NCBI GenBank assembly: GCA_965215365.1 | Contig: CBDCDS010000003.1 | Location: forward strand, 224,001 to 288,000 | DNA length: 64,000 nucleotides | Origin: Gammaproteobacteria bacterium | Lineage (GTDB): Bacteria; Pseudomonadota; Gammaproteobacteria; Eutrophobiales; Eutrophobiaceae | Direction of reading: 5' to 3' | Shown: positions 1 through 64,000 of the stretch, piece by piece | Position numbering within the stretch: the first letter of the stretch is position 1 | Layout: every line of letters starts with the position of its first letter | Position numbers and translations under genes: made by a program | Notes under the pieces: generated by a model | What the model was told of the DNA's origin: nothing | The model's input: the letters and a program-made list of their open reading frames with translations, nothing else | Database searches by the model: none

Positions 1-1250
1 GGTGCCCAGCGCGTCCCGGCGCGTGGTGGCTCAGACCCGCACGGTGCCCGTGACCGGCTGCCGGGCCTGCGGGCATGATCTCAAAGGCACCGCCCCCACC
101 GGCCATGTGCGACGAGTCAAGGTCGATATAGTCTTCGAGACGACCGAGTTGACCATTGACGCCGAGATAAAAACCTGTCCGCGCTGTGGCACTGAGACCC
201 ACGGGGCGTTTCCCGATGACATGCCGGGGCCTTTACAATACGGCCCTGGCATCGTGGCTTTCGCCACGCACCTGTTAACGGCCCAAATGCTCTCGCTCAA
301 ACGTACGGCGCAGACACTTCATGCACTGACCGGGCGCGCCGTCGCCGAGGCGACCTTACTGGCCTGGCTCACGCGGGTGCATGAGGCCCTGGCCGGGTGG
401 GAGCGGGCGGCTATCGCCCGCCTGCTCACAGAGCCCGTGCTGCACGCCGATGAGACCTCCTTGCGCATCGACCGCACACAACACTGGCTGCACAGCACCA
501 GTGCCGGGAACCTGGTACTGAAACACTGCCACCGCAAGCGGGGCGGGGACGCCCTCAAGGACATCGGCATCGTCCCCCGCTACGGCGGTGTTCTCGTGCA
601 CGACCGCTGGGCCAGCTACTTCGCCTATGACAACTGCGAGCATGCCCTGTGCGGCAGTCACCTGTTGCGTAACTTGGCCTTTATCGAGGACGCCCACGGC
701 CATGCCTGGGCCCAACGTATGAGCCGCCTCCTGCTCAAGACCTGCCGACAGGTGCGCACACATAAAAACAAGGCACTCAGCGAGACCGACTACCAGTCCC
801 TGCGCACCCGCTACCGGACTATCCTGACACAAGCCAAACGGGAACTCCCCACACCCCCGAAACGGCTCACCGGCCAACGCGGACGGATTGCCCAATGTGA
901 GGCACAAAACCTCCATGATGCCCTCGTCAAGTACGAAACCGAAGTCCTCCGCTTCGCCCGCGACCCCAACGTGCCGTTCACCAACAACCGCGCCGAACGC
1001 GATATCCGTATGGCTAAAGTCAAACAAAAAGTCTCCGGCTGCTTCCGAACCACCGCCTACGCCGACACCTACTGCCGCATCTCCAGCTACTTGCAGTCTA
1101 TGACCCTGAAGGGCTACAATCCCCTCGCCGCCATCGAGATAGCACTCAAGGGAGACGCCGCCACCATGGTGGAAAAACCGCTCAAAAATAAAACGGTTAA
1201 GAAAAACCAGATCAGAACAAGAGATCAGGGTAAGGGGGGCGAGTAGTTAC
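1..1250 (+). mobile_element. IS66-family insertion sequence (probably ISBst12 group), left part outside window
   Basis: Transposase ORF runs into terminal sequence GGGGGGCGAGTAGTTAC (1234-1250; reverse complement begins GTAAC, as IS66 ends do). Confidence 0.85.
2..1246 (+). CDS. IS66-family DDE transposase (TnpC-like), 5'-truncated by window edge
   Basis: Zn-finger CxxC..CPRC, HADETS, VLVHD, CGSHLLR, FTNNRAERDIR..KVKQKVSGCFRT motifs. Confidence 0.93.
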   Translation: MPSASRRVVAQTRTVPVTGCRACGHDLKGTAPTGHVRRVKVDIVFETTELTIDAEIKTCPRCGTETHGAFPDDMPGPLQYGPGIVAFATHLLTAQMLSLKRTAQTLHALTGRAVAEATLLAWLTRVHEALAGWERAAIARLLTEPVLHADETSLRIDRTQHWLHSTSAGNLVLKHCHRKRGGDALKDIGIVPRYGGVLVHDRWASYFAYDNCEHALCGSHLLRNLAFIEDAHGHAWAQRMSRLLLKTCRQVRTHKNKALSETDYQSLRTRYRTILTQAKRELPTPPKRLTGQRGRIAQCEAQNLHDALVKYETEVLRFARDPNVPFTNNRAERDIRMAKVKQKVSGCFRTTAYADTYCRISSYLQSMTLKGYNPLAAIEIALKGDAATMVEKPLKNKTVKKNQIRTRDQGKGGE

Positions 1251-1406
1251 GAGCAATGATAAAAGAAAGCGATAAGCAGTTCAGGCCAACCCCAAGGCCC
1301 GGCGCAGCAGCAGTCCCAAGGCCGGAACAAGGGGCAACCATTTCGGCAGTCCATGAGGCAGACCGAATGAGTTTTCTTGCAGAAATCGTTTAACCGGCCT
1401 GCTACG

Positions 1407-2993
1407 ATGAGTTCAAAACCTGATTCCAATCTGTTCAAATCGTTGCCCGAGTCGGCAGAGCTACAAGAAGATTTCAAGGAAATTTTTGTTGAATCCTTGT
1501 TCGACGAAAACAGTCTGCAAGCCGTTTATATGAATCTGGCTTTAGGTGAAGCGGGGGAAACATTACCGAACATTACAGGCAACCTCAACGTTTTGTCGGA
1601 TAATCTCATCGGCACCGACATCGACCTGTGGGCTGTTACCGCCGCATGGCCGACCTGGGAACTTAGCCCGGGTGACATGCTCACCAACACCAGGCTTTTT
1701 TCGACGCCAGCAGGTAGTGAGAAAGTGATACGCGGTGTGACAGCCAAAAATCCCCTGCGCGACGACCGAGGCAGCAACATATCCGTTTACGCCGCAGGAG
1801 CTGTGTTTCGGGTTGAGAGCGCCAGGAATGCTCCCGGTGACAGCGTGCAGCCCGGCTTTTACTTAAAACAAGTCAACACGTATCTTGAGTGGGAGTTAGG
1901 TGAAAACGGCGATGGCATCACCATGGATGTTGAGACCGGACACTTACTCATGAACAGTGAGTTCTTCAGCCCAAGGGACTATTTTTCCGGTATGCCAGTC
2001 AACCGACCGGAGGATGTGACGCTGGGTTCGGCGAGGTGGTATCGTCCATTTGATTCCCCAACCGCATCGAAACCTGTGCGCGACGCTATACATGATGCCA
2101 TCCTCGCAAACCACCCTGTCAATCCGGCCCTGAACAAGGCCACACAGAATATTCATCATGAATATTTTCGGCAGCAGGCAGTTACACAGGCACGCGCCGA
2201 TATACGAGAAATATTGCAAGCCGATTGGGAGAGTGACTGGAAACAACGACCGGGATCTGAATTGACCGGCAAGGAGTTGACAAAATTCAATCGAGCTGCA
2301 CTTATTCGCACCCATGAACAACACCGAGAGGCACTCATCGCCAGGACTAATCGTAAATCGCAACAGCTTGCCGACATAATTGCGGGGCTGCGGCCGCACC
2401 AGCATACTGAGGAGGGAACACGGCAGTTGGTAATCTGGCTGCTTGCAAATATTCTGCGGCGGGAAATCAGGTTGTTAGACCTCGCTGACAAGGGAGCCGA
2501 TGCGGCAACCGGCCCTGATTTAATTTACTCTGTATCAAAGGGTTATGATGGCACCGAGCTGGCTGCAGGCAGTCGCCATGGCGGCGCCTCGGCATCGGAA
2601 GATAATTTTGCCCAGACCTGTCCGCCACTGGTAATTGGCATGGTAGGCAGCAACCAGACGAACCAACGCGGGTATTACGCGGTTGCCCCCGACAACGACC
2701 GTCAAAAATTGATCTGGCGGCGGTTGATGGAGGACCAGGGGGGGCTCACTGTAAGTAACCTGCTGCACGCCGTGTTTGCCACTGAATACGCCGAGCAACA
2801 GGACTACATACTGCACAATGACGGGCTCTGTTTGTCAGCTACAGCCAGCAGCCGACGCGTGGTGACAGATTGGCTGTTCTTGTTGAAACATTTCTCAAGC
2901 CTGGACTACGAGCCGTTCCAGCGCGCGCTGGTGGCCCACAATCCGGGATTCGATCCCGGCTCGAATCCTGAGGCTGTATTGATACGTCCCTGA
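1407..2993 (+). CDS. hypothetical protein (~528 aa; alternative TTG start 1377)
   Basis: Long uninterrupted ORF; no motif recognised. Confidence 0.7.
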   Translation: MSSKPDSNLFKSLPESAELQEDFKEIFVESLFDENSLQAVYMNLALGEAGETLPNITGNLNVLSDNLIGTDIDLWAVTAAWPTWELSPGDMLTNTRLFSTPAGSEKVIRGVTAKNPLRDDRGSNISVYAAGAVFRVESARNAPGDSVQPGFYLKQVNTYLEWELGENGDGITMDVETGHLLMNSEFFSPRDYFSGMPVNRPEDVTLGSARWYRPFDSPTASKPVRDAIHDAILANHPVNPALNKATQNIHHEYFRQQAVTQARADIREILQADWESDWKQRPGSELTGKELTKFNRAALIRTHEQHREALIARTNRKSQQLADIIAGLRPHQHTEEGTRQLVIWLLANILRREIRLLDLADKGADAATGPDLIYSVSKGYDGTELAAGSRHGGASASEDNFAQTCPPLVIGMVGSNQTNQRGYYAVAPDNDRQKLIWRRLMEDQGGLTVSNLLHAVFATEYAEQQDYILHNDGLCLSATASSRRVVTDWLFLLKHFSSLDYEPFQRALVAHNPGFDPGSNPEAVLIRP

Positions 2994-3026
2994 TATTAGG
3001 TCACCTCGTGTTTGTGAGAGGTGCCC

Positions 3027-3674
3027 TTAACCGTAGATCAGTTTGCACACCTGTGCGCATTTTCCCAGGTCCAGCAGGCCGTCAGTGCGCACGCCGCTTT
3101 CCATGTCAATCCAGTAGTCTACGGCGGCGCGGAATTTCGATAGAGCTTCCCCGATAGTGGTTGGCGAGAGCCCGCCGGAAAAGCCACAGAAAGGATGACT
3201 GCGATGCACAACAGGCCATGCGGTTACCCGGGCGCCGGCGCCGAAGGACACATCGAACAGCCAGTCTGCACGGGTATCGGCAGGGAACTCCCCCTGGCAC
3301 TGCAACGCCAGCCGCAAACCCTGCCCGAGACAATAACTGTACGCGTTGGCGATCGCGGCCTCGCTACTGCCTTGCCTGCTGTGGTTGAGTTGCAGACGCG
3401 CAAAGCCGCGCAGGTCAACCTCCGGCCTGCCGCCATTGGCGATCGCCTGTGCCGGTTTACCGCAGACATGCGCGGCAAAACGCAGCGGTGATGAAAGCAG
3501 TTCTGTTCTCTCATTCTGCGCCGGGAATAAAATGTTATCTTCCTGTGCCGGATCCAACAGGATGCCCCACTCAATCGGGTACTCGGCGGAAAGCTCCATC
3601 ATACCGGGTATCAACTCGACCCGGTCAACACCGGTAAAAGTAACAAATACCGGCTTTTTTAAGGCGCGGCTCAT
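3027..3674 (-). CDS. TrpF (PRAI)-like TIM-barrel protein
   Basis: TFTGVD..EWGIL N-terminus and GFSGGL..WIDMESGVR phosphate-binding C-terminus; ATG overlaps upstream stop (ATGA). Confidence 0.6.
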   Translation of the reverse strand: MSRALKKPVFVTFTGVDRVELIPGMMELSAEYPIEWGILLDPAQEDNILFPAQNERTELLSSPLRFAAHVCGKPAQAIANGGRPEVDLRGFARLQLNHSRQGSSEAAIANAYSYCLGQGLRLALQCQGEFPADTRADWLFDVSFGAGARVTAWPVVHRSHPFCGFSGGLSPTTIGEALSKFRAAVDYWIDMESGVRTDGLLDLGKCAQVCKLIYG

Positions 3675-4822
3675 CGTAGAATCCTCCCCCCCCAAAGCTC
3701 TTTGAGAAAATCAACTGTCGGCATCACCCGGATATTATCCCAGAGTGCGGGGCGGTTGCCCAGGTAAATGCTGTAGCAGGTCGTTTTGTCCTTGCCTAAG
3801 GCTTCCCTGACCCGGTGCAGACCGCGGTTGAAGCGTTTGTCCCAGCGTGGGGAGGCTTTGATTTCAATGGCAACAAAACCGGTTGCGGTCTCACACAACA
3901 GGTCCACTTCCGTGCCGTCGTAGTTGCGCCAGAAGTGCAGCGGGTAATGCTTGCCCGTGTAACTCAGCCAAGCGCGTAGTTCGTTCAGGATGAAAGTTTC
4001 CAGTAATGGGCCTGCCTCTTCAGCTGTGGGTGGATAAGGCAGCCTGCCGCTTAACGCTCGGGCTACGCCGCAATCGAAGAAATAAAATTTGCTTTGTTGC
4101 ACCTGCCTGGTGGCCGATTTCAGTTTCCAGGCGGGCAGCCAGTGGCCCAGCAGCGTATCGGTAAGTATTTCAAAATGATTTTGGACGGTGCGGCGATTGA
4201 TGCCGGCATCGCGGGCTATGCCGGTCAGATTGGTTACCTGTGCATTCTGGCGTGCCGCGATTTCCAGAAAACGGGCGAACGCGCCGATGTTGCGGGTCAG
4301 CGCTTCGGCCTGCACTTCCTGGATCAGGTACGTTTCAACGTAGCTGCGCAGATATGCCTGTGGGTTATTGCCCGTCAGCACCAGCGGCAAGGTGCCATAC
4401 AGCAACATTCGTTGCGGCTCCAGATTGAAAGACAATTCGGCCGATACCAGAGGAAACAAGGTGGTTGTCAGCGCCCGCCCAGCCAGCAGGTTCACGTCAT
4501 GGCCGCGCCGCAGCTTGCGGGCGCTGGAGCCGGACAGGATAAAACGCAGCTGATGCAGCTCGATCAGGCGATGGACTTCATTTAACAGTTGCGGCGCTTT
4601 TTGTACTTCATCAATGATCACCCAGCTACCGGCAGGCAGGGATGCCAGCTCCCGGTATAACGTCTGCGGGTCTTTATTGAGACGTAACGCTTCGCCCGTA
4701 TCAAGCAGGTCGTAACAGACTGCTTGCGGGAAACGCGCGCGTATCCAAGTGGACTTGCCGGCGCCGCGTGGACCAAACAAAAATACGGACTGAGCCGGGT
4801 CTGGTAGTAATCTTGTGTACAT
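3671..4822 (-). CDS. AAA_14/DUF4143-type ATP-binding protein
   Basis: GPRGAGKS Walker A, IIDEVQK Walker B, SGSSA, KFYFFDCG, C-terminal EVDLL..IEIK nuclease-like motif. Confidence 0.88.
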   Translation of the reverse strand: MYTRLLPDPAQSVFLFGPRGAGKSTWIRARFPQAVCYDLLDTGEALRLNKDPQTLYRELASLPAGSWVIIDEVQKAPQLLNEVHRLIELHQLRFILSGSSARKLRRGHDVNLLAGRALTTTLFPLVSAELSFNLEPQRMLLYGTLPLVLTGNNPQAYLRSYVETYLIQEVQAEALTRNIGAFARFLEIAARQNAQVTNLTGIARDAGINRRTVQNHFEILTDTLLGHWLPAWKLKSATRQVQQSKFYFFDCGVARALSGRLPYPPTAEEAGPLLETFILNELRAWLSYTGKHYPLHFWRNYDGTEVDLLCETATGFVAIEIKASPRWDKRFNRGLHRVREALGKDKTTCYSIYLGNRPALWDNIRVMPTVDFLKELWGGRILR

Positions 4823-4824
4823 AG

Positions 4825-4851
4825 ATCGCGATTTTACCGAAAAATCGCGAT
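4825..4851. promoter_or_regulatory. 11-bp perfect inverted repeat overlapping a putative -10 (TAAAAT, minus strand 4831-4836)
   Basis: ATCGCGATTTT-accga-AAAATCGCGAT, 2 nt from the ATPase ATG. Confidence 0.5.
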
Positions 4852-4910
4852 ATAGCTACCAATTTTTACGATTTTCAGCCCGCCGCCTTCATGTTCTCCG
4901 CAACTGAAGT

Positions 4911-6281
4911 TCAGGCCGCCGCCCCGACAGAGGGCAGGCCCGACAGGGCCATGGCGAGTTCTTCCTGCGAATATTCCTGGTCATACAGCTTGCCGGCAAA
5001 GTAGTCCATATAGGCCTGCATGTCGAAATTGCCGTGACCGCACAGGTTGAACAGGATCGCCTTGCTGATGCCCTCTTCCCGGCATTTTATGGCCTCCTCT
5101 ATGGTCGCAACTACCGCGTGATTGGCCTCCGGCGCCGGGATAATCCCCTCCGCCCGGGCAAATTGTATCCCGGCCTCGAAACAGGCCAGCTGCGGGTAGG
5201 AACGCGGCTGCACCAGGCCCAGCTCTGCGGTTTGGCTGACCAGCGGGCCCATGCCGTGATAGCGCAGGCCGCCGGCATGGAAACCCGGTGGGACAAATCC
5301 GGAACCCAAGGTGTGCATTTTGACCAGTGGGGTAAGGTGTCCGGTGTCGCCGAAATCATACGCGTACCGACCCTGGGTCAGGGTCGGGCAGTTGGCCGGC
5401 TCCACCGCAATGATATGCACCTCCTGCCCGCCGCGCAGTTGCTCCCCGAGGAACGGAAACGCAATGCCGGCAAAGTTACTGCCACCGCCGGTGCAGCCGA
5501 CGATGATGTCGGGATAGTCATCGGCCAGCTCCAGTTGCTTCATGGTTTCCTGACCGATCACGCTCTGGTGCAACAGCACGTGGTTCAGCACGCTGCCCAG
5601 CGCGTAGCGGGTGTCGTCGCACTGCACCGCCCGTTCCACCGCCTCACTGATGGCAATGCCCAAACTGCCGGTGCTGTCCGGGTGTTCGGCCAATACCGCC
5701 CGCCCCGCCTCGGTGGTAGCACTGGGGCTGGCAATGCAGGTGGCGCCGAAGCTTTCCATGAAGGCGCGGCGGTAAGGCTTCTGGTTGAAGCTCACCTTCA
5801 CCATATAGACTTCTATTTCCAGGCCGAAAAATGCGCCGGCAAACGACAGCGCCGAACCCCACTGGCCGGCGCCGGTTTCAGTGGTGATGCGCTTCACCCC
5901 TTCCTGTTTTGAATAAAAGGCCTGCGGCACGGCGGTGTTGGGTTTATGGGAACCAGCCGGGCTCACGCCTTCATACTTGTAATAGATGCGCGCCGGGGTA
6001 TCCAGCGCCTGTTCCAGCCGGCGCGCCCGGTACAGCGGCGAAGGTCGCCATTGTTTGAGGATATCCCGCACCGGCGCCGGAATATCAATATAACGTTCGG
6101 CGCTCACTTCCTGCTCAATGACCGCCATGGGGAAGAGCGGCGCCAGATCATCGGGTGTGACCGGCTGGCCCGTACCCGGGTGCAACACCGGTGGCGGCGC
6201 TTCCGGCAGGTCCGCAACGATGTTATACCAGCTTGTGGGTATATCGGATTCCTGTAACAGGTATTTGGTTGAGTCGGTCAT
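4911..6281 (-). CDS. trpB2: TrpB-like PLP enzyme (tryptophan synthase beta chain type 2)
   Basis: [52 protein letters not shown]; start MTDSTKY with RBS. Confidence 0.92.
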
Positions 6282-6294
6282 GTGCTGTTTTCCT

Positions 6295-9200
6295 TCAAAT
6301 AATGGGTTTCGGGTCTGAGGTAGTCTTATCACGGCATAACTTCAGATAGTAGTGATCGATATTTTTGCTGATGGAATCAATGTTGTCGGGATTTGCGTGT
6401 GCTTCCCGAGATAACCGAACAAGCGCTTTATGATTTTCATCGTGGTCACTATAAACGGGCAGATAAACCGGTGGTCGCACCTTAAAACTCCGATTGTCAG
6501 AGGAGGCATAAATAAACCCTGCGACAATTGGCGCATTCAGGACAGAACAGATGTAATGGGCTTCATCTTCTGTAATGAAATCGCCATTTTTACGCTCACA
6601 CATTGAAGCCGCGTGACTCTGACAAAGTAACATTTTTTTCTCGCCCCAGGGAGTTGCCTGTGACGAAACAACTACAGCGCACCATTTTGTATCTTTCCTG
6701 AAGACGACATGAATCGGAGCAAAACTGTAACGGCCAACACGGGCAAGGCTGTAAAACTCATCCTGGTTGGCACTGCGTACTCTGGCGTTGCCAGCGGACA
6801 AATTTTCCAATAATTCCCGGTTGTCCCGGTAATACCCATATAGCAATTTCGAGGTCTTTTTGAGCTTTTCAACAGGAATGGCCAGCCTGGGATTCGTCGC
6901 CTCGTGAGGGAAGGGCACGAGTATTTGATCATAAGCATGCCTGAATGCTTCAATGGTAGAAGCTCTTACCACAGGATATAAATATTTGGTTTCCAGTAAT
7001 ATCTTTTGAGATGGGAGCGGGCGCTGGGCTCGTTTAAGTTGTATATTTTGCAGCCAGACGGTTCCCTTTTCAGGCCCTTCACCTTGATGCTTAAGCAGCA
7101 ACAATTCTTGTGGGTAAAATTGAATGCCATCGCGGCCTATGTAATCACAATTTCCGGCCACCAGGGAAAAATTGTTCAGTTCTTCCAGGCCCTGCGTTAT
7201 TGTAAACGCATTCTTTCCCGGAGTAATTTGCTGTGCAATCATAGACTCGGATTTCAACTCACTCATCGCTTCCTCCAAGTCTTGCCAGTTCGCCGCACGC
7301 TTCCCTCGCGCAGCGATATATTTCATAACCGGAACACTGGAAGTTGCGTGTTCGTCTCTCCCGATAACGAATGTCATAAAATCCTCTTTTATGGGGTCGA
7401 AGGGATAACCTGCTCTAGTCCAGTCATGAAATGCTAAAAATCGCCACTCGTTATCGCCAAGATTGCGCCATCCGTCATAGGAAGCCTGATAGGCCAATTC
7501 GCGCGGCATCAGGAAAGCGAGCCGGCCTTGTTCCGCAAGCCAATTCTTTATCGATATATATGCAACTAAGGCACACATATTAAGGTTAATTCCTCCCGTC
7601 AAACCTGCGCCTGAAAATAATCCCCGCTCTATACAAAATGATTTGATGCGATTACAGTAGCCTTCCGGAAGATTCTTCCAATCTATCCATGGGGGGTTGC
7701 CAGCTATAACATCAAATTTGCCAAGACATGCGGTTGTCAGAAAATTAGAGAGAATGCGCGCCCAAATTCCGTTCCAATTTTTGATTTCCAATTCAACCAA
7801 CTCATCCGTAAACGTATTCAGCGCATTGATGATACTGTCCTTTTTGTCAGGCTTTGGTATTTCGTTGAGAAGCGTCTTCAAGGCCTTATCCGCATCTTTA
7901 TCCCTTACGGCGGCTTCATATTCGCGCATAAGTGTAATAAACCTCCCGGATCTGATTACAGACACTGGCAGCACGCAAGGGATCGGCTTGACAAGCGTCT
8001 GAAGTTCGTAACGCAGACATTCCACGTCATCAATTTTTTCCAAATCTGGACTGTTGGAGGCATCACCCAAATAAACAGGGATTACAATTTCTTCGTGGTA
8101 ATTTTTCAGAAGGTCGGAAATGTGTATAAAATAATTGACGCGTGCGGTCAGCACTGCCAATGGATGCAGATCAATGCCTGCCACGCGGGAGAGCACATTT
8201 TTTCCAAGGTCGGTTCCTGCCGAATCTGATTCACGTTTCAGGCGGGAAATCGCTGCTACAATGAAAGTGCCTGAACCGCAACATGGGTCCAACAAGCGCC
8301 AGTTGCTCTCAGGTTTCGCAGATTCAATGACATGCTCTGCAAGCCACTTGGGAGTGTACACCTCGCCGAAACTATTACGAATCGTTTGCGGCACTGCGGC
8401 GTGATACAGTTCGCGGAATAAATCTTCCGATTCGCGAGACTGAAAGATATTTCTGGCTTCTTCATAACGCGCCAGGACTGAAACGACAGTTCTCACCGCA
8501 TCAGCTATATCGTCAGTCCACTGATTTTTGTCGCAATACCAAGAGAAAAAATCGCCTTCAAGCAGGTTTAGAATCCCAAGTTTGCGAAAAATAGCGCCAT
8601 CCTCCAACCCATCGCAGAAGATTCTCAGAGAACCGGATGTTGCGTTGACAAGCTGCTGGAAGTCTTGCGGAATTTTACCCAAGTAAACATCTGATACTAC
8701 ATGAAAAGCTATGAGTTTCAGTAAAATAGCGTAAGAAGTGTGTAACGCAAACAAGGTTCGGTATTCATCCTTTGATTGTTCAACCGGGCAGTCGAAAATT
8801 TCCGACAATACTTTCCGGCGCGCAGCGATTCGAGGCTGTCTTGAAGTATCTTCATGAGAAATACGAAAAAGTTGTTCCCATTCTGCCTGGAGCATTTGCG
8901 TTTTTTTCACCGAAGATGCTTCGAGAACAGAATTTAACAAGCGAGCTACCCGAAATAAGATACCATCTGTTTTCGACCTGCAAAAATCCCGAATCAGATT
9001 TTCTGCTGTCAGTGATGAAAGCGCAAGAGAGATGATCTTTTGGGTAAGACGACGTAGAGCTGGCCCGTCCAAAGGCAACGCCGGGCATGGTTCGCTCACA
9101 ATGCCTGAACAAGCGCGTATTTCAATTATCACAAGCCCATTTGTCAGTATCCCTTCGAGCGGCGCCTTTGATTTTTTGCTGAGTGATGCCAGGTATCCGG

Positions 9201-9561
9201 AAAGTTGTTCGGTGGCTGCTTTTCTTGACGCTTCCGAGTCAAGCAGGCTTGGGCGTTTATATTCAATGACAAGTGAGCCCAGTCGGCTATCAGCGCGCCC
9301 ACAGAATGTATGGCGACGAGACACGCGCGCTTCCTTTTCAGGAGAAAACTTCAGGCCGATATCATACAATAGTCTGTATACAACGCGCTCGAAATGACCT
9401 TCGATGGTAGCTTCGTTCACTCCCTGGAGTGCAACGGAACGAATCTCCCTCGCTGCTTCGTCTAGCGCCTCTCTGAATTCGGGCAAGTCAAGAGCAATGT
9501 TGACCAGTTTTCCGCGCAGGGCGTTTGGCGTTAATTCAACTACATCATCTGGTCCGGACAT
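6295..9561 (-). CDS. Type IIG-like fused restriction endonuclease/N6-adenine methyltransferase
   Basis: N-terminal RAD..VIEYK PD-(D/E)xK motif, [24 protein letters not shown]; AT-richer than flanks. Confidence 0.85.
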
Positions 9562-9633
9562 GGAATCTCTCTAACCTTTCTGACGAAATAACGGTTTCAT
9601 AAGAGCTAAGGGTTGACAGGGACGGACAGGGGT

Positions 9634-10878
9634 TCAGTCTTTGAGGCTGTAAACTACCAGGCCGCTACGTAGTTTTGGTTCGAACCAGGTGGCCTTGGGG
9701 GGCATGATGTCGCCGTTGTCGGCGATACTCATCAGCTCTTGCATGGAGACCGGGTAGAGGGTGAAGGCAACAGCCATCTCGCCGCTATCTACCCGGTTCT
9801 GCAGTTCCTCCACGCCACGCACGCCACCGACGAAATGGATGCGCGGATCGGCCCTCTGGTCGCGAATGTCCAGGATTGGTTCGAGGATCAGGTCGGACAG
9901 CATACTGACACCCAGCGCCGCCATGGTATCGGCCGCGGTATAGGCGTCGGGGCGCGCACTCAGGCGGTACCAGATACCTGCCAGATACATGCCGATGACG
10001 CCGCGTTGCTTGGGTTTGATGGGCTGGCTTCCGGTTCTCTCAACCATGAAGGCGAGACCTAGTTTGTGCAGGAATGCACGCGGCTCAAGGCCGTTCAGGT
10101 TGGTCACCAGCCGGTTGTAATCGAGAATTTCCAACTGGTTGTCGGGAAAATGTACGGCCATGAAATAATTGTATTGCTGATCCGCGCCGTTGCCTTGATC
10201 CTGCCCTGCCAATTCCTGGCCGACCTGTGCCGCCGCCGCAGTACGATGGTGCCCGTCGGCTACGTAGGTGGCGGAGATGCCGGCAAAAGCGCGAACAATT
10301 GTCTGCACGGTGGCCGGGTCGTCAACGATCCAGAACCGGTGCTGAACAGAGTCGGCATCAACAAAATCGTATTCCGGTGGCGTTGATTTGAGCGAGTTGA
10401 CAAGATTATCGAGCCTCAGGTTATGGCGATAGGCAAACATCACCGGTTCCACGTTGAGCATGGTAGTACGGATATGCCGGGCGCGGTCGGTCTCCTTGTC
10501 AAATCGGGTCAGTTCATGCTTCCTGATGTGTCCGGACCGGTAATCTGCCACGGCCGCGGCGGCGACAATGCCTGTGCGCGGATGCCTGTTTGCGGTCAAC
10601 TCATAGATATAGAGGCTGTCACGCTCATCCCGTACAAACGTACCGTTATCGACAAGCCCCTGAAAATTCGCCGCCGCCGCGCGGTAAACCTCGGGGTTGT
10701 CGGGCACCGTAGCTGCGGGAAGGGTGATCTCAGATTTTACCACGTTCAGGAAGGAATACGGATTGCCGGCTGCCTCTTGCCTAGCCTCTGCAGTAGTCAG
10801 TACGTCATACGGTCTTGAGGCGACACTGCTGACCAGGTCGCGGCGCGGACGATACCCTTTGAAAGCCTTGATTTTCAC
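9634..10878 (-). CDS. DUF1015 family protein
   Basis: SRPYDV, KHELTR, YVADGHHR, IMPPKATWFEPKLRSGL motifs; follows serA. Confidence 0.88.
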   Translation of the reverse strand: MKIKAFKGYRPRRDLVSSVASRPYDVLTTAEARQEAAGNPYSFLNVVKSEITLPAATVPDNPEVYRAAAANFQGLVDNGTFVRDERDSLYIYELTANRHPRTGIVAAAAVADYRSGHIRKHELTRFDKETDRARHIRTTMLNVEPVMFAYRHNLRLDNLVNSLKSTPPEYDFVDADSVQHRFWIVDDPATVQTIVRAFAGISATYVADGHHRTAAAAQVGQELAGQDQGNGADQQYNYFMAVHFPDNQLEILDYNRLVTNLNGLEPRAFLHKLGLAFMVERTGSQPIKPKQRGVIGMYLAGIWYRLSARPDAYTAADTMAALGVSMLSDLILEPILDIRDQRADPRIHFVGGVRGVEELQNRVDSGEMAVAFTLYPVSMQELMSIADNGDIMPPKATWFEPKLRSGLVVYSLKD

Positions 10879-10928
10879 TTCCGGTCACCTGTGAAAATTG
10901 AAAACGCCCGTGCGCTCGGTCGCCGGCT

Positions 10929-12518
10929 TCACAAGCTGACCTGTATCGCTTTGTCGATAGCCTCGATGCGGGCCAGTTCATCCATTAACGTATCATCCAG
11001 AGGTGTTGACACCCCCAGCACGGCAATGGCCTGGTCGCTGTCGGACACAATACCCAGTTGCATGCGTGAAATGTTAATGCCGGCCGCGGCCAGAAGATTG
11101 CTGAGGGCGGCGATGACTCCGGGTTGATCAGTATGGCGGGTAACCAGCAGCTGCCCCTCCAGCACGGCCTCGATCTCGTAATCATTGATGCCGACCAGAC
11201 GCGCATACCGGCGCTGGAACAGAGTCCCGATGACCCGGGTTTCACGGTCGCCATGCCGGGCCGACAGGCTGAGCGCGGAGTGGTAATCCGGGTGTTCGCC
11301 GCCGCGAGACTCAATGAGACTCATCCCTTGCTGCTCAGCAATATGTTTTGCATTCACCCGGTTTACTTCCATCGACATGCGGGCGCGCAGCAACCCTACC
11401 AGACCCTCGGTAGCGATGCTGTGCAAATCTCTTTCCGCCGCTTCACCAAACAACGATGCCTCAAAGCGGCGCACCGGCTCCGGGATCAAGTGGCCCAGCA
11501 ATGTCCCCAAGTGCCTGGCCAGCGTCAGATAGGGTTGCAGTTTAACCAGTTCTTCGGACGACACTGCCGGCAGATTGATGGCATTGATGGGTTCGCCGGT
11601 CTTCAGATAAATACAGATCTGCCGGGCTATCCCCAGCCCGGCTGCGGCTTGGGCTTCCCGGGTCGATGCGCCGAGGTGCGGCGTCAACAATACGTTGTCC
11701 AGAGTCAGCAGCGGCGAGTTGTCCGGCGGTTCGCAGGAAAACACATCCAGCGCGGCGCCGGACAAATGTCCGTTCTTTAAGGAGTCATACAACGCGTCTT
11801 CATCGACCAGCCCCCCCCTAGCGCAGTTAATTAGCCGCGCCCCGGGTTTCATGGCGCCGAGCCGGTCGGCATCTATGATGTTGCGGGTCTTGTCATTCAA
11901 TGGGCAATGCAGGCTCACATAGTCGGCCATCTCCAGCAATTCCTCAAGACTGGCCCCGGTGACACCGTCGGTCAGCAACCTTTCTTCAGTCACGAACGGA
12001 TCAAAGGCAAGCACTTGCATTTCCAGCGCCAGCGCCCGCGCCGCCACGATCCTGCCGATGTGGCCGTAACCGATAATTCCCAGGGTCTTGCCGGCCAGTT
12101 CCACCCCCATGAAACGAGTGCGTTCCCAGTGTCCCGCCTTCATTGAGCTGTTGGCCTGGGGCAGATTGCGACTCAAGGAAAACAGATGGGCCAGGGTCAG
12201 TTCCGCCGTAGTCGTTACGTTGGCGTCGGGCGTGTTGAGCACGACAATGCCTCTGCCGGTGGCATGTTGCACGTCGATATTATCAACGCCGATGCCGGCC
12301 CTGCCGATGACTTCGAGCCGCGCAGCCGCATCTATGACCTTGGCCGTTATAGTGGTGGCGCTACGCACGACAACGGCATGATACTTGCCAATCTGTGCGC
12401 ACAGCGCGGCTTCATCAAGGCCGGTAATGCAGTCCGCGGCAAGCGTGCGCTGCGCGTCCAGGAAGGCCTTGCCTTCCGGCGAGATTTTATCCGCCACTAG
12501 GATGTGTTTTACTGTCAT
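10929..12518 (-). CDS. serA: D-3-phosphoglycerate dehydrogenase (long form with C-terminal regulatory/ACT domains)
   Basis: GRAGIGVDNID, GYGHIG, INCARGG, TPHLGAST, ACT motif DQPGVIA..GINI. Confidence 0.93.
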   Translation of the reverse strand: MTVKHILVADKISPEGKAFLDAQRTLAADCITGLDEAALCAQIGKYHAVVVRSATTITAKVIDAAARLEVIGRAGIGVDNIDVQHATGRGIVVLNTPDANVTTTAELTLAHLFSLSRNLPQANSSMKAGHWERTRFMGVELAGKTLGIIGYGHIGRIVAARALALEMQVLAFDPFVTEERLLTDGVTGASLEELLEMADYVSLHCPLNDKTRNIIDADRLGAMKPGARLINCARGGLVDEDALYDSLKNGHLSGAALDVFSCEPPDNSPLLTLDNVLLTPHLGASTREAQAAAGLGIARQICIYLKTGEPINAINLPAVSSEELVKLQPYLTLARHLGTLLGHLIPEPVRRFEASLFGEAAERDLHSIATEGLVGLLRARMSMEVNRVNAKHIAEQQGMSLIESRGGEHPDYHSALSLSARHGDRETRVIGTLFQRRYARLVGINDYEIEAVLEGQLLVTRHTDQPGVIAALSNLLAAAGINISRMQLGIVSDSDQAIAVLGVSTPLDDTLMDELARIEAIDKAIQVSL

Positions 12519-12564
12519 TATTGACGTCAGTGAAGGGCCAACGGGTGGTTTTATCAGGATGCGG

Positions 12565-13902
12565 TCAGGCGCTGATCAACCTGCCCACATCCTCGGCCAG
12601 TTGCCGCGCGAGCGCCTGCACCTTGCCGGCATCATTGCCCTCGATCATAACCCGCAGCATGGGCTCCGTGCCCGAGGGGCGCAGCAGGACTCGTCCGGGC
12701 TCATCCAGTTGTTGTTCAACTGCTCCGACCATTTTTTCAAGTTCGGGGTAGTCCCGGAGCTGTATCGGTTCGCTCAGCGCTATGTTCAGCAACGTCTGCG
12801 GATATTTGTGCATGCCGCGCTTTAAGGTGTGCAGACTCTCGCCGGTGTCCAGCATGGCGTTGAGTATCTGTAATGCAGAAATGATGCCGTCACCCGTGTC
12901 AGAGAATTTCCGGTTCACGATGTGACCGGACTGCTCCCCGCCCAGCATCAGGTTTCTTTCATCCAGCATTCCGGCAACATAGCGATCGCCTACATTCGCC
13001 CGGTGAAACTCGAAACCCATTTCCTGCAGCGCCTGTTCCAGACCGAGGTTGCTCATCAAGGTGCCGACGACGCCACCGTTAAGCGTTGTGCTCTGGTGTC
13101 GGGCCATGATGTACAGCAATTCGTCGCCATCTACGCGCGCGCCCCGATGGTCAACCATGATTAACCGGTCCCCATCCCCATCCAGTGAGATGCCCGCCGC
13201 TGCGTTTTTTTCGAGGACAAGCTGCTGCACGGCCTCCGGTTTGGTGGCCCCGCACCCATCGTTGATGTTAAATCCGTTCGGCTCCACACCGATGGTATGG
13301 ACTTCGGCGCCCAACTCTTCGAACACTTTCGGTGCAATCCGGTAGGCGGCACCGTTGGCGCAATCGACAACCAGACGCAGCCCGCTTAAATCACAATCGA
13401 CCTTGCTCTTGCAGAACTCAATGTAACGGCGCGGCGCATCCGTGATCCGGCGCGCCTTGCCCAGCTGAGCCGGCGCCACCACCTCTAGCGGCTGGCCCAG
13501 TTGTTTCTCGATCTGTAATTCGACGGTATCAGACAGCTTCCTGCCGTTCCTAGAAAAGATCTTGATGCCGTTATCAGAATAGGGGTTATGGGAGGCACTG
13601 ATGACAATCCCCGCCTCGGCGCGGGTGTTTTTTGTGAGGTAGGCGACGGCCGGGGTGGGTACCGGCCCCAGCAGGCGGATATCGGTGCCGGCGGCGGACA
13701 AACCGGCTTCCAGCGCCGATTCGAACATGTAGCCGGAGACCCGTGTATCCTTACCGATGAGGATGGGGCCGGCGGCTTTTTCATGCAATACCCTGCCGAT
13801 GGCCCAGCCCAGCTTCATGATGAAATCCGGCGTTACCGGCGCGGTACCGACTCGGCCGCGAATGCCGTCGGTGCTGAAATATTTGCGAGAACCGGCAGAC
13901 AA
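12565..13902 (-). CDS. glmM: phosphoglucosamine mutase
   Basis: TDGIRG, GKDTRVSGY, ISASHNP, DGDGDR, RPSGTEP. Confidence 0.95.
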   Translation of the reverse strand: MSAGSRKYFSTDGIRGRVGTAPVTPDFIMKLGWAIGRVLHEKAAGPILIGKDTRVSGYMFESALEAGLSAAGTDIRLLGPVPTPAVAYLTKNTRAEAGIVISASHNPYSDNGIKIFSRNGRKLSDTVELQIEKQLGQPLEVVAPAQLGKARRITDAPRRYIEFCKSKVDCDLSGLRLVVDCANGAAYRIAPKVFEELGAEVHTIGVEPNGFNINDGCGATKPEAVQQLVLEKNAAAGISLDGDGDRLIMVDHRGARVDGDELLYIMARHQSTTLNGGVVGTLMSNLGLEQALQEMGFEFHRANVGDRYVAGMLDERNLMLGGEQSGHIVNRKFSDTGDGIISALQILNAMLDTGESLHTLKRGMHKYPQTLLNIALSEPIQLRDYPELEKMVGAVEQQLDEPGRVLLRPSGTEPMLRVMIEGNDAGKVQALARQLAEDVGRLISA

Positions 13903-13914
13903 CTGCGTCGGACT

Positions 13915-15837
13915 TCAAGCAGCCTGCGGCGGCCCGTCAATGACCGGGCCTTCGACCGGAGCGTCCGCCGGCTGCGTTGTCTCAGCCTCCGCCTGTCTGG
14001 TGCGCGCCTTGCCGTTTTCACCCCAATCCGCCGGCGGGCCGGGTTCTTTTCCTTCCATAATGGTGTCGATCTGCCCCGAATCGATCGTCTCGTATTTGAT
14101 CAATGCCTCAGCCATCAGGTGCAACTTGTCCATATTTGCTTCGAGCAGCTCCTGGGCCTGCTGGTAGTTCTTGTCGATGAGGCGCCGGACCTCCGCGTCT
14201 ATGTCATTTTGCGTTGCCGCAGAGACAGTGGAATGCTTGGTCACGGAGCGGCCCAAAAAGACTTCATCTTCATCTTCCTGATAGGACAGCGGCCCCATCT
14301 TCTCGGACAGGCCCCACTTGGTGACCATGTTTCTGGCCAACTGGGTGGCGCGCTCAATATCGTTGCTGGCGCCGGTCGTCACTGCGTCGTCCCCGAAGAT
14401 CAGACATTCTGCGATACGCCCGCCAAACAGCGAGCAGATCTGGCTCTGCAGATACAGCCGGGAGTAGCTCAGCCGGTCCTGCTCCGGCAGGAACATGGTC
14501 ACACCCAGTGCCCGTCCGCGCGGGATGATGGTAACCTTGTAAACCGGATCGTGCGCCGGCAGCAAGCGGCCCACAATGGCGTGACCGGCTTCATGGTAGG
14601 CAGTGAGCTTCTTTTCTTCATCGGTCATCACCATGGAACGGCGCTCGGCGCCCATCATAACCTTGTCCTTGGCCCGCTCAAATTCTTCCATCTCGACCTT
14701 TTCCTTGTTGGCCCGGGCTGCGAACAAGGCGGCTTCGTTGATCAGGTTGGCCAGATCTGCGCCGGAAAAGCCAGGGGTGCCGCGCGCAATGATGGCGGCG
14801 TCCACATTGTCGCCCAGTGCGATTTTACGCATGTGCACCTTGAGGATTTGCTCACGCCCGCGGATATCCGGTAACGGCACCACCACCTGCCGGTCAAACC
14901 GGCCCGGCCGCAGCAGTGCCGGGTCCAGCACATCAGGCCGGTTGGTGGCGGCAATGACGATGATCCCTTCATTGCCCTCAAACCCGTCCATCTCGACCAA
15001 CAGCTGGTTTAAGGTCTGTTCACGTTCATCATGGCCGCCGCCAAGGCCGGCGCCGCGGTGTCGCCCCACCGCGTCAATTTCGTCGATAAAGATGATACAG
15101 GGCGCGTGTTTCTTGGCCTGCTCGAACATGTCGCGCACCCTGGAGGCGCCGACACCGACGAACATTTCCACAAAATCAGAGCCGGAAATGGTAAAGAACG
15201 GCACCTGCGCCTCGCCGGCTATGGCGCGCGCCAGCAAGGTCTTACCGGTGCCGGGCGACCCCACCAACAGCACACCGCGCGGGATCTTGCCGCCCAGTTT
15301 TTGGAATTTGCCCGGGTCTTTAAGGAATTCGACCAGTTCCACAACCTCTTCCTTAGCTTCCTCGACACCGGCCACATCGTTAAAGGTAATTTTGACCTGG
15401 TCTTCACTCAGCATACGCGCCCGGCTCTTGCCGAACGACAGCGCGCCGCGGCCACCGGTACCGCCTTGCATCTGGCGCATGAAATAAATCCAGATAGCCA
15501 GTAGCAGCAGGATCGGAAACCAGGAAATAAACGCGTGGATCCAGAACGAATTGCGGCCCGGCCCGGCGCCGAGCACCTCCACATTGTTCTCCAGCAGGGT
15601 GCCGATCAAGGCTTCGTTGCTGGTTTCCGGGCTGTAGGTATTAAAGCGGGCACCATCGACAAACTGGCCGGAGATATCGCGCTCCTCAATGGTGACGGAC
15701 ACCACCTTGCCTGTTTTAACATCCAGGATAAATTCTGAATAGGGAATGGTATTACTGGCGGTTCTGACCCCGAAGTTCTGAAATACCGTCATCAGCACCA
15801 GGGCAATGACCACCCACAACAATATACTTTTCAACAT
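13915..15837 (-). CDS. ftsH: ATP-dependent zinc metalloprotease FtsH
   Basis: Two TM segments, [22 protein letters not shown]. Confidence 0.97.
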
Positions 15838-15867
15838 AATGTAAGTTTTCCTTATATCGTAAACCGT

Positions 15868-16491
15868 CTACATGCTTGTAGACGCATAGCCTTTCGCCAA
15901 CAGATATACCTCGCTGGAAGTCGCCCGCGAAGCCCGTGGCTTTGCCAGTATAACGCTATCGAACTGCTCATTCAATTGCTTTCTGAAATCGGCAACGTCG
16001 CGGCTCTGAAACAATTTGACCAGCAAATGCCCGCGCGCCTTGAGTGCCGCATAACCGAATTGTGCGGCGGTTTCTGCCAGCTCCAGGCTGTTGGCCTGAT
16101 CTGCGCTGGCTATACCTGTCAAGTTGGGGGCCATATCGGAAATTACAAGGTCGGCGCCGGCTTCATCCAGCTCGGCCAGGCAGCGCCGGCGGCTGTCGGC
16201 GTGCGTGAGGTCGCAACGCAGGCAGGTGACACCAGCCAGGGGTTGCATCGCCAGCATGTCAATGGCAATGACGGCGCCGCCGGGATTGACTTTCCGGCTT
16301 GCGTAAGCCGACCAGCTGCCCGGGGCGGCGCCTAGGTCAACGACCGTCTGGCCCGGACGGAACAGGCGGTAGCGCCGGTCCAGCTCCTCCAGCTTGAATA
16401 CTGCGCGCGAGCGCAGCTGCCGGTTGCGGGCCTGGTTGACGTAGCGGTCGCGGTGGTGTTCCTGCAACCAGCGCTTGCTGCTTTTTGACAT
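15868..16491 (-). CDS. rlmE: 23S rRNA Um2552 methyltransferase
   Basis: RSRAVFKL, DLGAAPGSW, SDMAPN, SSEVY; upstream of ftsH. Confidence 0.95.
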   Translation of the reverse strand: MSKSSKRWLQEHHRDRYVNQARNRQLRSRAVFKLEELDRRYRLFRPGQTVVDLGAAPGSWSAYASRKVNPGGAVIAIDMLAMQPLAGVTCLRCDLTHADSRRRCLAELDEAGADLVISDMAPNLTGIASADQANSLELAETAAQFGYAALKARGHLLVKLFQSRDVADFRKQLNEQFDSVILAKPRASRATSSEVYLLAKGYASTSM

Positions 16492-16561
16492 TTGACGGGT
16501 GGGGTCAGGGTGACAGGCGCCGCTACGAACCTGCGGCGCCTGTTACTCCGATACCATAAAC

Positions 16562-17041
16562 TCAACCGCTGTAAGCGACCGACAGGACTTCATATTCGAT
16601 GATGCCGCCGGGGGCATTGACTTCGATGACGTCGCCCGTTGCCTTACCGATCATGGCGCGGGCGATGGGAGCAGTGACAGACAGTAACCCCTGCTCTATA
16701 TCCGCTTCCTTCTCGCCGACGATCTGGTAGCGCACTTCCTGCTCACTGTGCAGGTTGAATAACTCGACCGTTGCGCCAAAGACGATTTTACCGCCGGCAT
16801 CGATCTTCGTCACGTCGATGATTTCCGCCGTGGCTAGGGCATCCTCTATACTTGCGATGCGCCCCTCGATAAAACCCTGACGCTCGCGCGCAGCATGGTA
16901 CTCGGCATTTTCACTCAAATCGCCGTGCGCCCTGGCTTCCGCGATGGCCTCGATGATTTTCGGCCGCTCGACCGATTTCAGTTGCTCCAGTTGTTGGCGC
17001 AAGCGCTCGGCGCCATTGGCAGTCATAGGAATTCTGTTCAT
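16562..17041 (-). CDS. greA: transcription elongation factor GreA
   Basis: [14 protein letters not shown] motif. Confidence 0.96.
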
Positions 17042-20000
17042 TTTAGCAGTTCTCCATGCAAATCCTGCAGCGCGCGGATGTTATCGACCTGAGTATCGCC
17101 CAGCGCCGCGAGGATAGCCTTAGCGCCGGCGACGGTAGTGGTATAAAAGACCTTGTGCCGGATGGCGGTGGTCCTGATGAAATGGGAGTCCTTGATCGCC
17201 TGTCGGCCTTCAGTGGTGTTGACGATGAGACTGATTTCATCGTTTTTCAGCATATCGACGATATGCGGGTGACCGTCGGCGACCTTGTTCACCCTGGCGC
17301 AGTCCACCCCGGTCTGGCGGATGGCCGCGGCCGTGCCGGCGGTGGCACACAGGCTGAAACCGGCCGCAACAAAGTCGCCGGCAAGCTGTTGCGCCTCGGC
17401 CTTGTCTTTATCACGCACACTGATAAACACGACACCCCGGTGCGGAATTTCCTGGTTGGTGGCCAGTACCGCCTTGTTGTAGGCTTCACCGAAGCTGCTG
17501 CCGATACCCATGACCTCGCCGGTGGACTTCATTTCGGGGCCCAAAATGGGATCGACGCCAGGAAACTTGATGAACGGGAATACGGCTTCCTTGATGGAAT
17601 AAAAATTCGGTTTGGCAACGGCGCTCACCCCCTGCGCGGCCAGACTCTCGCCGGCCATGCAACGGGCCGCGATACGGGCCAGCGGCACGCCTGTCGCCTT
17701 GGAGACATAAGGCACGGTGCGGGAGGCGCGCGGGTTGACCTCCAGCACAAACACCGTATCACCCTGGATGGCGAATTGCGCGTTCATCAGGCCGCATACG
17801 TTCAGGCTGCGCGCCATGCGTTCGACCTGCTCGGCCAGCCGTTGCTGCATGGCCTCAGTCAAACTGAACGGCGGCAGCGAGCAGGCCGAATCGCCGGAAT
17901 GGATACCGGCCTGTTCAATGTGCTCCATGATACCGCCGATGACCACGTCTGTGCCGTCGGCGACGGCGTCCACATCCACCTCAATGGCCTTGTCCAGGAA
18001 CCGGTCCAGCAGCACCGGGGAGTCGTTGGAAACCGCCACGGCCCGGGACAGGTACTCTTTCAGGTCGGTGTCGCTATAGACGATTTCCATGGCGCGTCCA
18101 CCCAGCACATAGGAAGGCCGCACTACAATGGGATAGCCGATTTCCTGCGCCTGCTGCAACGCCTGCGGCAGGTTCCTGACAGTACGGTTGGACGGCTGTT
18201 GCAAATCTAACTGCTGCAACAGGCGCTGGAAACGTTCCCGGTCTTCCGCCAGATCTATCGAATCCGGGCTGGTGCCGATAATGGGCGCGCCGGCGGCCTC
18301 CAAGGCACGCGCCAGTTTCAGCGGCGTCTGACCGCCGAACTGCACGATGACCCCGCGCGGCTGTTCCACGTGGATGATTTCCAGCACATTCTCCAGTGTC
18401 AACGGCTCGAAGTAGAGCCGGTCGGAGGTATCGTAATCCGTGGACACGGTTTCCGGGTTACAGTTGACCATGATGGATTCCAGCCCCAGATCGCGTATTG
18501 CGAATGCGGCCTGCACACAGCAATAATCGAACTCAATGCCCTGGCCGATGCGGTTGGGACCGCCACCAAGCACCATGATCTTGTCCCTGGCACTGGGGTT
18601 GGCTTCACACTCTTCGTCATAAGTGGAGTACATATAAGCCGTGCTCGCGGGGAACTCTGCGGCGCAGGAGTCGACGCGCTTGTACACAGGCCGGATATCC
18701 AGTTCATGGCGCCGCTGCCTGACCGCGGCCTCAGCCACGCCCAGCAACGCGGCCAAGCGGCTGTCCGCAAAACCTTTTTGCTTGAGGCGATACAGGCATT
18801 CATGTGCAAGGGCGCGCACGTCAGCGCCGCGCAGGCGCCGCTCTTCATCGATCAAGTCCTGTATCTGCGCCAGGAACCAGGGGTCGATATGTGACAGGGC
18901 ATGAACCCGGTCCAAATCCATGCCGTGGCGGAACGCCTCGCCCACGTAGAGCAGCCGCTCCGCGCCGGGGTTCTGCAACTCGTGGGCGATGCCGAGCTGG
19001 TTTTCCTCACGCACTTCATCATACCGGTTGACAAACCCGTCCACGCCCGTTTCTAGGCCGCGCAAGGCCTTGTGCACGGATTCCTGGAAGGTCCTGCCGA
19101 TGGCCATCACCTCCCCTACGGATTTCATCTGGGTGGTGAGTTGGGCGTTGGCCTGAGGGAACTTCTCAAAGGTAAAGCGAGGGATCTTGGTGACAATATA
19201 ATCAATGGTCGGCTCGAATGAGGCCGGTGTGGCACCGCCGGTAATCTCGTTATCAAGCTCATCGAGGGTGTAGCCGACGGCCAGTTTCGCCGCCACCCGG
19301 GCGATGGGAAACCCGGTTGCCTTGGAAGCCAATGCCGACGAGCGGGAGACGCGCGGGTTCATTTCTATGATGAGCAGGCGACCGTCGGCGGGATTGACGG
19401 CAAACTGCACGTTGGAACCGCCGGTATCCACCCCGATCTCGCGCAACACCGCAATGGAGGCGTCGCGCATCAGCTGGTATTCCTTGTCGGTCAGGGTCAG
19501 CGCCGGCGCCACGGTGATCGAATCGCCGGTATGCACCCCCATGGCGTCCACGTTTTCGATGGAGCAAACGATGATGCAGTTGTCCTTGCGGTCGCGCACC
19601 ACTTCCATCTCAAACTCCTTCCAGCCCACCACAGATTGTTCGACCAGAATTTCACTAGTGGGGGAGGCTTCTAGGCCGCGCTCGCAAATTTCGATAAACT
19701 CCTCCCTGTTCCAAGCCACACCGCCGCCGCTGCCGCCTAAGGTGAATGACGGGCGAATGATGGTGGGGTAGCCGATTTGACGCTGAATCTCAAGGGCTGT
19801 ATCAAGGTCATGCGCCAGCTCCGATTCGGCCATCTCCAGCCCTATCTTGTGCATGGCGTGGCGGAATTTCTCCCGATCTTCGGCCTTGTCTATGGCTTCC
19901 TTGTCGGCGCCGATCATTTCCACGTTGCAGGCGTCCAGCACGCCATGGCGGTCCAGGTCCAAGGCCGTATTCAGGCCGGTCTGCCCGCCCATGGTCGGCA

Positions 20001-20259
20001 ACAGCGCCTGCGGGCGTTCCTGCTCAATAATTTTTGCCACCGTCTGCCAGCGCACCGGTTCGATGTAAGTGGCATCCGCCATCTCCGGGTCGGTCATGAT
20101 GGTAGCCGGGTTGGAATTGACCAAAATCACCCGGTAACCTTCCTCGCGCAACGCCTTGCAGGCTTGCGCGCCGGAATAGTCGAACTCACAGGCCTGACCG
20201 ATGACGATAGGCCCGGCGCCGATGATCAGAATACTTTCTATGTCAGTTCGTTTAGGCAT
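17038..20259 (-). CDS. carB: carbamoyl-phosphate synthase large subunit
   Basis: [24 protein letters not shown]; duplicated ATP-grasp; MGS domain. Confidence 0.98.
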
Positions 20260-20280
20260 TTATATCAGGTCAGGCACTGG

Positions 20281-20384
20281 CAGATTGGCGTGGTCTTTTC
20301 AAGACTGGTCGGCAGCCAGGACGGCTGCCGCAAAGCATACCGGGAAGTATCCACAGCGTGTCTTGAAAAGGCTACGCCAACCTG
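20281..20384. repeat. ~104-bp structured palindromic element (REP/MITE-like) between carA and carB
   Basis: 25-bp imperfect outer IR (20281-20305 / 20360-20384) enclosing hairpins CGGCAGCC/GGCTGCCG and ATAC/GTAT. Confidence 0.6.
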
Positions 20385-20393
20385 TTTTTAAGA

Positions 20394-21524
20394 TCATTCG
20401 GATGCACCCATGAGGCTCATAAAGTGGTCGAACAACGGCTTGATGTCGTGCGGACCGGGGCTGGCCTCGGGGTGGCCCTGGAAGCCGAAGGCCGGTTGTT
20501 CCCGGTGCTCGATACCTTGCACGGTGCCGTCGAACAACGACCGGTGTGTAACCACCAAGGTGTCGGGGATGGATGCTTCTGCTACGGTGAAGCCATGGTT
20601 CTGACTGGTGATCATCACCTTGCCGGTGGCCAGTTCCTGCACCGGATGGTTGCCGCCATGGTGGCCGAACTTCATCTTCACCGTTTCCGCCCCACAGGCC
20701 AGCCCCAGCAACTGGTGCCCCAGACAGATGCCGAAGGTGGGCATGCCTGCGGCCACAATGTCGCGAATGGCGTCGATGGCGTAAGCGCAGGGTTCCGGGT
20801 CGCCGGGACCGTTGGACAGGAACACGCCGTCCGGCGCGCGGGACAGTATCTCTTGCGCCGGGGTGGTAGCCGGCACGACTTCCAGTTCACAACCCAGCTC
20901 AGCGAAGATGCGCAGGATATTTCTTTTCACCCCGAAGTCCATGGCCACGACCTTACGCGTCGGCGCTGCGTCCGGTGTTGTATAACCCGCCCCCAGAGAC
21001 CAAACCCCTTCCTGCCAACGGTAATGCTGTGACGTGGTGACCTCTTGCGCCAGATCCATCCCCTTTAAGCCGGGAAAACCTCGGGCCAATTCCAATGCCC
21101 GTACTGCGTCCGGTTGCTGCCCGGTCAGGATACAGCCGTCCTGCGCGCCCTGATCCCGCAGCAGGCGGGTCAGCCGCCGGGTATCGATATTGGCGATGGC
21201 AACGACCCCGTTAGCCGCCAGATAATCAGTAAGAGACTGCTCACTGCGCCAGTTGCTCAGCCGGTACGGCGCCTGCTTGATAACCATGCCGGCGGCATAA
21301 ACCCGGTCGGATTCCGTATCTTCCCGGTTCGCGCCCACGTTCCCGATCTGCGGCTGGGTAAAAGTGATAATCTGGCGACAATAGGACGGGTCGGTAAGAA
21401 TCTCCTGATAACCGGTGCTCGAAGTATTAAACACCACCTCCCCCACCGCGGTGCCGTCCACGCCGATGGAATCACCATAAAACAGACTACCGTCCGCCAA
21501 CGCCAGCAACGCCGAATGACCCAA
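20394..21524 (-). CDS. carA: carbamoyl-phosphate synthase small subunit
   Basis: [27 protein letters not shown]; TTG start at 21524 after GGAGG. Confidence 0.96.
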
Positions 21525-21551
21525 AAAAACCTCCGCCGAAGTAACACACAT

Positions 21552-21629
21552 ACAAAACGGGAGCAACCTGCTGATTACTCCCGCTTGCCGATGGCGTGTA
21601 GTGTACTAAATTGAGGGGTCGGGTGTCGA
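21552..21629 (-). promoter_or_regulatory. putative carA promoter and leader terminator/attenuator
   Basis: TCGACA-18-TACACT, then stem GCGGGAGTAA/TTGCTCCCGT followed by TTTGT. Confidence 0.5.
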
Positions 21630-21710
21630 TTGGTTTTTCGATGGAAAAAATTAAACAACGGCTCAGAGGTCATCTTGATAGCAAATATATTTTGCATCAT
21701 CATGTATCGC

Positions 21711-21950
21711 ATGCGTACAACGGTAACATTGGAGCCTGAAACAGAACGCTTGCTTCGTGAAGCGATGCATCAGCGCGGGCAAAGCTTCAAGGAAGCGTTA
21801 AACTAGGCCGTTACCAGGGGGCTTGCGGACTTGCTTAGCGATACGGATAAAACGCCTTTTGTCCAGCCGTCATTTCCTATGGGTCTGCGCGCCGGTCACG
21901 ACCCCGCCCCTCAATGATGACATGGAAGTGGATGCTTTCCTTAGTTCTTG
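21711..21950 (+). pseudogene. VapB/CopG-like antitoxin pseudogene
   Basis: MRTTVTLEPETERLLREAMHQRGQSFKEALN*(TAG 21804)AVTRGL.. then frameshift to LNDDMEVDAFL; no toxin gene follows. Confidence 0.65.
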
Positions 21951-22042
21951 TATTCTGCTGTATTTCTGTTAGACTTCAGTGCCTTTTTGTAACTGCGTGA
22001 CTGCCGGCCTGCTCCGGGGTGTCCGCATAAACAGGAGCTTCT

Positions 22043-22258
22043 ATGCCCAGTGTAAAAGTAAAAGAGAACGAACCATTCGATTTCGCCCTGCGCCGTTTCA
22101 AGCGCGCCTGTGAAAAAGCCGGTATCCTGGCCGAAGTGCATCGGCGTGAATTTTATGAAAAACCCACCCAGATGAGAAAAAGAAAGGCTGCTGCCGCGGT
22201 CAAACGCCACCAGAAGCGCCAGGGACGCTCCGGCCCCCGGCCTGTCAGACAATATTGA
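22043..22258 (+). CDS. rpsU: 30S ribosomal protein S21
   Basis: [21 protein letters not shown]. Confidence 0.97.
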
Positions 22259-22281
22259 ACTTTTCCAGCCGTTGACTGCCC

Positions 22282-22731
22282 ATGAGCGAACTCAAAGACC
22301 GGATTAACGAAGACGTTAAATCTGCCATGCGCAGCAAGGACAAGGAGCGCCTTGCCGCGTTGCGCCTCATCACCGCCGCCATTAAACAAAGAGAAATAGA
22401 TGAGCGCATCAGTCTTGATGATGTGCAAGTCAGCGCGGTGCTCAATAAAATGGCGAAGCAGCAGCGCGACTCCATCGAACAATATGGCGCGGCGGGCCGT
22501 GCTGATCTGGTTAAAAAAGAGCAGTTTGAACTGGGTATCATCCTGGGTTACCTGCCGCAACCGCTGGACGCGGCAGAGATCAGCGCCAGGGTTGCTGAAG
22601 CCATTGCCGCCACCGGCGCAGTCGGCATGAAAGATATGGGTAAAGTGATGGGACAACTGAAGGCTGTGCTGCAAGGACGCGCAGACCTGGGCCAGGTCAG
22701 CGCGCTGGTAAAAGCCCGCCTGAATCAGTAG
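22282..22731 (+). CDS. GatB/YqeY domain protein
   Basis: KQQRDSIEQY..GRADL, YLPQPL, KDMGKVMG; between rpsU and dnaG. Confidence 0.93.
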   Translation: MSELKDRINEDVKSAMRSKDKERLAALRLITAAIKQREIDERISLDDVQVSAVLNKMAKQQRDSIEQYGAAGRADLVKKEQFELGIILGYLPQPLDAAEISARVAEAIAATGAVGMKDMGKVMGQLKAVLQGRADLGQVSALVKARLNQ

Positions 22732-22832
22732 TATGGTAACCTCTAAGAATGCCTCCGTGGCACCTAAGCAGAGACGGAAATGAAAAAGTATGATTTTTCA
22801 TTAGGGCTTTCCTATAAATTCCGGCAGCACTT

Positions 22833-24653
22833 ATGGCAGGCAGAATACCACAGCATTTTATCGATGACCTGCTGGCGCGGGCCGATATCGTTGAGGTGAT
22901 TGACAGCTACGTCCCGCTACGCAAGGCTGGTAAGAACCATCAGGCCCGTTGTCCGTTCCACGAAGAGAAGACGCCTTCGTTTACGGTAAACCAGGACAAG
23001 CAGTTCTACCACTGCTTCGGTTGCGGCGCCAATGGCACGGTCATCAACTTCCTGATGGAGCACAACGGCCTGGGTTTTGTTGAAGCCGTTGAAGATCTGG
23101 CCGGGCGTTACGGGCTGGAAATCCCCCGTGAGGCGGGCTATCAGCCCGAAGCAAAGCAGCACCTGGAGTTGTATGAATTACTGGAGCAGGCCGCGCGTTT
23201 TTACCGCAGCAACCTGCAACACCAGCAGGGCGAGGCGGACGCATACCTGCAAGGGCGCGGCCTCAGTCAGGCAATCATGGCGGATTATGAAATCGGCTAC
23301 GCGCCGCCGGGCTGGCAGAACCTGCTTAACGCGCTGGGCAAGACTGCCGTGATTAGAACCGGCATGATCGCGGCCGGCCTGATTAAAGCGCGGGAGTCCC
23401 AGGCTGGCGCCGCTGCCGGACACCCGTCTGTTCAAGCAACTGCCGGTGACACCAGCGGGTACTATGACCGGTTTCGCAACCGCATTATGTTCCCAATTCG
23501 TGACCCGCGCGGGCGCGTCATCGGGTTTGGGGGGCGGGCGCTGGATCCTGAGGACAATGCCAAATACCTGAATTCCCCGGAAACACCCTTGTTCCACAAG
23601 GGTCGAGAATTATACGGCCTGTTCCAGGCGCGTCGCCAGAAAAAAAAGCCTGACAGCTTGTACGTCGTGGAGGGCTATATGGACGTCGTGGCGCTGGCTC
23701 AACACGGCATCGGCAACGTGGTTGCCACCTTGGGCACTGCGGTAACGGAACACCACCTGAGGAAACTGTTCCAAGTCGTTAGCCGGATCGTCTTCTGCTT
23801 CGATGGCGATAACGCCGGCAGAACGGCGGCGCGGCGTTCCCTGGAAATCGCCATCCCCCTCCTCCAGGAGGGGCGGCAGGTCTTTTTTAAGTTTATGCCA
23901 CAGGGAGAAGACCCCGACAGCTTTGTCCGTCAACATGGCGCGCAGCGCTTCTGCGCTGATGAAAATACCGTGCCGCTGTCCGATTTTCTGCTGGATACCG
24001 TGCGGGCGGGAAGCGGCAATGCCACCCGCGAGGCGCGCGGAAATTTTCTCGACAACATGATGCCGTTCCTGAAAAAAATGCCTGCCAGCGGGCTGCGCCA
24101 GTTGCTGCTGCAGGAAGTCGCCGACGCCGCGCAAACCACGGTCGAGGAGTTGCGTCGGCAATTACTCGACAGGTCTGCGGACACAACACGCCGCACCCGG
24201 GTCGCACGGCTGCTGCGACAACAGGGTAGCAGGGAACAGATCAGCGTGCTGATTCAATACATTCTGCACCGGCCGGAACTGGCCATGCGGGTGGAGGACC
24301 CGGCAGCGCTATCGGGAGTATCCATGCCGGGGGTTGATTTTCTGCAGGAACTCGTCTCATTGGTACATGCAAACCCCGAAATAACCTGTGCCGGGTTACT
24401 GGAACGTTATCGCGCCTCGCGCTTTGAAGCCAGACTGAATGAACTTGCATCCGGCTTCGACCTGCCGACGACCGAGGAGTTTGATATGGAAGGCGAGTTT
24501 GTTGACAGAATGGAAAAACTGAAAGCGGTCAAATCACGGCAAGCCTGGGAAGAGGAGCTCGCCGGCAGCAAACCCAGCGACCTGTCGGACCAGGACAAAC
24601 AGCGCCTGCGGCAGCATTATTCCGCCGCCAGGAATAATAACGGCAAACAATAG
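22833..24653 (+). CDS. dnaG: DNA primase
   Basis: CPFHEEKTPSF..CFGC, DRFRNRIMFPI, KYLNSPET, VEGYMD, FDGDNAG. Confidence 0.97.
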   Translation: MAGRIPQHFIDDLLARADIVEVIDSYVPLRKAGKNHQARCPFHEEKTPSFTVNQDKQFYHCFGCGANGTVINFLMEHNGLGFVEAVEDLAGRYGLEIPREAGYQPEAKQHLELYELLEQAARFYRSNLQHQQGEADAYLQGRGLSQAIMADYEIGYAPPGWQNLLNALGKTAVIRTGMIAAGLIKARESQAGAAAGHPSVQATAGDTSGYYDRFRNRIMFPIRDPRGRVIGFGGRALDPEDNAKYLNSPETPLFHKGRELYGLFQARRQKKKPDSLYVVEGYMDVVALAQHGIGNVVATLGTAVTEHHLRKLFQVVSRIVFCFDGDNAGRTAARRSLEIAIPLLQEGRQVFFKFMPQGEDPDSFVRQHGAQRFCADENTVPLSDFLLDTVRAGSGNATREARGNFLDNMMPFLKKMPASGLRQLLLQEVADAAQTTVEELRRQLLDRSADTTRRTRVARLLRQQGSREQISVLIQYILHRPELAMRVEDPAALSGVSMPGVDFLQELVSLVHANPEITCAGLLERYRASRFEARLNELASGFDLPTTEEFDMEGEFVDRMEKLKAVKSRQAWEEELAGSKPSDLSDQDKQRLRQHYSAARNNNGKQ

Positions 24654-24732
24654 CGGCAGTGCGCCTTGGGCACCAATAACTGAGCATCACTCACCTGTTG
24701 CGCTCTGCAAATCATTTTCAGGATCAAACAGG

Positions 24733-25887
24733 TCATCGATGCGATGTCCCTTGGTTGATTAAGAACAAAAATTCCTGATTTTTTTGTTCGGACTCCCTGA
24801 TCCATTCATTGGTCCATTTCATATTCGCCATAACATTTTTCTGGTAGTCGATTTTCCTTACCTCCACCAGTTCCCCGTTGTTTTTTAGAATGTTATTCAG
24901 TTCTGCTGCTGTGCTTCTGCCAGTTGAACTGTATGACAACAATACCCATTCTGCGCGAGTTTTTTGTATCAATTTTTCTATTGCTTCCACAGCGACATAT
25001 CTGCCAGATGCAGAATTTTTTCTAAATTCTTCAAACACGGAACCAGAAATTTTGTCGGAAGTGTCGCTCCGTCGATTGGCTTTGCCGAATACATCGGGTT
25101 TATCGTTCAGGCAAATTGTAGTCCATGGATGATAGTAAGACGCATATCGAACGCGAGACGGAGGCATTTTTTCATTGTTTGAACCGTATGGGGGATCGTA
25201 GTACGCTAAGTCAACATCACTCCCTGCCACATCGAAAACATCTTTGCGCAAAACCATGTGCTCCAAATCATGTTCGAAGACCTTTGGAACCTCGAGGCAT
25301 AATTCTTTGTATGATCTGGGAGACCACTCTTTTAAGTAGGAAACATAGTGACCTAAAGTGCTGTCAACTTTGTCCAAAGCGAGTATCAAACTTGTTAATG
25401 CCACGGACTCTTCAATGGGAGATAAACACAATTCATCTATTCTGTTTCTTATGCCGTCCAATTTCATCGTGTTGTGAATTTGCCAGGGTTTTTTGAATCC
25501 ATTACTTTGAGTCGAGCTCCCTCCATTGGCATGGCCGCCGTAATAATTTGTAAACCAGCCTTCTATCGGTCGTGTGGCGTTCAGTTCTTCGATAAGATCT
25601 TTGTATGCGTGCGCAGGCTTTCGGCTTAACAGATAACATGTACCAAAAACTTCAGACCAAACAGCCATATCGTTGCAGACAACTTCGTAGCCGGATTTTG
25701 CCAAACATTGCGATACACGGGTAGAACCGGAAAAACCGTCAAGAACAGTCTTGGCGGATGTCTTGGAAATCGTATCCAGGATGTAGGGAATCAACTTGAG
25801 TTTTGAACCGGCATACTTGATCCCTTCCGTTTCAGGAATATCCAGGGCACAATCGTCGAATAATGGGATTGTAGAACCCCGGATCAT
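24733..25887 (-). CDS. DNA adenine methyltransferase (D12/alpha class)
   Basis: KYAGSK, LDGFSGSTRVS, YYDPPY; AT-rich. Confidence 0.88.
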   Translation of the reverse strand: MIRGSTIPLFDDCALDIPETEGIKYAGSKLKLIPYILDTISKTSAKTVLDGFSGSTRVSQCLAKSGYEVVCNDMAVWSEVFGTCYLLSRKPAHAYKDLIEELNATRPIEGWFTNYYGGHANGGSSTQSNGFKKPWQIHNTMKLDGIRNRIDELCLSPIEESVALTSLILALDKVDSTLGHYVSYLKEWSPRSYKELCLEVPKVFEHDLEHMVLRKDVFDVAGSDVDLAYYDPPYGSNNEKMPPSRVRYASYYHPWTTICLNDKPDVFGKANRRSDTSDKISGSVFEEFRKNSASGRYVAVEAIEKLIQKTRAEWVLLSYSSTGRSTAAELNNILKNNGELVEVRKIDYQKNVMANMKWTNEWIRESEQKNQEFLFLINQGTSHR

Positions 25888-26269
25888 ATATTTTCCCTCT
25901 TTCGTATCTTCTCAATATCTTCTTGCACTCTTTTCAATGCTTCAGAGTGGCCAGTATCGCTCGACACAAGAGCGTGAGAAAATAACTTCACCAATACTTG
26001 ATTATGCGAATAATCAATCCAACCATTAGTGACACTTTCAAAATACTTCATTCCATTCTGAATAAGTCTTTTCCAACATGAGTGGCTCGAAAATCGTACA
26101 TATATTGGTTGACAAATTCACTAATCGCAATTTCGGCCAAATCTCCGTGTGTTTTATTGCCGATCAATCTCATTGTGAATATATTGCTCAAAGTGGTTGT
26201 TATCAATGATGGGTGCTTTTTTATCAGCAGTTTCAACCTTTTAATGAAATTCTTGTAAGAATCAGACAT
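25884..26269 (-). pseudogene. probable Type II restriction endonuclease with internal deletion (two fragments, 26048-26269 and 25884-26051)
   Basis: 73-aa fragment (..GNKTHGDLAEIAISEF..) and out-of-frame 55-aa fragment (..TNGWIDYSHN..) whose stop overlaps the MTase ATG. Confidence 0.55.
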
Positions 26270-26490
26270 TCTCGTTCCTTGTTGGTTGATCAATCTCAGG
26301 TTGCTTGAGGAAATGAAAGATGAGCATATAGTACTTTATTCGGTATCTGGTTGTCCAAATCCAGACATTCTCAATGAGTGTCAGGGAAATAGTTTGGATT
26401 TTTACAGGCTGTAGTAGCCTGCGACAATGCTGATCTTTTACGGATATGGAATTTGCAGCAGCCTGATCAGCATGCGGAGTGCTTGCAAGA

Positions 26491-26518
26491 TTCACCTGCT
26501 GTCGATATGTGCTATACT
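26491..26518 (+). promoter_or_regulatory. putative sigma70 extended -10 promoter for rpoD
   Basis: TTCACC-16-TATACT with TG at 26510-26511. Confidence 0.45.
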
Positions 26519-26617
26519 AGCGGATTATTTCAAAGGCGCCTTTAATTCAGCCCTTGTAATGGCTGAGTGATGGTCGCATAAGTAACCTGACCACCTGATA
26601 ACCGAATACACACGCCT

Positions 26618-28459
26618 ATGTCGGATATTGAGACACTTGACGAAGAACACGAGCACGACGATGATGATGAGTCGCAGCTGAAACTGTTGATTGCGAAGGG
26701 TAAGGAACAGGGCTTCGTTACTTACCACGAAATCACGGAGCACCTGCCGGATGAGATAGTTGATCCGGAACAGATAGAGGACATCATCAACATGATCGCG
26801 GATATGGGCATCGAAGTCCATGAGTTCCCGCCGGATCTGGACCAGTTGCTGCCGAGTAATTCAGACTCCTCGGACGGTGCCAGCGCGCCCCTGATCAGTG
26901 TTGAAAGTGAGCTCGGCAGGACCACTGACCCGGTGCGTATGTACATGCGGGAAATGGGCACCGTTGACCTGTTGACGCGCCAGGGCGAGATAAAAATTGC
27001 CAAACGTATTGAGGCGGGCATGAACCAGGTCCTGTTTGCGCTGTCTCAGTACCCCGGCACTATCGACAGGTTGCTCGATGCATATCAGGGTGTTCAGAAC
27101 AAGGAACAGAAATTAAGCGATGTCATTCTTGGCTTCTCAGCTCAGGACGAGTACCCGGACAGCGGCCTGCCGGCCAAGCCCAAGAAACAATCGTCGCGCC
27201 AGAACCAGGATGATGATACCAGTGACAGCGACAATGATGATGGCCTGGACCTGGAAGAAGTGCGCGCGGCAATCACCGGGCTGGGCAACCTCTACAAGAG
27301 GCTGGTCACATCCATAAAACGCAAGGGCAAGGACCATAAAGCCACCGTACTGATACAGGATGACATCACCGAAAAGTTCCTGAAATTGCGGCTCGCGCCC
27401 AAATTCATCACCGGCCTGACGACCAACGTGCGTAGCACCATCGATATGATTCGCAAGACCGAGCGCGAAGTCATGCGCCTGTGCGTGAAAACGGCCCTTA
27501 TGCCGCGCAAGGATTTCATCGCCTGCTTCCCCGGCAATGAGACCGAGGTCAAGTGGATCAAGCAGCGTATTGAAAGTGATGCTCCCTACGCGCAAAAGCT
27601 GACAGAGGTGCAACAACAGGTCATCGGTATCCAGGAAAAATTAGCTGCGACGCTGGACAGGAATTTGCTTTCTGTGGCGGCCATCAAGGAGGTTAACAAG
27701 AAAATCTCCATCGGCGAGGCGAAGATGCGCAAGGCAAAAAAGGAAATGGTAGAGGCCAACTTGCGCCTGGTCATTTCCATCGCCAAGAAATATACCAATC
27801 GCGGCCTGCTGTTTCTGGACCTGATCCAGGAGGGCAATATCGGCCTGATGAAGGCGGTGGACAAATTTGAATACCGGCGTGGATACAAGTTCTCCACCTA
27901 TGCAACCTGGTGGATTCGCCAGGCCATTACTCGTTCCATTGCCGATCAGGCCAGGACGATACGCATCCCGGTGCACATGATTGAGACTATCAACAAGCTC
28001 AACCGGATCTCGCGCCAGATACTGCAGGAACAAGGTCGGGAAGCCACCCCGGAGGAGCTGTCAGAGAAGATGGAAATGCCCGAAGAAAAGGTGCGCAAGG
28101 TGCTCAAGATAGCCAAGGAACCCATTTCCATGGAAACGCCCATCGGTGACGACGACGATTCCCACTTGGGCGATTTTATTGAAGATCTGGGGACGCAGGC
28201 ACCGGCCGATTATGCCAATTTTGAAGGTCTGAAGCAGACCATGAAGGACTCGCTCAACGGCTTGACCTCGCGCGAGGCCAAGGTGTTGCGCATGCGCTTC
28301 GGTATCGAGATGAACACCGACCACACCTTAGAAGAGGTAGGTAAGCAATTTGATGTAACCCGTGAGCGCATCCGCCAGATCGAAGCCAAGGCCTTACGCA
28401 AGCTGCGCCACCCCAGCCGCTCGGAGCAACTGCGCACGTTTACTGAAAGAAACAGTTGA
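26618..28459 (+). CDS. rpoD: RNA polymerase sigma factor RpoD
   Basis: Region 1.1, [45 protein letters not shown]. Confidence 0.98.
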
Positions 28460-28551
28460 CAGCAACGGCGGATTTGAGTACAAGGAACTCAGGTTACCTT
28501 AAGAACCTGCGACAATATGACGAACCTGCTATATTATAAAAGGAGTGAAAA

Positions 28552-28767
28552 ATGACTTACGTTGACAAGCCGGACTGGCAAAAGTCCCTGGAACATCACG
28601 AAGAACTGTGCAAGGAACAGTATCGGGCAGCATACAAGGAGATGCAGTTCATGCGGGAAGATATGCGCGAGATGCGTGTCGAAATGCGCAGCAACTTCCG
28701 TTGGCTGGTCGGCATCATACTGGCGTGGCCGCCGCTGTTCATTGCCGCCTTGAAACTGGTTGCCTGA
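28552..28767 (+). CDS. small coiled-coil + C-terminal TM protein, copy 1
   Basis: AAGGAG RBS; HEELCKEQY, helical repeats, hydrophobic tail; adjacent paralogue. Confidence 0.75.
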   Translation: MTYVDKPDWQKSLEHHEELCKEQYRAAYKEMQFMREDMREMRVEMRSNFRWLVGIILAWPPLFIAALKLVA

Positions 28768-28804
28768 TGTTTTAGGAACTGCCACCCTATAAAAGGAGTG
28801 AAAA

Positions 28805-29008
28805 ATGACTTACGTTGACAAACCGGACTGGCAAAAGTCCCTGGAACATCACGAAGAACTGTGCAAGGAACAGTACCGGGGAATACGCATGGAGATGCAA
28901 CTCATGCGAGAAGACATTCGCGAGATTCGCAGTTCCCTGCGCTGGCTGGTCGGCATCGTGCTGGCGTGGCCGCCGGTGCTGATAGCCGCCCTGCAGTTAA
29001 TCGGCTGA
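28805..29008 (+). CDS. small coiled-coil + C-terminal TM protein, copy 2
   Basis: First 25 aa identical to copy 1; same RBS. Confidence 0.75.
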   Translation: MTYVDKPDWQKSLEHHEELCKEQYRGIRMEMQLMREDIREIRSSLRWLVGIVLAWPPVLIAALQLIG

Positions 29009-29020
29009 TACTGGTAATCC

Positions 29021-29097
29021 GGGCCTGTAGCTCAGTGGGTTAGAGCAGTGGACTCATAATCCATTGGTCGCAGGTTCGAATCCTGCCGGGCCCACCA
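29021..29097 (+). tRNA. ileX: tRNA-Ile2 (CAU anticodon, lysidine type)
   Basis: Cloverleaf GGGCCTG..CGGGCCC-ACCA, anticodon CAT, TTCGAAT; conserved position after rpoD. Confidence 0.88.
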
Positions 29098-29109
29098 CGC
29101 AAATGCACA

Positions 29110-29751
29110 TTACGGTGCCAGTCTGACAATTTTCCACCCTGCATCATCCCTGGTGTACAACAACCGATCATGGAGTCGGTTTTCCCGGCCCTGCCAGAAT
29201 TCGATACGTTCCGGCGCAACCCGGTAGCCGACCCAAGTGGGGGGGCGGGGGATGGTATCGTGCGGGTATTGTTCTGCTATTTCTTTCATCCTGTGTTCCA
29301 GAAACGCCCGGCTTGCCACTTCGGCGCTCTGGTCTGCCACATGGACAGCGAGGCGGCTGCCGCGCGGGCGGGTGTTGAAGTAGGCGTCTGCTTCTGCATC
29401 GGTGAGCAGGTGTGCTGTGCCTTCTATCCGTACTTGGCGGTGCATCTGTGTCCAGTAAAATACCAGGGCAACTTCGGGGTTTTCCAGCAGCTGCCGGCCC
29501 TTGGCGCTGACGGCATGGGTGTAAAAGGAAAAGCCCTGGGCGCTGATGTCCTTTAACAGCACAAAACGCACACCGGGCTTGCCGTCCTTCGTGGCCGTCG
29601 CCAGTGCCATGGCGTTGGGAAACGGCACGCCGCAGTCAACCGCCTGCGCGAACCAGCGCTTGAACTGTTCCACCGCATCGTGGTGCGCGTCCTGTTCCAG
29701 CAATGGCAGGTGGCGGTATTCCTCCCGCAGGTCTGCAAGGTTGTCGGTCAT
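29110..29751 (-). CDS. pdxH: pyridoxine/pyridoxamine 5'-phosphate oxidase
   Basis: NAMALAT, RFVLLK, RQVRIEG, EFWQGRENRLHDR. Confidence 0.95.
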   Translation of the reverse strand: MTDNLADLREEYRHLPLLEQDAHHDAVEQFKRWFAQAVDCGVPFPNAMALATATKDGKPGVRFVLLKDISAQGFSFYTHAVSAKGRQLLENPEVALVFYWTQMHRQVRIEGTAHLLTDAEADAYFNTRPRGSRLAVHVADQSAEVASRAFLEHRMKEIAEQYPHDTIPRPPTWVGYRVAPERIEFWQGRENRLHDRLLYTRDDAGWKIVRLAP

Positions 29752-30050
29752 GGATTATTGCCTCGAAAAATACCTTCGGCGTCACGCGAACCGTGCAACA
29801 CACGAACGATGATGATCTCCAAATCGGTTACAGTGTAGTAAATCACATAGTCTTTGAAAAAATGTGCGCGTAGCCCTGTTGCCAGATAATCCCGCTTTGA
29901 CCCCATTTCCGGGTGACTTAACAATGGGTCGAACTTTTCCCGTAGTTTCTCTATAAACTTCGAGGCATGAACAGGACTATCCAGAGCAATGTAACCCCAG
30001 ATATCGACGAGATCATTTTCAGCACTGTCTGTTATTCGGAGAGATTTAAT
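29748..30050 (-). CDS. ParE/RelE family toxin, only an ATT start available (possible pseudogene)
   Basis: Manual translation IKSLRITDSAENDLVDIWGYIALDS..HPEMGSKR..YVIYY..IVRVLHGSRD, 100 aa; absent from ORF track. Confidence 0.8.
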   Translation of the reverse strand: MKSLRITDSAENDLVDIWGYIALDSPVHASKFIEKLREKFDPLLSHPEMGSKRDYLATGLRAHFFKDYVIYYTVTDLEIIIVRVLHGSRDAEGIFRGNNP

Positions 30051-30307
30051 CGTTTTTCTCCTTTGGCAACGATTCTGCCGGTATCGAAGTCCTGTACGCG
30101 TCCTTTATCGATGTCATCAATGCCTTCGGATATATCCTGACACAAGGCATCCAGGCTGCGCTGCTGTGTAAGTTGTTTCATGCGCCAGTCATGCAATGCT
30201 TCTTTGATAACTTCACAGTCAGAGGCATAAAGCCCCCCCCGCACGGCTGCCTTAATAGTTTTTGCCATGTCCGAAGTCAGTGTTACGATTATACGTTCGA
30301 TGCTCAT
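30032..30307 (-). CDS. ParD-like RHH antitoxin
   Basis: VRGGLYASDCEVIKEAL..ISEGIDDIDKGR; directly upstream of ParE. Confidence 0.85.
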   Translation of the reverse strand: MSIERIIVTLTSDMAKTIKAAVRGGLYASDCEVIKEALHDWRMKQLTQQRSLDALCQDISEGIDDIDKGRVQDFDTGRIVAKGEKRLNLSE

Positions 30308-30310
30308 GTA

Positions 30311-32167
30311 TTATCCTGTATTGTTCGGGATAGTAGCATACATCGTTTCATCACCGGCGATGTTACGGATTTTTATGCGTAGCGGGGGTTGTTTGGCGGT
30401 GATTGTGCCGTCCCAGAATTGTCTAGTTTGCTTGCCGTCAATGGTAGCGTAGCCGTGCTTGTCGATTTTGACTTCATGGCTGCTGTGCCAGGGGCCGTCG
30501 GCATTGTCACAATCAACGGCGAGCCATTCGATCAGTTCCAGTCCGTCCTCGCTCAGCAACAGAGGCTTGGCATTATCGCTGCTTGTCAGTTGTCTCTTTT
30601 CGTTATATTCGGTGATTTTCTGTTGCAAGCGGTCGCTGTAGAACTCAGTGACCCGGATGCTGAAGCCGGTTTCCTGCTCAGTGATGCTGACGCGAAACTC
30701 ATCATTGCTGATGACATGATCCAGCACGGTCTTCAAATCCCGCAGCTCTATATCGGTGAGGGTGAGATTGTACTCGCGAATAAAATTTTCCAGTTCTTTC
30801 CTATCGTCAATATCGGCGTAATAGGCGATGGCTTTCTTCGGCGGCGGGTCGAAATCCAGTTTTTGCAGCTCTTCGTTGATGATGCGATTGACCGCCGGCA
30901 CGTCCAGCGCTTTTTCGCTGCTGTTGACCAGATCGGGGACATACACGGGGATAATGCCCAGTTTGCTGTCGTCAATGGCGCCGAACCAGAAATCGCCAAG
31001 ACCTTCGACCTGTTGCTGCAAGCCGGGAATCAGTTGTGCCAGCTTGTCCATAGTCTGTTGCGGGTTGCGAAACAGGCTGACGCCGTCTTTTATGTCCAGC
31101 ACCTGAAAACCTGCGCCGGCAGCGGCCAGATCGTCGCGGGTGGTTTGCAGGCTGTTGATGCCGACATCGCAATGGATGAATTTCCGGCCCAGGTCGTGGG
31201 CCACCTTGGCGGTGACACCGCTGCCACCGAAAAAATCGGCGACGATCATACCTTCATCCGAGCTGGCTTTGATGATGCGTTCAAGCAGGGCTTTGGGTTT
31301 TTGGGTTACATATCCGGTATTTTCTATCGAATTACCCTGGACCGGATGCAAGTCCGACCATACGTCACCCGGGTTTTTTCCATTTTCAAATAAATCCTCC
31401 TCCCCGGTGCTGTACCGGGCCTCGCCACGTTTAGCTCTTGCTATCGTTTCCGGGTTGTATTCGACCCCGATCTCTTTGCGGTTAAAAATAATGTGTTCCG
31501 ATTTGGAATACCAAAAAATCGTTTGATGTTTTCTTCCAAAATTACCATTTCCACTTGCTCCTTTAATAAAATGCCAGATAATTTCATTCTTGAAATTCTC
31601 CTCCCCAAACACCTCATCCATCAATATTTTAACGTAATGCCCAATGTGCCAGTCCAGGTGCACATAGATGCTGGCGGTCTCCGACATGACGGATTTGATC
31701 GCCATCAGGTTCTCATACATCCAGTTCAAGTAATCCTCTTTCTGCCAGATGTCACCGTACATGGTTTCCTCAAGCGCCTGTAGCCCTTCCTGCTCCAGTT
31801 CCCGCTCAGCCTGGGCGACCGGGTCCGACTGCTGCGGATTACGCCGCAGATACACCTTCTTGGCATAATTGGCGCCACTGGCAAAGGGCGGGTCGATATA
31901 TACCAGGTCCACAGCAATGCCCTGGTCTTTCAGGTAGGCGCAGGCAGACAGGCACTCGCCGCGTAACAACAGGTTGTTCCAGTCATGGTTATCCCCACCG
32001 ACCTGCTCAACCAGCTCCAGGTCATAGTACGGCAGGCCACGCTGTATCTTCTCCACCACCTTGTTGTTATCACGGTAGCGCAACAGGCGCTCACTGCGCG
32101 GGATGTTATTCAACAAGGCCTGACCTGCTATCGGGTCCGGCAGGTAGGGGATATATTTAACCGGCAT
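30311..32167 (-). CDS. Type III-like site-specific DNA methyltransferase (Mod)
   Basis: VYIDPPF, TQKPKALLERII, ADFFGGSGVT (beta-class order); start MPVKY overlaps Res end. Confidence 0.87.
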   Translation of the reverse strand: MPVKYIPYLPDPIAGQALLNNIPRSERLLRYRDNNKVVEKIQRGLPYYDLELVEQVGGDNHDWNNLLLRGECLSACAYLKDQGIAVDLVYIDPPFASGANYAKKVYLRRNPQQSDPVAQAERELEQEGLQALEETMYGDIWQKEDYLNWMYENLMAIKSVMSETASIYVHLDWHIGHYVKILMDEVFGEENFKNEIIWHFIKGASGNGNFGRKHQTIFWYSKSEHIIFNRKEIGVEYNPETIARAKRGEARYSTGEEDLFENGKNPGDVWSDLHPVQGNSIENTGYVTQKPKALLERIIKASSDEGMIVADFFGGSGVTAKVAHDLGRKFIHCDVGINSLQTTRDDLAAAGAGFQVLDIKDGVSLFRNPQQTMDKLAQLIPGLQQQVEGLGDFWFGAIDDSKLGIIPVYVPDLVNSSEKALDVPAVNRIINEELQKLDFDPPPKKAIAYYADIDDRKELENFIREYNLTLTDIELRDLKTVLDHVISNDEFRVSITEQETGFSIRVTEFYSDRLQQKITEYNEKRQLTSSDNAKPLLLSEDGLELIEWLAVDCDNADGPWHSSHEVKIDKHGYATIDGKQTRQFWDGTITAKQPPLRIKIRNIAGDETMYATIPNNTG

Positions 32168-35090
32168 AGGGGTTCTCTGTGGTAAAAAATTCGGTGATGC
32201 GTTCACGCAACCGGTTGATAGTCCGGTTCATCCTGCCTCGGCCCTTGACTTCCTCCAGGTACAGAAAATCAAACCGGTCATAGCCGAATTGCCGGTTGTT
32301 TTGTTCCAGGAAGCGGGTTTCCACGAAGGTTTTGCGCGCCTGAAATGCCCGATCATCCGCATAACCTCTGCCTTTGGTTTCTATCATCAGCGCCTTGCGT
32401 ATAGTTTTTCTGGTTTTGTCCCGTTGTATGATCAGAAAGTCTGTGGTGTAGCGGCCGATGTTCTGCCAGGCATTTCCTTTTTGCTGAAAACACTGGACCA
32501 CAAAGCCGGTCAGGCCGCGCTCGCCATTGTAATAAATCTCCAACCGGGAATCCTGGAATCTGTCCCAGGATAGTACTTTTTGCAGCAGTTCCAGTTCAAA
32601 GCCGCTGTGGATGAAATTGTATGGCAGGTAGTGAAAGCTCTTGTCACGTTGTTCAACTGCAACGGAATGCTTCTCATCCAGTTGTTGTTCCAGTTGACTG
32701 GTGTCCAGGTTCAGGCGTTTGAGGTTCTCAATAGCCCGTTGAATTTCAACTGTATCCTGCTCGGTGCGCGCGGTCGGCGGGTTCTTGTCGAAGCGTAAAA
32801 TTTTTTGCGTATCATCTTCATCCGGGTACAGCTTGTCGTTGACGGTCACCGGTATCAGTTTATCCACCAGTAACAGTTGTGCGTGCTCCGGGATAACCTC
32901 CTCATGGGTTTCCAGCTCGCGCTTGGGGCTGAAGGCCAGGCGTACCCGGCTTTCGATTGCGGCCCGGTCATATTGTTGATTCCAATACTGAATGCCTTGT
33001 TCGGTCAGAGTCATCGCATAAAAAATGTCGCGTAAACGCCCCCGATGTTCCCTGAACTCGGCGCTGCCGGTCTTGTGAAAACCCGTTTTGGCAAGGTGGT
33101 GCAGCCACTCGTTAAAGCCGACGGGCTGTTCGGCGCGGGCGTCGCTGATGCGCAACCGGCCGCCTTCCAGATCCGCAAAATCTGTGGTGGTGACGGCGGC
33201 GACGTGATGGTAGTCCTCCAGCGAGTCATGCAGCGCCTGCAATTTTTGCGCGGTTTGCGGGGCGTGGTCGTGGACGACGGTGCGGTAGCTTACCTTGAGT
33301 TGAAAAAAATCCAGAGCCGGCAGTTGCAGTTGCTCCACCCGCGCCTGACGTTCTGCTGGCGGTGTGATGTCAGCGCCGGCGGCCTGATTGAGTTCCTGTA
33401 TGGAGGTCTGTTGCTGCTGCCGTAACTGCTGATTCAGGATTTTTGCGTTGCCCTCGTTCAGCCAGATCACCGCTTCTTCTTTTTGTGCAGCCTGCGCGTC
33501 CACCTGACGCAAACAGCGGCAACTGGTTTGCAACACCATGTTGCGCCGACAATCGCCTTGTTGCGACAAGATGATACCGGTGAGGCTGCGGCAGTCCCAG
33601 CCTTCCTTGCCGACCTGGACCAGCAGGATGTAACGCCGCGCGGACGCATGCGGTGCCGCTAAGTCCAGCGAGCGGAACTCCAGCTCCGACCCAGGCGGTT
33701 GCGGGTGCTGCTTGTTGCCGCGGTGAAACTTCAGGATCTCCTGCTCCGGGATACGCAACTCCCCCACCAGAAACGGATAGACCTCGTTTTCCAGTGACGC
33801 GATGTCGCCGCAGTAGATGGCCAGCTTGGCGATAGTCCCATCGGCATAGCGTTGGGCGCCGAATTGCTGCTGAAAATCGGTAACGCCGGCGCGGATGATG
33901 TCCAGCCGGTTGTGCATGTCCTGGGCGATGTTGACCTGCGGCTTTTTCAGGAAGCTGTTAATCGCGCTGAGCAGCGGGTAATAGTAAACCGTGTTGGCAA
34001 TGCGGGAAAATTTAATGTTGACCGAGTCCGTCACTGCAACCCGGTCCGGGCTGCTCAGAAACGGCGTGCCGGAAAAGCCAAGCACCGTGGTGATATTGCC
34101 GCCCTGCTGCCAGTTATTGACCACCTGCCGCAGCTTAATATCGTCGGTGGCGGCATGGTGCACCTCGTCGATCAGCAGCGACAGGTTGGGTATTTTACCC
34201 AGCAGGTTGCGCAACTCGTTGGCAGCGCGATCGCGCTCATCGGCGTTTTTTGCTATCAGCTCCCGGTTGCGTTGCCCGTTGACGTCCAGTCGGTCAAGGA
34301 TGACCTTCTCGGCATTGACTACGAATACGGTCCCGTAAGGGCGCGGGAAACAGCTGTTGACTTTGTGCGCATTGGGGTTCCTGACCCGGTTGCTGCTCCT
34401 GGTCGACTTCTGCTCGTCGAGTATCTCAAATGACAGCTGGCGTTTGATTTGCGCGGCGGCCGGCTGCGGAATGACCCATTCGGGGTTGAAATTCTCTATG
34501 GTTTTCAGGCTGGGCGCGATGGAGGATTTCAGACCGGACGGGATCAGCACCAGGAAATTGTGCGCAAACACGGGATTGTCCGGTTCGTTTTCCGCAAAAT
34601 ACAGGTCCAGGTACATGAGCGCCGCCATGAGGAAGGTCTTGCCGGCACCCATGGGCAGGCTCATCAGGTAGTCCGCGTAATTCACCCCATAGAACATGTC
34701 CTTGATAATGCGCGGGTAATCCAGCGCCGCCGGGTCGTCCTGGATCAGTCGTTCCAGTTCCGGCAATACCGGCGCCGCGTGGGGTTGCTGACCGAGCGCA
34801 AACCCGCACAAGGCCAACGCCGCCGGATGCCGGCGCAGATACTTGCGGGTGTCCTGGCTGACCTTGAGTTGATTCAGGTCGATGTCATCGGTAAAGAAGT
34901 TCTCCGCAAACAGTTGCCAAAGCGGTTTGTTTTCACCTTCGATTTTCAGGTACAGGTAAGTCTCAAGCGCTTCCACCTGCGGTTGACGCAGGTATCTTTG
35001 TGTTCTGATATAAGATAAAAGATTAGAGGCGGGGCAGTTACCGGACCTGAGCCAGTTATTTTTCTTCCTTGCAATTAACTCATTCAGCAT
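32157..35090 (-). CDS. Type III-like restriction subunit (SF2 helicase + PD-(D/E)xK nuclease)
   Basis: PMGAGKT, IDEVHH, SGT, KEGWD, C-terminal TDFLI..IETKG. Confidence 0.85.
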   Translation of the reverse strand: MLNELIARKKNNWLRSGNCPASNLLSYIRTQRYLRQPQVEALETYLYLKIEGENKPLWQLFAENFFTDDIDLNQLKVSQDTRKYLRRHPAALALCGFALGQQPHAAPVLPELERLIQDDPAALDYPRIIKDMFYGVNYADYLMSLPMGAGKTFLMAALMYLDLYFAENEPDNPVFAHNFLVLIPSGLKSSIAPSLKTIENFNPEWVIPQPAAAQIKRQLSFEILDEQKSTRSSNRVRNPNAHKVNSCFPRPYGTVFVVNAEKVILDRLDVNGQRNRELIAKNADERDRAANELRNLLGKIPNLSLLIDEVHHAATDDIKLRQVVNNWQQGGNITTVLGFSGTPFLSSPDRVAVTDSVNIKFSRIANTVYYYPLLSAINSFLKKPQVNIAQDMHNRLDIIRAGVTDFQQQFGAQRYADGTIAKLAIYCGDIASLENEVYPFLVGELRIPEQEILKFHRGNKQHPQPPGSELEFRSLDLAAPHASARRYILLVQVGKEGWDCRSLTGIILSQQGDCRRNMVLQTSCRCLRQVDAQAAQKEEAVIWLNEGNAKILNQQLRQQQQTSIQELNQAAGADITPPAERQARVEQLQLPALDFFQLKVSYRTVVHDHAPQTAQKLQALHDSLEDYHHVAAVTTTDFADLEGGRLRISDARAEQPVGFNEWLHHLAKTGFHKTGSAEFREHRGRLRDIFYAMTLTEQGIQYWNQQYDRAAIESRVRLAFSPKRELETHEEVIPEHAQLLLVDKLIPVTVNDKLYPDEDDTQKILRFDKNPPTARTEQDTVEIQRAIENLKRLNLDTSQLEQQLDEKHSVAVEQRDKSFHYLPYNFIHSGFELELLQKVLSWDRFQDSRLEIYYNGERGLTGFVVQCFQQKGNAWQNIGRYTTDFLIIQRDKTRKTIRKALMIETKGRGYADDRAFQARKTFVETRFLEQNNRQFGYDRFDFLYLEEVKGRGRMNRTINRLRERITEFFTTENPYAG

Positions 35091-35142
35091 GATGTCAAGT
35101 CCGGTTTCGGGGGTGGATGTGTGCTATTATATACCCCCTTAA

Positions 35143-35517
<375 letters not shown>

Positions 35518-35523
35518 CGGGTC

Positions 35524-36576
35524 ATGCGTGCGACCGACGACTTACGTATCACCGCCATCAAGGCCGTGACCCCGCCCACGGAGGTCTGTGAAGAGCTCCC
35601 CATCAGCGCAGCCGCGGCCGAGACCACCTGGCAGGCGCGGCAGGCGATCATCAACCTGCTCAACGGCACCGACCCGCGCCTGCTGGTAGTGGCCGGCCCC
35701 TGTTCCATCCACGATGTGGACGCAGCCAGAGAATATGCCGCGCGGCTGCAAACACTGATTGAAAAACACCGCGCCGAGCTGCTGATCGTGATGCGCGTCT
35801 ATTTTGAGAAACCCCGCACTACCGTAGGCTGGAAGGGGTTGATCAACGACCCCGATTTAGATAACAGTTTCCACATCAACAAGGGTGTGCGTCTGGCCCG
35901 TTCCCTGCTGCTGGACCTGAACGAGCAGGGGGTACCCGCCGGCACCGAGTTTCTGGACATTATCACGCCCCAGTACGTTACCGATCTGGTCAGCTGGGGC
36001 GCCATCGGTGCGCGCACCACGGAAAGTCAGGTGCACCGGGAACTGGCCTCGGGGCTGTCCTGCCCGGTCGGGTTCAAGAACGGCACCAACGGTTCTGTGA
36101 AGATCGCCGTGGATGCCATTCGTGCAGCCGCGGTTCCCCACCACTTCCTGTCTATGCGCAAGGAGGGTAATTCGGCGATTTACACCACCACCGGCAATAC
36201 CGCCTGTCACCTGATCCTGCGCGGCGGCAAACAGCCCAATTTCGACTGCGCCAGCATTGACGCGGCCGCCGCTAAGCTCACCGCGGCCGAGCTCCCGGCC
36301 CGCATCATGGTGGACTTCAGCCATGCCAACAGCCGCAAAGAACACAAAAACCAACTGCTGGTCGGCGCTGATATAGGCCGGCAACTGCGTGACGGCGAGC
36401 GCCGGATCTTCGGCGTGATGATAGAGAGCCACTTGCAGGAAGGCCGCCAAGATGTAACGCCCGGGCAGGCACCGGAGTACGGCCGCAGCATCACCGACGC
36501 CTGCCTGGGCTGGGACGATACCGAGGCGCTGCTCGAGGAGCTGGCGGCGGCGGCCAAAGCCCGTCGCTTACTGTAG
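35524..36576 (+). CDS. DAHP synthase class I-alpha, paralogue 1
   Basis: GPCSIHD, RVYFEKPRT, GARTTESQ, GFKNGT, DFSHANS. Confidence 0.95.
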   Translation: MRATDDLRITAIKAVTPPTEVCEELPISAAAAETTWQARQAIINLLNGTDPRLLVVAGPCSIHDVDAAREYAARLQTLIEKHRAELLIVMRVYFEKPRTTVGWKGLINDPDLDNSFHINKGVRLARSLLLDLNEQGVPAGTEFLDIITPQYVTDLVSWGAIGARTTESQVHRELASGLSCPVGFKNGTNGSVKIAVDAIRAAAVPHHFLSMRKEGNSAIYTTTGNTACHLILRGGKQPNFDCASIDAAAAKLTAAELPARIMVDFSHANSRKEHKNQLLVGADIGRQLRDGERRIFGVMIESHLQEGRQDVTPGQAPEYGRSITDACLGWDDTEALLEELAAAAKARRLL

Positions 36577-36590
36577 CAAGGTATGAAAAA

Positions 36591-38162
36591 ATGATTAACA
36601 GACGCGCATTTCTCCAATTCATGGGTAGAACCGCAGTGGTGACGGCCGGCGCCCGTCCGGCCTTGTCGCTGGCTACCAGCCCGCCCCCGTTCCTGCCTGT
36701 TGCGCCCACTATGGACGATGAGGTCATCCTGGCCGACGGTCTGGGCTATGATATTCTGGTTTCCTGGGGCGACCCGCTCAACAGCAGCGGTGAGCGTTTC
36801 GGGTTCAATAACGACTATACCGCCTTCTTCCCGCTGGCCGGCAATCCCGGCGACGGTCTGTTATGGGTAAACCACGAAGAAGTGCTGTCCGGCTATTTTG
36901 CTTCACCGCGCGAGCCGGCGCAGAAAACGCGCGCGGATATTGACCGGGAAGTCCTGGAAGTGGGCGGCAGCATCGTCAGGATCAATCACAAAGACGGCCG
37001 TTGGCGCCTGCTCCAGGATGATCGCTACAACCGTCGCCTTGACGCCACCACAACCATTCCGTTCATCAGCGCCGCGCCCGTGGCCGGGGCTGATGCCGCT
37101 GTCGGCACCCTGGGCAACTGCGCCGGTGGCGTGACCCCCTGGCAGACGTTACTGACCTGTGAAGAGAACTTCCACCTGTTTTACGGTGACGTCAGCTTCG
37201 ACAGCGGCCGGCGCGTGCATAAAAAGGACAGTGTTATCGGCTGGGAACGTTATTTTGAACGCCCGCCGGAGCATTACGGCTGGGTCGTGGAGGTCGATCC
37301 GTTCACCGGCGCGGCGCACAAACTTACCGCCCTGGGGCGCTTCGCCCACGAAGGGGCGACCGTCACCCGGGCGCGGGACGGCCGCGCGGTCGTCTATATG
37401 GGAGACGACAAAACCGATGAGCACATCTACAAGTTCATCGGCGCCGAACCTGATTCTTTGAGTAACGGCGTGCTGTACGTGGCGGACACCCGTAGCGGAC
37501 ACTGGCTACCCCTGGCCCTGGACCAGGATGAACGGCTGCAAGCCGCGTTCAAGACCCAGACGGAACTGCTGATCCGCACCCGGGAAGCGGCGAAACTGGT
37601 TGGCGCCACCCCCCAGGACCGCCCCGAAGACATAGAGCTGGACCCGCTCACGGGCGCTGTGCTGATCGCCCTGACCAAGCACCCGCAGCGGCCCTATGGT
37701 TCCATCCTGAAACTGGAGGAACAGAATAATGACCCGGGCGCGACAACCTTCCGGGCCAGCACTTTTCTGGCCGGCGGCCCACGTAACGGTTTTGCCTGCC
37801 CGGACAACCTGGTGTTCGACCCGCGCGGCAACCTCTGGTTCTGCACCGATGTCTCCTCCCGTGAGCTCTACCAACCACCCTATGAGCCGTTCAAGAACAA
37901 TGGTCTGTTCTATGTGCCCATGTCCGGTACCGGCGCCGGCTTCCCCTGGCAGGTGGCCTCGGCCCCGCCCGGCGCGGAGTTCACCGGTCCCACGTTCAGT
38001 CCGGACGGGCGTACCTTGTTCCTGTCGGTGCAGCACCCCGGGGAAAACTCGCCATCCGCGCACACACTGAGCAGCCATTGGCCGGACGGCGGCGCAGCCC
38101 TGCCCCGGCCCAGCGTGATCGGTATCAGCGGCCCGTTGCTGGATGAGTTGACGGCAGTGTGA
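36591..38162 (+). CDS. PhoX-family (DUF839) alkaline phosphatase, Tat-exported
   Basis: RRAFL signal, NHE, GNCAGGVTPW..TCEEN, GRFAHE, DRPED, PDN, AEFTGP, QHPGE. Confidence 0.9.
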   Translation: MINRRAFLQFMGRTAVVTAGARPALSLATSPPPFLPVAPTMDDEVILADGLGYDILVSWGDPLNSSGERFGFNNDYTAFFPLAGNPGDGLLWVNHEEVLSGYFASPREPAQKTRADIDREVLEVGGSIVRINHKDGRWRLLQDDRYNRRLDATTTIPFISAAPVAGADAAVGTLGNCAGGVTPWQTLLTCEENFHLFYGDVSFDSGRRVHKKDSVIGWERYFERPPEHYGWVVEVDPFTGAAHKLTALGRFAHEGATVTRARDGRAVVYMGDDKTDEHIYKFIGAEPDSLSNGVLYVADTRSGHWLPLALDQDERLQAAFKTQTELLIRTREAAKLVGATPQDRPEDIELDPLTGAVLIALTKHPQRPYGSILKLEEQNNDPGATTFRASTFLAGGPRNGFACPDNLVFDPRGNLWFCTDVSSRELYQPPYEPFKNNGLFYVPMSGTGAGFPWQVASAPPGAEFTGPTFSPDGRTLFLSVQHPGENSPSAHTLSSHWPDGGAALPRPSVIGISGPLLDELTAV

Positions 38163-38234
38163 CAAGCGGGGGTCTGTAGCAATGAGAGGGCGTAGAATTT
38201 TATTCTGAGCCCGAATCGTTGTTATGCTCATGCC

Positions 38235-38567
38235 ATGCCCGTCATCAACAAGCCAAAGAAATTTCCCCTGCTGATAACGCTGCTGCTGGCACTGGTCGCG
38301 GCGAACGCGGCAGGGGCGGAGCAAGACCCCGAACACGCCTATTACCGCCTGATCATTGCCACCTGTTATACCTGCCACAGCAGCGAAAACGACGGGCCCG
38401 ACGCCATCCCCGGCCTGCATGGACAGTCGGCCACCGAGCTCAGGGACAAGTTGCTGGCATATAAAAACGACCGTGAGCAGGGCACCATGATGAACCGCGT
38501 CAGCAAAGCACTGACGGATACCGAGATTGACCGCATCAGCGCCATCTTGGGCCGCCCACAACAATGA
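38235..38567 (+). CDS. fccA: monoheme cytochrome c, sulfide dehydrogenase cytochrome subunit
   Basis: Signal peptide, CYTCH, IPGLHG, distal MM; precedes fccB. Confidence 0.8.
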   Translation: MPVINKPKKFPLLITLLLALVAANAAGAEQDPEHAYYRLIIATCYTCHSSENDGPDAIPGLHGQSATELRDKLLAYKNDREQGTMMNRVSKALTDTEIDRISAILGRPQQ

Positions 38568-38595
38568 TACGCCACATTCACAAGACGAGGCTGAC

Positions 38596-39891
38596 ATGGC
38601 GCTGACGCGCCGCAACTTTGTGACCGGCGCCACGCTGGCGGGCGCCGCCGCCCTGGGCGGCGGTCTGCTGCCGGCCTGCTCGCGACCGCCCGGTGCCGGC
38701 GCGCCGCGGGTGGTGGTCGTCGGCGGGGGGTACGGCGGCGCCACCTGCGCCAAGTATCTGCGCCAGCTTGACCCGGCTGTCCACGTTACCCTGGTGGTAG
38801 CCCAGGCGCGCTATTACACCTGTCCGTTCAGTAATCCGGTACTGGCCGGCCTGCGCGACCTAGAGACTACCGCCCGAGGCTATGATGAGCTAAAAAATCG
38901 CTACGGCGTTCATGTGCTCCGGGCCACCGCCAGTGCCATCGACCCGGACCAACACACCGTCACCCTTGCCGACGGGACGGTGCTGCGCTACCAGCGGCTG
39001 GTACTCTCCCCCGGTATCAGCTTGCGCTGGAACCACATCATCTCCGGCTACGATGAAGCAGCCAGCCGGGTCATGCCCCATGCCTGGCACGGCGGCGAAC
39101 AGTTACTGCTGTTACAGCAGCAGTTGCGCGCCATGCGGCGCGGCGGCGTGTTTGCCATTGTAGTTCCCGGCGCCCCGTTCCGCTGTCCGCCCGGCCCTTA
39201 TGAACGCGCCAGCCTGGTGGCGCATTATCTCAAGCACGCCAACCCGCGCGCCAAGGTGTTGTTGCTGGATGCCAACGAACACTTCTCCAAGCAGGATCTG
39301 TTTGAAGAGGCCTGGGATGCGCGGTATCCGGGCCTGATCGAGCATGTCCCGATCTCGGCCGGCGGGCTGGTGCGCGCGGTGGCTCCAAAGCGCATGACTC
39401 TGCAGGCCGAGGCCGGAGAATTCAAGGTGGATGTGGCCAACGTCATCCCGTTCCAGCAGGCGGGCGGTCTGGCCGTCGAGCACGGTCTGGCCGACGAGCG
39501 CGGCTGGTGCCCGGTGGACCACCAGACTTTTGCGTCCACACTGGTCCCGGACATTCACGTGCTGGGGGACAGTTGCCTGGCCGGCAGTATGCCGAAGTCG
39601 GCCTCCTCCGCCAACAGTCAGGCCAAAGTATGCAGCCTGGCAATCGTGTCGCTGTTGCGCGATCGGGAACCCGGTGCCATGTTGTATCATAATACCTGCT
39701 ACAGTCTGGTGGCGCCGGACTACGGTTTTTCCATCAACGCCATGTACCGTTATGAAGACAACCGGATAAAACTGGTGCAGCGCGCCGGCGGGCTGAGTCC
39801 GCTGCAAGCTACGCCGGAGTATCGGGCGCGGGAAGCAAATTACGCCCGCAGCTGGTACGACAGCATCAACCGGGACAGCTTTGGGGTATAA
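38596..39891 (+). CDS. fccB: flavocytochrome c sulfide dehydrogenase flavoprotein subunit
   Basis: TRRNF Tat signal, GGGYGG, TCPFSN, RCPPGPYERAS, MPKS, NTCYS. Confidence 0.9.
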   Translation: MALTRRNFVTGATLAGAAALGGGLLPACSRPPGAGAPRVVVVGGGYGGATCAKYLRQLDPAVHVTLVVAQARYYTCPFSNPVLAGLRDLETTARGYDELKNRYGVHVLRATASAIDPDQHTVTLADGTVLRYQRLVLSPGISLRWNHIISGYDEAASRVMPHAWHGGEQLLLLQQQLRAMRRGGVFAIVVPGAPFRCPPGPYERASLVAHYLKHANPRAKVLLLDANEHFSKQDLFEEAWDARYPGLIEHVPISAGGLVRAVAPKRMTLQAEAGEFKVDVANVIPFQQAGGLAVEHGLADERGWCPVDHQTFASTLVPDIHVLGDSCLAGSMPKSASSANSQAKVCSLAIVSLLRDREPGAMLYHNTCYSLVAPDYGFSINAMYRYEDNRIKLVQRAGGLSPLQATPEYRAREANYARSWYDSINRDSFGV

Positions 39892-39919
39892 TCCGGCGCC
39901 TGATGACAATGACCTTGAC

Positions 39920-41032
39920 ATGTTTCAACTCACAGACGATTTACGCATAGCCGAACTGCGCCCGCTGGTGGCGCCGGCCATCCTCATGGAGGAGTTACCG
40001 CTCAGCGAACAGGTATCCAATCTGGTAGCCAAAACCCGGGGGGCGGCGAGTCATATCATCCGCGGGGATGATGAGCGGCTGCTGGTGATTGTCGGCCCCT
40101 GCTCCATACACGACCCGGAGGCGGCACTGGAGTATGCCACGCGGTTGGCTGTCGCCGCCGCGCGTTGGCAGGACGACCTGCTGATTATCATGCGCGTCTA
40201 TTTTGAAAAACCGCGCACCCGGGTAGGCTGGAAAGGCCTGATTAACGACCCCAACCTAGATAACAGTTTCAGCATCAACACCGGCCTGCGTAGCGCTCGC
40301 AAGTTGCTGCTTGACTTGGGCCATATCGGCATCCCTGCGGGTTCGGAGTTCCTCGATACGATCACGCCGCAATTTATTGCCGATCTGGTGTCTTGGGGCG
40401 CCATCGGCGCGCGCACCACGGAAAGCCAGGTGCACCGCGAGCTGGCCTCTGGCCTGTCCATGCCGGTGGGCTTCAAGAACGGCACCGACGGCAACATACA
40501 GATCGCCATTGACGCCATCGCCGCCGCGCAAAGCCCGCACCATTTCCTGTCGGTAACGAAACAAGGCATTTCCGCCATCGTTTCGACCCGGGGCAACGAT
40601 TGTTGCCACCTGATATTGCGCGGCGCCTCCCATGGTCCCAACTATGCGGCTGCGGACCTTGCAGCTGCCGCCAAAAAGTTGCACGACGCTAACGTCACCG
40701 CGCGGGTGATGGTGGATTGCAGCCACGGCAACAGCAACAAGGACCACGAGCGCCAACTGCTAGTCGCAGAAGACCTCTGCCGGCAGCTGGCGCAGGGTTC
40801 AAGACATATTTGCGGCGTGATGATCGAGAGCAATCTGAACGCCGGCAAGCAGGCTCTCAAGGATGCGGCGACGCTGGAGTACGGCGTGAGCATCACCGAT
40901 GCCTGCATATCCTGGGAAATGACCGAACCGTTATTGGAATCTCTGGCCGATGCGGTGCGGCAGCGGCGGGTTAACCACACACTACCGGTAATGATGATGG
41001 ACGTTTACCGGCACCGCCGAGCCCATGTCTGA
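39920..41032 (+). CDS. DAHP synthase class I-alpha, paralogue 2
   Basis: TDDLRI, GPCSIHD, RVYFEKPRT, GARTTESQ, DCSHGNS. Confidence 0.95.
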   Translation: MFQLTDDLRIAELRPLVAPAILMEELPLSEQVSNLVAKTRGAASHIIRGDDERLLVIVGPCSIHDPEAALEYATRLAVAAARWQDDLLIIMRVYFEKPRTRVGWKGLINDPNLDNSFSINTGLRSARKLLLDLGHIGIPAGSEFLDTITPQFIADLVSWGAIGARTTESQVHRELASGLSMPVGFKNGTDGNIQIAIDAIAAAQSPHHFLSVTKQGISAIVSTRGNDCCHLILRGASHGPNYAAADLAAAAKKLHDANVTARVMVDCSHGNSNKDHERQLLVAEDLCRQLAQGSRHICGVMIESNLNAGKQALKDAATLEYGVSITDACISWEMTEPLLESLADAVRQRRVNHTLPVMMMDVYRHRRAHV

Positions 41033-41285
41033 GCCCAACACCGGTTACGACCACTACCTAGACGCCAAGGGTCTGAACTGTCCGTTGCCGGTGCTCAAGA
41101 CCAAGCTGGCCCTGAACCGGATGCAACCCGGCCAAATCCTGTTCGTGGAAGCAACCGACCCCCATTCGGTCATTGATTTTGAAGCCTACTGCGCCCGCAC
41201 CGGCCATAACATCCTGCGCATAGACGAGGGTGAAGAGGTCATCGGTTTTACCATCAGCCGGGCCGAAAATCCGCGCAAAATCTGA
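41025..41285 (+). CDS. TusA-family sulfur carrier
   Basis: LDAKGLNCPLPVLK (CPxP), ATDP. Confidence 0.92.
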   Translation: MSEPNTGYDHYLDAKGLNCPLPVLKTKLALNRMQPGQILFVEATDPHSVIDFEAYCARTGHNILRIDEGEEVIGFTISRAENPRKI

Positions 41286-41288
41286 CGA

Positions 41289-41304
41289 GGGGGCGAGTAG
41301 TTAC
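41289..41304 (+). mobile_element. solo IS66 terminal inverted repeat
   Basis: GGGGGCGAGTAGTTAC identical to 1235-1250. Confidence 0.75.
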
Positions 41305-41321
41305 GAACCTAGACACCAAAC

Positions 41322-41350
41322 TTGCGGGTGCGTCGGCGATCTGCTAGACT
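41322..41350 (+). promoter_or_regulatory. putative sigma70 promoter of the ATPase (repeated at +2267 and +4534)
   Basis: TTGCGG-17-TAGACT with extended TG; AAGGAG RBS downstream. Confidence 0.55.
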
Positions 41351-41382
41351 TGCCACTCTTGTGTAACCTGTCAAGGAGCACT

Positions 41383-42678
41383 ATGACCACGCCGTTCCCG
41401 CATGATTTCAGTGACGAACGCTACTGCAAGGCCTTAAAGGGGTTATTCAAAGCCGGCACCGGCGTGACCCCACCCAAGCTCGCCGGGCGCGACGCCGAGG
41501 CCGAGCTCGCCGCCGATGTGCTGTTAGGCCCCTTAGCGGGCCGCAACCCCCCGGCGCGCGATCTGGTGCTCTTCGGGCCGCGCGGCAACGGCAAGACGGT
41601 GTTGCTCACTGATCTCGAGCGGCGCGCGGCGCGCGCCGGGATTGGCGTGCTCTCGTTGCGCCCACGCGCGCTCAAAACCCCAGCGGCACTCGCCGCCGTG
41701 TTGCTCAGGCCCGCCTCGACCACTGAGGATTCACAAGATAAGCCGGGCTTAGCCACGCGCACCGCCACTAAAGCCCTCGACACCGCCGAACGCGCCTCGG
41801 GCCAGCCGCTCAGCGTGGACAATGCCAGCGTCGGCGCGAGCGGCCTCGGCACGGTGTCATTGAGCGTCCCCGACTCCGATGCGCTCATGGTTGAGCTGGC
41901 CGAGCGGTTAACGAAGCGCTGTCGCGCACAACCGCTGTTGGTCACCGTGGACGAAGCCCATACGCTCGATATCGAGACCGGCGCTGATCTGCTCAACCTC
42001 AGTGAGGAGCTGCGGCGCAAAGATGTCCCGTTTGTCCTGATCTTAGCTGGTACACCGAACCTCGAGGCGCATTTGCGGCGTATGAACTCCACCTTCTGGA
42101 GTCGCTCTGAGATCGCGCCCATTGGCCGGTTGAGCACTGAGGCCACCGCACAGGCCTTAACCGAGCCGCTCGCTGGTTACTCGGTATCCATCGAGCCCGA
42201 TGCCTTGGCTAAGGTGGTGGATGACTCACAGTGTTATCCGTATTTCATTCAGCTCTGGGGCGAGGCTTTGTGTCGTGCCTTAGTCGAGCAGGTCGCCGGC
42301 CACACGGTGACCTTGGGTCTCGTCGAGCGGGTCGCCCCCGAGGTCGCCGCGCGCCGCGAACGTTATTACGGGGAGCGGTATCAGGAGCTCGAAGAGCGTG
42401 GCCTGCTCGAGGCCGCGGCGCTCGTCGCCGGCTGTTTCGAGAAGTCCGAGCAGGTGCATAAAGCGACGCTGCGTGCGGCGTTAGGTGAGGAGCTCGGCTT
42501 AGACGCCCAGCCGGCCACGGCGGCGCTCGATGAGATGGCGGCGTTAGGCTATCTCTGGCGCAAGAACACGGCGAATGATTTGTTCGAGCCCGGTATTCCG
42601 TCGCTCATGACCCATGTACAGGAACGATTGCAAGCTACCGTCGATAGGGACACGGCACCAGCAGGGACGCGGCCTTAG
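41383..42678 (+). CDS. STAND/AAA_16-like ATPase, copy 1 (variant), 431 aa
   Basis: GPRGNGKT, VTVDEAH, ILAGTP, SQCYPYFIQ, C-terminal wHTH-like region. Confidence 0.85.
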   Translation: MTTPFPHDFSDERYCKALKGLFKAGTGVTPPKLAGRDAEAELAADVLLGPLAGRNPPARDLVLFGPRGNGKTVLLTDLERRAARAGIGVLSLRPRALKTPAALAAVLLRPASTTEDSQDKPGLATRTATKALDTAERASGQPLSVDNASVGASGLGTVSLSVPDSDALMVELAERLTKRCRAQPLLVTVDEAHTLDIETGADLLNLSEELRRKDVPFVLILAGTPNLEAHLRRMNSTFWSRSEIAPIGRLSTEATAQALTEPLAGYSVSIEPDALAKVVDDSQCYPYFIQLWGEALCRALVEQVAGHTVTLGLVERVAPEVAARRERYYGERYQELEERGLLEAAALVAGCFEKSEQVHKATLRAALGEELGLDAQPATAALDEMAALGYLWRKNTANDLFEPGIPSLMTHVQERLQATVDRDTAPAGTRP

Positions 42679-42767
42679 CCCGCATATCTCACCAAGTGAT
42701 GCGAAGATCGCGCCGGATTTGTGATGCGCCCCTTCCCTGGGGCGCACCCTGCGGACATCCAAATTCC

Positions 42768-43026
42768 TTAAAACTCAGCCTGATAGCGCATCAGCAACGC
42801 CACGTCGTGCTCACCCCGCACATGCCCGGTGTCACGCGCGACAACGGTAGCGAAGTACGCGCGGCCGCCGGCCCAAGGCCGGGAATAGGTCAGTTCCAGG
42901 TCGAGCTGGCGCCCCGACGGCGTTAACCCCAATCGGGCCTGCTCAATATGCAGCTGACGCTGCGGAGTGCGTCCCGACACCCAGCGCAGCTGTGCATGCC
43001 CCGCCTCCACCCGTAACGGCTGGGAC
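42768..43026 (-). pseudogene. duplicated 3' end of S8 autotransporter gene
   Basis: Matches 47302-47560. Confidence 0.9.
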
Positions 43027-43120
43027 TGCGTCGCATGACAGCCGGCATTGTAGATTGCGGTCAGGCTCGGTTCAGATACAATTCAATATACTTTGCGCGG
43101 GCATTGGTGGTGACTGTAGA

Positions 43121-43555
43121 TGTCCGGGTTCAGAAACAAGTGAGACTCTTTAGATAAAGAAATCGGGTAGTTAAGTGTGTAAAGTGATTTCGATTAACTT
43201 ACACAGGAGGACTACCCGATGCAGATCAAAAGGTAAGCGGGTGAAATCATATCGCAGTTGGCGCGTCGATGATACTACCGATGCTGACGCGCGCGGTCGT
43301 TTGCAGCAGTTGGAATTAGTTGCGACGTTACGCGAGGATGGGTGTGGTGAGGCGACGGCACTGGCAGCAGTAGGTGGGTCGAGGGCGACCTACTACCGTT
43401 GGTTGAAGCGGTATCGTGAACATGGGCTGAAGGGTCTGGGGTGTGCCTCTCGTGCGCCGCGGCGGCGGCGTGTGCCGCAATGGACGCGCCAGCGCGAGCA
43501 GCAGGTCTTACACCTTCGCCAACGCTATCCGTTGTGGGGTAAGCGCAAGCTCTAG
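43121..43555 (+). mobile_element. IS481-like remnant (terminal repeat + frameshifted, truncated transposase HTH)
   Basis: TGTCCGGGTTCAG end; AGGAGG-ATG (43219) hits stop after 5 codons; shifted frame SRATYYRWLKRY..LRQRYPLWGKRKL. Confidence 0.65.
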
Positions 43556-43649
43556 CGGGTGCTTAGGTATTGAACCTAGACACCAAACTTGCGGGTGCGT
43601 CGGCGATCTGCTAGACTTGCCACTCTTGTGTAACCTGTCAAGGAGCGCT

Positions 43650-44945
43650 ATGACCACGCCGTTCCCGCATGATTTCAGTGACGAACGCTACTGCAAGGCC
43701 TTAAAGGGGTTATTCAAAGCCGGCACCGGCGTGACCCCACCCAAGCTCGCCGGGCGCGACGCCGAGGCCGAGCTCGCCGCCGATGTGCTGTTAAACCCCT
43801 TGACAGACGGCACCCCCCCGGCAGCGGACCTGGTGCTCTTCGGACCGCGCGGCAACGGCAAGACGGTGTTGCTCACTGATCTCGAGCGGCGCGCGGCGAG
43901 CGCCGGGATTGGCGTGCAAGCGCTGACTGCGCGCAGCTTCAAAGCGCCGGGCGGCCTTGCCGCGGTGTTGTTGAGGCCGGTTTCGGCGACTGAGAGTTCG
44001 CCCGACAAGCCGGATTGGGCGGAGCGCGACGCCGCCAAGGCACTTGATGCGGCGGGGCGCATGGCAAGCCAGACGCTCAGCGTGGACGGGGTTACCGTCG
44101 GCGCGCCTGGACTCGGCACGGTTTCATTGGGGGCGCCTGGCGAGACGGCACTGAATGTCGAACTAGTCGAGCGCTTAACGCGCCAATGTCGCACACAACC
44201 GCTGTTGGTCACCGTGGACGAAGCCCATACACTCGATATCGAGACCGGCGCTGATCTGCTCAACCTCAGCCAGCAGCTGCGGCGCAAAGATGTCCCGTTT
44301 GTCCTGATCTTAGCTGGCACGCCCAACCTCGAGGCGCATTTGCGGCGTATGAACTCCACTTTCTGGAGTCGCTCTGAGATCGCGCCCATTGGCCGGTTGA
44401 GCACTGAGGCCACCGCACAGGCCTTAACCGAGCCGCTCGCTGGTTACTCGGTATCCATCGAGCCCGATGCCTTGGCTAAGGTGGTCGATGACTCACAGTG
44501 TTATCCGTATTTCATTCAGCTCTGGGGACGGGCGCTGTGTGGCGCCTTGGTCAAGCAGGGGTGTGGCCACACGGTGACCTTGGGTCTCGTCGAGCGGGTC
44601 GCCCCCGAGGTCGCCGCGCGCCGCGAACGTTATTACGGGGAGCGGTATCAGGAGCTCGAAGAGCGTGGCCTGCTCGAGGCCGCGGCGCTCGTCGCCGGCT
44701 GTTTCGAGAAGTCCGAGCAGGTGCATAAAGCGACGCTGCGTGCGGCGTTAGGTGAGGAGCTCGGCTTAGACGCCCAGCCGGCCACGGCGGCGCTCGATGA
44801 GATGGCGGCGTTAGGCTATCTCTGGCGCAAGAACACGGCGAATGATTTGTTCGAGCCCGGTATTCCGTCGCTCATGACCCATGTACAGGAACGATTGCAA
44901 GCTACCGTCGATAGGGACACGGCACCGGCAGGGACGCGGCCTTAG
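43650..44945 (+). CDS. STAND/AAA_16-like ATPase, copy 2, 431 aa
   Basis: Same motifs as copy 1; AAGGAG RBS. Confidence 0.85.
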   Translation: MTTPFPHDFSDERYCKALKGLFKAGTGVTPPKLAGRDAEAELAADVLLNPLTDGTPPAADLVLFGPRGNGKTVLLTDLERRAASAGIGVQALTARSFKAPGGLAAVLLRPVSATESSPDKPDWAERDAAKALDAAGRMASQTLSVDGVTVGAPGLGTVSLGAPGETALNVELVERLTRQCRTQPLLVTVDEAHTLDIETGADLLNLSQQLRRKDVPFVLILAGTPNLEAHLRRMNSTFWSRSEIAPIGRLSTEATAQALTEPLAGYSVSIEPDALAKVVDDSQCYPYFIQLWGRALCGALVKQGCGHTVTLGLVERVAPEVAARRERYYGERYQELEERGLLEAAALVAGCFEKSEQVHKATLRAALGEELGLDAQPATAALDEMAALGYLWRKNTANDLFEPGIPSLMTHVQERLQATVDRDTAPAGTRP

Positions 44946-45034
44946 CCCGCATATCTCACCAAGTGATGCGAAGATCGCGCCGGATTTGTGATGCGCCCCT
45001 TCCCTGGGGCGCACCCTGCGGACATCCAAATTCC

Positions 45035-45293
45035 TTAAAACTCAGCCTGATAGCGCATCAGCAACGCCACGTCGTGCTCACCCCGCACATGCCCGGTGTC
45101 ACGCGCGACAACGGTAGCGAAGTACGCGCGGCCGCCGGCCCAAGGCCGGGAATAGGTCAGTTCCAGGTCGAGCTGGCGCCCCGACGGCGTTAACCCCAAT
45201 CGGGCCTGCTCAATATGCAGCTGACGCTGCGGAGTGCGTCCCGACACCCAGCGCAGCTGTGCATGCCCCGCCTCCACCCGTAACGGCTGGGAC
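45035..45293 (-). pseudogene. duplicated 3' end of S8 autotransporter gene
   Basis: Matches 47302-47560. Confidence 0.9.
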
Positions 45294-45387
45294 TGCGTCG
45301 CATGACAGCCGGCATTGTAGATTGCGGTCAGGCTCGGTTCAGATACAATTCAATATACTTTGCGCGGGCATTGGTGGTGACTGTAGA

Positions 45388-45822
45388 TGTCCGGGTTCAG
45401 AAACAAGTGAGACTCTTTAGATAAAGAAATCGGGTAGTTAAGTGTGTAAAGTGATTTCGATTAACTTACACAGGAGGACTACCCGATGCAGATCAAAAGG
45501 TAAGCGGGTGAAATCATATCGCAGTTGGCGCGTCGATGATACTACCGATGCTGACGCGCGCGGTCGTTTGCAGCAGTTGGAATTAGTTGCGACGTTACGC
45601 GAGGATGGGTGTGGTGAGGCGACGGCACTGGCAGCAGTAGGTGGGTCGAGGGCGACCTACTACCGTTGGTTGAAGCGGTATCGTGAACATGGGCTGAAGG
45701 GTCTGGGGTGTGCCTCTCGTGCGCCGCGGCGGCGGCGTGTGCCGCAATGGACGCGCCAGCGCGAGCAGCAGGTCTTACACCTTCGCCAACGCTATCCGTT
45801 GTGGGGTAAGCGCAAGCTCTAG
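45388..45822 (+). mobile_element. IS481-like remnant, second copy
   Basis: Repeat of 43121-43555. Confidence 0.65.
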
Positions 45823-45916
45823 CGGGTGCTTAGGTATTGAACCTAGACACCAAACTTGCGGGTGCGTCGGCGATCTGCTAGACTTGCCACTCTTGTGTAA
45901 CCTGTCAAGGAGCGCT

Positions 45917-47212
45917 ATGACCACGCCGTTCCCGCATGATTTCAGTGACGAACGCTACTGCAAGGCCTTAAAGGGGTTATTCAAAGCCGGCACCGGCGTG
46001 ACCCCACCCAAGCTCGCCGGGCGCGACGCCGAGGCCGAGCTCGCCGCCGATGTGCTGTTAAACCCCTTGACAGACGGCACCCCCCCGGCAGCGGACCTGG
46101 TGCTCTTCGGACCGCGCGGCAACGGCAAGACGGTGTTGCTCACTGATCTCGAGCGGCGCGCGGCGAGCGCCGGGATTGGCGTGCAAGCGCTGACTGCGCG
46201 CAGCTTCAAAGCGCCGGGCGGCCTTGCCGCGGTGTTGTTGAGGCCGGTTTCGGCGACTGAGAGTTCGCCCGACAAGCCGGATTGGGCGGAGCGCGACGCC
46301 GCCAAGGCACTTGATGCGGCGGGGCGCATGGCAAGCCAGACGCTCAGCGTGGACGGGGTTACCGTCGGCGCGCCTGGACTCGGCACGGTTTCATTGGGGG
46401 CGCCTGGCGAGACGGCACTGAATGTCGAACTAGTCGAGCGCTTAACGCGCCAATGTCGCACACAACCGCTGTTGGTCACCGTGGACGAAGCCCATACACT
46501 CGATATCGAGACCGGCGCTGATCTGCTCAACCTCAGCCAGCAGCTGCGGCGCAAAGATGTCCCGTTTGTCCTGATCTTAGCTGGCACGCCCAACCTCGAG
46601 GCGCATTTGCGGCGTATGAACTCCACTTTCTGGAGTCGCTCTGAGATCGCGCCCATTGGCCGGTTGAGCACTGAGGCCACCGCACAGGCCTTAACCGAGC
46701 CGCTCGCTGGTTACTCGGTATCCATCGAGCCCGATGCCTTGGCTAAGGTGGTCGATGACTCACAGTGTTATCCGTATTTCATTCAGCTCTGGGGACGGGC
46801 GCTGTGTGGCGCCTTGGTCAAGCAGGGGTGTGGCCACACGGTGACCTTGGGTCTCGTCGAGCGGGTCGCCCCCGAGGTCGCCGCGCGCCGCGAACGTTAT
46901 TACGGGGAGCGGTATCAGGAGCTCGAAGAGCGTGGCCTGCTCGAGGCCGCGGCGCTCGTCGCCGGCTGTTTCGAGAAGTCCGAGCAGGTGCATAAAGCGA
47001 CGCTGCGTGCGGCGTTAGGTGAGGAGCTCGGCTTAGACGCCCAGCCGGCCACGGCGGCGCTCGATGAGATGGCGGCGTTAGGCTATCTCTGGCGCAAGAA
47101 CACGGCGAATGATTTGTTCGAGCCCGGTATTCCGTCGCTCATGACCCATGTACAGGAACGATTGCAAGCTACCGTCGATAGGGACGCGGCACCGGCAGGG
47201 ACGCGGCCTTAG
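45917..47212 (+). CDS. STAND/AAA_16-like ATPase, copy 3, 431 aa
   Basis: Protein differs from copy 2 only by T>A near C-terminus. Confidence 0.85.
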   Translation: MTTPFPHDFSDERYCKALKGLFKAGTGVTPPKLAGRDAEAELAADVLLNPLTDGTPPAADLVLFGPRGNGKTVLLTDLERRAASAGIGVQALTARSFKAPGGLAAVLLRPVSATESSPDKPDWAERDAAKALDAAGRMASQTLSVDGVTVGAPGLGTVSLGAPGETALNVELVERLTRQCRTQPLLVTVDEAHTLDIETGADLLNLSQQLRRKDVPFVLILAGTPNLEAHLRRMNSTFWSRSEIAPIGRLSTEATAQALTEPLAGYSVSIEPDALAKVVDDSQCYPYFIQLWGRALCGALVKQGCGHTVTLGLVERVAPEVAARRERYYGERYQELEERGLLEAAALVAGCFEKSEQVHKATLRAALGEELGLDAQPATAALDEMAALGYLWRKNTANDLFEPGIPSLMTHVQERLQATVDRDAAPAGTRP

Positions 47213-47301
47213 CCCGCATATCTCACCAAGTGATGCGAAGATCGCACCGGATTTGTGATGCGCCCCTTCCCTGGGGCGCACCCTGCGGACATCCAAATTC
47301 C

Positions 47302-49959
47302 TTAAAACTCAGCCTGATAGCGCATCAGCAACGCCACGTCGTGCTCACCCCGCACATGCCCGGTGTCACGCGCGACAACGGTAGCGAAGTACGCGCGGCC
47401 GCCGGCCCAAGGCCGGGAATAGGTCAGTTCCAGGTCGAGCTGGCGCCCCGACGGCGTTAACCCCAATCGGGCCTGCTCAATATGCAGCTGACGCTGCGGA
47501 GTGCGTCCCGACACCCAGCGCAGCTGTGCATGCCCCGCCTCCACCCGTAACGGCTGGGACAGCCTTAGCGCCAGACGGTCCTGCGCGCCGGTGACCCCGT
47601 CGCCGCTAATTCCGAGTGAGAAGGCGCTGGTCCACAGCGCTGACGGATTGCGCAACATGCCCTGATAGCGCGCAGCAGCCTGGCTCAGACCCAGATGTGC
47701 GCTGCCCAGCAAGGTCCAAACGTCGTTCAATCGGCGCCCGGCGGACAGGCCCAGAAAGGCCGTCCCACCCGCAAAGTCGCCAAAGGCGCCGCGCGCGCGC
47801 TGACCGAGGACCCGTTCCGCTTCCGCCAGCCATCCTAACTGTAAGGATGCGTCGGCAGCGTCCGGCCAATGCAGCCGGTACTCAGCCAGCAGGCCCGTGG
47901 CTGGTGCTGAGTCAGTATCCTGCTGCTCGCCATATTGTGCCGACCCGTGAAAGGCGGCCACGCGCAAGGAACCACTTCCCGACCCGCTGAACCGGTCAGA
48001 ATTAAATGGAAAGAGTACAGCATAGCCCAGGTGGGCGCCATTGCGCGCCAGGCCAAGATAAGGATTGGTAAACGCCGCAGGGTCGCTGAAGGCGCCGGGT
48101 TTCAGCCCCACACGGCGCATGGAGGATGTCGGGTGCGCTTCGAACCACCGGTTCGGATCGTCGCGATAGCCAAGAAAAAACTGCCCGCCGGCCCCACTCC
48201 AGGTGGTTGACAGGGACGCGACCCGAATCGGCACGGCCTCAGTTACACGCCCGTCGTTGCGCCCGGCCCGGGTTGCCGGGTCGGTGTGGTCGCGGTGGCG
48301 CTGGCTTGCGCGGGTCAGACGTATCCGTGCAGACGCGTCGTGACGCTGCCAGAGTGCGCTACGCCGCTCGTTGCCCAGGGTGTAAAGACGCTCCTCAAGC
48401 CCGACCCGGGCGGCAACATCCGCCTGCAGGTACTCATCAAGCGCATGGAAGAATGGCGCCGCCGCCTCATCAAAGCTCGCCACCTCTTTGGCGGCCAATC
48501 CCCGCGCCAGCGCGTCGCCAAAGGCCGCGCCCTGACGCAGCATACTGTCGCTGGTCGGCGCCGCAGCCCCGGACAGTGACTCGCCGAGCAGCAGCCGCGT
48601 CTGCCCGCGCGGCCGGGTGGCGGCGTCAAGGTCTAAAAACCCCTGGCCGTAGGTATCCGCATCCGCATAAATGCCGGTCTTGTCGGCGCTGCTGAGCAGC
48701 CGCTGCACCAGCTCGTCATTGCCAAGTTGATTGCGGTAGTGCTGCGCCAGTAGCGCAAGCCCGCCAGTAACAAAGGGCGCCGCCGCAGAGGTTCCCGAAT
48801 CCTCAATAATGCCGAAGCACTCTGCGGTATCAGCCGGGCAATAGAGGGCGGGGACCGGGGCGGCGATGGCAACGCCCGGCGCGGCCAGACAAAAATCCTG
48901 CGCAATACCGCAAAAGTTGGAGAAATCTGCAATGTTGCCTTCCCGATCCGTTGCCACTACGGCGATACTGTGACCGCGCAGCGCCGGAAATCGCACCGGC
49001 AGACCGGCTGCGATCTCAACTGAACTGGCGGAGTCGATAGAACCGTCAGACATCATCTCACCACGGGCGTTGCCGCCCGCCCATACGTAGATGGTGCGCT
49101 CCGCAGCCGGCACGTCTGCTTGGGTCACCGCCTGAATAATGTTGGGCGCGCGCGCCTGTAACTCCTCGGCAGTGTAATTTTCAATATTGCCGGAGAGGCC
49201 CAAGCTGGCATTCACGGCTACGACCCTGGAGTTCAGCCTGTTGAAGGCTGCGGCAATTTTCTTCTCGACCTCGGCCTCTCGCCGGGCGAGGCGCTCTTGA
49301 ACTTGTTCGATAAATTGCTGCAACTCCTCAGGCGTGGGAGCTGCCGGTGGCTCTGGCAACAGGTCATCGTGCAGGCTGATATCGGGCGAGATCGAGATAA
49401 CGCCAGCATCGAAGGCAACGCCATGAACGGCAGCCTCAGGACCGAAGAAGGTCCGCCCCATAGCGGCGGCCCGATTGGCGGCAGCCGCCGCCGAGTCGTC
49501 GTTAGCGGCTTCCGAGGCGGCGCTTCTGGCGGCTGCCATGATGCCGGCCACATAGGTGCCATGTCCTATATCGCTCTGGCAGCGACCATCGTCCGCAGGC
49601 GATTCACAGACGCGGAAGTCCGGTTTGTAGCCATCCACTTCGAGCACCTCGAGCTTGCCCCGGAACCTGGGATGATCCGGATCGACGCCGGTATCAACGA
49701 TGCCCAGCGTCACTCCGGCGCCGGTTGCGCCTCTGGCATAAGCGTAATGCGCCTTGATCTGAGCCAGCCCATACTGATTGCGGAATTCGGTGCGTGCAGC
49801 AGCCTCTTCGCGTCGCTGCCGCTCCGCAACCTCCGGAGCGACCGCCGCCGGCGCCAGCTTGACGGTACCGTTGTCGCTGGCGCAGCCGGACACGAGCAAG
49901 TACAGGCCCAGCAGCAGCGCCAATGGCGCGCGCAGCGCTACCGCGGTCATCTTATCCAC
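47302..49959 (-). CDS. S8 (subtilisin-like) serine peptidase, lipoprotein with autotransporter-like C-terminal beta-domain
   Basis: Lipobox LVSGC, IVDTG, HGTYVAG, GTSAAAP triad motifs; terminal YQAEF. Confidence 0.88.
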   Translation of the reverse strand: MDKMTAVALRAPLALLLGLYLLVSGCASDNGTVKLAPAAVAPEVAERQRREEAAARTEFRNQYGLAQIKAHYAYARGATGAGVTLGIVDTGVDPDHPRFRGKLEVLEVDGYKPDFRVCESPADDGRCQSDIGHGTYVAGIMAAARSAASEAANDDSAAAAANRAAAMGRTFFGPEAAVHGVAFDAGVISISPDISLHDDLLPEPPAAPTPEELQQFIEQVQERLARREAEVEKKIAAAFNRLNSRVVAVNASLGLSGNIENYTAEELQARAPNIIQAVTQADVPAAERTIYVWAGGNARGEMMSDGSIDSASSVEIAAGLPVRFPALRGHSIAVVATDREGNIADFSNFCGIAQDFCLAAPGVAIAAPVPALYCPADTAECFGIIEDSGTSAAAPFVTGGLALLAQHYRNQLGNDELVQRLLSSADKTGIYADADTYGQGFLDLDAATRPRGQTRLLLGESLSGAAAPTSDSMLRQGAAFGDALARGLAAKEVASFDEAAAPFFHALDEYLQADVAARVGLEERLYTLGNERRSALWQRHDASARIRLTRASQRHRDHTDPATRAGRNDGRVTEAVPIRVASLSTTWSGAGGQFFLGYRDDPNRWFEAHPTSSMRRVGLKPGAFSDPAAFTNPYLGLARNGAHLGYAVLFPFNSDRFSGSGSGSLRVAAFHGSAQYGEQQDTDSAPATGLLAEYRLHWPDAADASLQLGWLAEAERVLGQRARGAFGDFAGGTAFLGLSAGRRLNDVWTLLGSAHLGLSQAAARYQGMLRNPSALWTSAFSLGISGDGVTGAQDRLALRLSQPLRVEAGHAQLRWVSGRTPQRQLHIEQARLGLTPSGRQLDLELTYSRPWAGGRAYFATVVARDTGHVRGEHDVALLMRYQAEF

Positions 49960-49968
49960 AGCCTCACC

Positions 49969-50388
49969 TCAGGATGGCGCAACAATTTCGTAAGTGTGCA
50001 TTATCTGCGCGGTCTTACCCAGCATAATCGAAGCGGAACAGTATTTTTCCGCAGACAGGTTGATGGCCCGCTCAACCTGCGCGGCTTTGAGCCCGGCGCC
50101 GGTGATGATGAAATGCACCCGTATTTCAGTAAATACCCTGGGGTGCTCAGCCGCCCGGGTCGATGAAATTTCGCTCCGGCAAGCGCTGATGTCCTGCCTG
50201 GACTTCTTCAGGATGGACAACACGTCATAGCTCATGCAGGCGCCCATGCCCAGCAGCAGGGTCTCCATAGGGCGCGGCCCCAGGTTTTTGCCACCGCCCT
50301 CAGGCGGGCCGTCAATGACAATAGTGCGGCCGTTTTCGGACTCGCCGATAAACGCCGCGCCACCGGCCCAGGTCAGGTTAGTCTTCAT
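49969..50388 (-). CDS. OsmC/YhfA family protein
   Basis: GPRPMETLL..GAC, SAEKYCSAS. Confidence 0.9.
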   Translation of the reverse strand: MKTNLTWAGGAAFIGESENGRTIVIDGPPEGGGKNLGPRPMETLLLGMGACMSYDVLSILKKSRQDISACRSEISSTRAAEHPRVFTEIRVHFIITGAGLKAAQVERAINLSAEKYCSASIMLGKTAQIMHTYEIVAPS

Positions 50389-50453
50389 ATTGGTCACTCC
50401 CATGGAATATAGCAAAGAGTAACATATTTGCCGACCCGGACAGAACCCAGGCA

Positions 50454-50489
50454 TTGACTTCCGGCTGCCGATAGGCTAGTGTCCGCGCG
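50454..50489 (+). promoter_or_regulatory. stable-RNA-type sigma70 promoter
   Basis: TTGACT-17-TAGTGT plus GC-rich discriminator CCGCGCG. Confidence 0.6.
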
Positions 50490-50498
50490 TGTAACCAT

Positions 50499-50575
50499 GG
50501 CTATGTAGCTCAGTCGGTCAGAGCGCAGCATTCATAATGCTGATGTCGGTGGTTCAAGTCCACCCATAGCCACCA
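50499..50575 (+). tRNA. tRNA-Met (elongator, CAU)
   Basis: GGCTATG..CATAGCC-ACCA cloverleaf, anticodon CAT. Confidence 0.9.
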
Positions 50576-50582
50576 TACTTCA

Positions 50583-51959
50583 ATGACAAAAAAAGTTTTC
50601 ATCAAGACCTTCGGCTGCCAGATGAACGAGTACGATTCCGCGAAGATGCGGGACGTGTTGCGTGAGGCTCAGGGAATGCAGGCAACAGAGCAGCCTGAAG
50701 ACGCCGATTTCGTCATCTTCAACACCTGCTCTATCCGCGAGAAGGCCCAGGAGAAACTATTCTCGGAACTCGGTCGCTGGCGGCAACGAAAACAGGAGCA
50801 GCCGGATTTCATGATCGGCGTGGGCGGGTGCGTCGCCAGCCAGGAAGGCGCTGCCATCCATGCCCGGGCGCCGTTCGTGGATGTGATATTCGGCCCGCAG
50901 ACCCTGCACCGGCTGCCGCGCCTGTACGATCAGGCGCGGCGCAGTGGGCGCCCGGCCGTTGATATTTCCTTTCCCGAAATTGAAAAATTCGACTGCCTGC
51001 CCGAACCCCGGGCGGAGGGCCCGGTCGCCTTTGTTTCCATCATGGAAGGATGCAGTAAATACTGCACCTTCTGCGTCGTGCCGTATACGCGTGGGGAGGA
51101 GATTTCCCGGCCGCTGGATGATGTGCTCGGCGAAGTAGCCGAGCTGGCCGCGCAGGGCGTGAAAGAAGTGACCCTGCTGGGGCAGAACGTGAACGCCTAT
51201 CGCGGCGCCACCTATGAAGGGGGCAGCGCCGATCTGGCCGAGCTGATCGAGTACGTCGCCGCCATTGACGGCATCCACCGTATTCGTTACACCACGTCTC
51301 ACCCCGTTGAGTTCTGCGACCGGCTGCTCGAGGTGTACCGGCGCGTGCCCGAACTGGTCAGCCATGTGCACCTGCCGGTACAGAGCGGTTCGGACCGCAT
51401 ACTTGCCCTGATGAAGCGCGGGCACACCGTGCTGGAGTACAAGTCGAAACTGAGGAAGCTGCGTAAAATCAGGCCGGATATCAGTATCTCCTCTGATTTC
51501 ATCGTCGGTTTTCCGGGAGAAACCGATGCCGACTTCCAGGCCACCCTGGACCTGGTCGCGGCGATCGGCTTTGACCAGTCTTTCAGTTTCATCTACAGCA
51601 AGAGACCGGGAACGCCCGCGGCAAGCTACCCGGACGACGTCACGCCGGAGCAGAAAAAACAGCGCTTGCAAATCCTCCAGGCCCGGCTCAGGCAACAGGC
51701 TCAGACGATCAGCCGGCGCATGATCGGTTCGGTACAGAAAGTGCTGGTAGAGGGTCACTCGCGCAAGGATGGCCGCGAGCTGGCCGGCCGCACTGCGAAT
51801 AATCGCGTGGTCAATTTCCCGGGCGCGCCCGAACTGATCGGCGCTTTGGTGGACGTCAACATCACCCGGGCGCTGCCCAATTCCCTGCGCGGGGAGCTGG
51901 CTGAGGCGCCCGGATGGTCCTGCGAACTGCAGGGAACCTCTAAGCACGCGGTGTCCTGA
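50583..51959 (+). CDS. miaB: tRNA methylthiotransferase MiaB
   Basis: [19 protein letters not shown] radical SAM motif, TRAM domain. Confidence 0.96.
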
Positions 51960-51962
51960 TAT

Positions 51963-52940
51963 TTGAGCGTTTCTGCACACAACACCGCCGCCTTCGAGGT
52001 CCGGCTGGAACCGGCCGACAATGACAGGCTGGCCAATTTATGTGGTTCCCTGGACGCGCACCTGCGTCAGATCGAAAGGCGTCTTGGCGTTGAGATAAAT
52101 AACCGCGGCAATGCCTTCCGCATTGTCGGGGATGACAACATTGTGCGCGTGACCCGCCGCTTGTTGACGGACTTGTACGCAGCCACCGCAGAGGACAACC
52201 TGTCGCCGGAGAAGATCCACCTGTGGTTGCAGGACCAGGCTATCGACGATGCTGTGAACGAACAGGTCGGCACTGAGGTTGTCATCAAAACCAGGCGCGG
52301 CGTCGTCAAGGGCCGCAGTCCCAACCAGCGGTTATACCTGAATAACATCCAGTCGCACGATGTCAGTTTCGGGATTGGCCCGGCCGGTACGGGTAAAACC
52401 TATCTGGCCGTGGCCAGCGCCGTGGTGGCCTTACAGCAGCAGCGCGTGCGGCGCCTGGTGCTGGTACGCCCGGCAGTGGAGGCCGGGGAAAAACTGGGCT
52501 ACCTGCCCGGCGATCTGGTGCAGAAAGTCGATCCGTACCTGCGCCCGTTGTACGATGCCTTGTATGAAATGCTGGGCTTTGACCAGGTGATGAAATTCAT
52601 TGAAAAAAATGTCATAGAGGTGGCGCCGCTGGCCTTCATGCGGGGTCGCTCCCTGAACGAGTCCTTCATCATCCTGGACGAAGCGCAAAATACCACTATC
52701 GAACAGATGAAAATGTTCCTGACCCGCATCGGTTTCAATTCCACGGCCGTGATTACCGGCGATATTACCCAGATTGACTTGCCGCAAGGTAAAACCTCGG
52801 GTCTGCGCCACGTCATTGACATCCTTGAGCAGGAAGCCGGTATCAGTTTTACCTTCTTCAAATCCAGGGACGTGGTGCGCCATCCACTGGTGGCGCGCAT
52901 CCTGAACGCGTATGAAAAGAGTGAACGCAGCGGGGACTGA
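51963..52940 (+). CDS. ybeZ: PhoH-like protein
   Basis: GPAGTGKT, RPAVEAGE, FMRGR, DEAQN. Confidence 0.94.
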   Translation: MSVSAHNTAAFEVRLEPADNDRLANLCGSLDAHLRQIERRLGVEINNRGNAFRIVGDDNIVRVTRRLLTDLYAATAEDNLSPEKIHLWLQDQAIDDAVNEQVGTEVVIKTRRGVVKGRSPNQRLYLNNIQSHDVSFGIGPAGTGKTYLAVASAVVALQQQRVRRLVLVRPAVEAGEKLGYLPGDLVQKVDPYLRPLYDALYEMLGFDQVMKFIEKNVIEVAPLAFMRGRSLNESFIILDEAQNTTIEQMKMFLTRIGFNSTAVITGDITQIDLPQGKTSGLRHVIDILEQEAGISFTFFKSRDVVRHPLVARILNAYEKSERSGD

Positions 52941-53403
52941 CATTACCGTGCAGTGTGTCGCCACGGAGCATTTCGTTCCGGCTGAAAAAGAAATCCGGCG
53001 TTGGGCCGGCGCCGCGCTGGCGCGCGCCGGCGCGGCCGGGGAAGTGACCATCCGCATTACCGGCGCAGCTGAGATGCGCGCGCTCAACCGCCAGTGGCGC
53101 GACGCCGACCGTCCGACCAATGTGCTGTCATTCCCACTGCATGACGCCGACTGCCTGCTGCTTGGGGATGTGGTGATATGTGCGCCGGTGCTGGCGCAGG
53201 AAGCCGCACAACAGGGTAAATCCCTGCACGCGCATTGGGCGCATATCACTATTCATGGTATTTTACATTTAATGGGTTATGATCACGTCGATGACAACAC
53301 TGCCGGGATCATGGAAGCAAAAGAAACCGCGCTGATGCAGGCACTGGGATTCCCTGACCCATATCTTCCGGAGATTGCAACAAATGCTGCACAATCAGAC
53401 TGA
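52912..53403 (+). CDS. ybeY: rRNA maturation endoribonuclease YbeY
   Basis: PTNVLSF, HGILHLMGYDH. Confidence 0.94.
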   Translation: MKRVNAAGTDITVQCVATEHFVPAEKEIRRWAGAALARAGAAGEVTIRITGAAEMRALNRQWRDADRPTNVLSFPLHDADCLLLGDVVICAPVLAQEAAQQGKSLHAHWAHITIHGILHLMGYDHVDDNTAGIMEAKETALMQALGFPDPYLPEIATNAAQSD

Positions 53404-53428
53404 CGCGGTACAGCCGCGCCGATAACCA

Positions 53429-54274
53429 ATGAGCAAAGACCAACCTCCGTCGAGTTACAGGCATTCCCGCTGGTGGAAAAAAATCATATCCACCTTTACA
53501 AAATCCCCACAGGACCTGCCCGCGCTGATTGAAATCCTGCGCGACTCCGAGGCGCGGAATATCCTCGACCCGGACGTGTTGACGATGCTTGAGGGCGCCT
53601 TGCATGTGACGGAAACGCAGGTGCGCGATATCATGGTGCCGCGGGTACAGATGGTTATCATCTCGCAACTGTCGTCACCCGCGGAGATTATGAAGACCGT
53701 GATTGACTCGGGGCATTCACGCTTTCCGGTCGTCAATGACGACCAGAACGAGGTGCTGGGAATCCTGCTGGCGAAAGACTTGCTGTCCTGTTTTGTCGCG
53801 CACGAAGCGGAAGAGTTCGTGGTCAAAAAGCTGATGCGTCCTGCCGTGTTTGTGCCGGAGAGCAAGCGCTTGAATGTTTTACTCAGGGATTTTCGCAGCA
53901 ACCGTAACCACATGGCGATTGTCGTGGATGAGTATGGCGTTACCGGGTTGGTGACCATTGAAGACATCATGGAAGAAATAGTGGGGGAGATTGAGGATGA
54001 ACATGATTATGACGAACAGACCTTTATTGAGCAACACGGAGGCAACCGCTACACCGTGCAGGCGTTTACCCCTATCGAGCAGTTCAACAGCTATTTCAGC
54101 ACACAACTGAGCCATGACAGCTATGATACGGTCGGGGGTCTGGTCATCAATGAATTCGGCCACCTGCCAAAACGCGGCGAGGTTATCGAGTTCGCCGGTT
54201 ACAACGTAAAGGTTCTGCGCGCCGACAAACGCAGAATTCACTTGTTACGTTTTGAAAAAACGTCTGTTTCATAA
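53429..54274 (+). CDS. corC: CBS/CorC magnesium-cobalt transport-associated protein
   Basis: GHSRFPV, VVDEYG, IVGEIEDE; operon context. Confidence 0.92.
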   Translation: MSKDQPPSSYRHSRWWKKIISTFTKSPQDLPALIEILRDSEARNILDPDVLTMLEGALHVTETQVRDIMVPRVQMVIISQLSSPAEIMKTVIDSGHSRFPVVNDDQNEVLGILLAKDLLSCFVAHEAEEFVVKKLMRPAVFVPESKRLNVLLRDFRSNRNHMAIVVDEYGVTGLVTIEDIMEEIVGEIEDEHDYDEQTFIEQHGGNRYTVQAFTPIEQFNSYFSTQLSHDSYDTVGGLVINEFGHLPKRGEVIEFAGYNVKVLRADKRRIHLLRFEKTSVS

Positions 54275-54297
54275 GGCAACAAGCGACTTGGTGAGAT

Positions 54298-55788
54298 ATG
54301 CGGGCTAGCGCCTGCCGGCAAGGACTGCTGAGCCTGTTGGCCGGCGCCGCCACCGCGGCCGCGTTTGCGCCCTACGATGTTGCTGTCATCCCGTTCATCA
54401 CCCTGGCGGTGTTGTTCCGGCTCTGGCGTGCGGGCGACCGCAAACAGGCCTTTGTCAACGGTTATTTATTCGGCCTGGGCCTGTTCGGCGTCGGCGTCAG
54501 CTGGTTGCACGTCAGCATCAACCTGTTTTCAGGGATTAATCTGGCCGGCGCCTACCTGCTGACTTTTCTGCTGGTCGCTTATCTGGCGCTGTTCCCGGCC
54601 CTGGCCGGGCTGCTGGGACGCTGGCGCCCGGTACGTTCGGAGCCTTATTTTTTCTTGGCGCTCATGCCGTCGCTGTGGGTCCTGGGGGAATGGGCACGCG
54701 CCGGGTTATTCACCGGCTTCCCCTGGTTGACACTGGGCTATACGCAAACCGATAGCTGGCTGGCCGGCTATGCCGGCGTGGCCGGGGTGTTTGGCGTCAG
54801 CTTTTTCTGCGCGCTGCTGGCCGGCGCCCTGGCGCTGCTGGCCGGACGCAACAGGAAGCTGCTGCCGGTCCTGACATTGTTGGCTGTGGTCGTGGCCGGT
54901 TGGCAGTTACGCACCTGGCAGTGGACCGATAAAACCGGCGCAGAGATAGAGGTTGCCCTGATCCAGGGCGCGCTTCCACAGGAGCTGAAATGGCTGCCGG
55001 AATACAGGAATTTGTCCCTGAAGCTTTATCCTGAACTGACCGAGCCGTTCTGGGGCCACGACTTGATCATCTGGCCGGAAACGGCCATTCCCGGTTACCT
55101 GCACCAGTTCGAAGATTATATCGACAACCTTGAGCGCACCGCGCGGGACAGCAATTCCATATTACTGGTCGGCATTCCCAGCAAAAACACGGCCAGCGGC
55201 GCGCAGTTCAACAGTCTGGCGTTGCTGGGCGACAGGCGGCAAATCTACCATAAACGCCATCTGGTGCCGTTCGGTGAATACCTGCCGCTCAGGTCGGCGC
55301 TGGAACGGCCGTTGCGCCGGCTCGATATCCCCATCGCAAACTTCACCCCCGGTGTCGCGCAGGAACCGGCGCTGTTTCAGGCCAAGGGCTTTGCCATGGG
55401 GGTGTCCATCTGCTATGAGGCCGTGTTCGGCGCCGAGGTGATGACCAGCCTGCCCCAGGCCCAGGTGTTGGTGAACGTCAGCAACGATGCCTGGTTCGGC
55501 GATTCTGCCTCACCGCATCAGCATTTGCAGATGGCGCGTATGCGCGCCATTGAAACCGGTCGCTACCTGTTGCGCGCGACCAACACCGGCATCAGCGCAA
55601 TTATTGACGAAAAAGGGAACATCGTCGGCAAGACGCGCCAGTTCGAGCCGGATGCCGTCGCCACCCGCGTGCCCTTGTTCACAGGACACACTCCTTACTC
55701 CCTGAGCGGTGACAAACCCATCGTGCTGTTGTCACTGGCGCTGCTGCTCTGGGCCTTGCTGTTCAGCGCGCGCGCGCCGCGCGACTGA
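54298..55788 (+). CDS. lnt: apolipoprotein N-acyltransferase
   Basis: WPETA, KRHLVPFGE, ICYE, SNDAWF. Confidence 0.95.
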   Translation: MRASACRQGLLSLLAGAATAAAFAPYDVAVIPFITLAVLFRLWRAGDRKQAFVNGYLFGLGLFGVGVSWLHVSINLFSGINLAGAYLLTFLLVAYLALFPALAGLLGRWRPVRSEPYFFLALMPSLWVLGEWARAGLFTGFPWLTLGYTQTDSWLAGYAGVAGVFGVSFFCALLAGALALLAGRNRKLLPVLTLLAVVVAGWQLRTWQWTDKTGAEIEVALIQGALPQELKWLPEYRNLSLKLYPELTEPFWGHDLIIWPETAIPGYLHQFEDYIDNLERTARDSNSILLVGIPSKNTASGAQFNSLALLGDRRQIYHKRHLVPFGEYLPLRSALERPLRRLDIPIANFTPGVAQEPALFQAKGFAMGVSICYEAVFGAEVMTSLPQAQVLVNVSNDAWFGDSASPHQHLQMARMRAIETGRYLLRATNTGISAIIDEKGNIVGKTRQFEPDAVATRVPLFTGHTPYSLSGDKPIVLLSLALLLWALLFSARAPRD

Positions 55789-56653
55789 GCGCCAGCGTCA
55801 ATACAAAACCGGCGAGCATGAGCGCGCCCGAGCCCAGCACCGTTGAGGTCATCGGGCCGGTGTCAAGCAAGGTCGGGTCAGCTTCCAGACTGGCGCGCAG
55901 GCGCGTCCGGAACGGCCATAAGACCGTCAACGAGGCCAGCAGCAGACCACTGATGAAGACCACGGTGGCGCGATAATAGCGTTCCAGCACCCAGGACAGC
56001 AGGCGGCTGAACAGCACCAGGCCGGTCACCACGCCCGCCGCGAACGGCAGCAGCACCGACAATTTGAAGTCACCGAACGCTGAGATGACCTGGGCGTATT
56101 TATTCAAGAGCAGCAACACGAACGAACCCGAGATGCCTGGCAGTATCATCGCGCAACTCGCCAGCGCACCGGCAAGAAAGATAAACCAACCGGCCTCTGG
56201 GGTCTGCACCGGAACCAGATTGAAGATGATACAGCCGCCGAGCGCCCCCAGCGCCAGCAACCGGTAATCCCTACCGCCCAATGCCTCAAGCGCGCACAGC
56301 AGCGCCACGATGGACCCGCCGATAAGCCCGAAAAACAGCCCATAGACCTGTTCGGGATAATCCTGCAGTAACCGTGGCAGAGACACCACGCGGGTAAAAA
56401 ACAGCAATGCGGCGCTGATGCCCAACAGTAACGGCAGGATAAAACCAAAATGTGGTCGGGTTAGCGCCTGGCGCAGTTCCAGCCTGAGCAAGGCGGCAAG
56501 CAGGGCCAGGTCAAAGGATTTGATTGCGGCAATGAACTCGCGATAAATCCCCAGCATAAACGCCATGGTGCCGCCGCTCACCCCCGGGATGAGGTCCGCG
56601 GTGCCGATGCAGAACCCTTTGGCAACCAGAGTGAGGCGTTGTTTAGCCCGCAT
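55763..56653 (-). CDS. DUF368 membrane protein (putative undecaprenyl-phosphate translocase)
   Basis: IPGVSGGT and ILPGISGS repeats; hydrophobic. Confidence 0.88.
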
Positions 56654-57713
56654 GGTACGGCCGGCTCAGTTCGTGCACGGCGTCCACCAGCACCGCCACC
56701 TGGTCCGGGTCGATATCGGGATGAATACCATGCCCCAGGTTGAACACATGGCCCGCGCCCGGCCCGTAGGCAGCCAGTATCTCGGCCACCTGCCGGCGAA
56801 TCGAGGCCGGCGCCGAATATAACACAGCCGTGTCCAGATTACCCTGCAATGCGACCCGAGCGCCGACTGACTTGCGCGCCAGCTCGATATCCATGCTCCA
56901 GTCCAGCCCTATGGCATCACAACCGGACGCGGCGATGTCTTCAATCCACAGTCCGCCGCCCTTGGTGAATAAAATGACGGGCGTTGCGCGCCCCGGATCT
57001 GCGGCGCGCAGGCCCCGGATAATCTGCTGCATGTAGGCCAGGGAAAACTCTCGATATGCGGCATGGGACAGGATGCCCCCCCAACTGTCGAACAGCATGA
57101 CTACGTCAACCCCTGCTGCGATCTGGGTGTTCAGGTAATCGGTAATGGCGCGGCTCAGTAGCTCCAGCAGCCAGTGCAGCTGCTCCGACTGCCCGTACAA
57201 CATACCTTTGGCCTTGCTGAAATTCTTGCTCGAGCCGCCCTCTATCATGTAGGTGGCAATGGTCCAGGGGCTGCCGGCGAACCCGATCAATGGCACCTTG
57301 CCTTGCAGTTCCCGTTTGATCAGGCGCACTGCGTCCGGCACATAGCCCAGGTCGGTTTCCATGTCCGGTACCGCCAGATTACGAATATCGTTCCCGTTGC
57401 GCAACGGCCGGGCAAACTGCGGCCCCTTGTTCTCCACCACGCTCAACCCCAGGCCCATGGCGTCGGGAATGGTAAGAATATCGGAAAACAGGATTGCCGC
57501 GTCCAAGTCAAAGCGCTGCAACGGTTGTAACGTGACCTCGCAGGCAAGTTCGGGCGTCTTGCACAAGGTCATAAAATCACCCGCACGCTGACGGGTGGCA
57601 CGATACTCCGGCAGGTAACGCCCGGCCTGGCGCATGATCCACACCGGCGTCACATCCACCGGCTGCCGGCGCAATGCTCTCAGCAAACGATCGTTAAGTA
57701 GTTTCTCGGCCAT
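56643..57713 (-). CDS. hemE: uroporphyrinogen decarboxylase
   Basis: [24 protein letters not shown]. Confidence 0.97.
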
Positions 57714-57830
57714 GTACCGGTCATTCTACATTGTCAGAACAATCAGGAACAGAATTAATCCTGCCGGGTATGTATTGACCTGCTGGTTGATTCTCGTTTA
57801 CAATAGGTGCCTCTGTATCGGGGTAATAAA

Positions 57831-58322
57831 TTGAAAAATTCAGACTGGAATACTATGGCTTTTTTTGAAAAAGCCACTTTGAAGCGGGTTCACAAAATGC
57901 TCGACATGGGCGCGGATGCCAATGCCAAGGACGAGTGGGGATTTACCCCGCTGCACTTTGCCGCGGCATTCAACGACGAGCCCGATATTATCAGCGCCCT
58001 GGTGGATGCCGGGGCGGACATGAATGCGCGCGACCGGGAATGGGGTGCCACCCCCCTGCATTGGGCGGCCTGGTCCAACGACAATCCCGGAATTATTATT
58101 GCACTGCTCGACGGCGGCGCCGACCCGAACGTGCGTGATGCCAGGGAGGCCACGCCTTTGCACGCGGCCGCCGACCAGAGCAACAACCCTGCCATTATCC
58201 TGACCCTGCTGGATTCAGGGGCTGACGTGACCTTGCGGGATGCCGGCAAGCTGGCCTGGGACTATATCAAGGACAACGCCGCCCTGAAGGACACCGAAGC
58301 CTACGACAAGCTCGGGGAATAA
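57831..58322 (+). CDS. ankyrin-repeat protein (three full TPLH repeats)
   Basis: GADxNARD..TPLHxAA repeats; TTGACC-18-TACAAT upstream (57775-57804) favours TTG start 57831. Confidence 0.9.
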   Translation: MKNSDWNTMAFFEKATLKRVHKMLDMGADANAKDEWGFTPLHFAAAFNDEPDIISALVDAGADMNARDREWGATPLHWAAWSNDNPGIIIALLDGGADPNVRDAREATPLHAAADQSNNPAIILTLLDSGADVTLRDAGKLAWDYIKDNAALKDTEAYDKLGE

Positions 58323-58397
58323 CATCTCTCGGCCATCCGGCGGCAGTGATGGCAATGGTGTGGTGCGCGGCGTGCGCGAATAATGCGCGCAACGCGG

Positions 58398-58422
58398 GAA
58401 GGGAGGCCTGTCGCCTCCCTTC
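58398..58422. terminator. 10-bp stem hairpin between convergent genes
   Basis: GAAGGGAGGC-ctgtc-GCCTCCCTTC; no U-tract. Confidence 0.4.
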
Positions 58423-58437
58423 TCACTGCGAGTCCGA

Positions 58438-58653
58438 CTACTCGGAATGGACTACGTTCTGCTGCAGGACCTGCCAGGCCGGCATATCGTCGGAACCTTC
58501 GCCCATCATGTCCTCTGCAGCCGGTGCTTCATCCATGGCCATCTCTTCCATAGCGCCACCGGTACCAGCTTCACCGCTGGTACTGGTTGTATCGCCGCAG
58601 CCCGCGACCCCCAAAATTAATGTCAGAAAAAATGCTACGCTAAGATATCGCAT
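58438..58653 (-). CDS. small acidic Met-rich lipoprotein (71 aa)
   Basis: GAGGAG RBS, signal peptide with VAGC lipobox. Confidence 0.7.
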   Translation of the reverse strand: MRYLSVAFFLTLILGVAGCGDTTSTSGEAGTGGAMEEMAMDEAPAAEDMMGEGSDDMPAWQVLQQNVVHSE

Positions 58654-58724
58654 GTCTTGGCTCCTCGCTGTTGGTAAAGTGCGCGCAGTTAGTATAACAG
58701 ACAGTTCAGTTATGCAAAAATTTA

Positions 58725-59642
58725 TTAGTTCACTGGCCCGGCGGCGGCGACTGAGCGGTAGAAAATAGAGCGATCGCAAGATTGCAGCCGACATTGCCGC
58801 AGATTCCCCGCAGAAGTGACCAGCAGCGGCACTTCCACACCGGCGTTGCCCAGGCTCCAGATCTTGCGGAAAACGCCGGACAGGGTATATACCGGTTCAT
58901 CATCGACCGACAACACTATGTCACCCGGCTTGATTCCGGCCTGGTGGGCGGGGCAGCCCGGATACACCCCCGTGACTACCAGCTTGCCCTCGTATTCCTG
59001 TATCAGGGCGCCCAGCCAGGGCCTGGACGGCACGCGGCGCTGCCCGAATTCACACATCTCATCCAGATAGGGCGACACCGTATCAATGGGTATGAACAGG
59101 TTGCCCAGCAATTCATCATCATCGTCATGGTGGAGTTCCAGCAGCAACGAGCCGATGCCGCACAGCTCTCCGTCCTGGTTCACCAGGGCCGCGCCGGCCC
59201 AGTCATTACAGCCGGGGGAGGTAAACAGGGCCTGGTCCAGCAGATACTCCCAACGCCCGGCAAACTCCTGTCTGGCAAACAGCGAGCACTTGAATGCCTT
59301 GGCCTGGTTGTTACGGTAGATGAACAGGCGTTCATCCACGGCGATGTCACTGCTTGAGCCGGGGTGCAGATGGCCGCCCGGCAATGGCAACGTCGGTTTT
59401 AACAGGGCGATGCCGGAATCGTGATCCTGAGCGACGATATAGGCACTGGCACCGCGCCCATCCCCGGACTTGAGCCAGATTTGCTCAGCTTCCAGCACTA
59501 GGTAGCCAACCGTGGCAATCAAACCGTCTTCCCTGATGCGCACCCCGCTGCCGCTGCGCTCGGTACCCAGCAGCTCTGCCGTCATTGCCTTGTCCGGCAC
59601 CCGGCTCTGCACCTGTACTATGCTTTCCGACGGGAACTGCAT
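58725..59642 (-). CDS. trypsin-like (S1C) fold + PDZ protein, catalytic residues apparently substituted
   Basis: GSGV..LIATVGYLV, DSGIALL, WAGAALVN..GELCGI, PWLG..PAHQAGIKPGD. Confidence 0.8.
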   Translation of the reverse strand: MQFPSESIVQVQSRVPDKAMTAELLGTERSGSGVRIREDGLIATVGYLVLEAEQIWLKSGDGRGASAYIVAQDHDSGIALLKPTLPLPGGHLHPGSSSDIAVDERLFIYRNNQAKAFKCSLFARQEFAGRWEYLLDQALFTSPGCNDWAGAALVNQDGELCGIGSLLLELHHDDDDELLGNLFIPIDTVSPYLDEMCEFGQRRVPSRPWLGALIQEYEGKLVVTGVYPGCPAHQAGIKPGDIVLSVDDEPVYTLSGVFRKIWSLGNAGVEVPLLVTSAGNLRQCRLQSCDRSIFYRSVAAAGPVN

Positions 59643-59674
59643 TGTGCCGGTTGCCAGAACGGTTCGACGGTGCG

Positions 59675-61123
59675 CTACGTAAGCGGGGCCGGCAGGTCGG
59701 ACGACCCCATCAGGAAGCGGTCGATGCTCTGCGCTGCGGCACGGCCTTCGGCAATGGCCCACACAATCAGCGATTGTCCACGCTGCATATCGCCGGCGGT
59801 AAATACGCCGGCTCTGCTGGTCATCCAGTTCTCATCCCTTTGCACATTGCCTCGTGCGGTCAGCTCAACACCCAGTTGCGCCAGCATACCGGCCTGTTCC
59901 GGCCCCAGGAAACCCATGGCGAGCAAGGCCAGATCACAGGGCAGCACCGAATCCGTGCCGGGTATCTCGACAAAATTCAAGCGGCCGTTTTCCTGTTTCA
60001 TTTCCACCTCGACCAGTTCCAGCCCGGCGACATGCCCTTGACCGTCATCGAGAAAACGCCTGGTTGACACTGCGTAGACGCGTTCCACGCCTTCTTCGTG
60101 GGCCGAGGCGACCCGGTAGATGCGCGGCCATTCCGGCCACGGGTTGTCGGCGGCGCGGCTGTTGGGGGGTTTCGGCATAATCTCCAACTGGTGCACCGAT
60201 TTTGCGCCCTGGCGGTTGGCGGTGCCCAGGCAATCGGCGCCGGTATCGCCACCGCCGATAATGATCACGTGTTTGTCCCGGGCGCTGATAAACTGCGCCG
60301 CCGGCACCTCGTCGCCTTCGCAGCGCTTGTTCTGCAGCGGCAGGTAGTCCATGGCCTGATGGATGCCGGCCAGCTCCCGACCCGGCACCGGCAGCCCCCG
60401 GGCCTGGGTGGCGCCGCCGGCCAACAGCACCGCATCGTACTCGGTGCATAACTCCTCCGGGTCAACATCCACGCCGACATTGCAGCCGGGTCGGAACAGC
60501 ACGCCTTCCTGTTGCAGCTGTTCCAGGCGCCGGTCCAGCACCCGTTTTTCCATCTTGAACTCGGGAATGCCGTAGCGCAGCAGGCCGCCAATGCGGTCGT
60601 CGCGCTCAAATACCGTGACTTCATGGCCGGCGCGCGCCAGTTGCTGCGCCGCCGCCAGCCCGGCCGGACCGGAACCGACTACGGCTATGCGCTTGCCGGT
60701 CTTCACGGCGGCCGGCTCCGGCTTGACCCAGCCGTTTTCCCAGGCCTTGTCGATGATGGACAGTTCCACCGCCTTGATAGTCACCGGCTCATCGTTGAGC
60801 CCCAGCACACAAGACCCTTCGCACGGTGCCGGACACAGGGTGCCGGTAAATTCCGGGAAGTTATTGGTGGCGTGCAGGCGCCGAATCGCCTCCAACCACT
60901 GGTCGCGGTACACCAGGTCATTCCAGTCCGGGATGAGATTGCCTAACGGGCAACCCTGGTGGCAAAACGGGATGCCGCAATCCATACAACGGGACGCCTG
61001 GGTTTTTAAGGGTTCTACCGGCCATGGTGCCATCACCTGGCGCCAGTCGGCCAGCCTTTCGGGAACGGGGCGGTAGGGCTGTTGGGCCCGCTCAAATTCA
61101 ATAAAACCGGTAATCTTACCCAT
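59675..61123 (-). CDS. gltD: glutamate synthase small subunit
   Basis: [28 protein letters not shown]. Confidence 0.96.
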
Positions 61124-64000
61124 TAGCTGCTTCCATAACGGCTTGCTCCTCGGACAGACCCTGCTCGCGACCTTTTTTAATGGCCTCCAGCACGATCTTG
61201 TAATCCCTGGGCATAACCTTCACGAACCGCGGTTGGTAGTCGCGCCAGTGGTCCAGGATACGTTTGCCGGCGCTGCTCTGCGTGTACTGCACATGCCGGG
61301 ACAACAGCTGTTTGATGGTGGCAACATCCTCCTGCTCCGCAACCGCTTCGAGGTGCACCAACTGCTGGTTGCAGCGAATATGGAAGTCCTCATCCTCGTC
61401 CAGCACATAAGCGATACCACCGGACATACCCGCCGCGAAGTTGCGCCCGGTTTTGCCGATGATCACCACGCGCCCGCCGGTCATGTATTCACAGCCGTGA
61501 TCGCCGACGCCCTCTACCACGGTATGAACGCCGCTGTTGCGCACGCAGAAGCGCTCCCCGGCAATGCCTCGAAAATAACCTTCGCCCGAGGTCGCGCCGT
61601 ACAGGGCGACGTTGCCGATAAGAATATTCTGTTCGGGCACGAACGTCGACGCGCGTGGCGGATACACGATAATCTTGCCGCCGGACAGCCCCTTGCCGAT
61701 GTAATCGTTGGAGTCTCCTTCCAGGGTGAGGGTTACTCCGTGCGGCACAAAGGCGCCGAAACTCATCCCGGCCGAACCGTTGAAATGCACCCTTATGGTA
61801 TCTGCGGGCAGCCCCTCAGCGCCGTAACGCCTGGTGATCTCGTAACCTAGAATGGTGCCTGTGGTGCGGTTGGTATTGCGGATGGGCAGGATGATGTCCA
61901 CCGGCTTTTTGGTTGCCAGTGTGTTCTGACACAGCGGCACCAGCGTAGTCACGTCCAGCGACTGCTCCAAGCCATGGTCTTGTTGCTGCGAGTGGTAAAT
62001 GCCCACCCCCGGACCCGGCTCAGGCTTGTACAGGATGTTGGTAAAATCCAACCCCTTGGCCTTCCAGTGACCTATCGCGTTGTTCATGTCCAGCCGGTCG
62101 CTGCGTCCGACCATTTCATCAATGGTGCGAAAACCCAGCTGCGCCATCAGTTCCCGTATCTCTTCAGCGACAAAGCGGAAGAAGTTTTCCACGAACTCCG
62201 GCTTGCCGGTGAATTTTTCGCGCAGACGCTGGTCTTGCGTGGCGACACCCACCGGACAGGTATTCAGGTGGCACACGCGCATCATGATGCAACCACTGAC
62301 GACCAGCGGCGCGGTGGAAAAACCAAATTCTTCGGCGCCCAGCAGGGCGGCAATCACCACATCGCGACCGGTCTTCAGCTGCCCGTCGGCCTGCACTACG
62401 ATACGGTCGCGCAACTTGTTCTGCACCAGCACCTGCTGGGTTTCGGCCAGCCCCAGTTCCCAGGGCAGCCCTGCATGTTTAAGGGAACTGATGGGCGAGG
62501 CGCCGGTGCCGCCGTCATAACCGGAGATCAGCACCACATCGGAGTGCGCCTTGGAGACACCGGCGGCGACCGTGCCCACCCCCACTTCCGCCACCAGTTT
62601 CACGTGCACCCGCGCTGCGGGGTTGGCATTTTTCAAATCGTGGATCAGTTGCGCTAAATCCTCAATGGAGTAAATATCGTGGTGCGGCGGTGGTGAGATC
62701 AGCCCCACCCAGGGCGTGGAATGGCGCACTTCGGCGATCCAGGGATACACTTTAGGGCCCGGCAACTGCCCGCCTTCGCCGGGTTTCGCGCCTTGGGCCA
62801 TCTTGATCTGCAGGTCGTCGGCGTTCACCAGGTACTCACTGGTGACGCCGAAACGGCCGGACGCCACTTGCTTGATGGCGCTACGGCGCAGGTCGCCGTT
62901 TGCGTCCGGGGTGTAACGGGCCGAGTCTTCGCCGCCTTCGCCGGTATTGGACTTGCCACCGATGCGGTTCATGGCAATGGCCAGGGTCTCATGGGCTTCC
63001 TTGCTGATGGAACCGTAGGACATGGCACCGGTAGAGAAGCGGCGCATGATGTTCTCAGCCGGCTCGACTTCCTCCGGCGGGATGGGCTCGGCGGCCGGCT
63101 TGAACTGCATCAGGCCGCGCAAGGTAGCCATGTTGCGGCTCTGGTCGTCCACCAGCTTGGAGTATTCCTTAAAAATCCGGTATTGCCCGGTGCGCGTGGC
63201 GTGCTGCAAGCGGAACACGGTCTCCGGGTTGAACAAGTGGTACTCACCGTCGCGCCGCCACTGGTATTCGCCGCCCCAGTCCAGGTCCGGGCGCTGCACC
63301 GGCCGCTGCGGGAAGCCGTTATGGTGACGCAGGCTGCTTTCCTTAGCGACGACCTCCAGCCCGATGCCGCCGATACGTGAGGCCGTCCAGGTGAAATAAT
63401 GGTCCACAAACTCCTTATCCAGGCCAATGGCCTCGAAGATCTGGGCGCCGCGGTAGGACTGCACCGTGGCAATCCCCATCTTCGACATGGTTTTGATTAA
63501 GCCCTTGTTGACGGCCTTGATGTAATTTGCCACGGCCTTGTCGAACTGCATCTCCGGCACAAACCCCTCGCCGATCAGGCCGCTGATGCTCTCGAACACC
63601 AGGTAGGGGTTAATTGCCTCAATGCCATAGCCGATCAACACCGCAAAGTGATGCACCTCGCGCGGCTCGCCGGATTCCAGCACCAGCCCGACCCGGGTGC
63701 GGTTGCCATTGCGGATCAGGTGGTGGTGCACGCCGGCGGTGGCCAGCAGCGCCGGGATCGGCGCCAGCTCGGCCGTGACGCCACGATCGGACAGGATAAT
63801 GTAGCTGTAACCCTCCTCGATAGCCTGATCAACCCGGGCATAGACTTCGCTCAAGGCCTGATCCAGCCCCTTGCCGCCGGCGGCCACGGGATACAGGATG
63901 GACACGGTTCTGGCGCTGAAACTAGGCAGCTTCATGTCGCGCACACGGGCCAGCTCGGCATTGGTCAGCAGGGGGGAAGGCAGGCGCACCCGCTTGCAGC
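61116..64000 (-). CDS. gltB: glutamate synthase large subunit, 5' part outside window
   Basis: [34 protein letters not shown] domain. Confidence 0.97.

Follow-up and report, generated by a model that had tools for sequence, protein, structure and literature searches.

The three ATPase genes in the window (the whole 64,000-nucleotide stretch of gammaproteobacterial DNA analysed here) are best explained by the recent triplication of a 1.7-kb chromosomal segment, bridged by the relic of an insertion sequence (IS), within a family of recombining paralogues; we assign this reading, including the order of its three events, a probability of about 0.7. The triplicated segment comprises a solo ATPase gene, the 3'-terminal 259 bp of a convergent S8 peptidase gene and, between them, the terminator hairpin that both share. 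Self-comparison of the assembled window revealed 2.76 head-to-tail copies with a period of 2267 bp, spanning 41305-47560 (Table 1), and recovered the period, boundaries and near-identical units of the tandem amplification that the original prediction had described. Tandem Repeats Finder did not detect the array because its longest period, 500, lies below 2267 bp. Units 1 and 2 shared 94.1% identity across their full length and, outside a divergent patch in copy 1, differed at 2 sites only. Units 2 and 3 showed exactly 2 mismatches over 1722 bp, namely ACG/GCG at 47186 (T424A) and CGCGCC/CGCACC at 47246, precisely the SNPs reported earlier. Copy 1, by contrast, is no near-identical copy: compared with copy 2, it carries 140 mismatches. 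Homology to the S8 gene stopped at 47560, and the length of the S8 3' end in each unit was as previously given. The junction joining S8 fragment, 545-bp IS relic and leader was present twice in identical form and was absent elsewhere in the window; the array therefore combines head-to-tail units of one period with a new right-end-to-left-end junction, as defines a tandem duplication.

Table 1. Coordinates of the repeat array and its component features within the window
Feature	Position	Strand	Remarks
Repeat unit 1	41305-43571	+	2267 bp: leader, ATPase copy 1, hairpin, S8 3' fragment, IS relic
Repeat unit 2	43572-45838	+	2267 bp
Partial repeat unit 3	45839-47560	+	1722 bp; continues into intact S8 gene
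Extended -10-like TGCTAGACT	41342-41350	+	Promoter candidate in repeated leader; recurs at 43609-43617 and 45876-45884
ATPase copy 1	41383-42678	+	431 aa, ATG start; type-B insert variant
Divergent mosaic patch in ATPase copy 1	41527-42297	+	771 bp; read as a probable gene-conversion tract
GC-rich hairpin between convergent genes	42725-42746	.	8-bp GC stem
Hairpin repeats	44992-45013, 47259-47280	.	Positions are those of the first hairpin plus the repeat period
S8 3' fragment 1	42768-43026	-	Duplicated last 259 bp of S8 gene
IS481-family relic, linker 1	43027-43571	+	Leader and about the first third of the transposase ORF; frameshift, in-frame stop
ATPase copy 2	43650-44945	+	431 aa, ATG start
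S8 3' fragment 2	45035-45293	-	Duplicated last 259 bp of S8 gene
IS481-family relic, linker 2	45294-45838	+	545/545 identical to linker 1
ATPase copy 3	45917-47212	+	431 aa, ATG start; differs from copy 2 by T424A
Intact convergent S8 subtilase gene	47302-49959	-	885 aa; C-terminal ~330 aa without assignment

The divergence of copy 1 was almost entirely confined to the patch, which held 138 of its 140 mismatches to copy 2 and left the two proteins 88% identical in amino acids. Between copy 1 and copies 2/3, dS reached 0.97-1.5 in codons 91-180 and was 0 in codons 1-30, 241-270 and 331-420. Over residues 84-182, copies 2/3 were 82% identical to paralogue P0003 and 61% identical to copy 1, while copy 1 was 82% identical to P0004. 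For the same segment, an approximately unbiased (AU) test of a clade named after these identities had been seen rejected a sister relationship between copy 1 and copies 2/3 (p = 5e-7). Since dS is about 1 in the patch and 0 in its flanks, the comparison indicates that copy 1 probably acquired the patch by gene conversion, with a diverged paralogue as donor; the best match within the patch was only 82% at the protein level. In three tandem pairs from other genomes (L021, L033 and L024) the differences were not clustered in the corresponding insert, and the position of the patch is therefore no rule of the family.

The 545-bp linker, whose length agreed with the original prediction and whose two copies were 100% identical, proved to be a dead insertion sequence rather than neutral filler. 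It matched the NCBIfam model NF033577 (transpos_IS481) with E 2.3e-13 over positions 2-81 of 284, and the Pfam families HTH_32 (1.3e-9) and LZ_Tnp_IS481 (2.5e-4). Its product was 91% identical to residues 4-114 of P0121, a 341-aa rve_3 transposase, with a stop where P0121 has W and an ATG out of frame with the remaining ORF. The N-terminal HTH and leucine zipper of IS481 elements were present; the complete set of DDE (rve) domain plus both terminal inverted repeats was not. Because the likeness to P0121 ends at residue 114 and Pfam found no rve catalytic domain in the linker, we regard it as a relic rather than an active element; judged by its sequence, it is a decayed, truncated and presumably inactive member of the IS481 family.

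These features suggest an order of events. A first duplication would have created the junction of S8 fragment, IS relic and leader. Decay or truncation of the IS would have preceded this step, since the two relics do not differ and have their defects in common. The third copy would then have arisen when the 2.27-kb repeats underwent unequal homologous recombination, and a diverged paralogue would finally have donated, by gene conversion, the sequence that now occupies about 770 bp of one copy.

The ATPase copies matched Pfam AAA_22 (1e-10) and AAA_16 (3e-10; 41.3 bits against a cut-off of 32.6), whereas nSTAND6 (17.9 and 16.8 against 27.7 bits) and AAA_30 remained below cut-off and NCBIfam gave no match. 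The predicted model (pLDDT 85.6, pTM 0.83) consisted of an AAA+ core, a lid and a C-terminal winged helix that together covered all 431 aa, in agreement with the earlier mention of a wHTH in such ATPases; Pfam found no further domains. Residues 113-161 were modelled at low confidence (pLDDT <50) and belong to an insert between E88-93 and H165-182, after strand beta-2, a location that may correspond to that of the initiator-specific motif in Orc1/Cdc6. The Walker A motif GPRGNGKT and the Walker B motif DEAH were invariant in 52 sequences. A Foldseek search, which had been named earlier as a check, placed the Orc1/Cdc6 initiators at the top of the PDB matches (2qby_A at 8.5e-11, followed by 2v1u, 1w5t and 1fnn), aligned over 420-461 columns. 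The archaeal ATPases 2qen and 2fna, the NLR resistosome 9h2l_A and MalT 8bob_C were also among the structural matches. The protein is thus probably an Orc1/Cdc6-like AAA+ ATPase, for which the modelled fold predicts DNA binding and ATPase activity.

Resemblance to known groups was partial in each case. Like archaeal Orc1/Cdc6 (2qby, 2v1u, 1w5s/1w5t, 1fnn), the ATPase combines AAA+ core, lid and winged helix in about 400 aa, and these proteins headed its Foldseek results (E 8.5e-11 to 4.7e-9, TMq 0.41-0.52); archaeal genomes likewise hold several Orc1/Cdc6 paralogues. However, sequence identity was only 14-17%, no Cdc6/Orc sequence profile matched, and sequence-level PDB and Pfam matches were confined to the P-loop region, the PDB profile search reaching only that of spastin and p97. 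Moreover, unlike Orc1/Cdc6, the window family is bacterial and horizontally transferred, its beta-2 insert is long, hypervariable and of low confidence in the model, and no sign of a replication origin was seen nearby. The highest TM-scores belonged to archaeal ATPase_2 proteins (PF01637; PAB2304 2qen, TMq 0.55; SSO1545 2fna, TMq 0.49), which are also solo and of unknown function. PF01637 is precomputed on three members of the family (P0049, P0053 and P0067), but the window copies did not reach it in the Pfam scan; the hosts belong to a different domain of life, and we know of no description of module shuffling in ATPase_2 proteins. With STAND NTPases (AAA_16/NB-ARC/NACHT, bacterial Avs, bNACHT), the ATPase shares the AAA_16 match above cut-off, a P-loop with a helical/winged-helix module, and the resistosome and MalT fold matches. 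Its LAGRxxE before the P-loop and YPYF in the lid resemble the STAND motifs hhGRExE and GxP. Neither Pfam nor the model revealed sensor repeats (TPR, WD40, LRR) or an effector domain, however, and no curated STAND profile matched. The label "STAND-like" therefore fits broadly through AAA_16 and the winged helix but is imprecise, given the nSTAND6 scores below cut-off, the absence of sensor repeats and the Orc1/Cdc6 fold as best match.

The family contained 2206, 1011 and 339 cluster representatives at E<=1e-3, 1e-10 and 1e-30, respectively, and 316 genome-contig stretches encoded a relative, the best being 61% identical. It was spread over four phyla of uncultured metagenome-assembled genomes (MAGs) that interleaved in the tree, and no single-copy orthologous locus was found among 74 loci. 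A paralogue count, likewise proposed earlier, confirmed a multi-copy family: at least 10 clusters, including P0003 to P0014, lie on a contig as long as the one that carries the window copies, and thus apparently on the same chromosome. A second long copy (>=247 aligned aa) lay within 21 kb in 7 of the 74 loci, and tandem pairs recognisable at the DNA level came from three MAGs, two of Spirochaetia and one of Vicinamibacterales (L021, 97.1%; L033, 91.2%; L024, 86.4% identical). P0008 and P0011 had 100% identical inserts but C-terminal domains only 53% identical, whereas P0008 and P0014 were 95% identical in the core and 41% in the insert. By these sequence comparisons the family is multi-copy, probably transferred across phyla, and evolving by local duplication and by exchange of modules (N-terminus, hypervariable insert after beta-2, core and winged helix) between paralogues. 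The array is accordingly one case of family-wide duplication and gene conversion, and the original prediction of a stand-alone undescribed system was not borne out. Tentatively, and with the odds against it, the model could be read as follows: each paralogue may work as an ATP-dependent switch whose ligand is DNA or something else, with the variable insert and winged helix setting specificity, and the array would be a by-product and substrate of diversification rather than a dedicated accordion.

The array is unlikely to be an accordion that expands adaptively, an undescribed system against phages or mobile elements in which effector-less immune sensors gain copies under attack. The switch fold of STAND/ORC type (9h2l_A and 8bob_C among its matches) and the AAA_16 match are consistent with this reading, as is a family that is multi-copy, cross-phylum and module-shuffled, as immune repertoires often are, with tandem pairs recurring in other phyla. 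"Effector-less" also proved apt, since the searches made brought up neither an effector domain nor a partner gene that was conserved. Longer fused relatives (756-2155 aa) were not found, which is weak evidence. The largest neighbour family occurred in 9 of the 74 loci, and the 54 close co-directional neighbours were heterogeneous, with no recurrent effector. Neighbours across the 74 loci were mostly metabolic, surface or unknown, with few defence-like ones (AAA_15/21, HNH, DUF4143), and the genes flanking the array were core housekeeping genes, although a methyltransferase with a large ORF about 6 kb upstream would suit a defence role. PADLOC-DB 2.0 matched mad8 alone, over partial stretches (E 5.5e-3 and 7.3e-4) of which none passed singly, and gave no Avs or NLR match; neither a significant PADLOC model match nor conserved operon partners, the marks of a known defence system, were found. 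No phage homologues of the ATPase were found, and dN/dS was 0.35 across codons 48-310, meaning that point substitutions in the patch are not under positive selection. Bacterial tandem amplifications, NLR clusters and the poxvirus accordion share with the window near-identical head-to-tail units, a novel junction, a third copy explicable by unequal homologous recombination, and paralogue gene conversion. In contrast to those cases, the window array is known from one assembly, without sign of copy-number variation or selection, and its junction holds an IS relic instead of a full IS or short repeat.

It is rather improbable that the array is an assembly artefact, in which a true locus of 1 or 2 copies was expanded or strain variants were stitched in tandem. 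Copies 2 and 3 are indeed close enough for such an error, and the relatives' records are MAGs, in which strain mixtures are plausible. However, the junction of S8 fragment, IS relic and leader is unique to the array and cannot come from collapsing alleles, the substitutions of copy 1 are confined to the patch between identical flanks, and copy 3 has private SNPs on either side of its stop codon. At least two distinct copies, one of them clearly divergent, thus upheld the earlier argument against a pure artefact. In addition, the clusters of the copies lie on a 2.63-Mb contig, a length that would point to assembly from long reads capable of bridging 6.3 kb.

Very improbably, the ATPase is a TniB/IstB/TnsC-like helper or replication initiator of a mobile element, the array reflecting repeated insertion with an IS fragment: the match to AAA_22 (a Pfam family that also covers TniB-type proteins), the IS481 relic abutting copies 2 and 3, an Orc1/Cdc6-like fold as in initiators, and distant relatives (~31% identical) on actinobacterial plasmids, one beside an IS30 transposase, point that way, but the IS ORF had no tblastn match in any of the 74 loci, no transposase family appeared among the recurrent neighbour clusters examined, no cognate transposase adjoined the ATPase, IstB, TniB and TnsC structures were absent from the fold matches listed, the list of flanking genes showed neither an integrase nor a tRNA nor any further island marker, and the duplicated S8 3' end shows in-place segmental duplication rather than element insertion.

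Each unit of the array is broadly self-contained, as originally proposed, with leader, ribosome-binding site, coding sequence and hairpin. Over its C-terminal 326 aa the S8 protein had no Pfam match at E<=1, leaving its earlier designation as an autotransporter unconfirmed. All three 431-aa ATPase ORFs were intact, and an AAGGAG motif, read from the sequence, lay 6 nt 5' of each ATG, in line with the full genes and ribosome-binding sites predicted. The promoter candidate claimed for each copy stood in part: a strict sigma-70 scan called 0 promoter-like sites in 41000-47700 and did not call TGCTAGACT, but this extended -10-like element recurs in every leader and can be aligned with TGATAGAAT, which lies 5' of L001, the nearest of the relatives fetched. 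The hairpin expected 3' of the ATPase gene was also found, and the 100-nt intergenic stretch folded at z = -2.8.

The array is a segmental triplication with an IS-relic junction and a mosaic patch in its first copy. Self-comparison of the window at an offset of 2267, together with a repeat search, revealed 2.76 copies at a period of 2267 bp; Tandem Repeats Finder, limited to periods of up to 500, did not detect it. The results confirmed the original prediction of three full 431-aa ATPase genes in tandem, with one ORF per unit, and the lengths proposed for the S8 peptidase gene fragment (259 bp) and the linker between units (545 bp) were both exact. Direct sequence reading located AAGGAG 6 nt 5' of the ATG in all three ORFs, and an 8-bp GC hairpin lies 3' of every ORF (100-nt intergenic stretch, folding z = -2.8), in agreement with the ribosome-binding site and hairpin expected for each copy. 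GTG-start ORFs of 482 and 500 aa were rejected as over-extensions, because alignments with relatives begin at the first residue of the 431-aa protein. A promoter candidate per copy had also been proposed; a strict sigma-70 scan of 41000-47700 called 0 promoter-like sites, but an extended -10-like TGCTAGACT is present in the repeated leader, and its counterpart in the closest fetched relative (L001) is TGATAGAAT. The same scan gave 4 terminator-like matches versus a chance expectation of 5.5, and the intergenic hairpin was not among them.

Coordinates of the repeat units and ATPase genes in the window
Feature	Position	Remark
Repeat unit 1	41305-43571	
Repeat unit 2	43572-45838	
Partial repeat unit 3	45839-47560	continuous with the intact convergent S8 gene; homology ends at 47560
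ATPase copy 1	41383-42678	431 aa from ATG
ATPase copy 2	43650-44945	431 aa from ATG
ATPase copy 3	45917-47212	431 aa from ATG

Copies 2 and 3 differ by exactly two SNPs, at 47186 (T424A) and 47246, consistent with the few differences noted previously. Copy 1 is not near-identical: it showed 140 differences from copy 2, and 138 of these fall within 41527-42297. In the comparison of copy 1 with copy 2, dS was 0 at codons 1-30, 241-270 and 331-420 and reached 0.97-1.5 at codons 91-180; smaller patches of synonymous divergence occurred at codons 31-60 and 271-330, and dN/dS across codons 48-310 was 0.35. A dS of 0 in the flanks and about 1 in the patch can be explained by conversion from a diverged paralogue, whereas duplication followed by point mutation cannot produce it and was ruled out as the source of the copy 1 pattern. 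A DGR-type mechanism was rejected because every type of substitution separates the two copies, without adenine specificity. At the protein level, residues 84-182 of copies 2 and 3 were 82% identical to the paralogue P0003 and 61% identical to copy 1; for the same residues of copy 1, identity was 82% with P0004 and 71% with P0005. A tree of residues 84-182 grouped the copies in line with the P0003 and P0004 identities, and an AU test, with the group chosen after the identities were known, rejected a sister relationship of copy 1 with copies 2/3 in this region (p = 5e-7). Since copies 2 and 3 carry the same patch variant, the conversion would have taken place before their split, or into copy 1 at any time.

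The linker ORF (43175-43555) matched HTH_32, HTH_23 and LZ_Tnp_IS481 in Pfam and aligned to positions 2-81 of the 284 positions of the NCBIfam IS481 transposase model (2.3e-13). Full-length transposase relatives of this ORF span 335-341 aa and carry an rve_3 domain; the closest, P0121, showed 91% identity to it across P0121 residues 4-114. Alignment with P0121 demonstrated that the ATG matching the P0121 start is out of frame, that a stop codon replaces a P0121 tryptophan, and that the frame covers about one third of the transposase and then ends. The linker is a dead IS481-family insertion sequence. The two linkers are identical at 545/545 positions, so the IS decayed before the last duplication, and no further copies of this IS were found within the window. 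An imperfect inverted repeat, CGGGTAGT ... ACTACCCG, was seen by eye at 43160-43220 and 45427-45487, in the IS leader just 5' of the relic transposase start. The window also holds a second kind of insertion sequence, an IS66-family transposase at 2-1243 that is cut by the window start.

In the order of events that we infer, the first duplication would have made a junction carrying the already broken IS, unequal recombination between the 2.27-kb repeats would have produced the third copy, and gene conversion would then have introduced the patch. The first junction may have arisen by insertion of an IS into a duplicated S8 fragment followed by deletion, or by illegitimate recombination of the leader with an IS located in S8. 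As a mechanism, such amplification is well known and belongs to the ordinary dynamics of bacterial genomes.

Two Pfam families, AAA_22 (1e-10) and AAA_16 (3e-10), matched the ATPase above cut-off, and nSTAND6 fell short of its threshold; NCBIfam contained no family for the protein, and PADLOC gave only weak, partial, noise-level mad8 matches. An AlphaFold2 model built from 52 relatives (pLDDT 85.6, pTM 0.83) comprised a P-loop alpha/beta core, a helical lid and a C-terminal winged-helix domain, with a low-confidence stretch at residues 113-161, which lies between strand E88-93 and the helix preceding the Walker B strand. The best solved-structure matches to the model were archaeal Orc1/Cdc6 proteins (2qby_A, 8.5e-11, then 2v1u, 1w5t and 1fnn), followed by eukaryotic ORC and Cdc6 and by the archaeal ATPases 2qen (TMq 0.55) and 2fna (TMq 0.49); RuvB ranked lower, and an NLR resistosome and MalT further down. 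On the Pfam, model and structure matches, the earlier description of a STAND-like ATPase with a winged helix-turn-helix was roughly right as a statement of fold, but the structure matches and the sub-cut-off nSTAND6 score point to an Orc1/Cdc6-like AAA+ protein, predicted to be without sensor or effector domains, as the more exact one. Sequence searches of the PDB (single sequence and profile) reached nothing beyond the generic P-loop stretch of spastin and p97, the BFVD fold matches were unspecific AAA+ proteins, clamp loaders among them, and all clusters returned by a protein atlas were AAA_16/AAA_22 and automatically named. The Walker A (GPRGNGKT) and Walker B (DEAH) motifs and about 40 other positions were invariant across 52 sequences and are kept in all three copies.

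Exhaustive phmmer searches recovered 2206, 1011 and 339 cluster representatives of the ATPase family at E <= 1e-3, 1e-10 and 1e-30, respectively. Most matches aligned as two stretches flanking the hypervariable insert that follows strand beta-2, and the insert itself was unalignable across the family. Among the best 120 hits of a word-indexed search, at least 14 distinct 90%-identity clusters (P0020-P0062) lay on one 303,127-bp contig, about 1 per 22 kb, at least seven on a 3,097,171-bp contig, and at least 10 on a 2,632,991-bp contig that, being equal in length to the contig with the window's copies, we infer to be the window's own chromosome; the family is multi-copy per genome. A scan of genome contigs yielded 316 relatives, the best 80 of which fell in 74 loci; the window's own organism is absent from these, and the top match showed 61% identity. 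The loci came from MAGs of Gammaproteobacteria (including Ca. Azotimanducaceae), Spirochaetia, Acidobacteriota and one Longimicrobiales. A family tree was built from 70 of the 74 loci and nine window or own-genome proteins, leaving out four loci with fewer than 300 uninterrupted aa. The own-genome paralogues and two of the loci (L002 and L003) formed one clade (support 100), with P0110 placed elsewhere; in a second clade of 47 rows, four phyla were interleaved on short branches, with 7 phylum-label changes against a minimum of 3.

A tblastn search of a phage collection gave no ATPase match, and a plasmid search returned 68 records, all below 60% identity and 80% query coverage, as solo 'ATP-binding protein' genes that told nothing about function. 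Family members bear only the database name 'ATP-binding protein'. Literature listings and the starts of abstracts give no account of the family, which to that extent appears undescribed, and term look-ups in PMC13581612 and PMC7159879 turned up no passage bearing on it. The ATPase genes form a solo, multi-copy, recombining family. No conserved partner gene was detected: within +-6 kb, the most frequent neighbour family was present in 9 of the 74 loci, and 54 co-directional neighbours within 150 bp included no recurrent effector. Representatives of the top neighbour clusters were a mixed set of ABC transporters, dehydrogenases, ankyrin, TPR and RTX proteins, a DUF4143/AAA_14 ATPase, an AAA_15/21 ATPase and an HNH protein. 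A search for fused or longer ATPase forms gave no relatives of 756-2155 aa, although this negative counts as weak evidence. Giant RTX/FG-GAP proteins flank the ATPase gene or genes in three loci from gammaproteobacterial MAGs (L013, 4431-16738; L016, 43-10335; L002, 681-17048).

More than one ATPase match was present in 11 of the 74 loci, and seven held a second long copy (at least 247 aligned aa). DNA-level tandem pairs were present in L021 (97.1% over 1256 bp), L033 (91.2%) and L024 (86.4%, copies adjacent), and L002 carried three copies between 2.3-kb inverted repeats 88.6% identical to each other. The own-genome paralogues P0008 and P0011 were 100% identical in the insert and 53% in the C-terminal domain, while P0008 and P0014 were 95% identical in the core and 41% in the insert. 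Differences within the L021, L033 and L024 pairs were not concentrated in the insert. The recurring feature is mosaicism and not one fixed hot spot. The tandem pairs at L021 9939-12797 and L024 8632-11216 occur in two different Spirochaetia MAGs, and the copies used in the tree fall in one small clade, which suggests that such pairs can be retained across species.

The notable part of the locus is the gene inside the array, which belongs to an unstudied family with many copies per genome, exchanged across phyla, whose paralogues are remade by module swapping and in which tandem pairs recur. We give a probability of roughly 0.17 to the reading that the array captures one moment of a 'birth-and-death plus gene-conversion' engine in prokaryotes, akin to the NLR clusters of plants. 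In this reading, solo Orc1/Cdc6-like ATPases would diversify the insert and the winged helix, their two putative recognition modules, as copies duplicate in tandem and at least 10 paralogues per genome trade modules; the result would be a set of DNA or ligand sensors without effectors, shared horizontally by uncultured bacteria from four or more phyla. As the most likely function, at low confidence, the ATPase would act as an ATP-dependent binding switch, whose specificity would be seated in the variable insert and winged helix; these are the two DNA-contacting elements reported for Orc1/Cdc6 (2qby and 2v1u work). The conflict-sensor reading is a less likely possibility that none of these results directly supports. 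Should specificity be set by the insert and winged helix, the family would add a new case of a bacterial recognition repertoire that diversifies; if they do not set it, the locus would still be a clean IS-relic-bridged duplication followed by paralogue gene conversion. Copies 1 and 2, whose differences lie almost entirely in the insert, offer a natural swap experiment.

The array is set among core genes, with carAB, greA, ftsH, dnaG, rpoD, DAHP synthase and tusA among those upstream and OsmC, miaB, phoH, ybeY, corC and lnt downstream. S8, TusA, DAHP synthase, OsmC, MiaB and two further ORFs from the flanks gave 0 matches in the 74 loci; with no flanking gene near any relative, the ancestral single-copy locus was not found. 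The convergent gene had been predicted to encode an S8 autotransporter; a Peptidase_S8 match (1.6e-34) supported the peptidase, but not the autotransporter, since the EprS model covered the peptidase part only and the C-terminal 326 aa (47305-48282, minus strand) had no Pfam match at E <= 1. By eye, the S8 protein ends in ...QAEF and its N-terminus is lipoprotein-signal-like (LLVSGC). Upstream, two aroG-type DAHP synthase paralogues (35524-36576 and 39881-41032) lie on the same strand 3.3 kb apart, with a 523-aa ORF of no family and a sulfide:quinone-reductase-like ORF between them. On the minus strand at 30311-35475, about 6 kb 5' of the array, a DNA-methyltransferase-like ORF (30311-32203) overlaps a 976-aa ORF (32157-35087) without an NCBIfam match and is accompanied by a 126-aa ORF; these ORFs may represent a restriction-modification or defence module.
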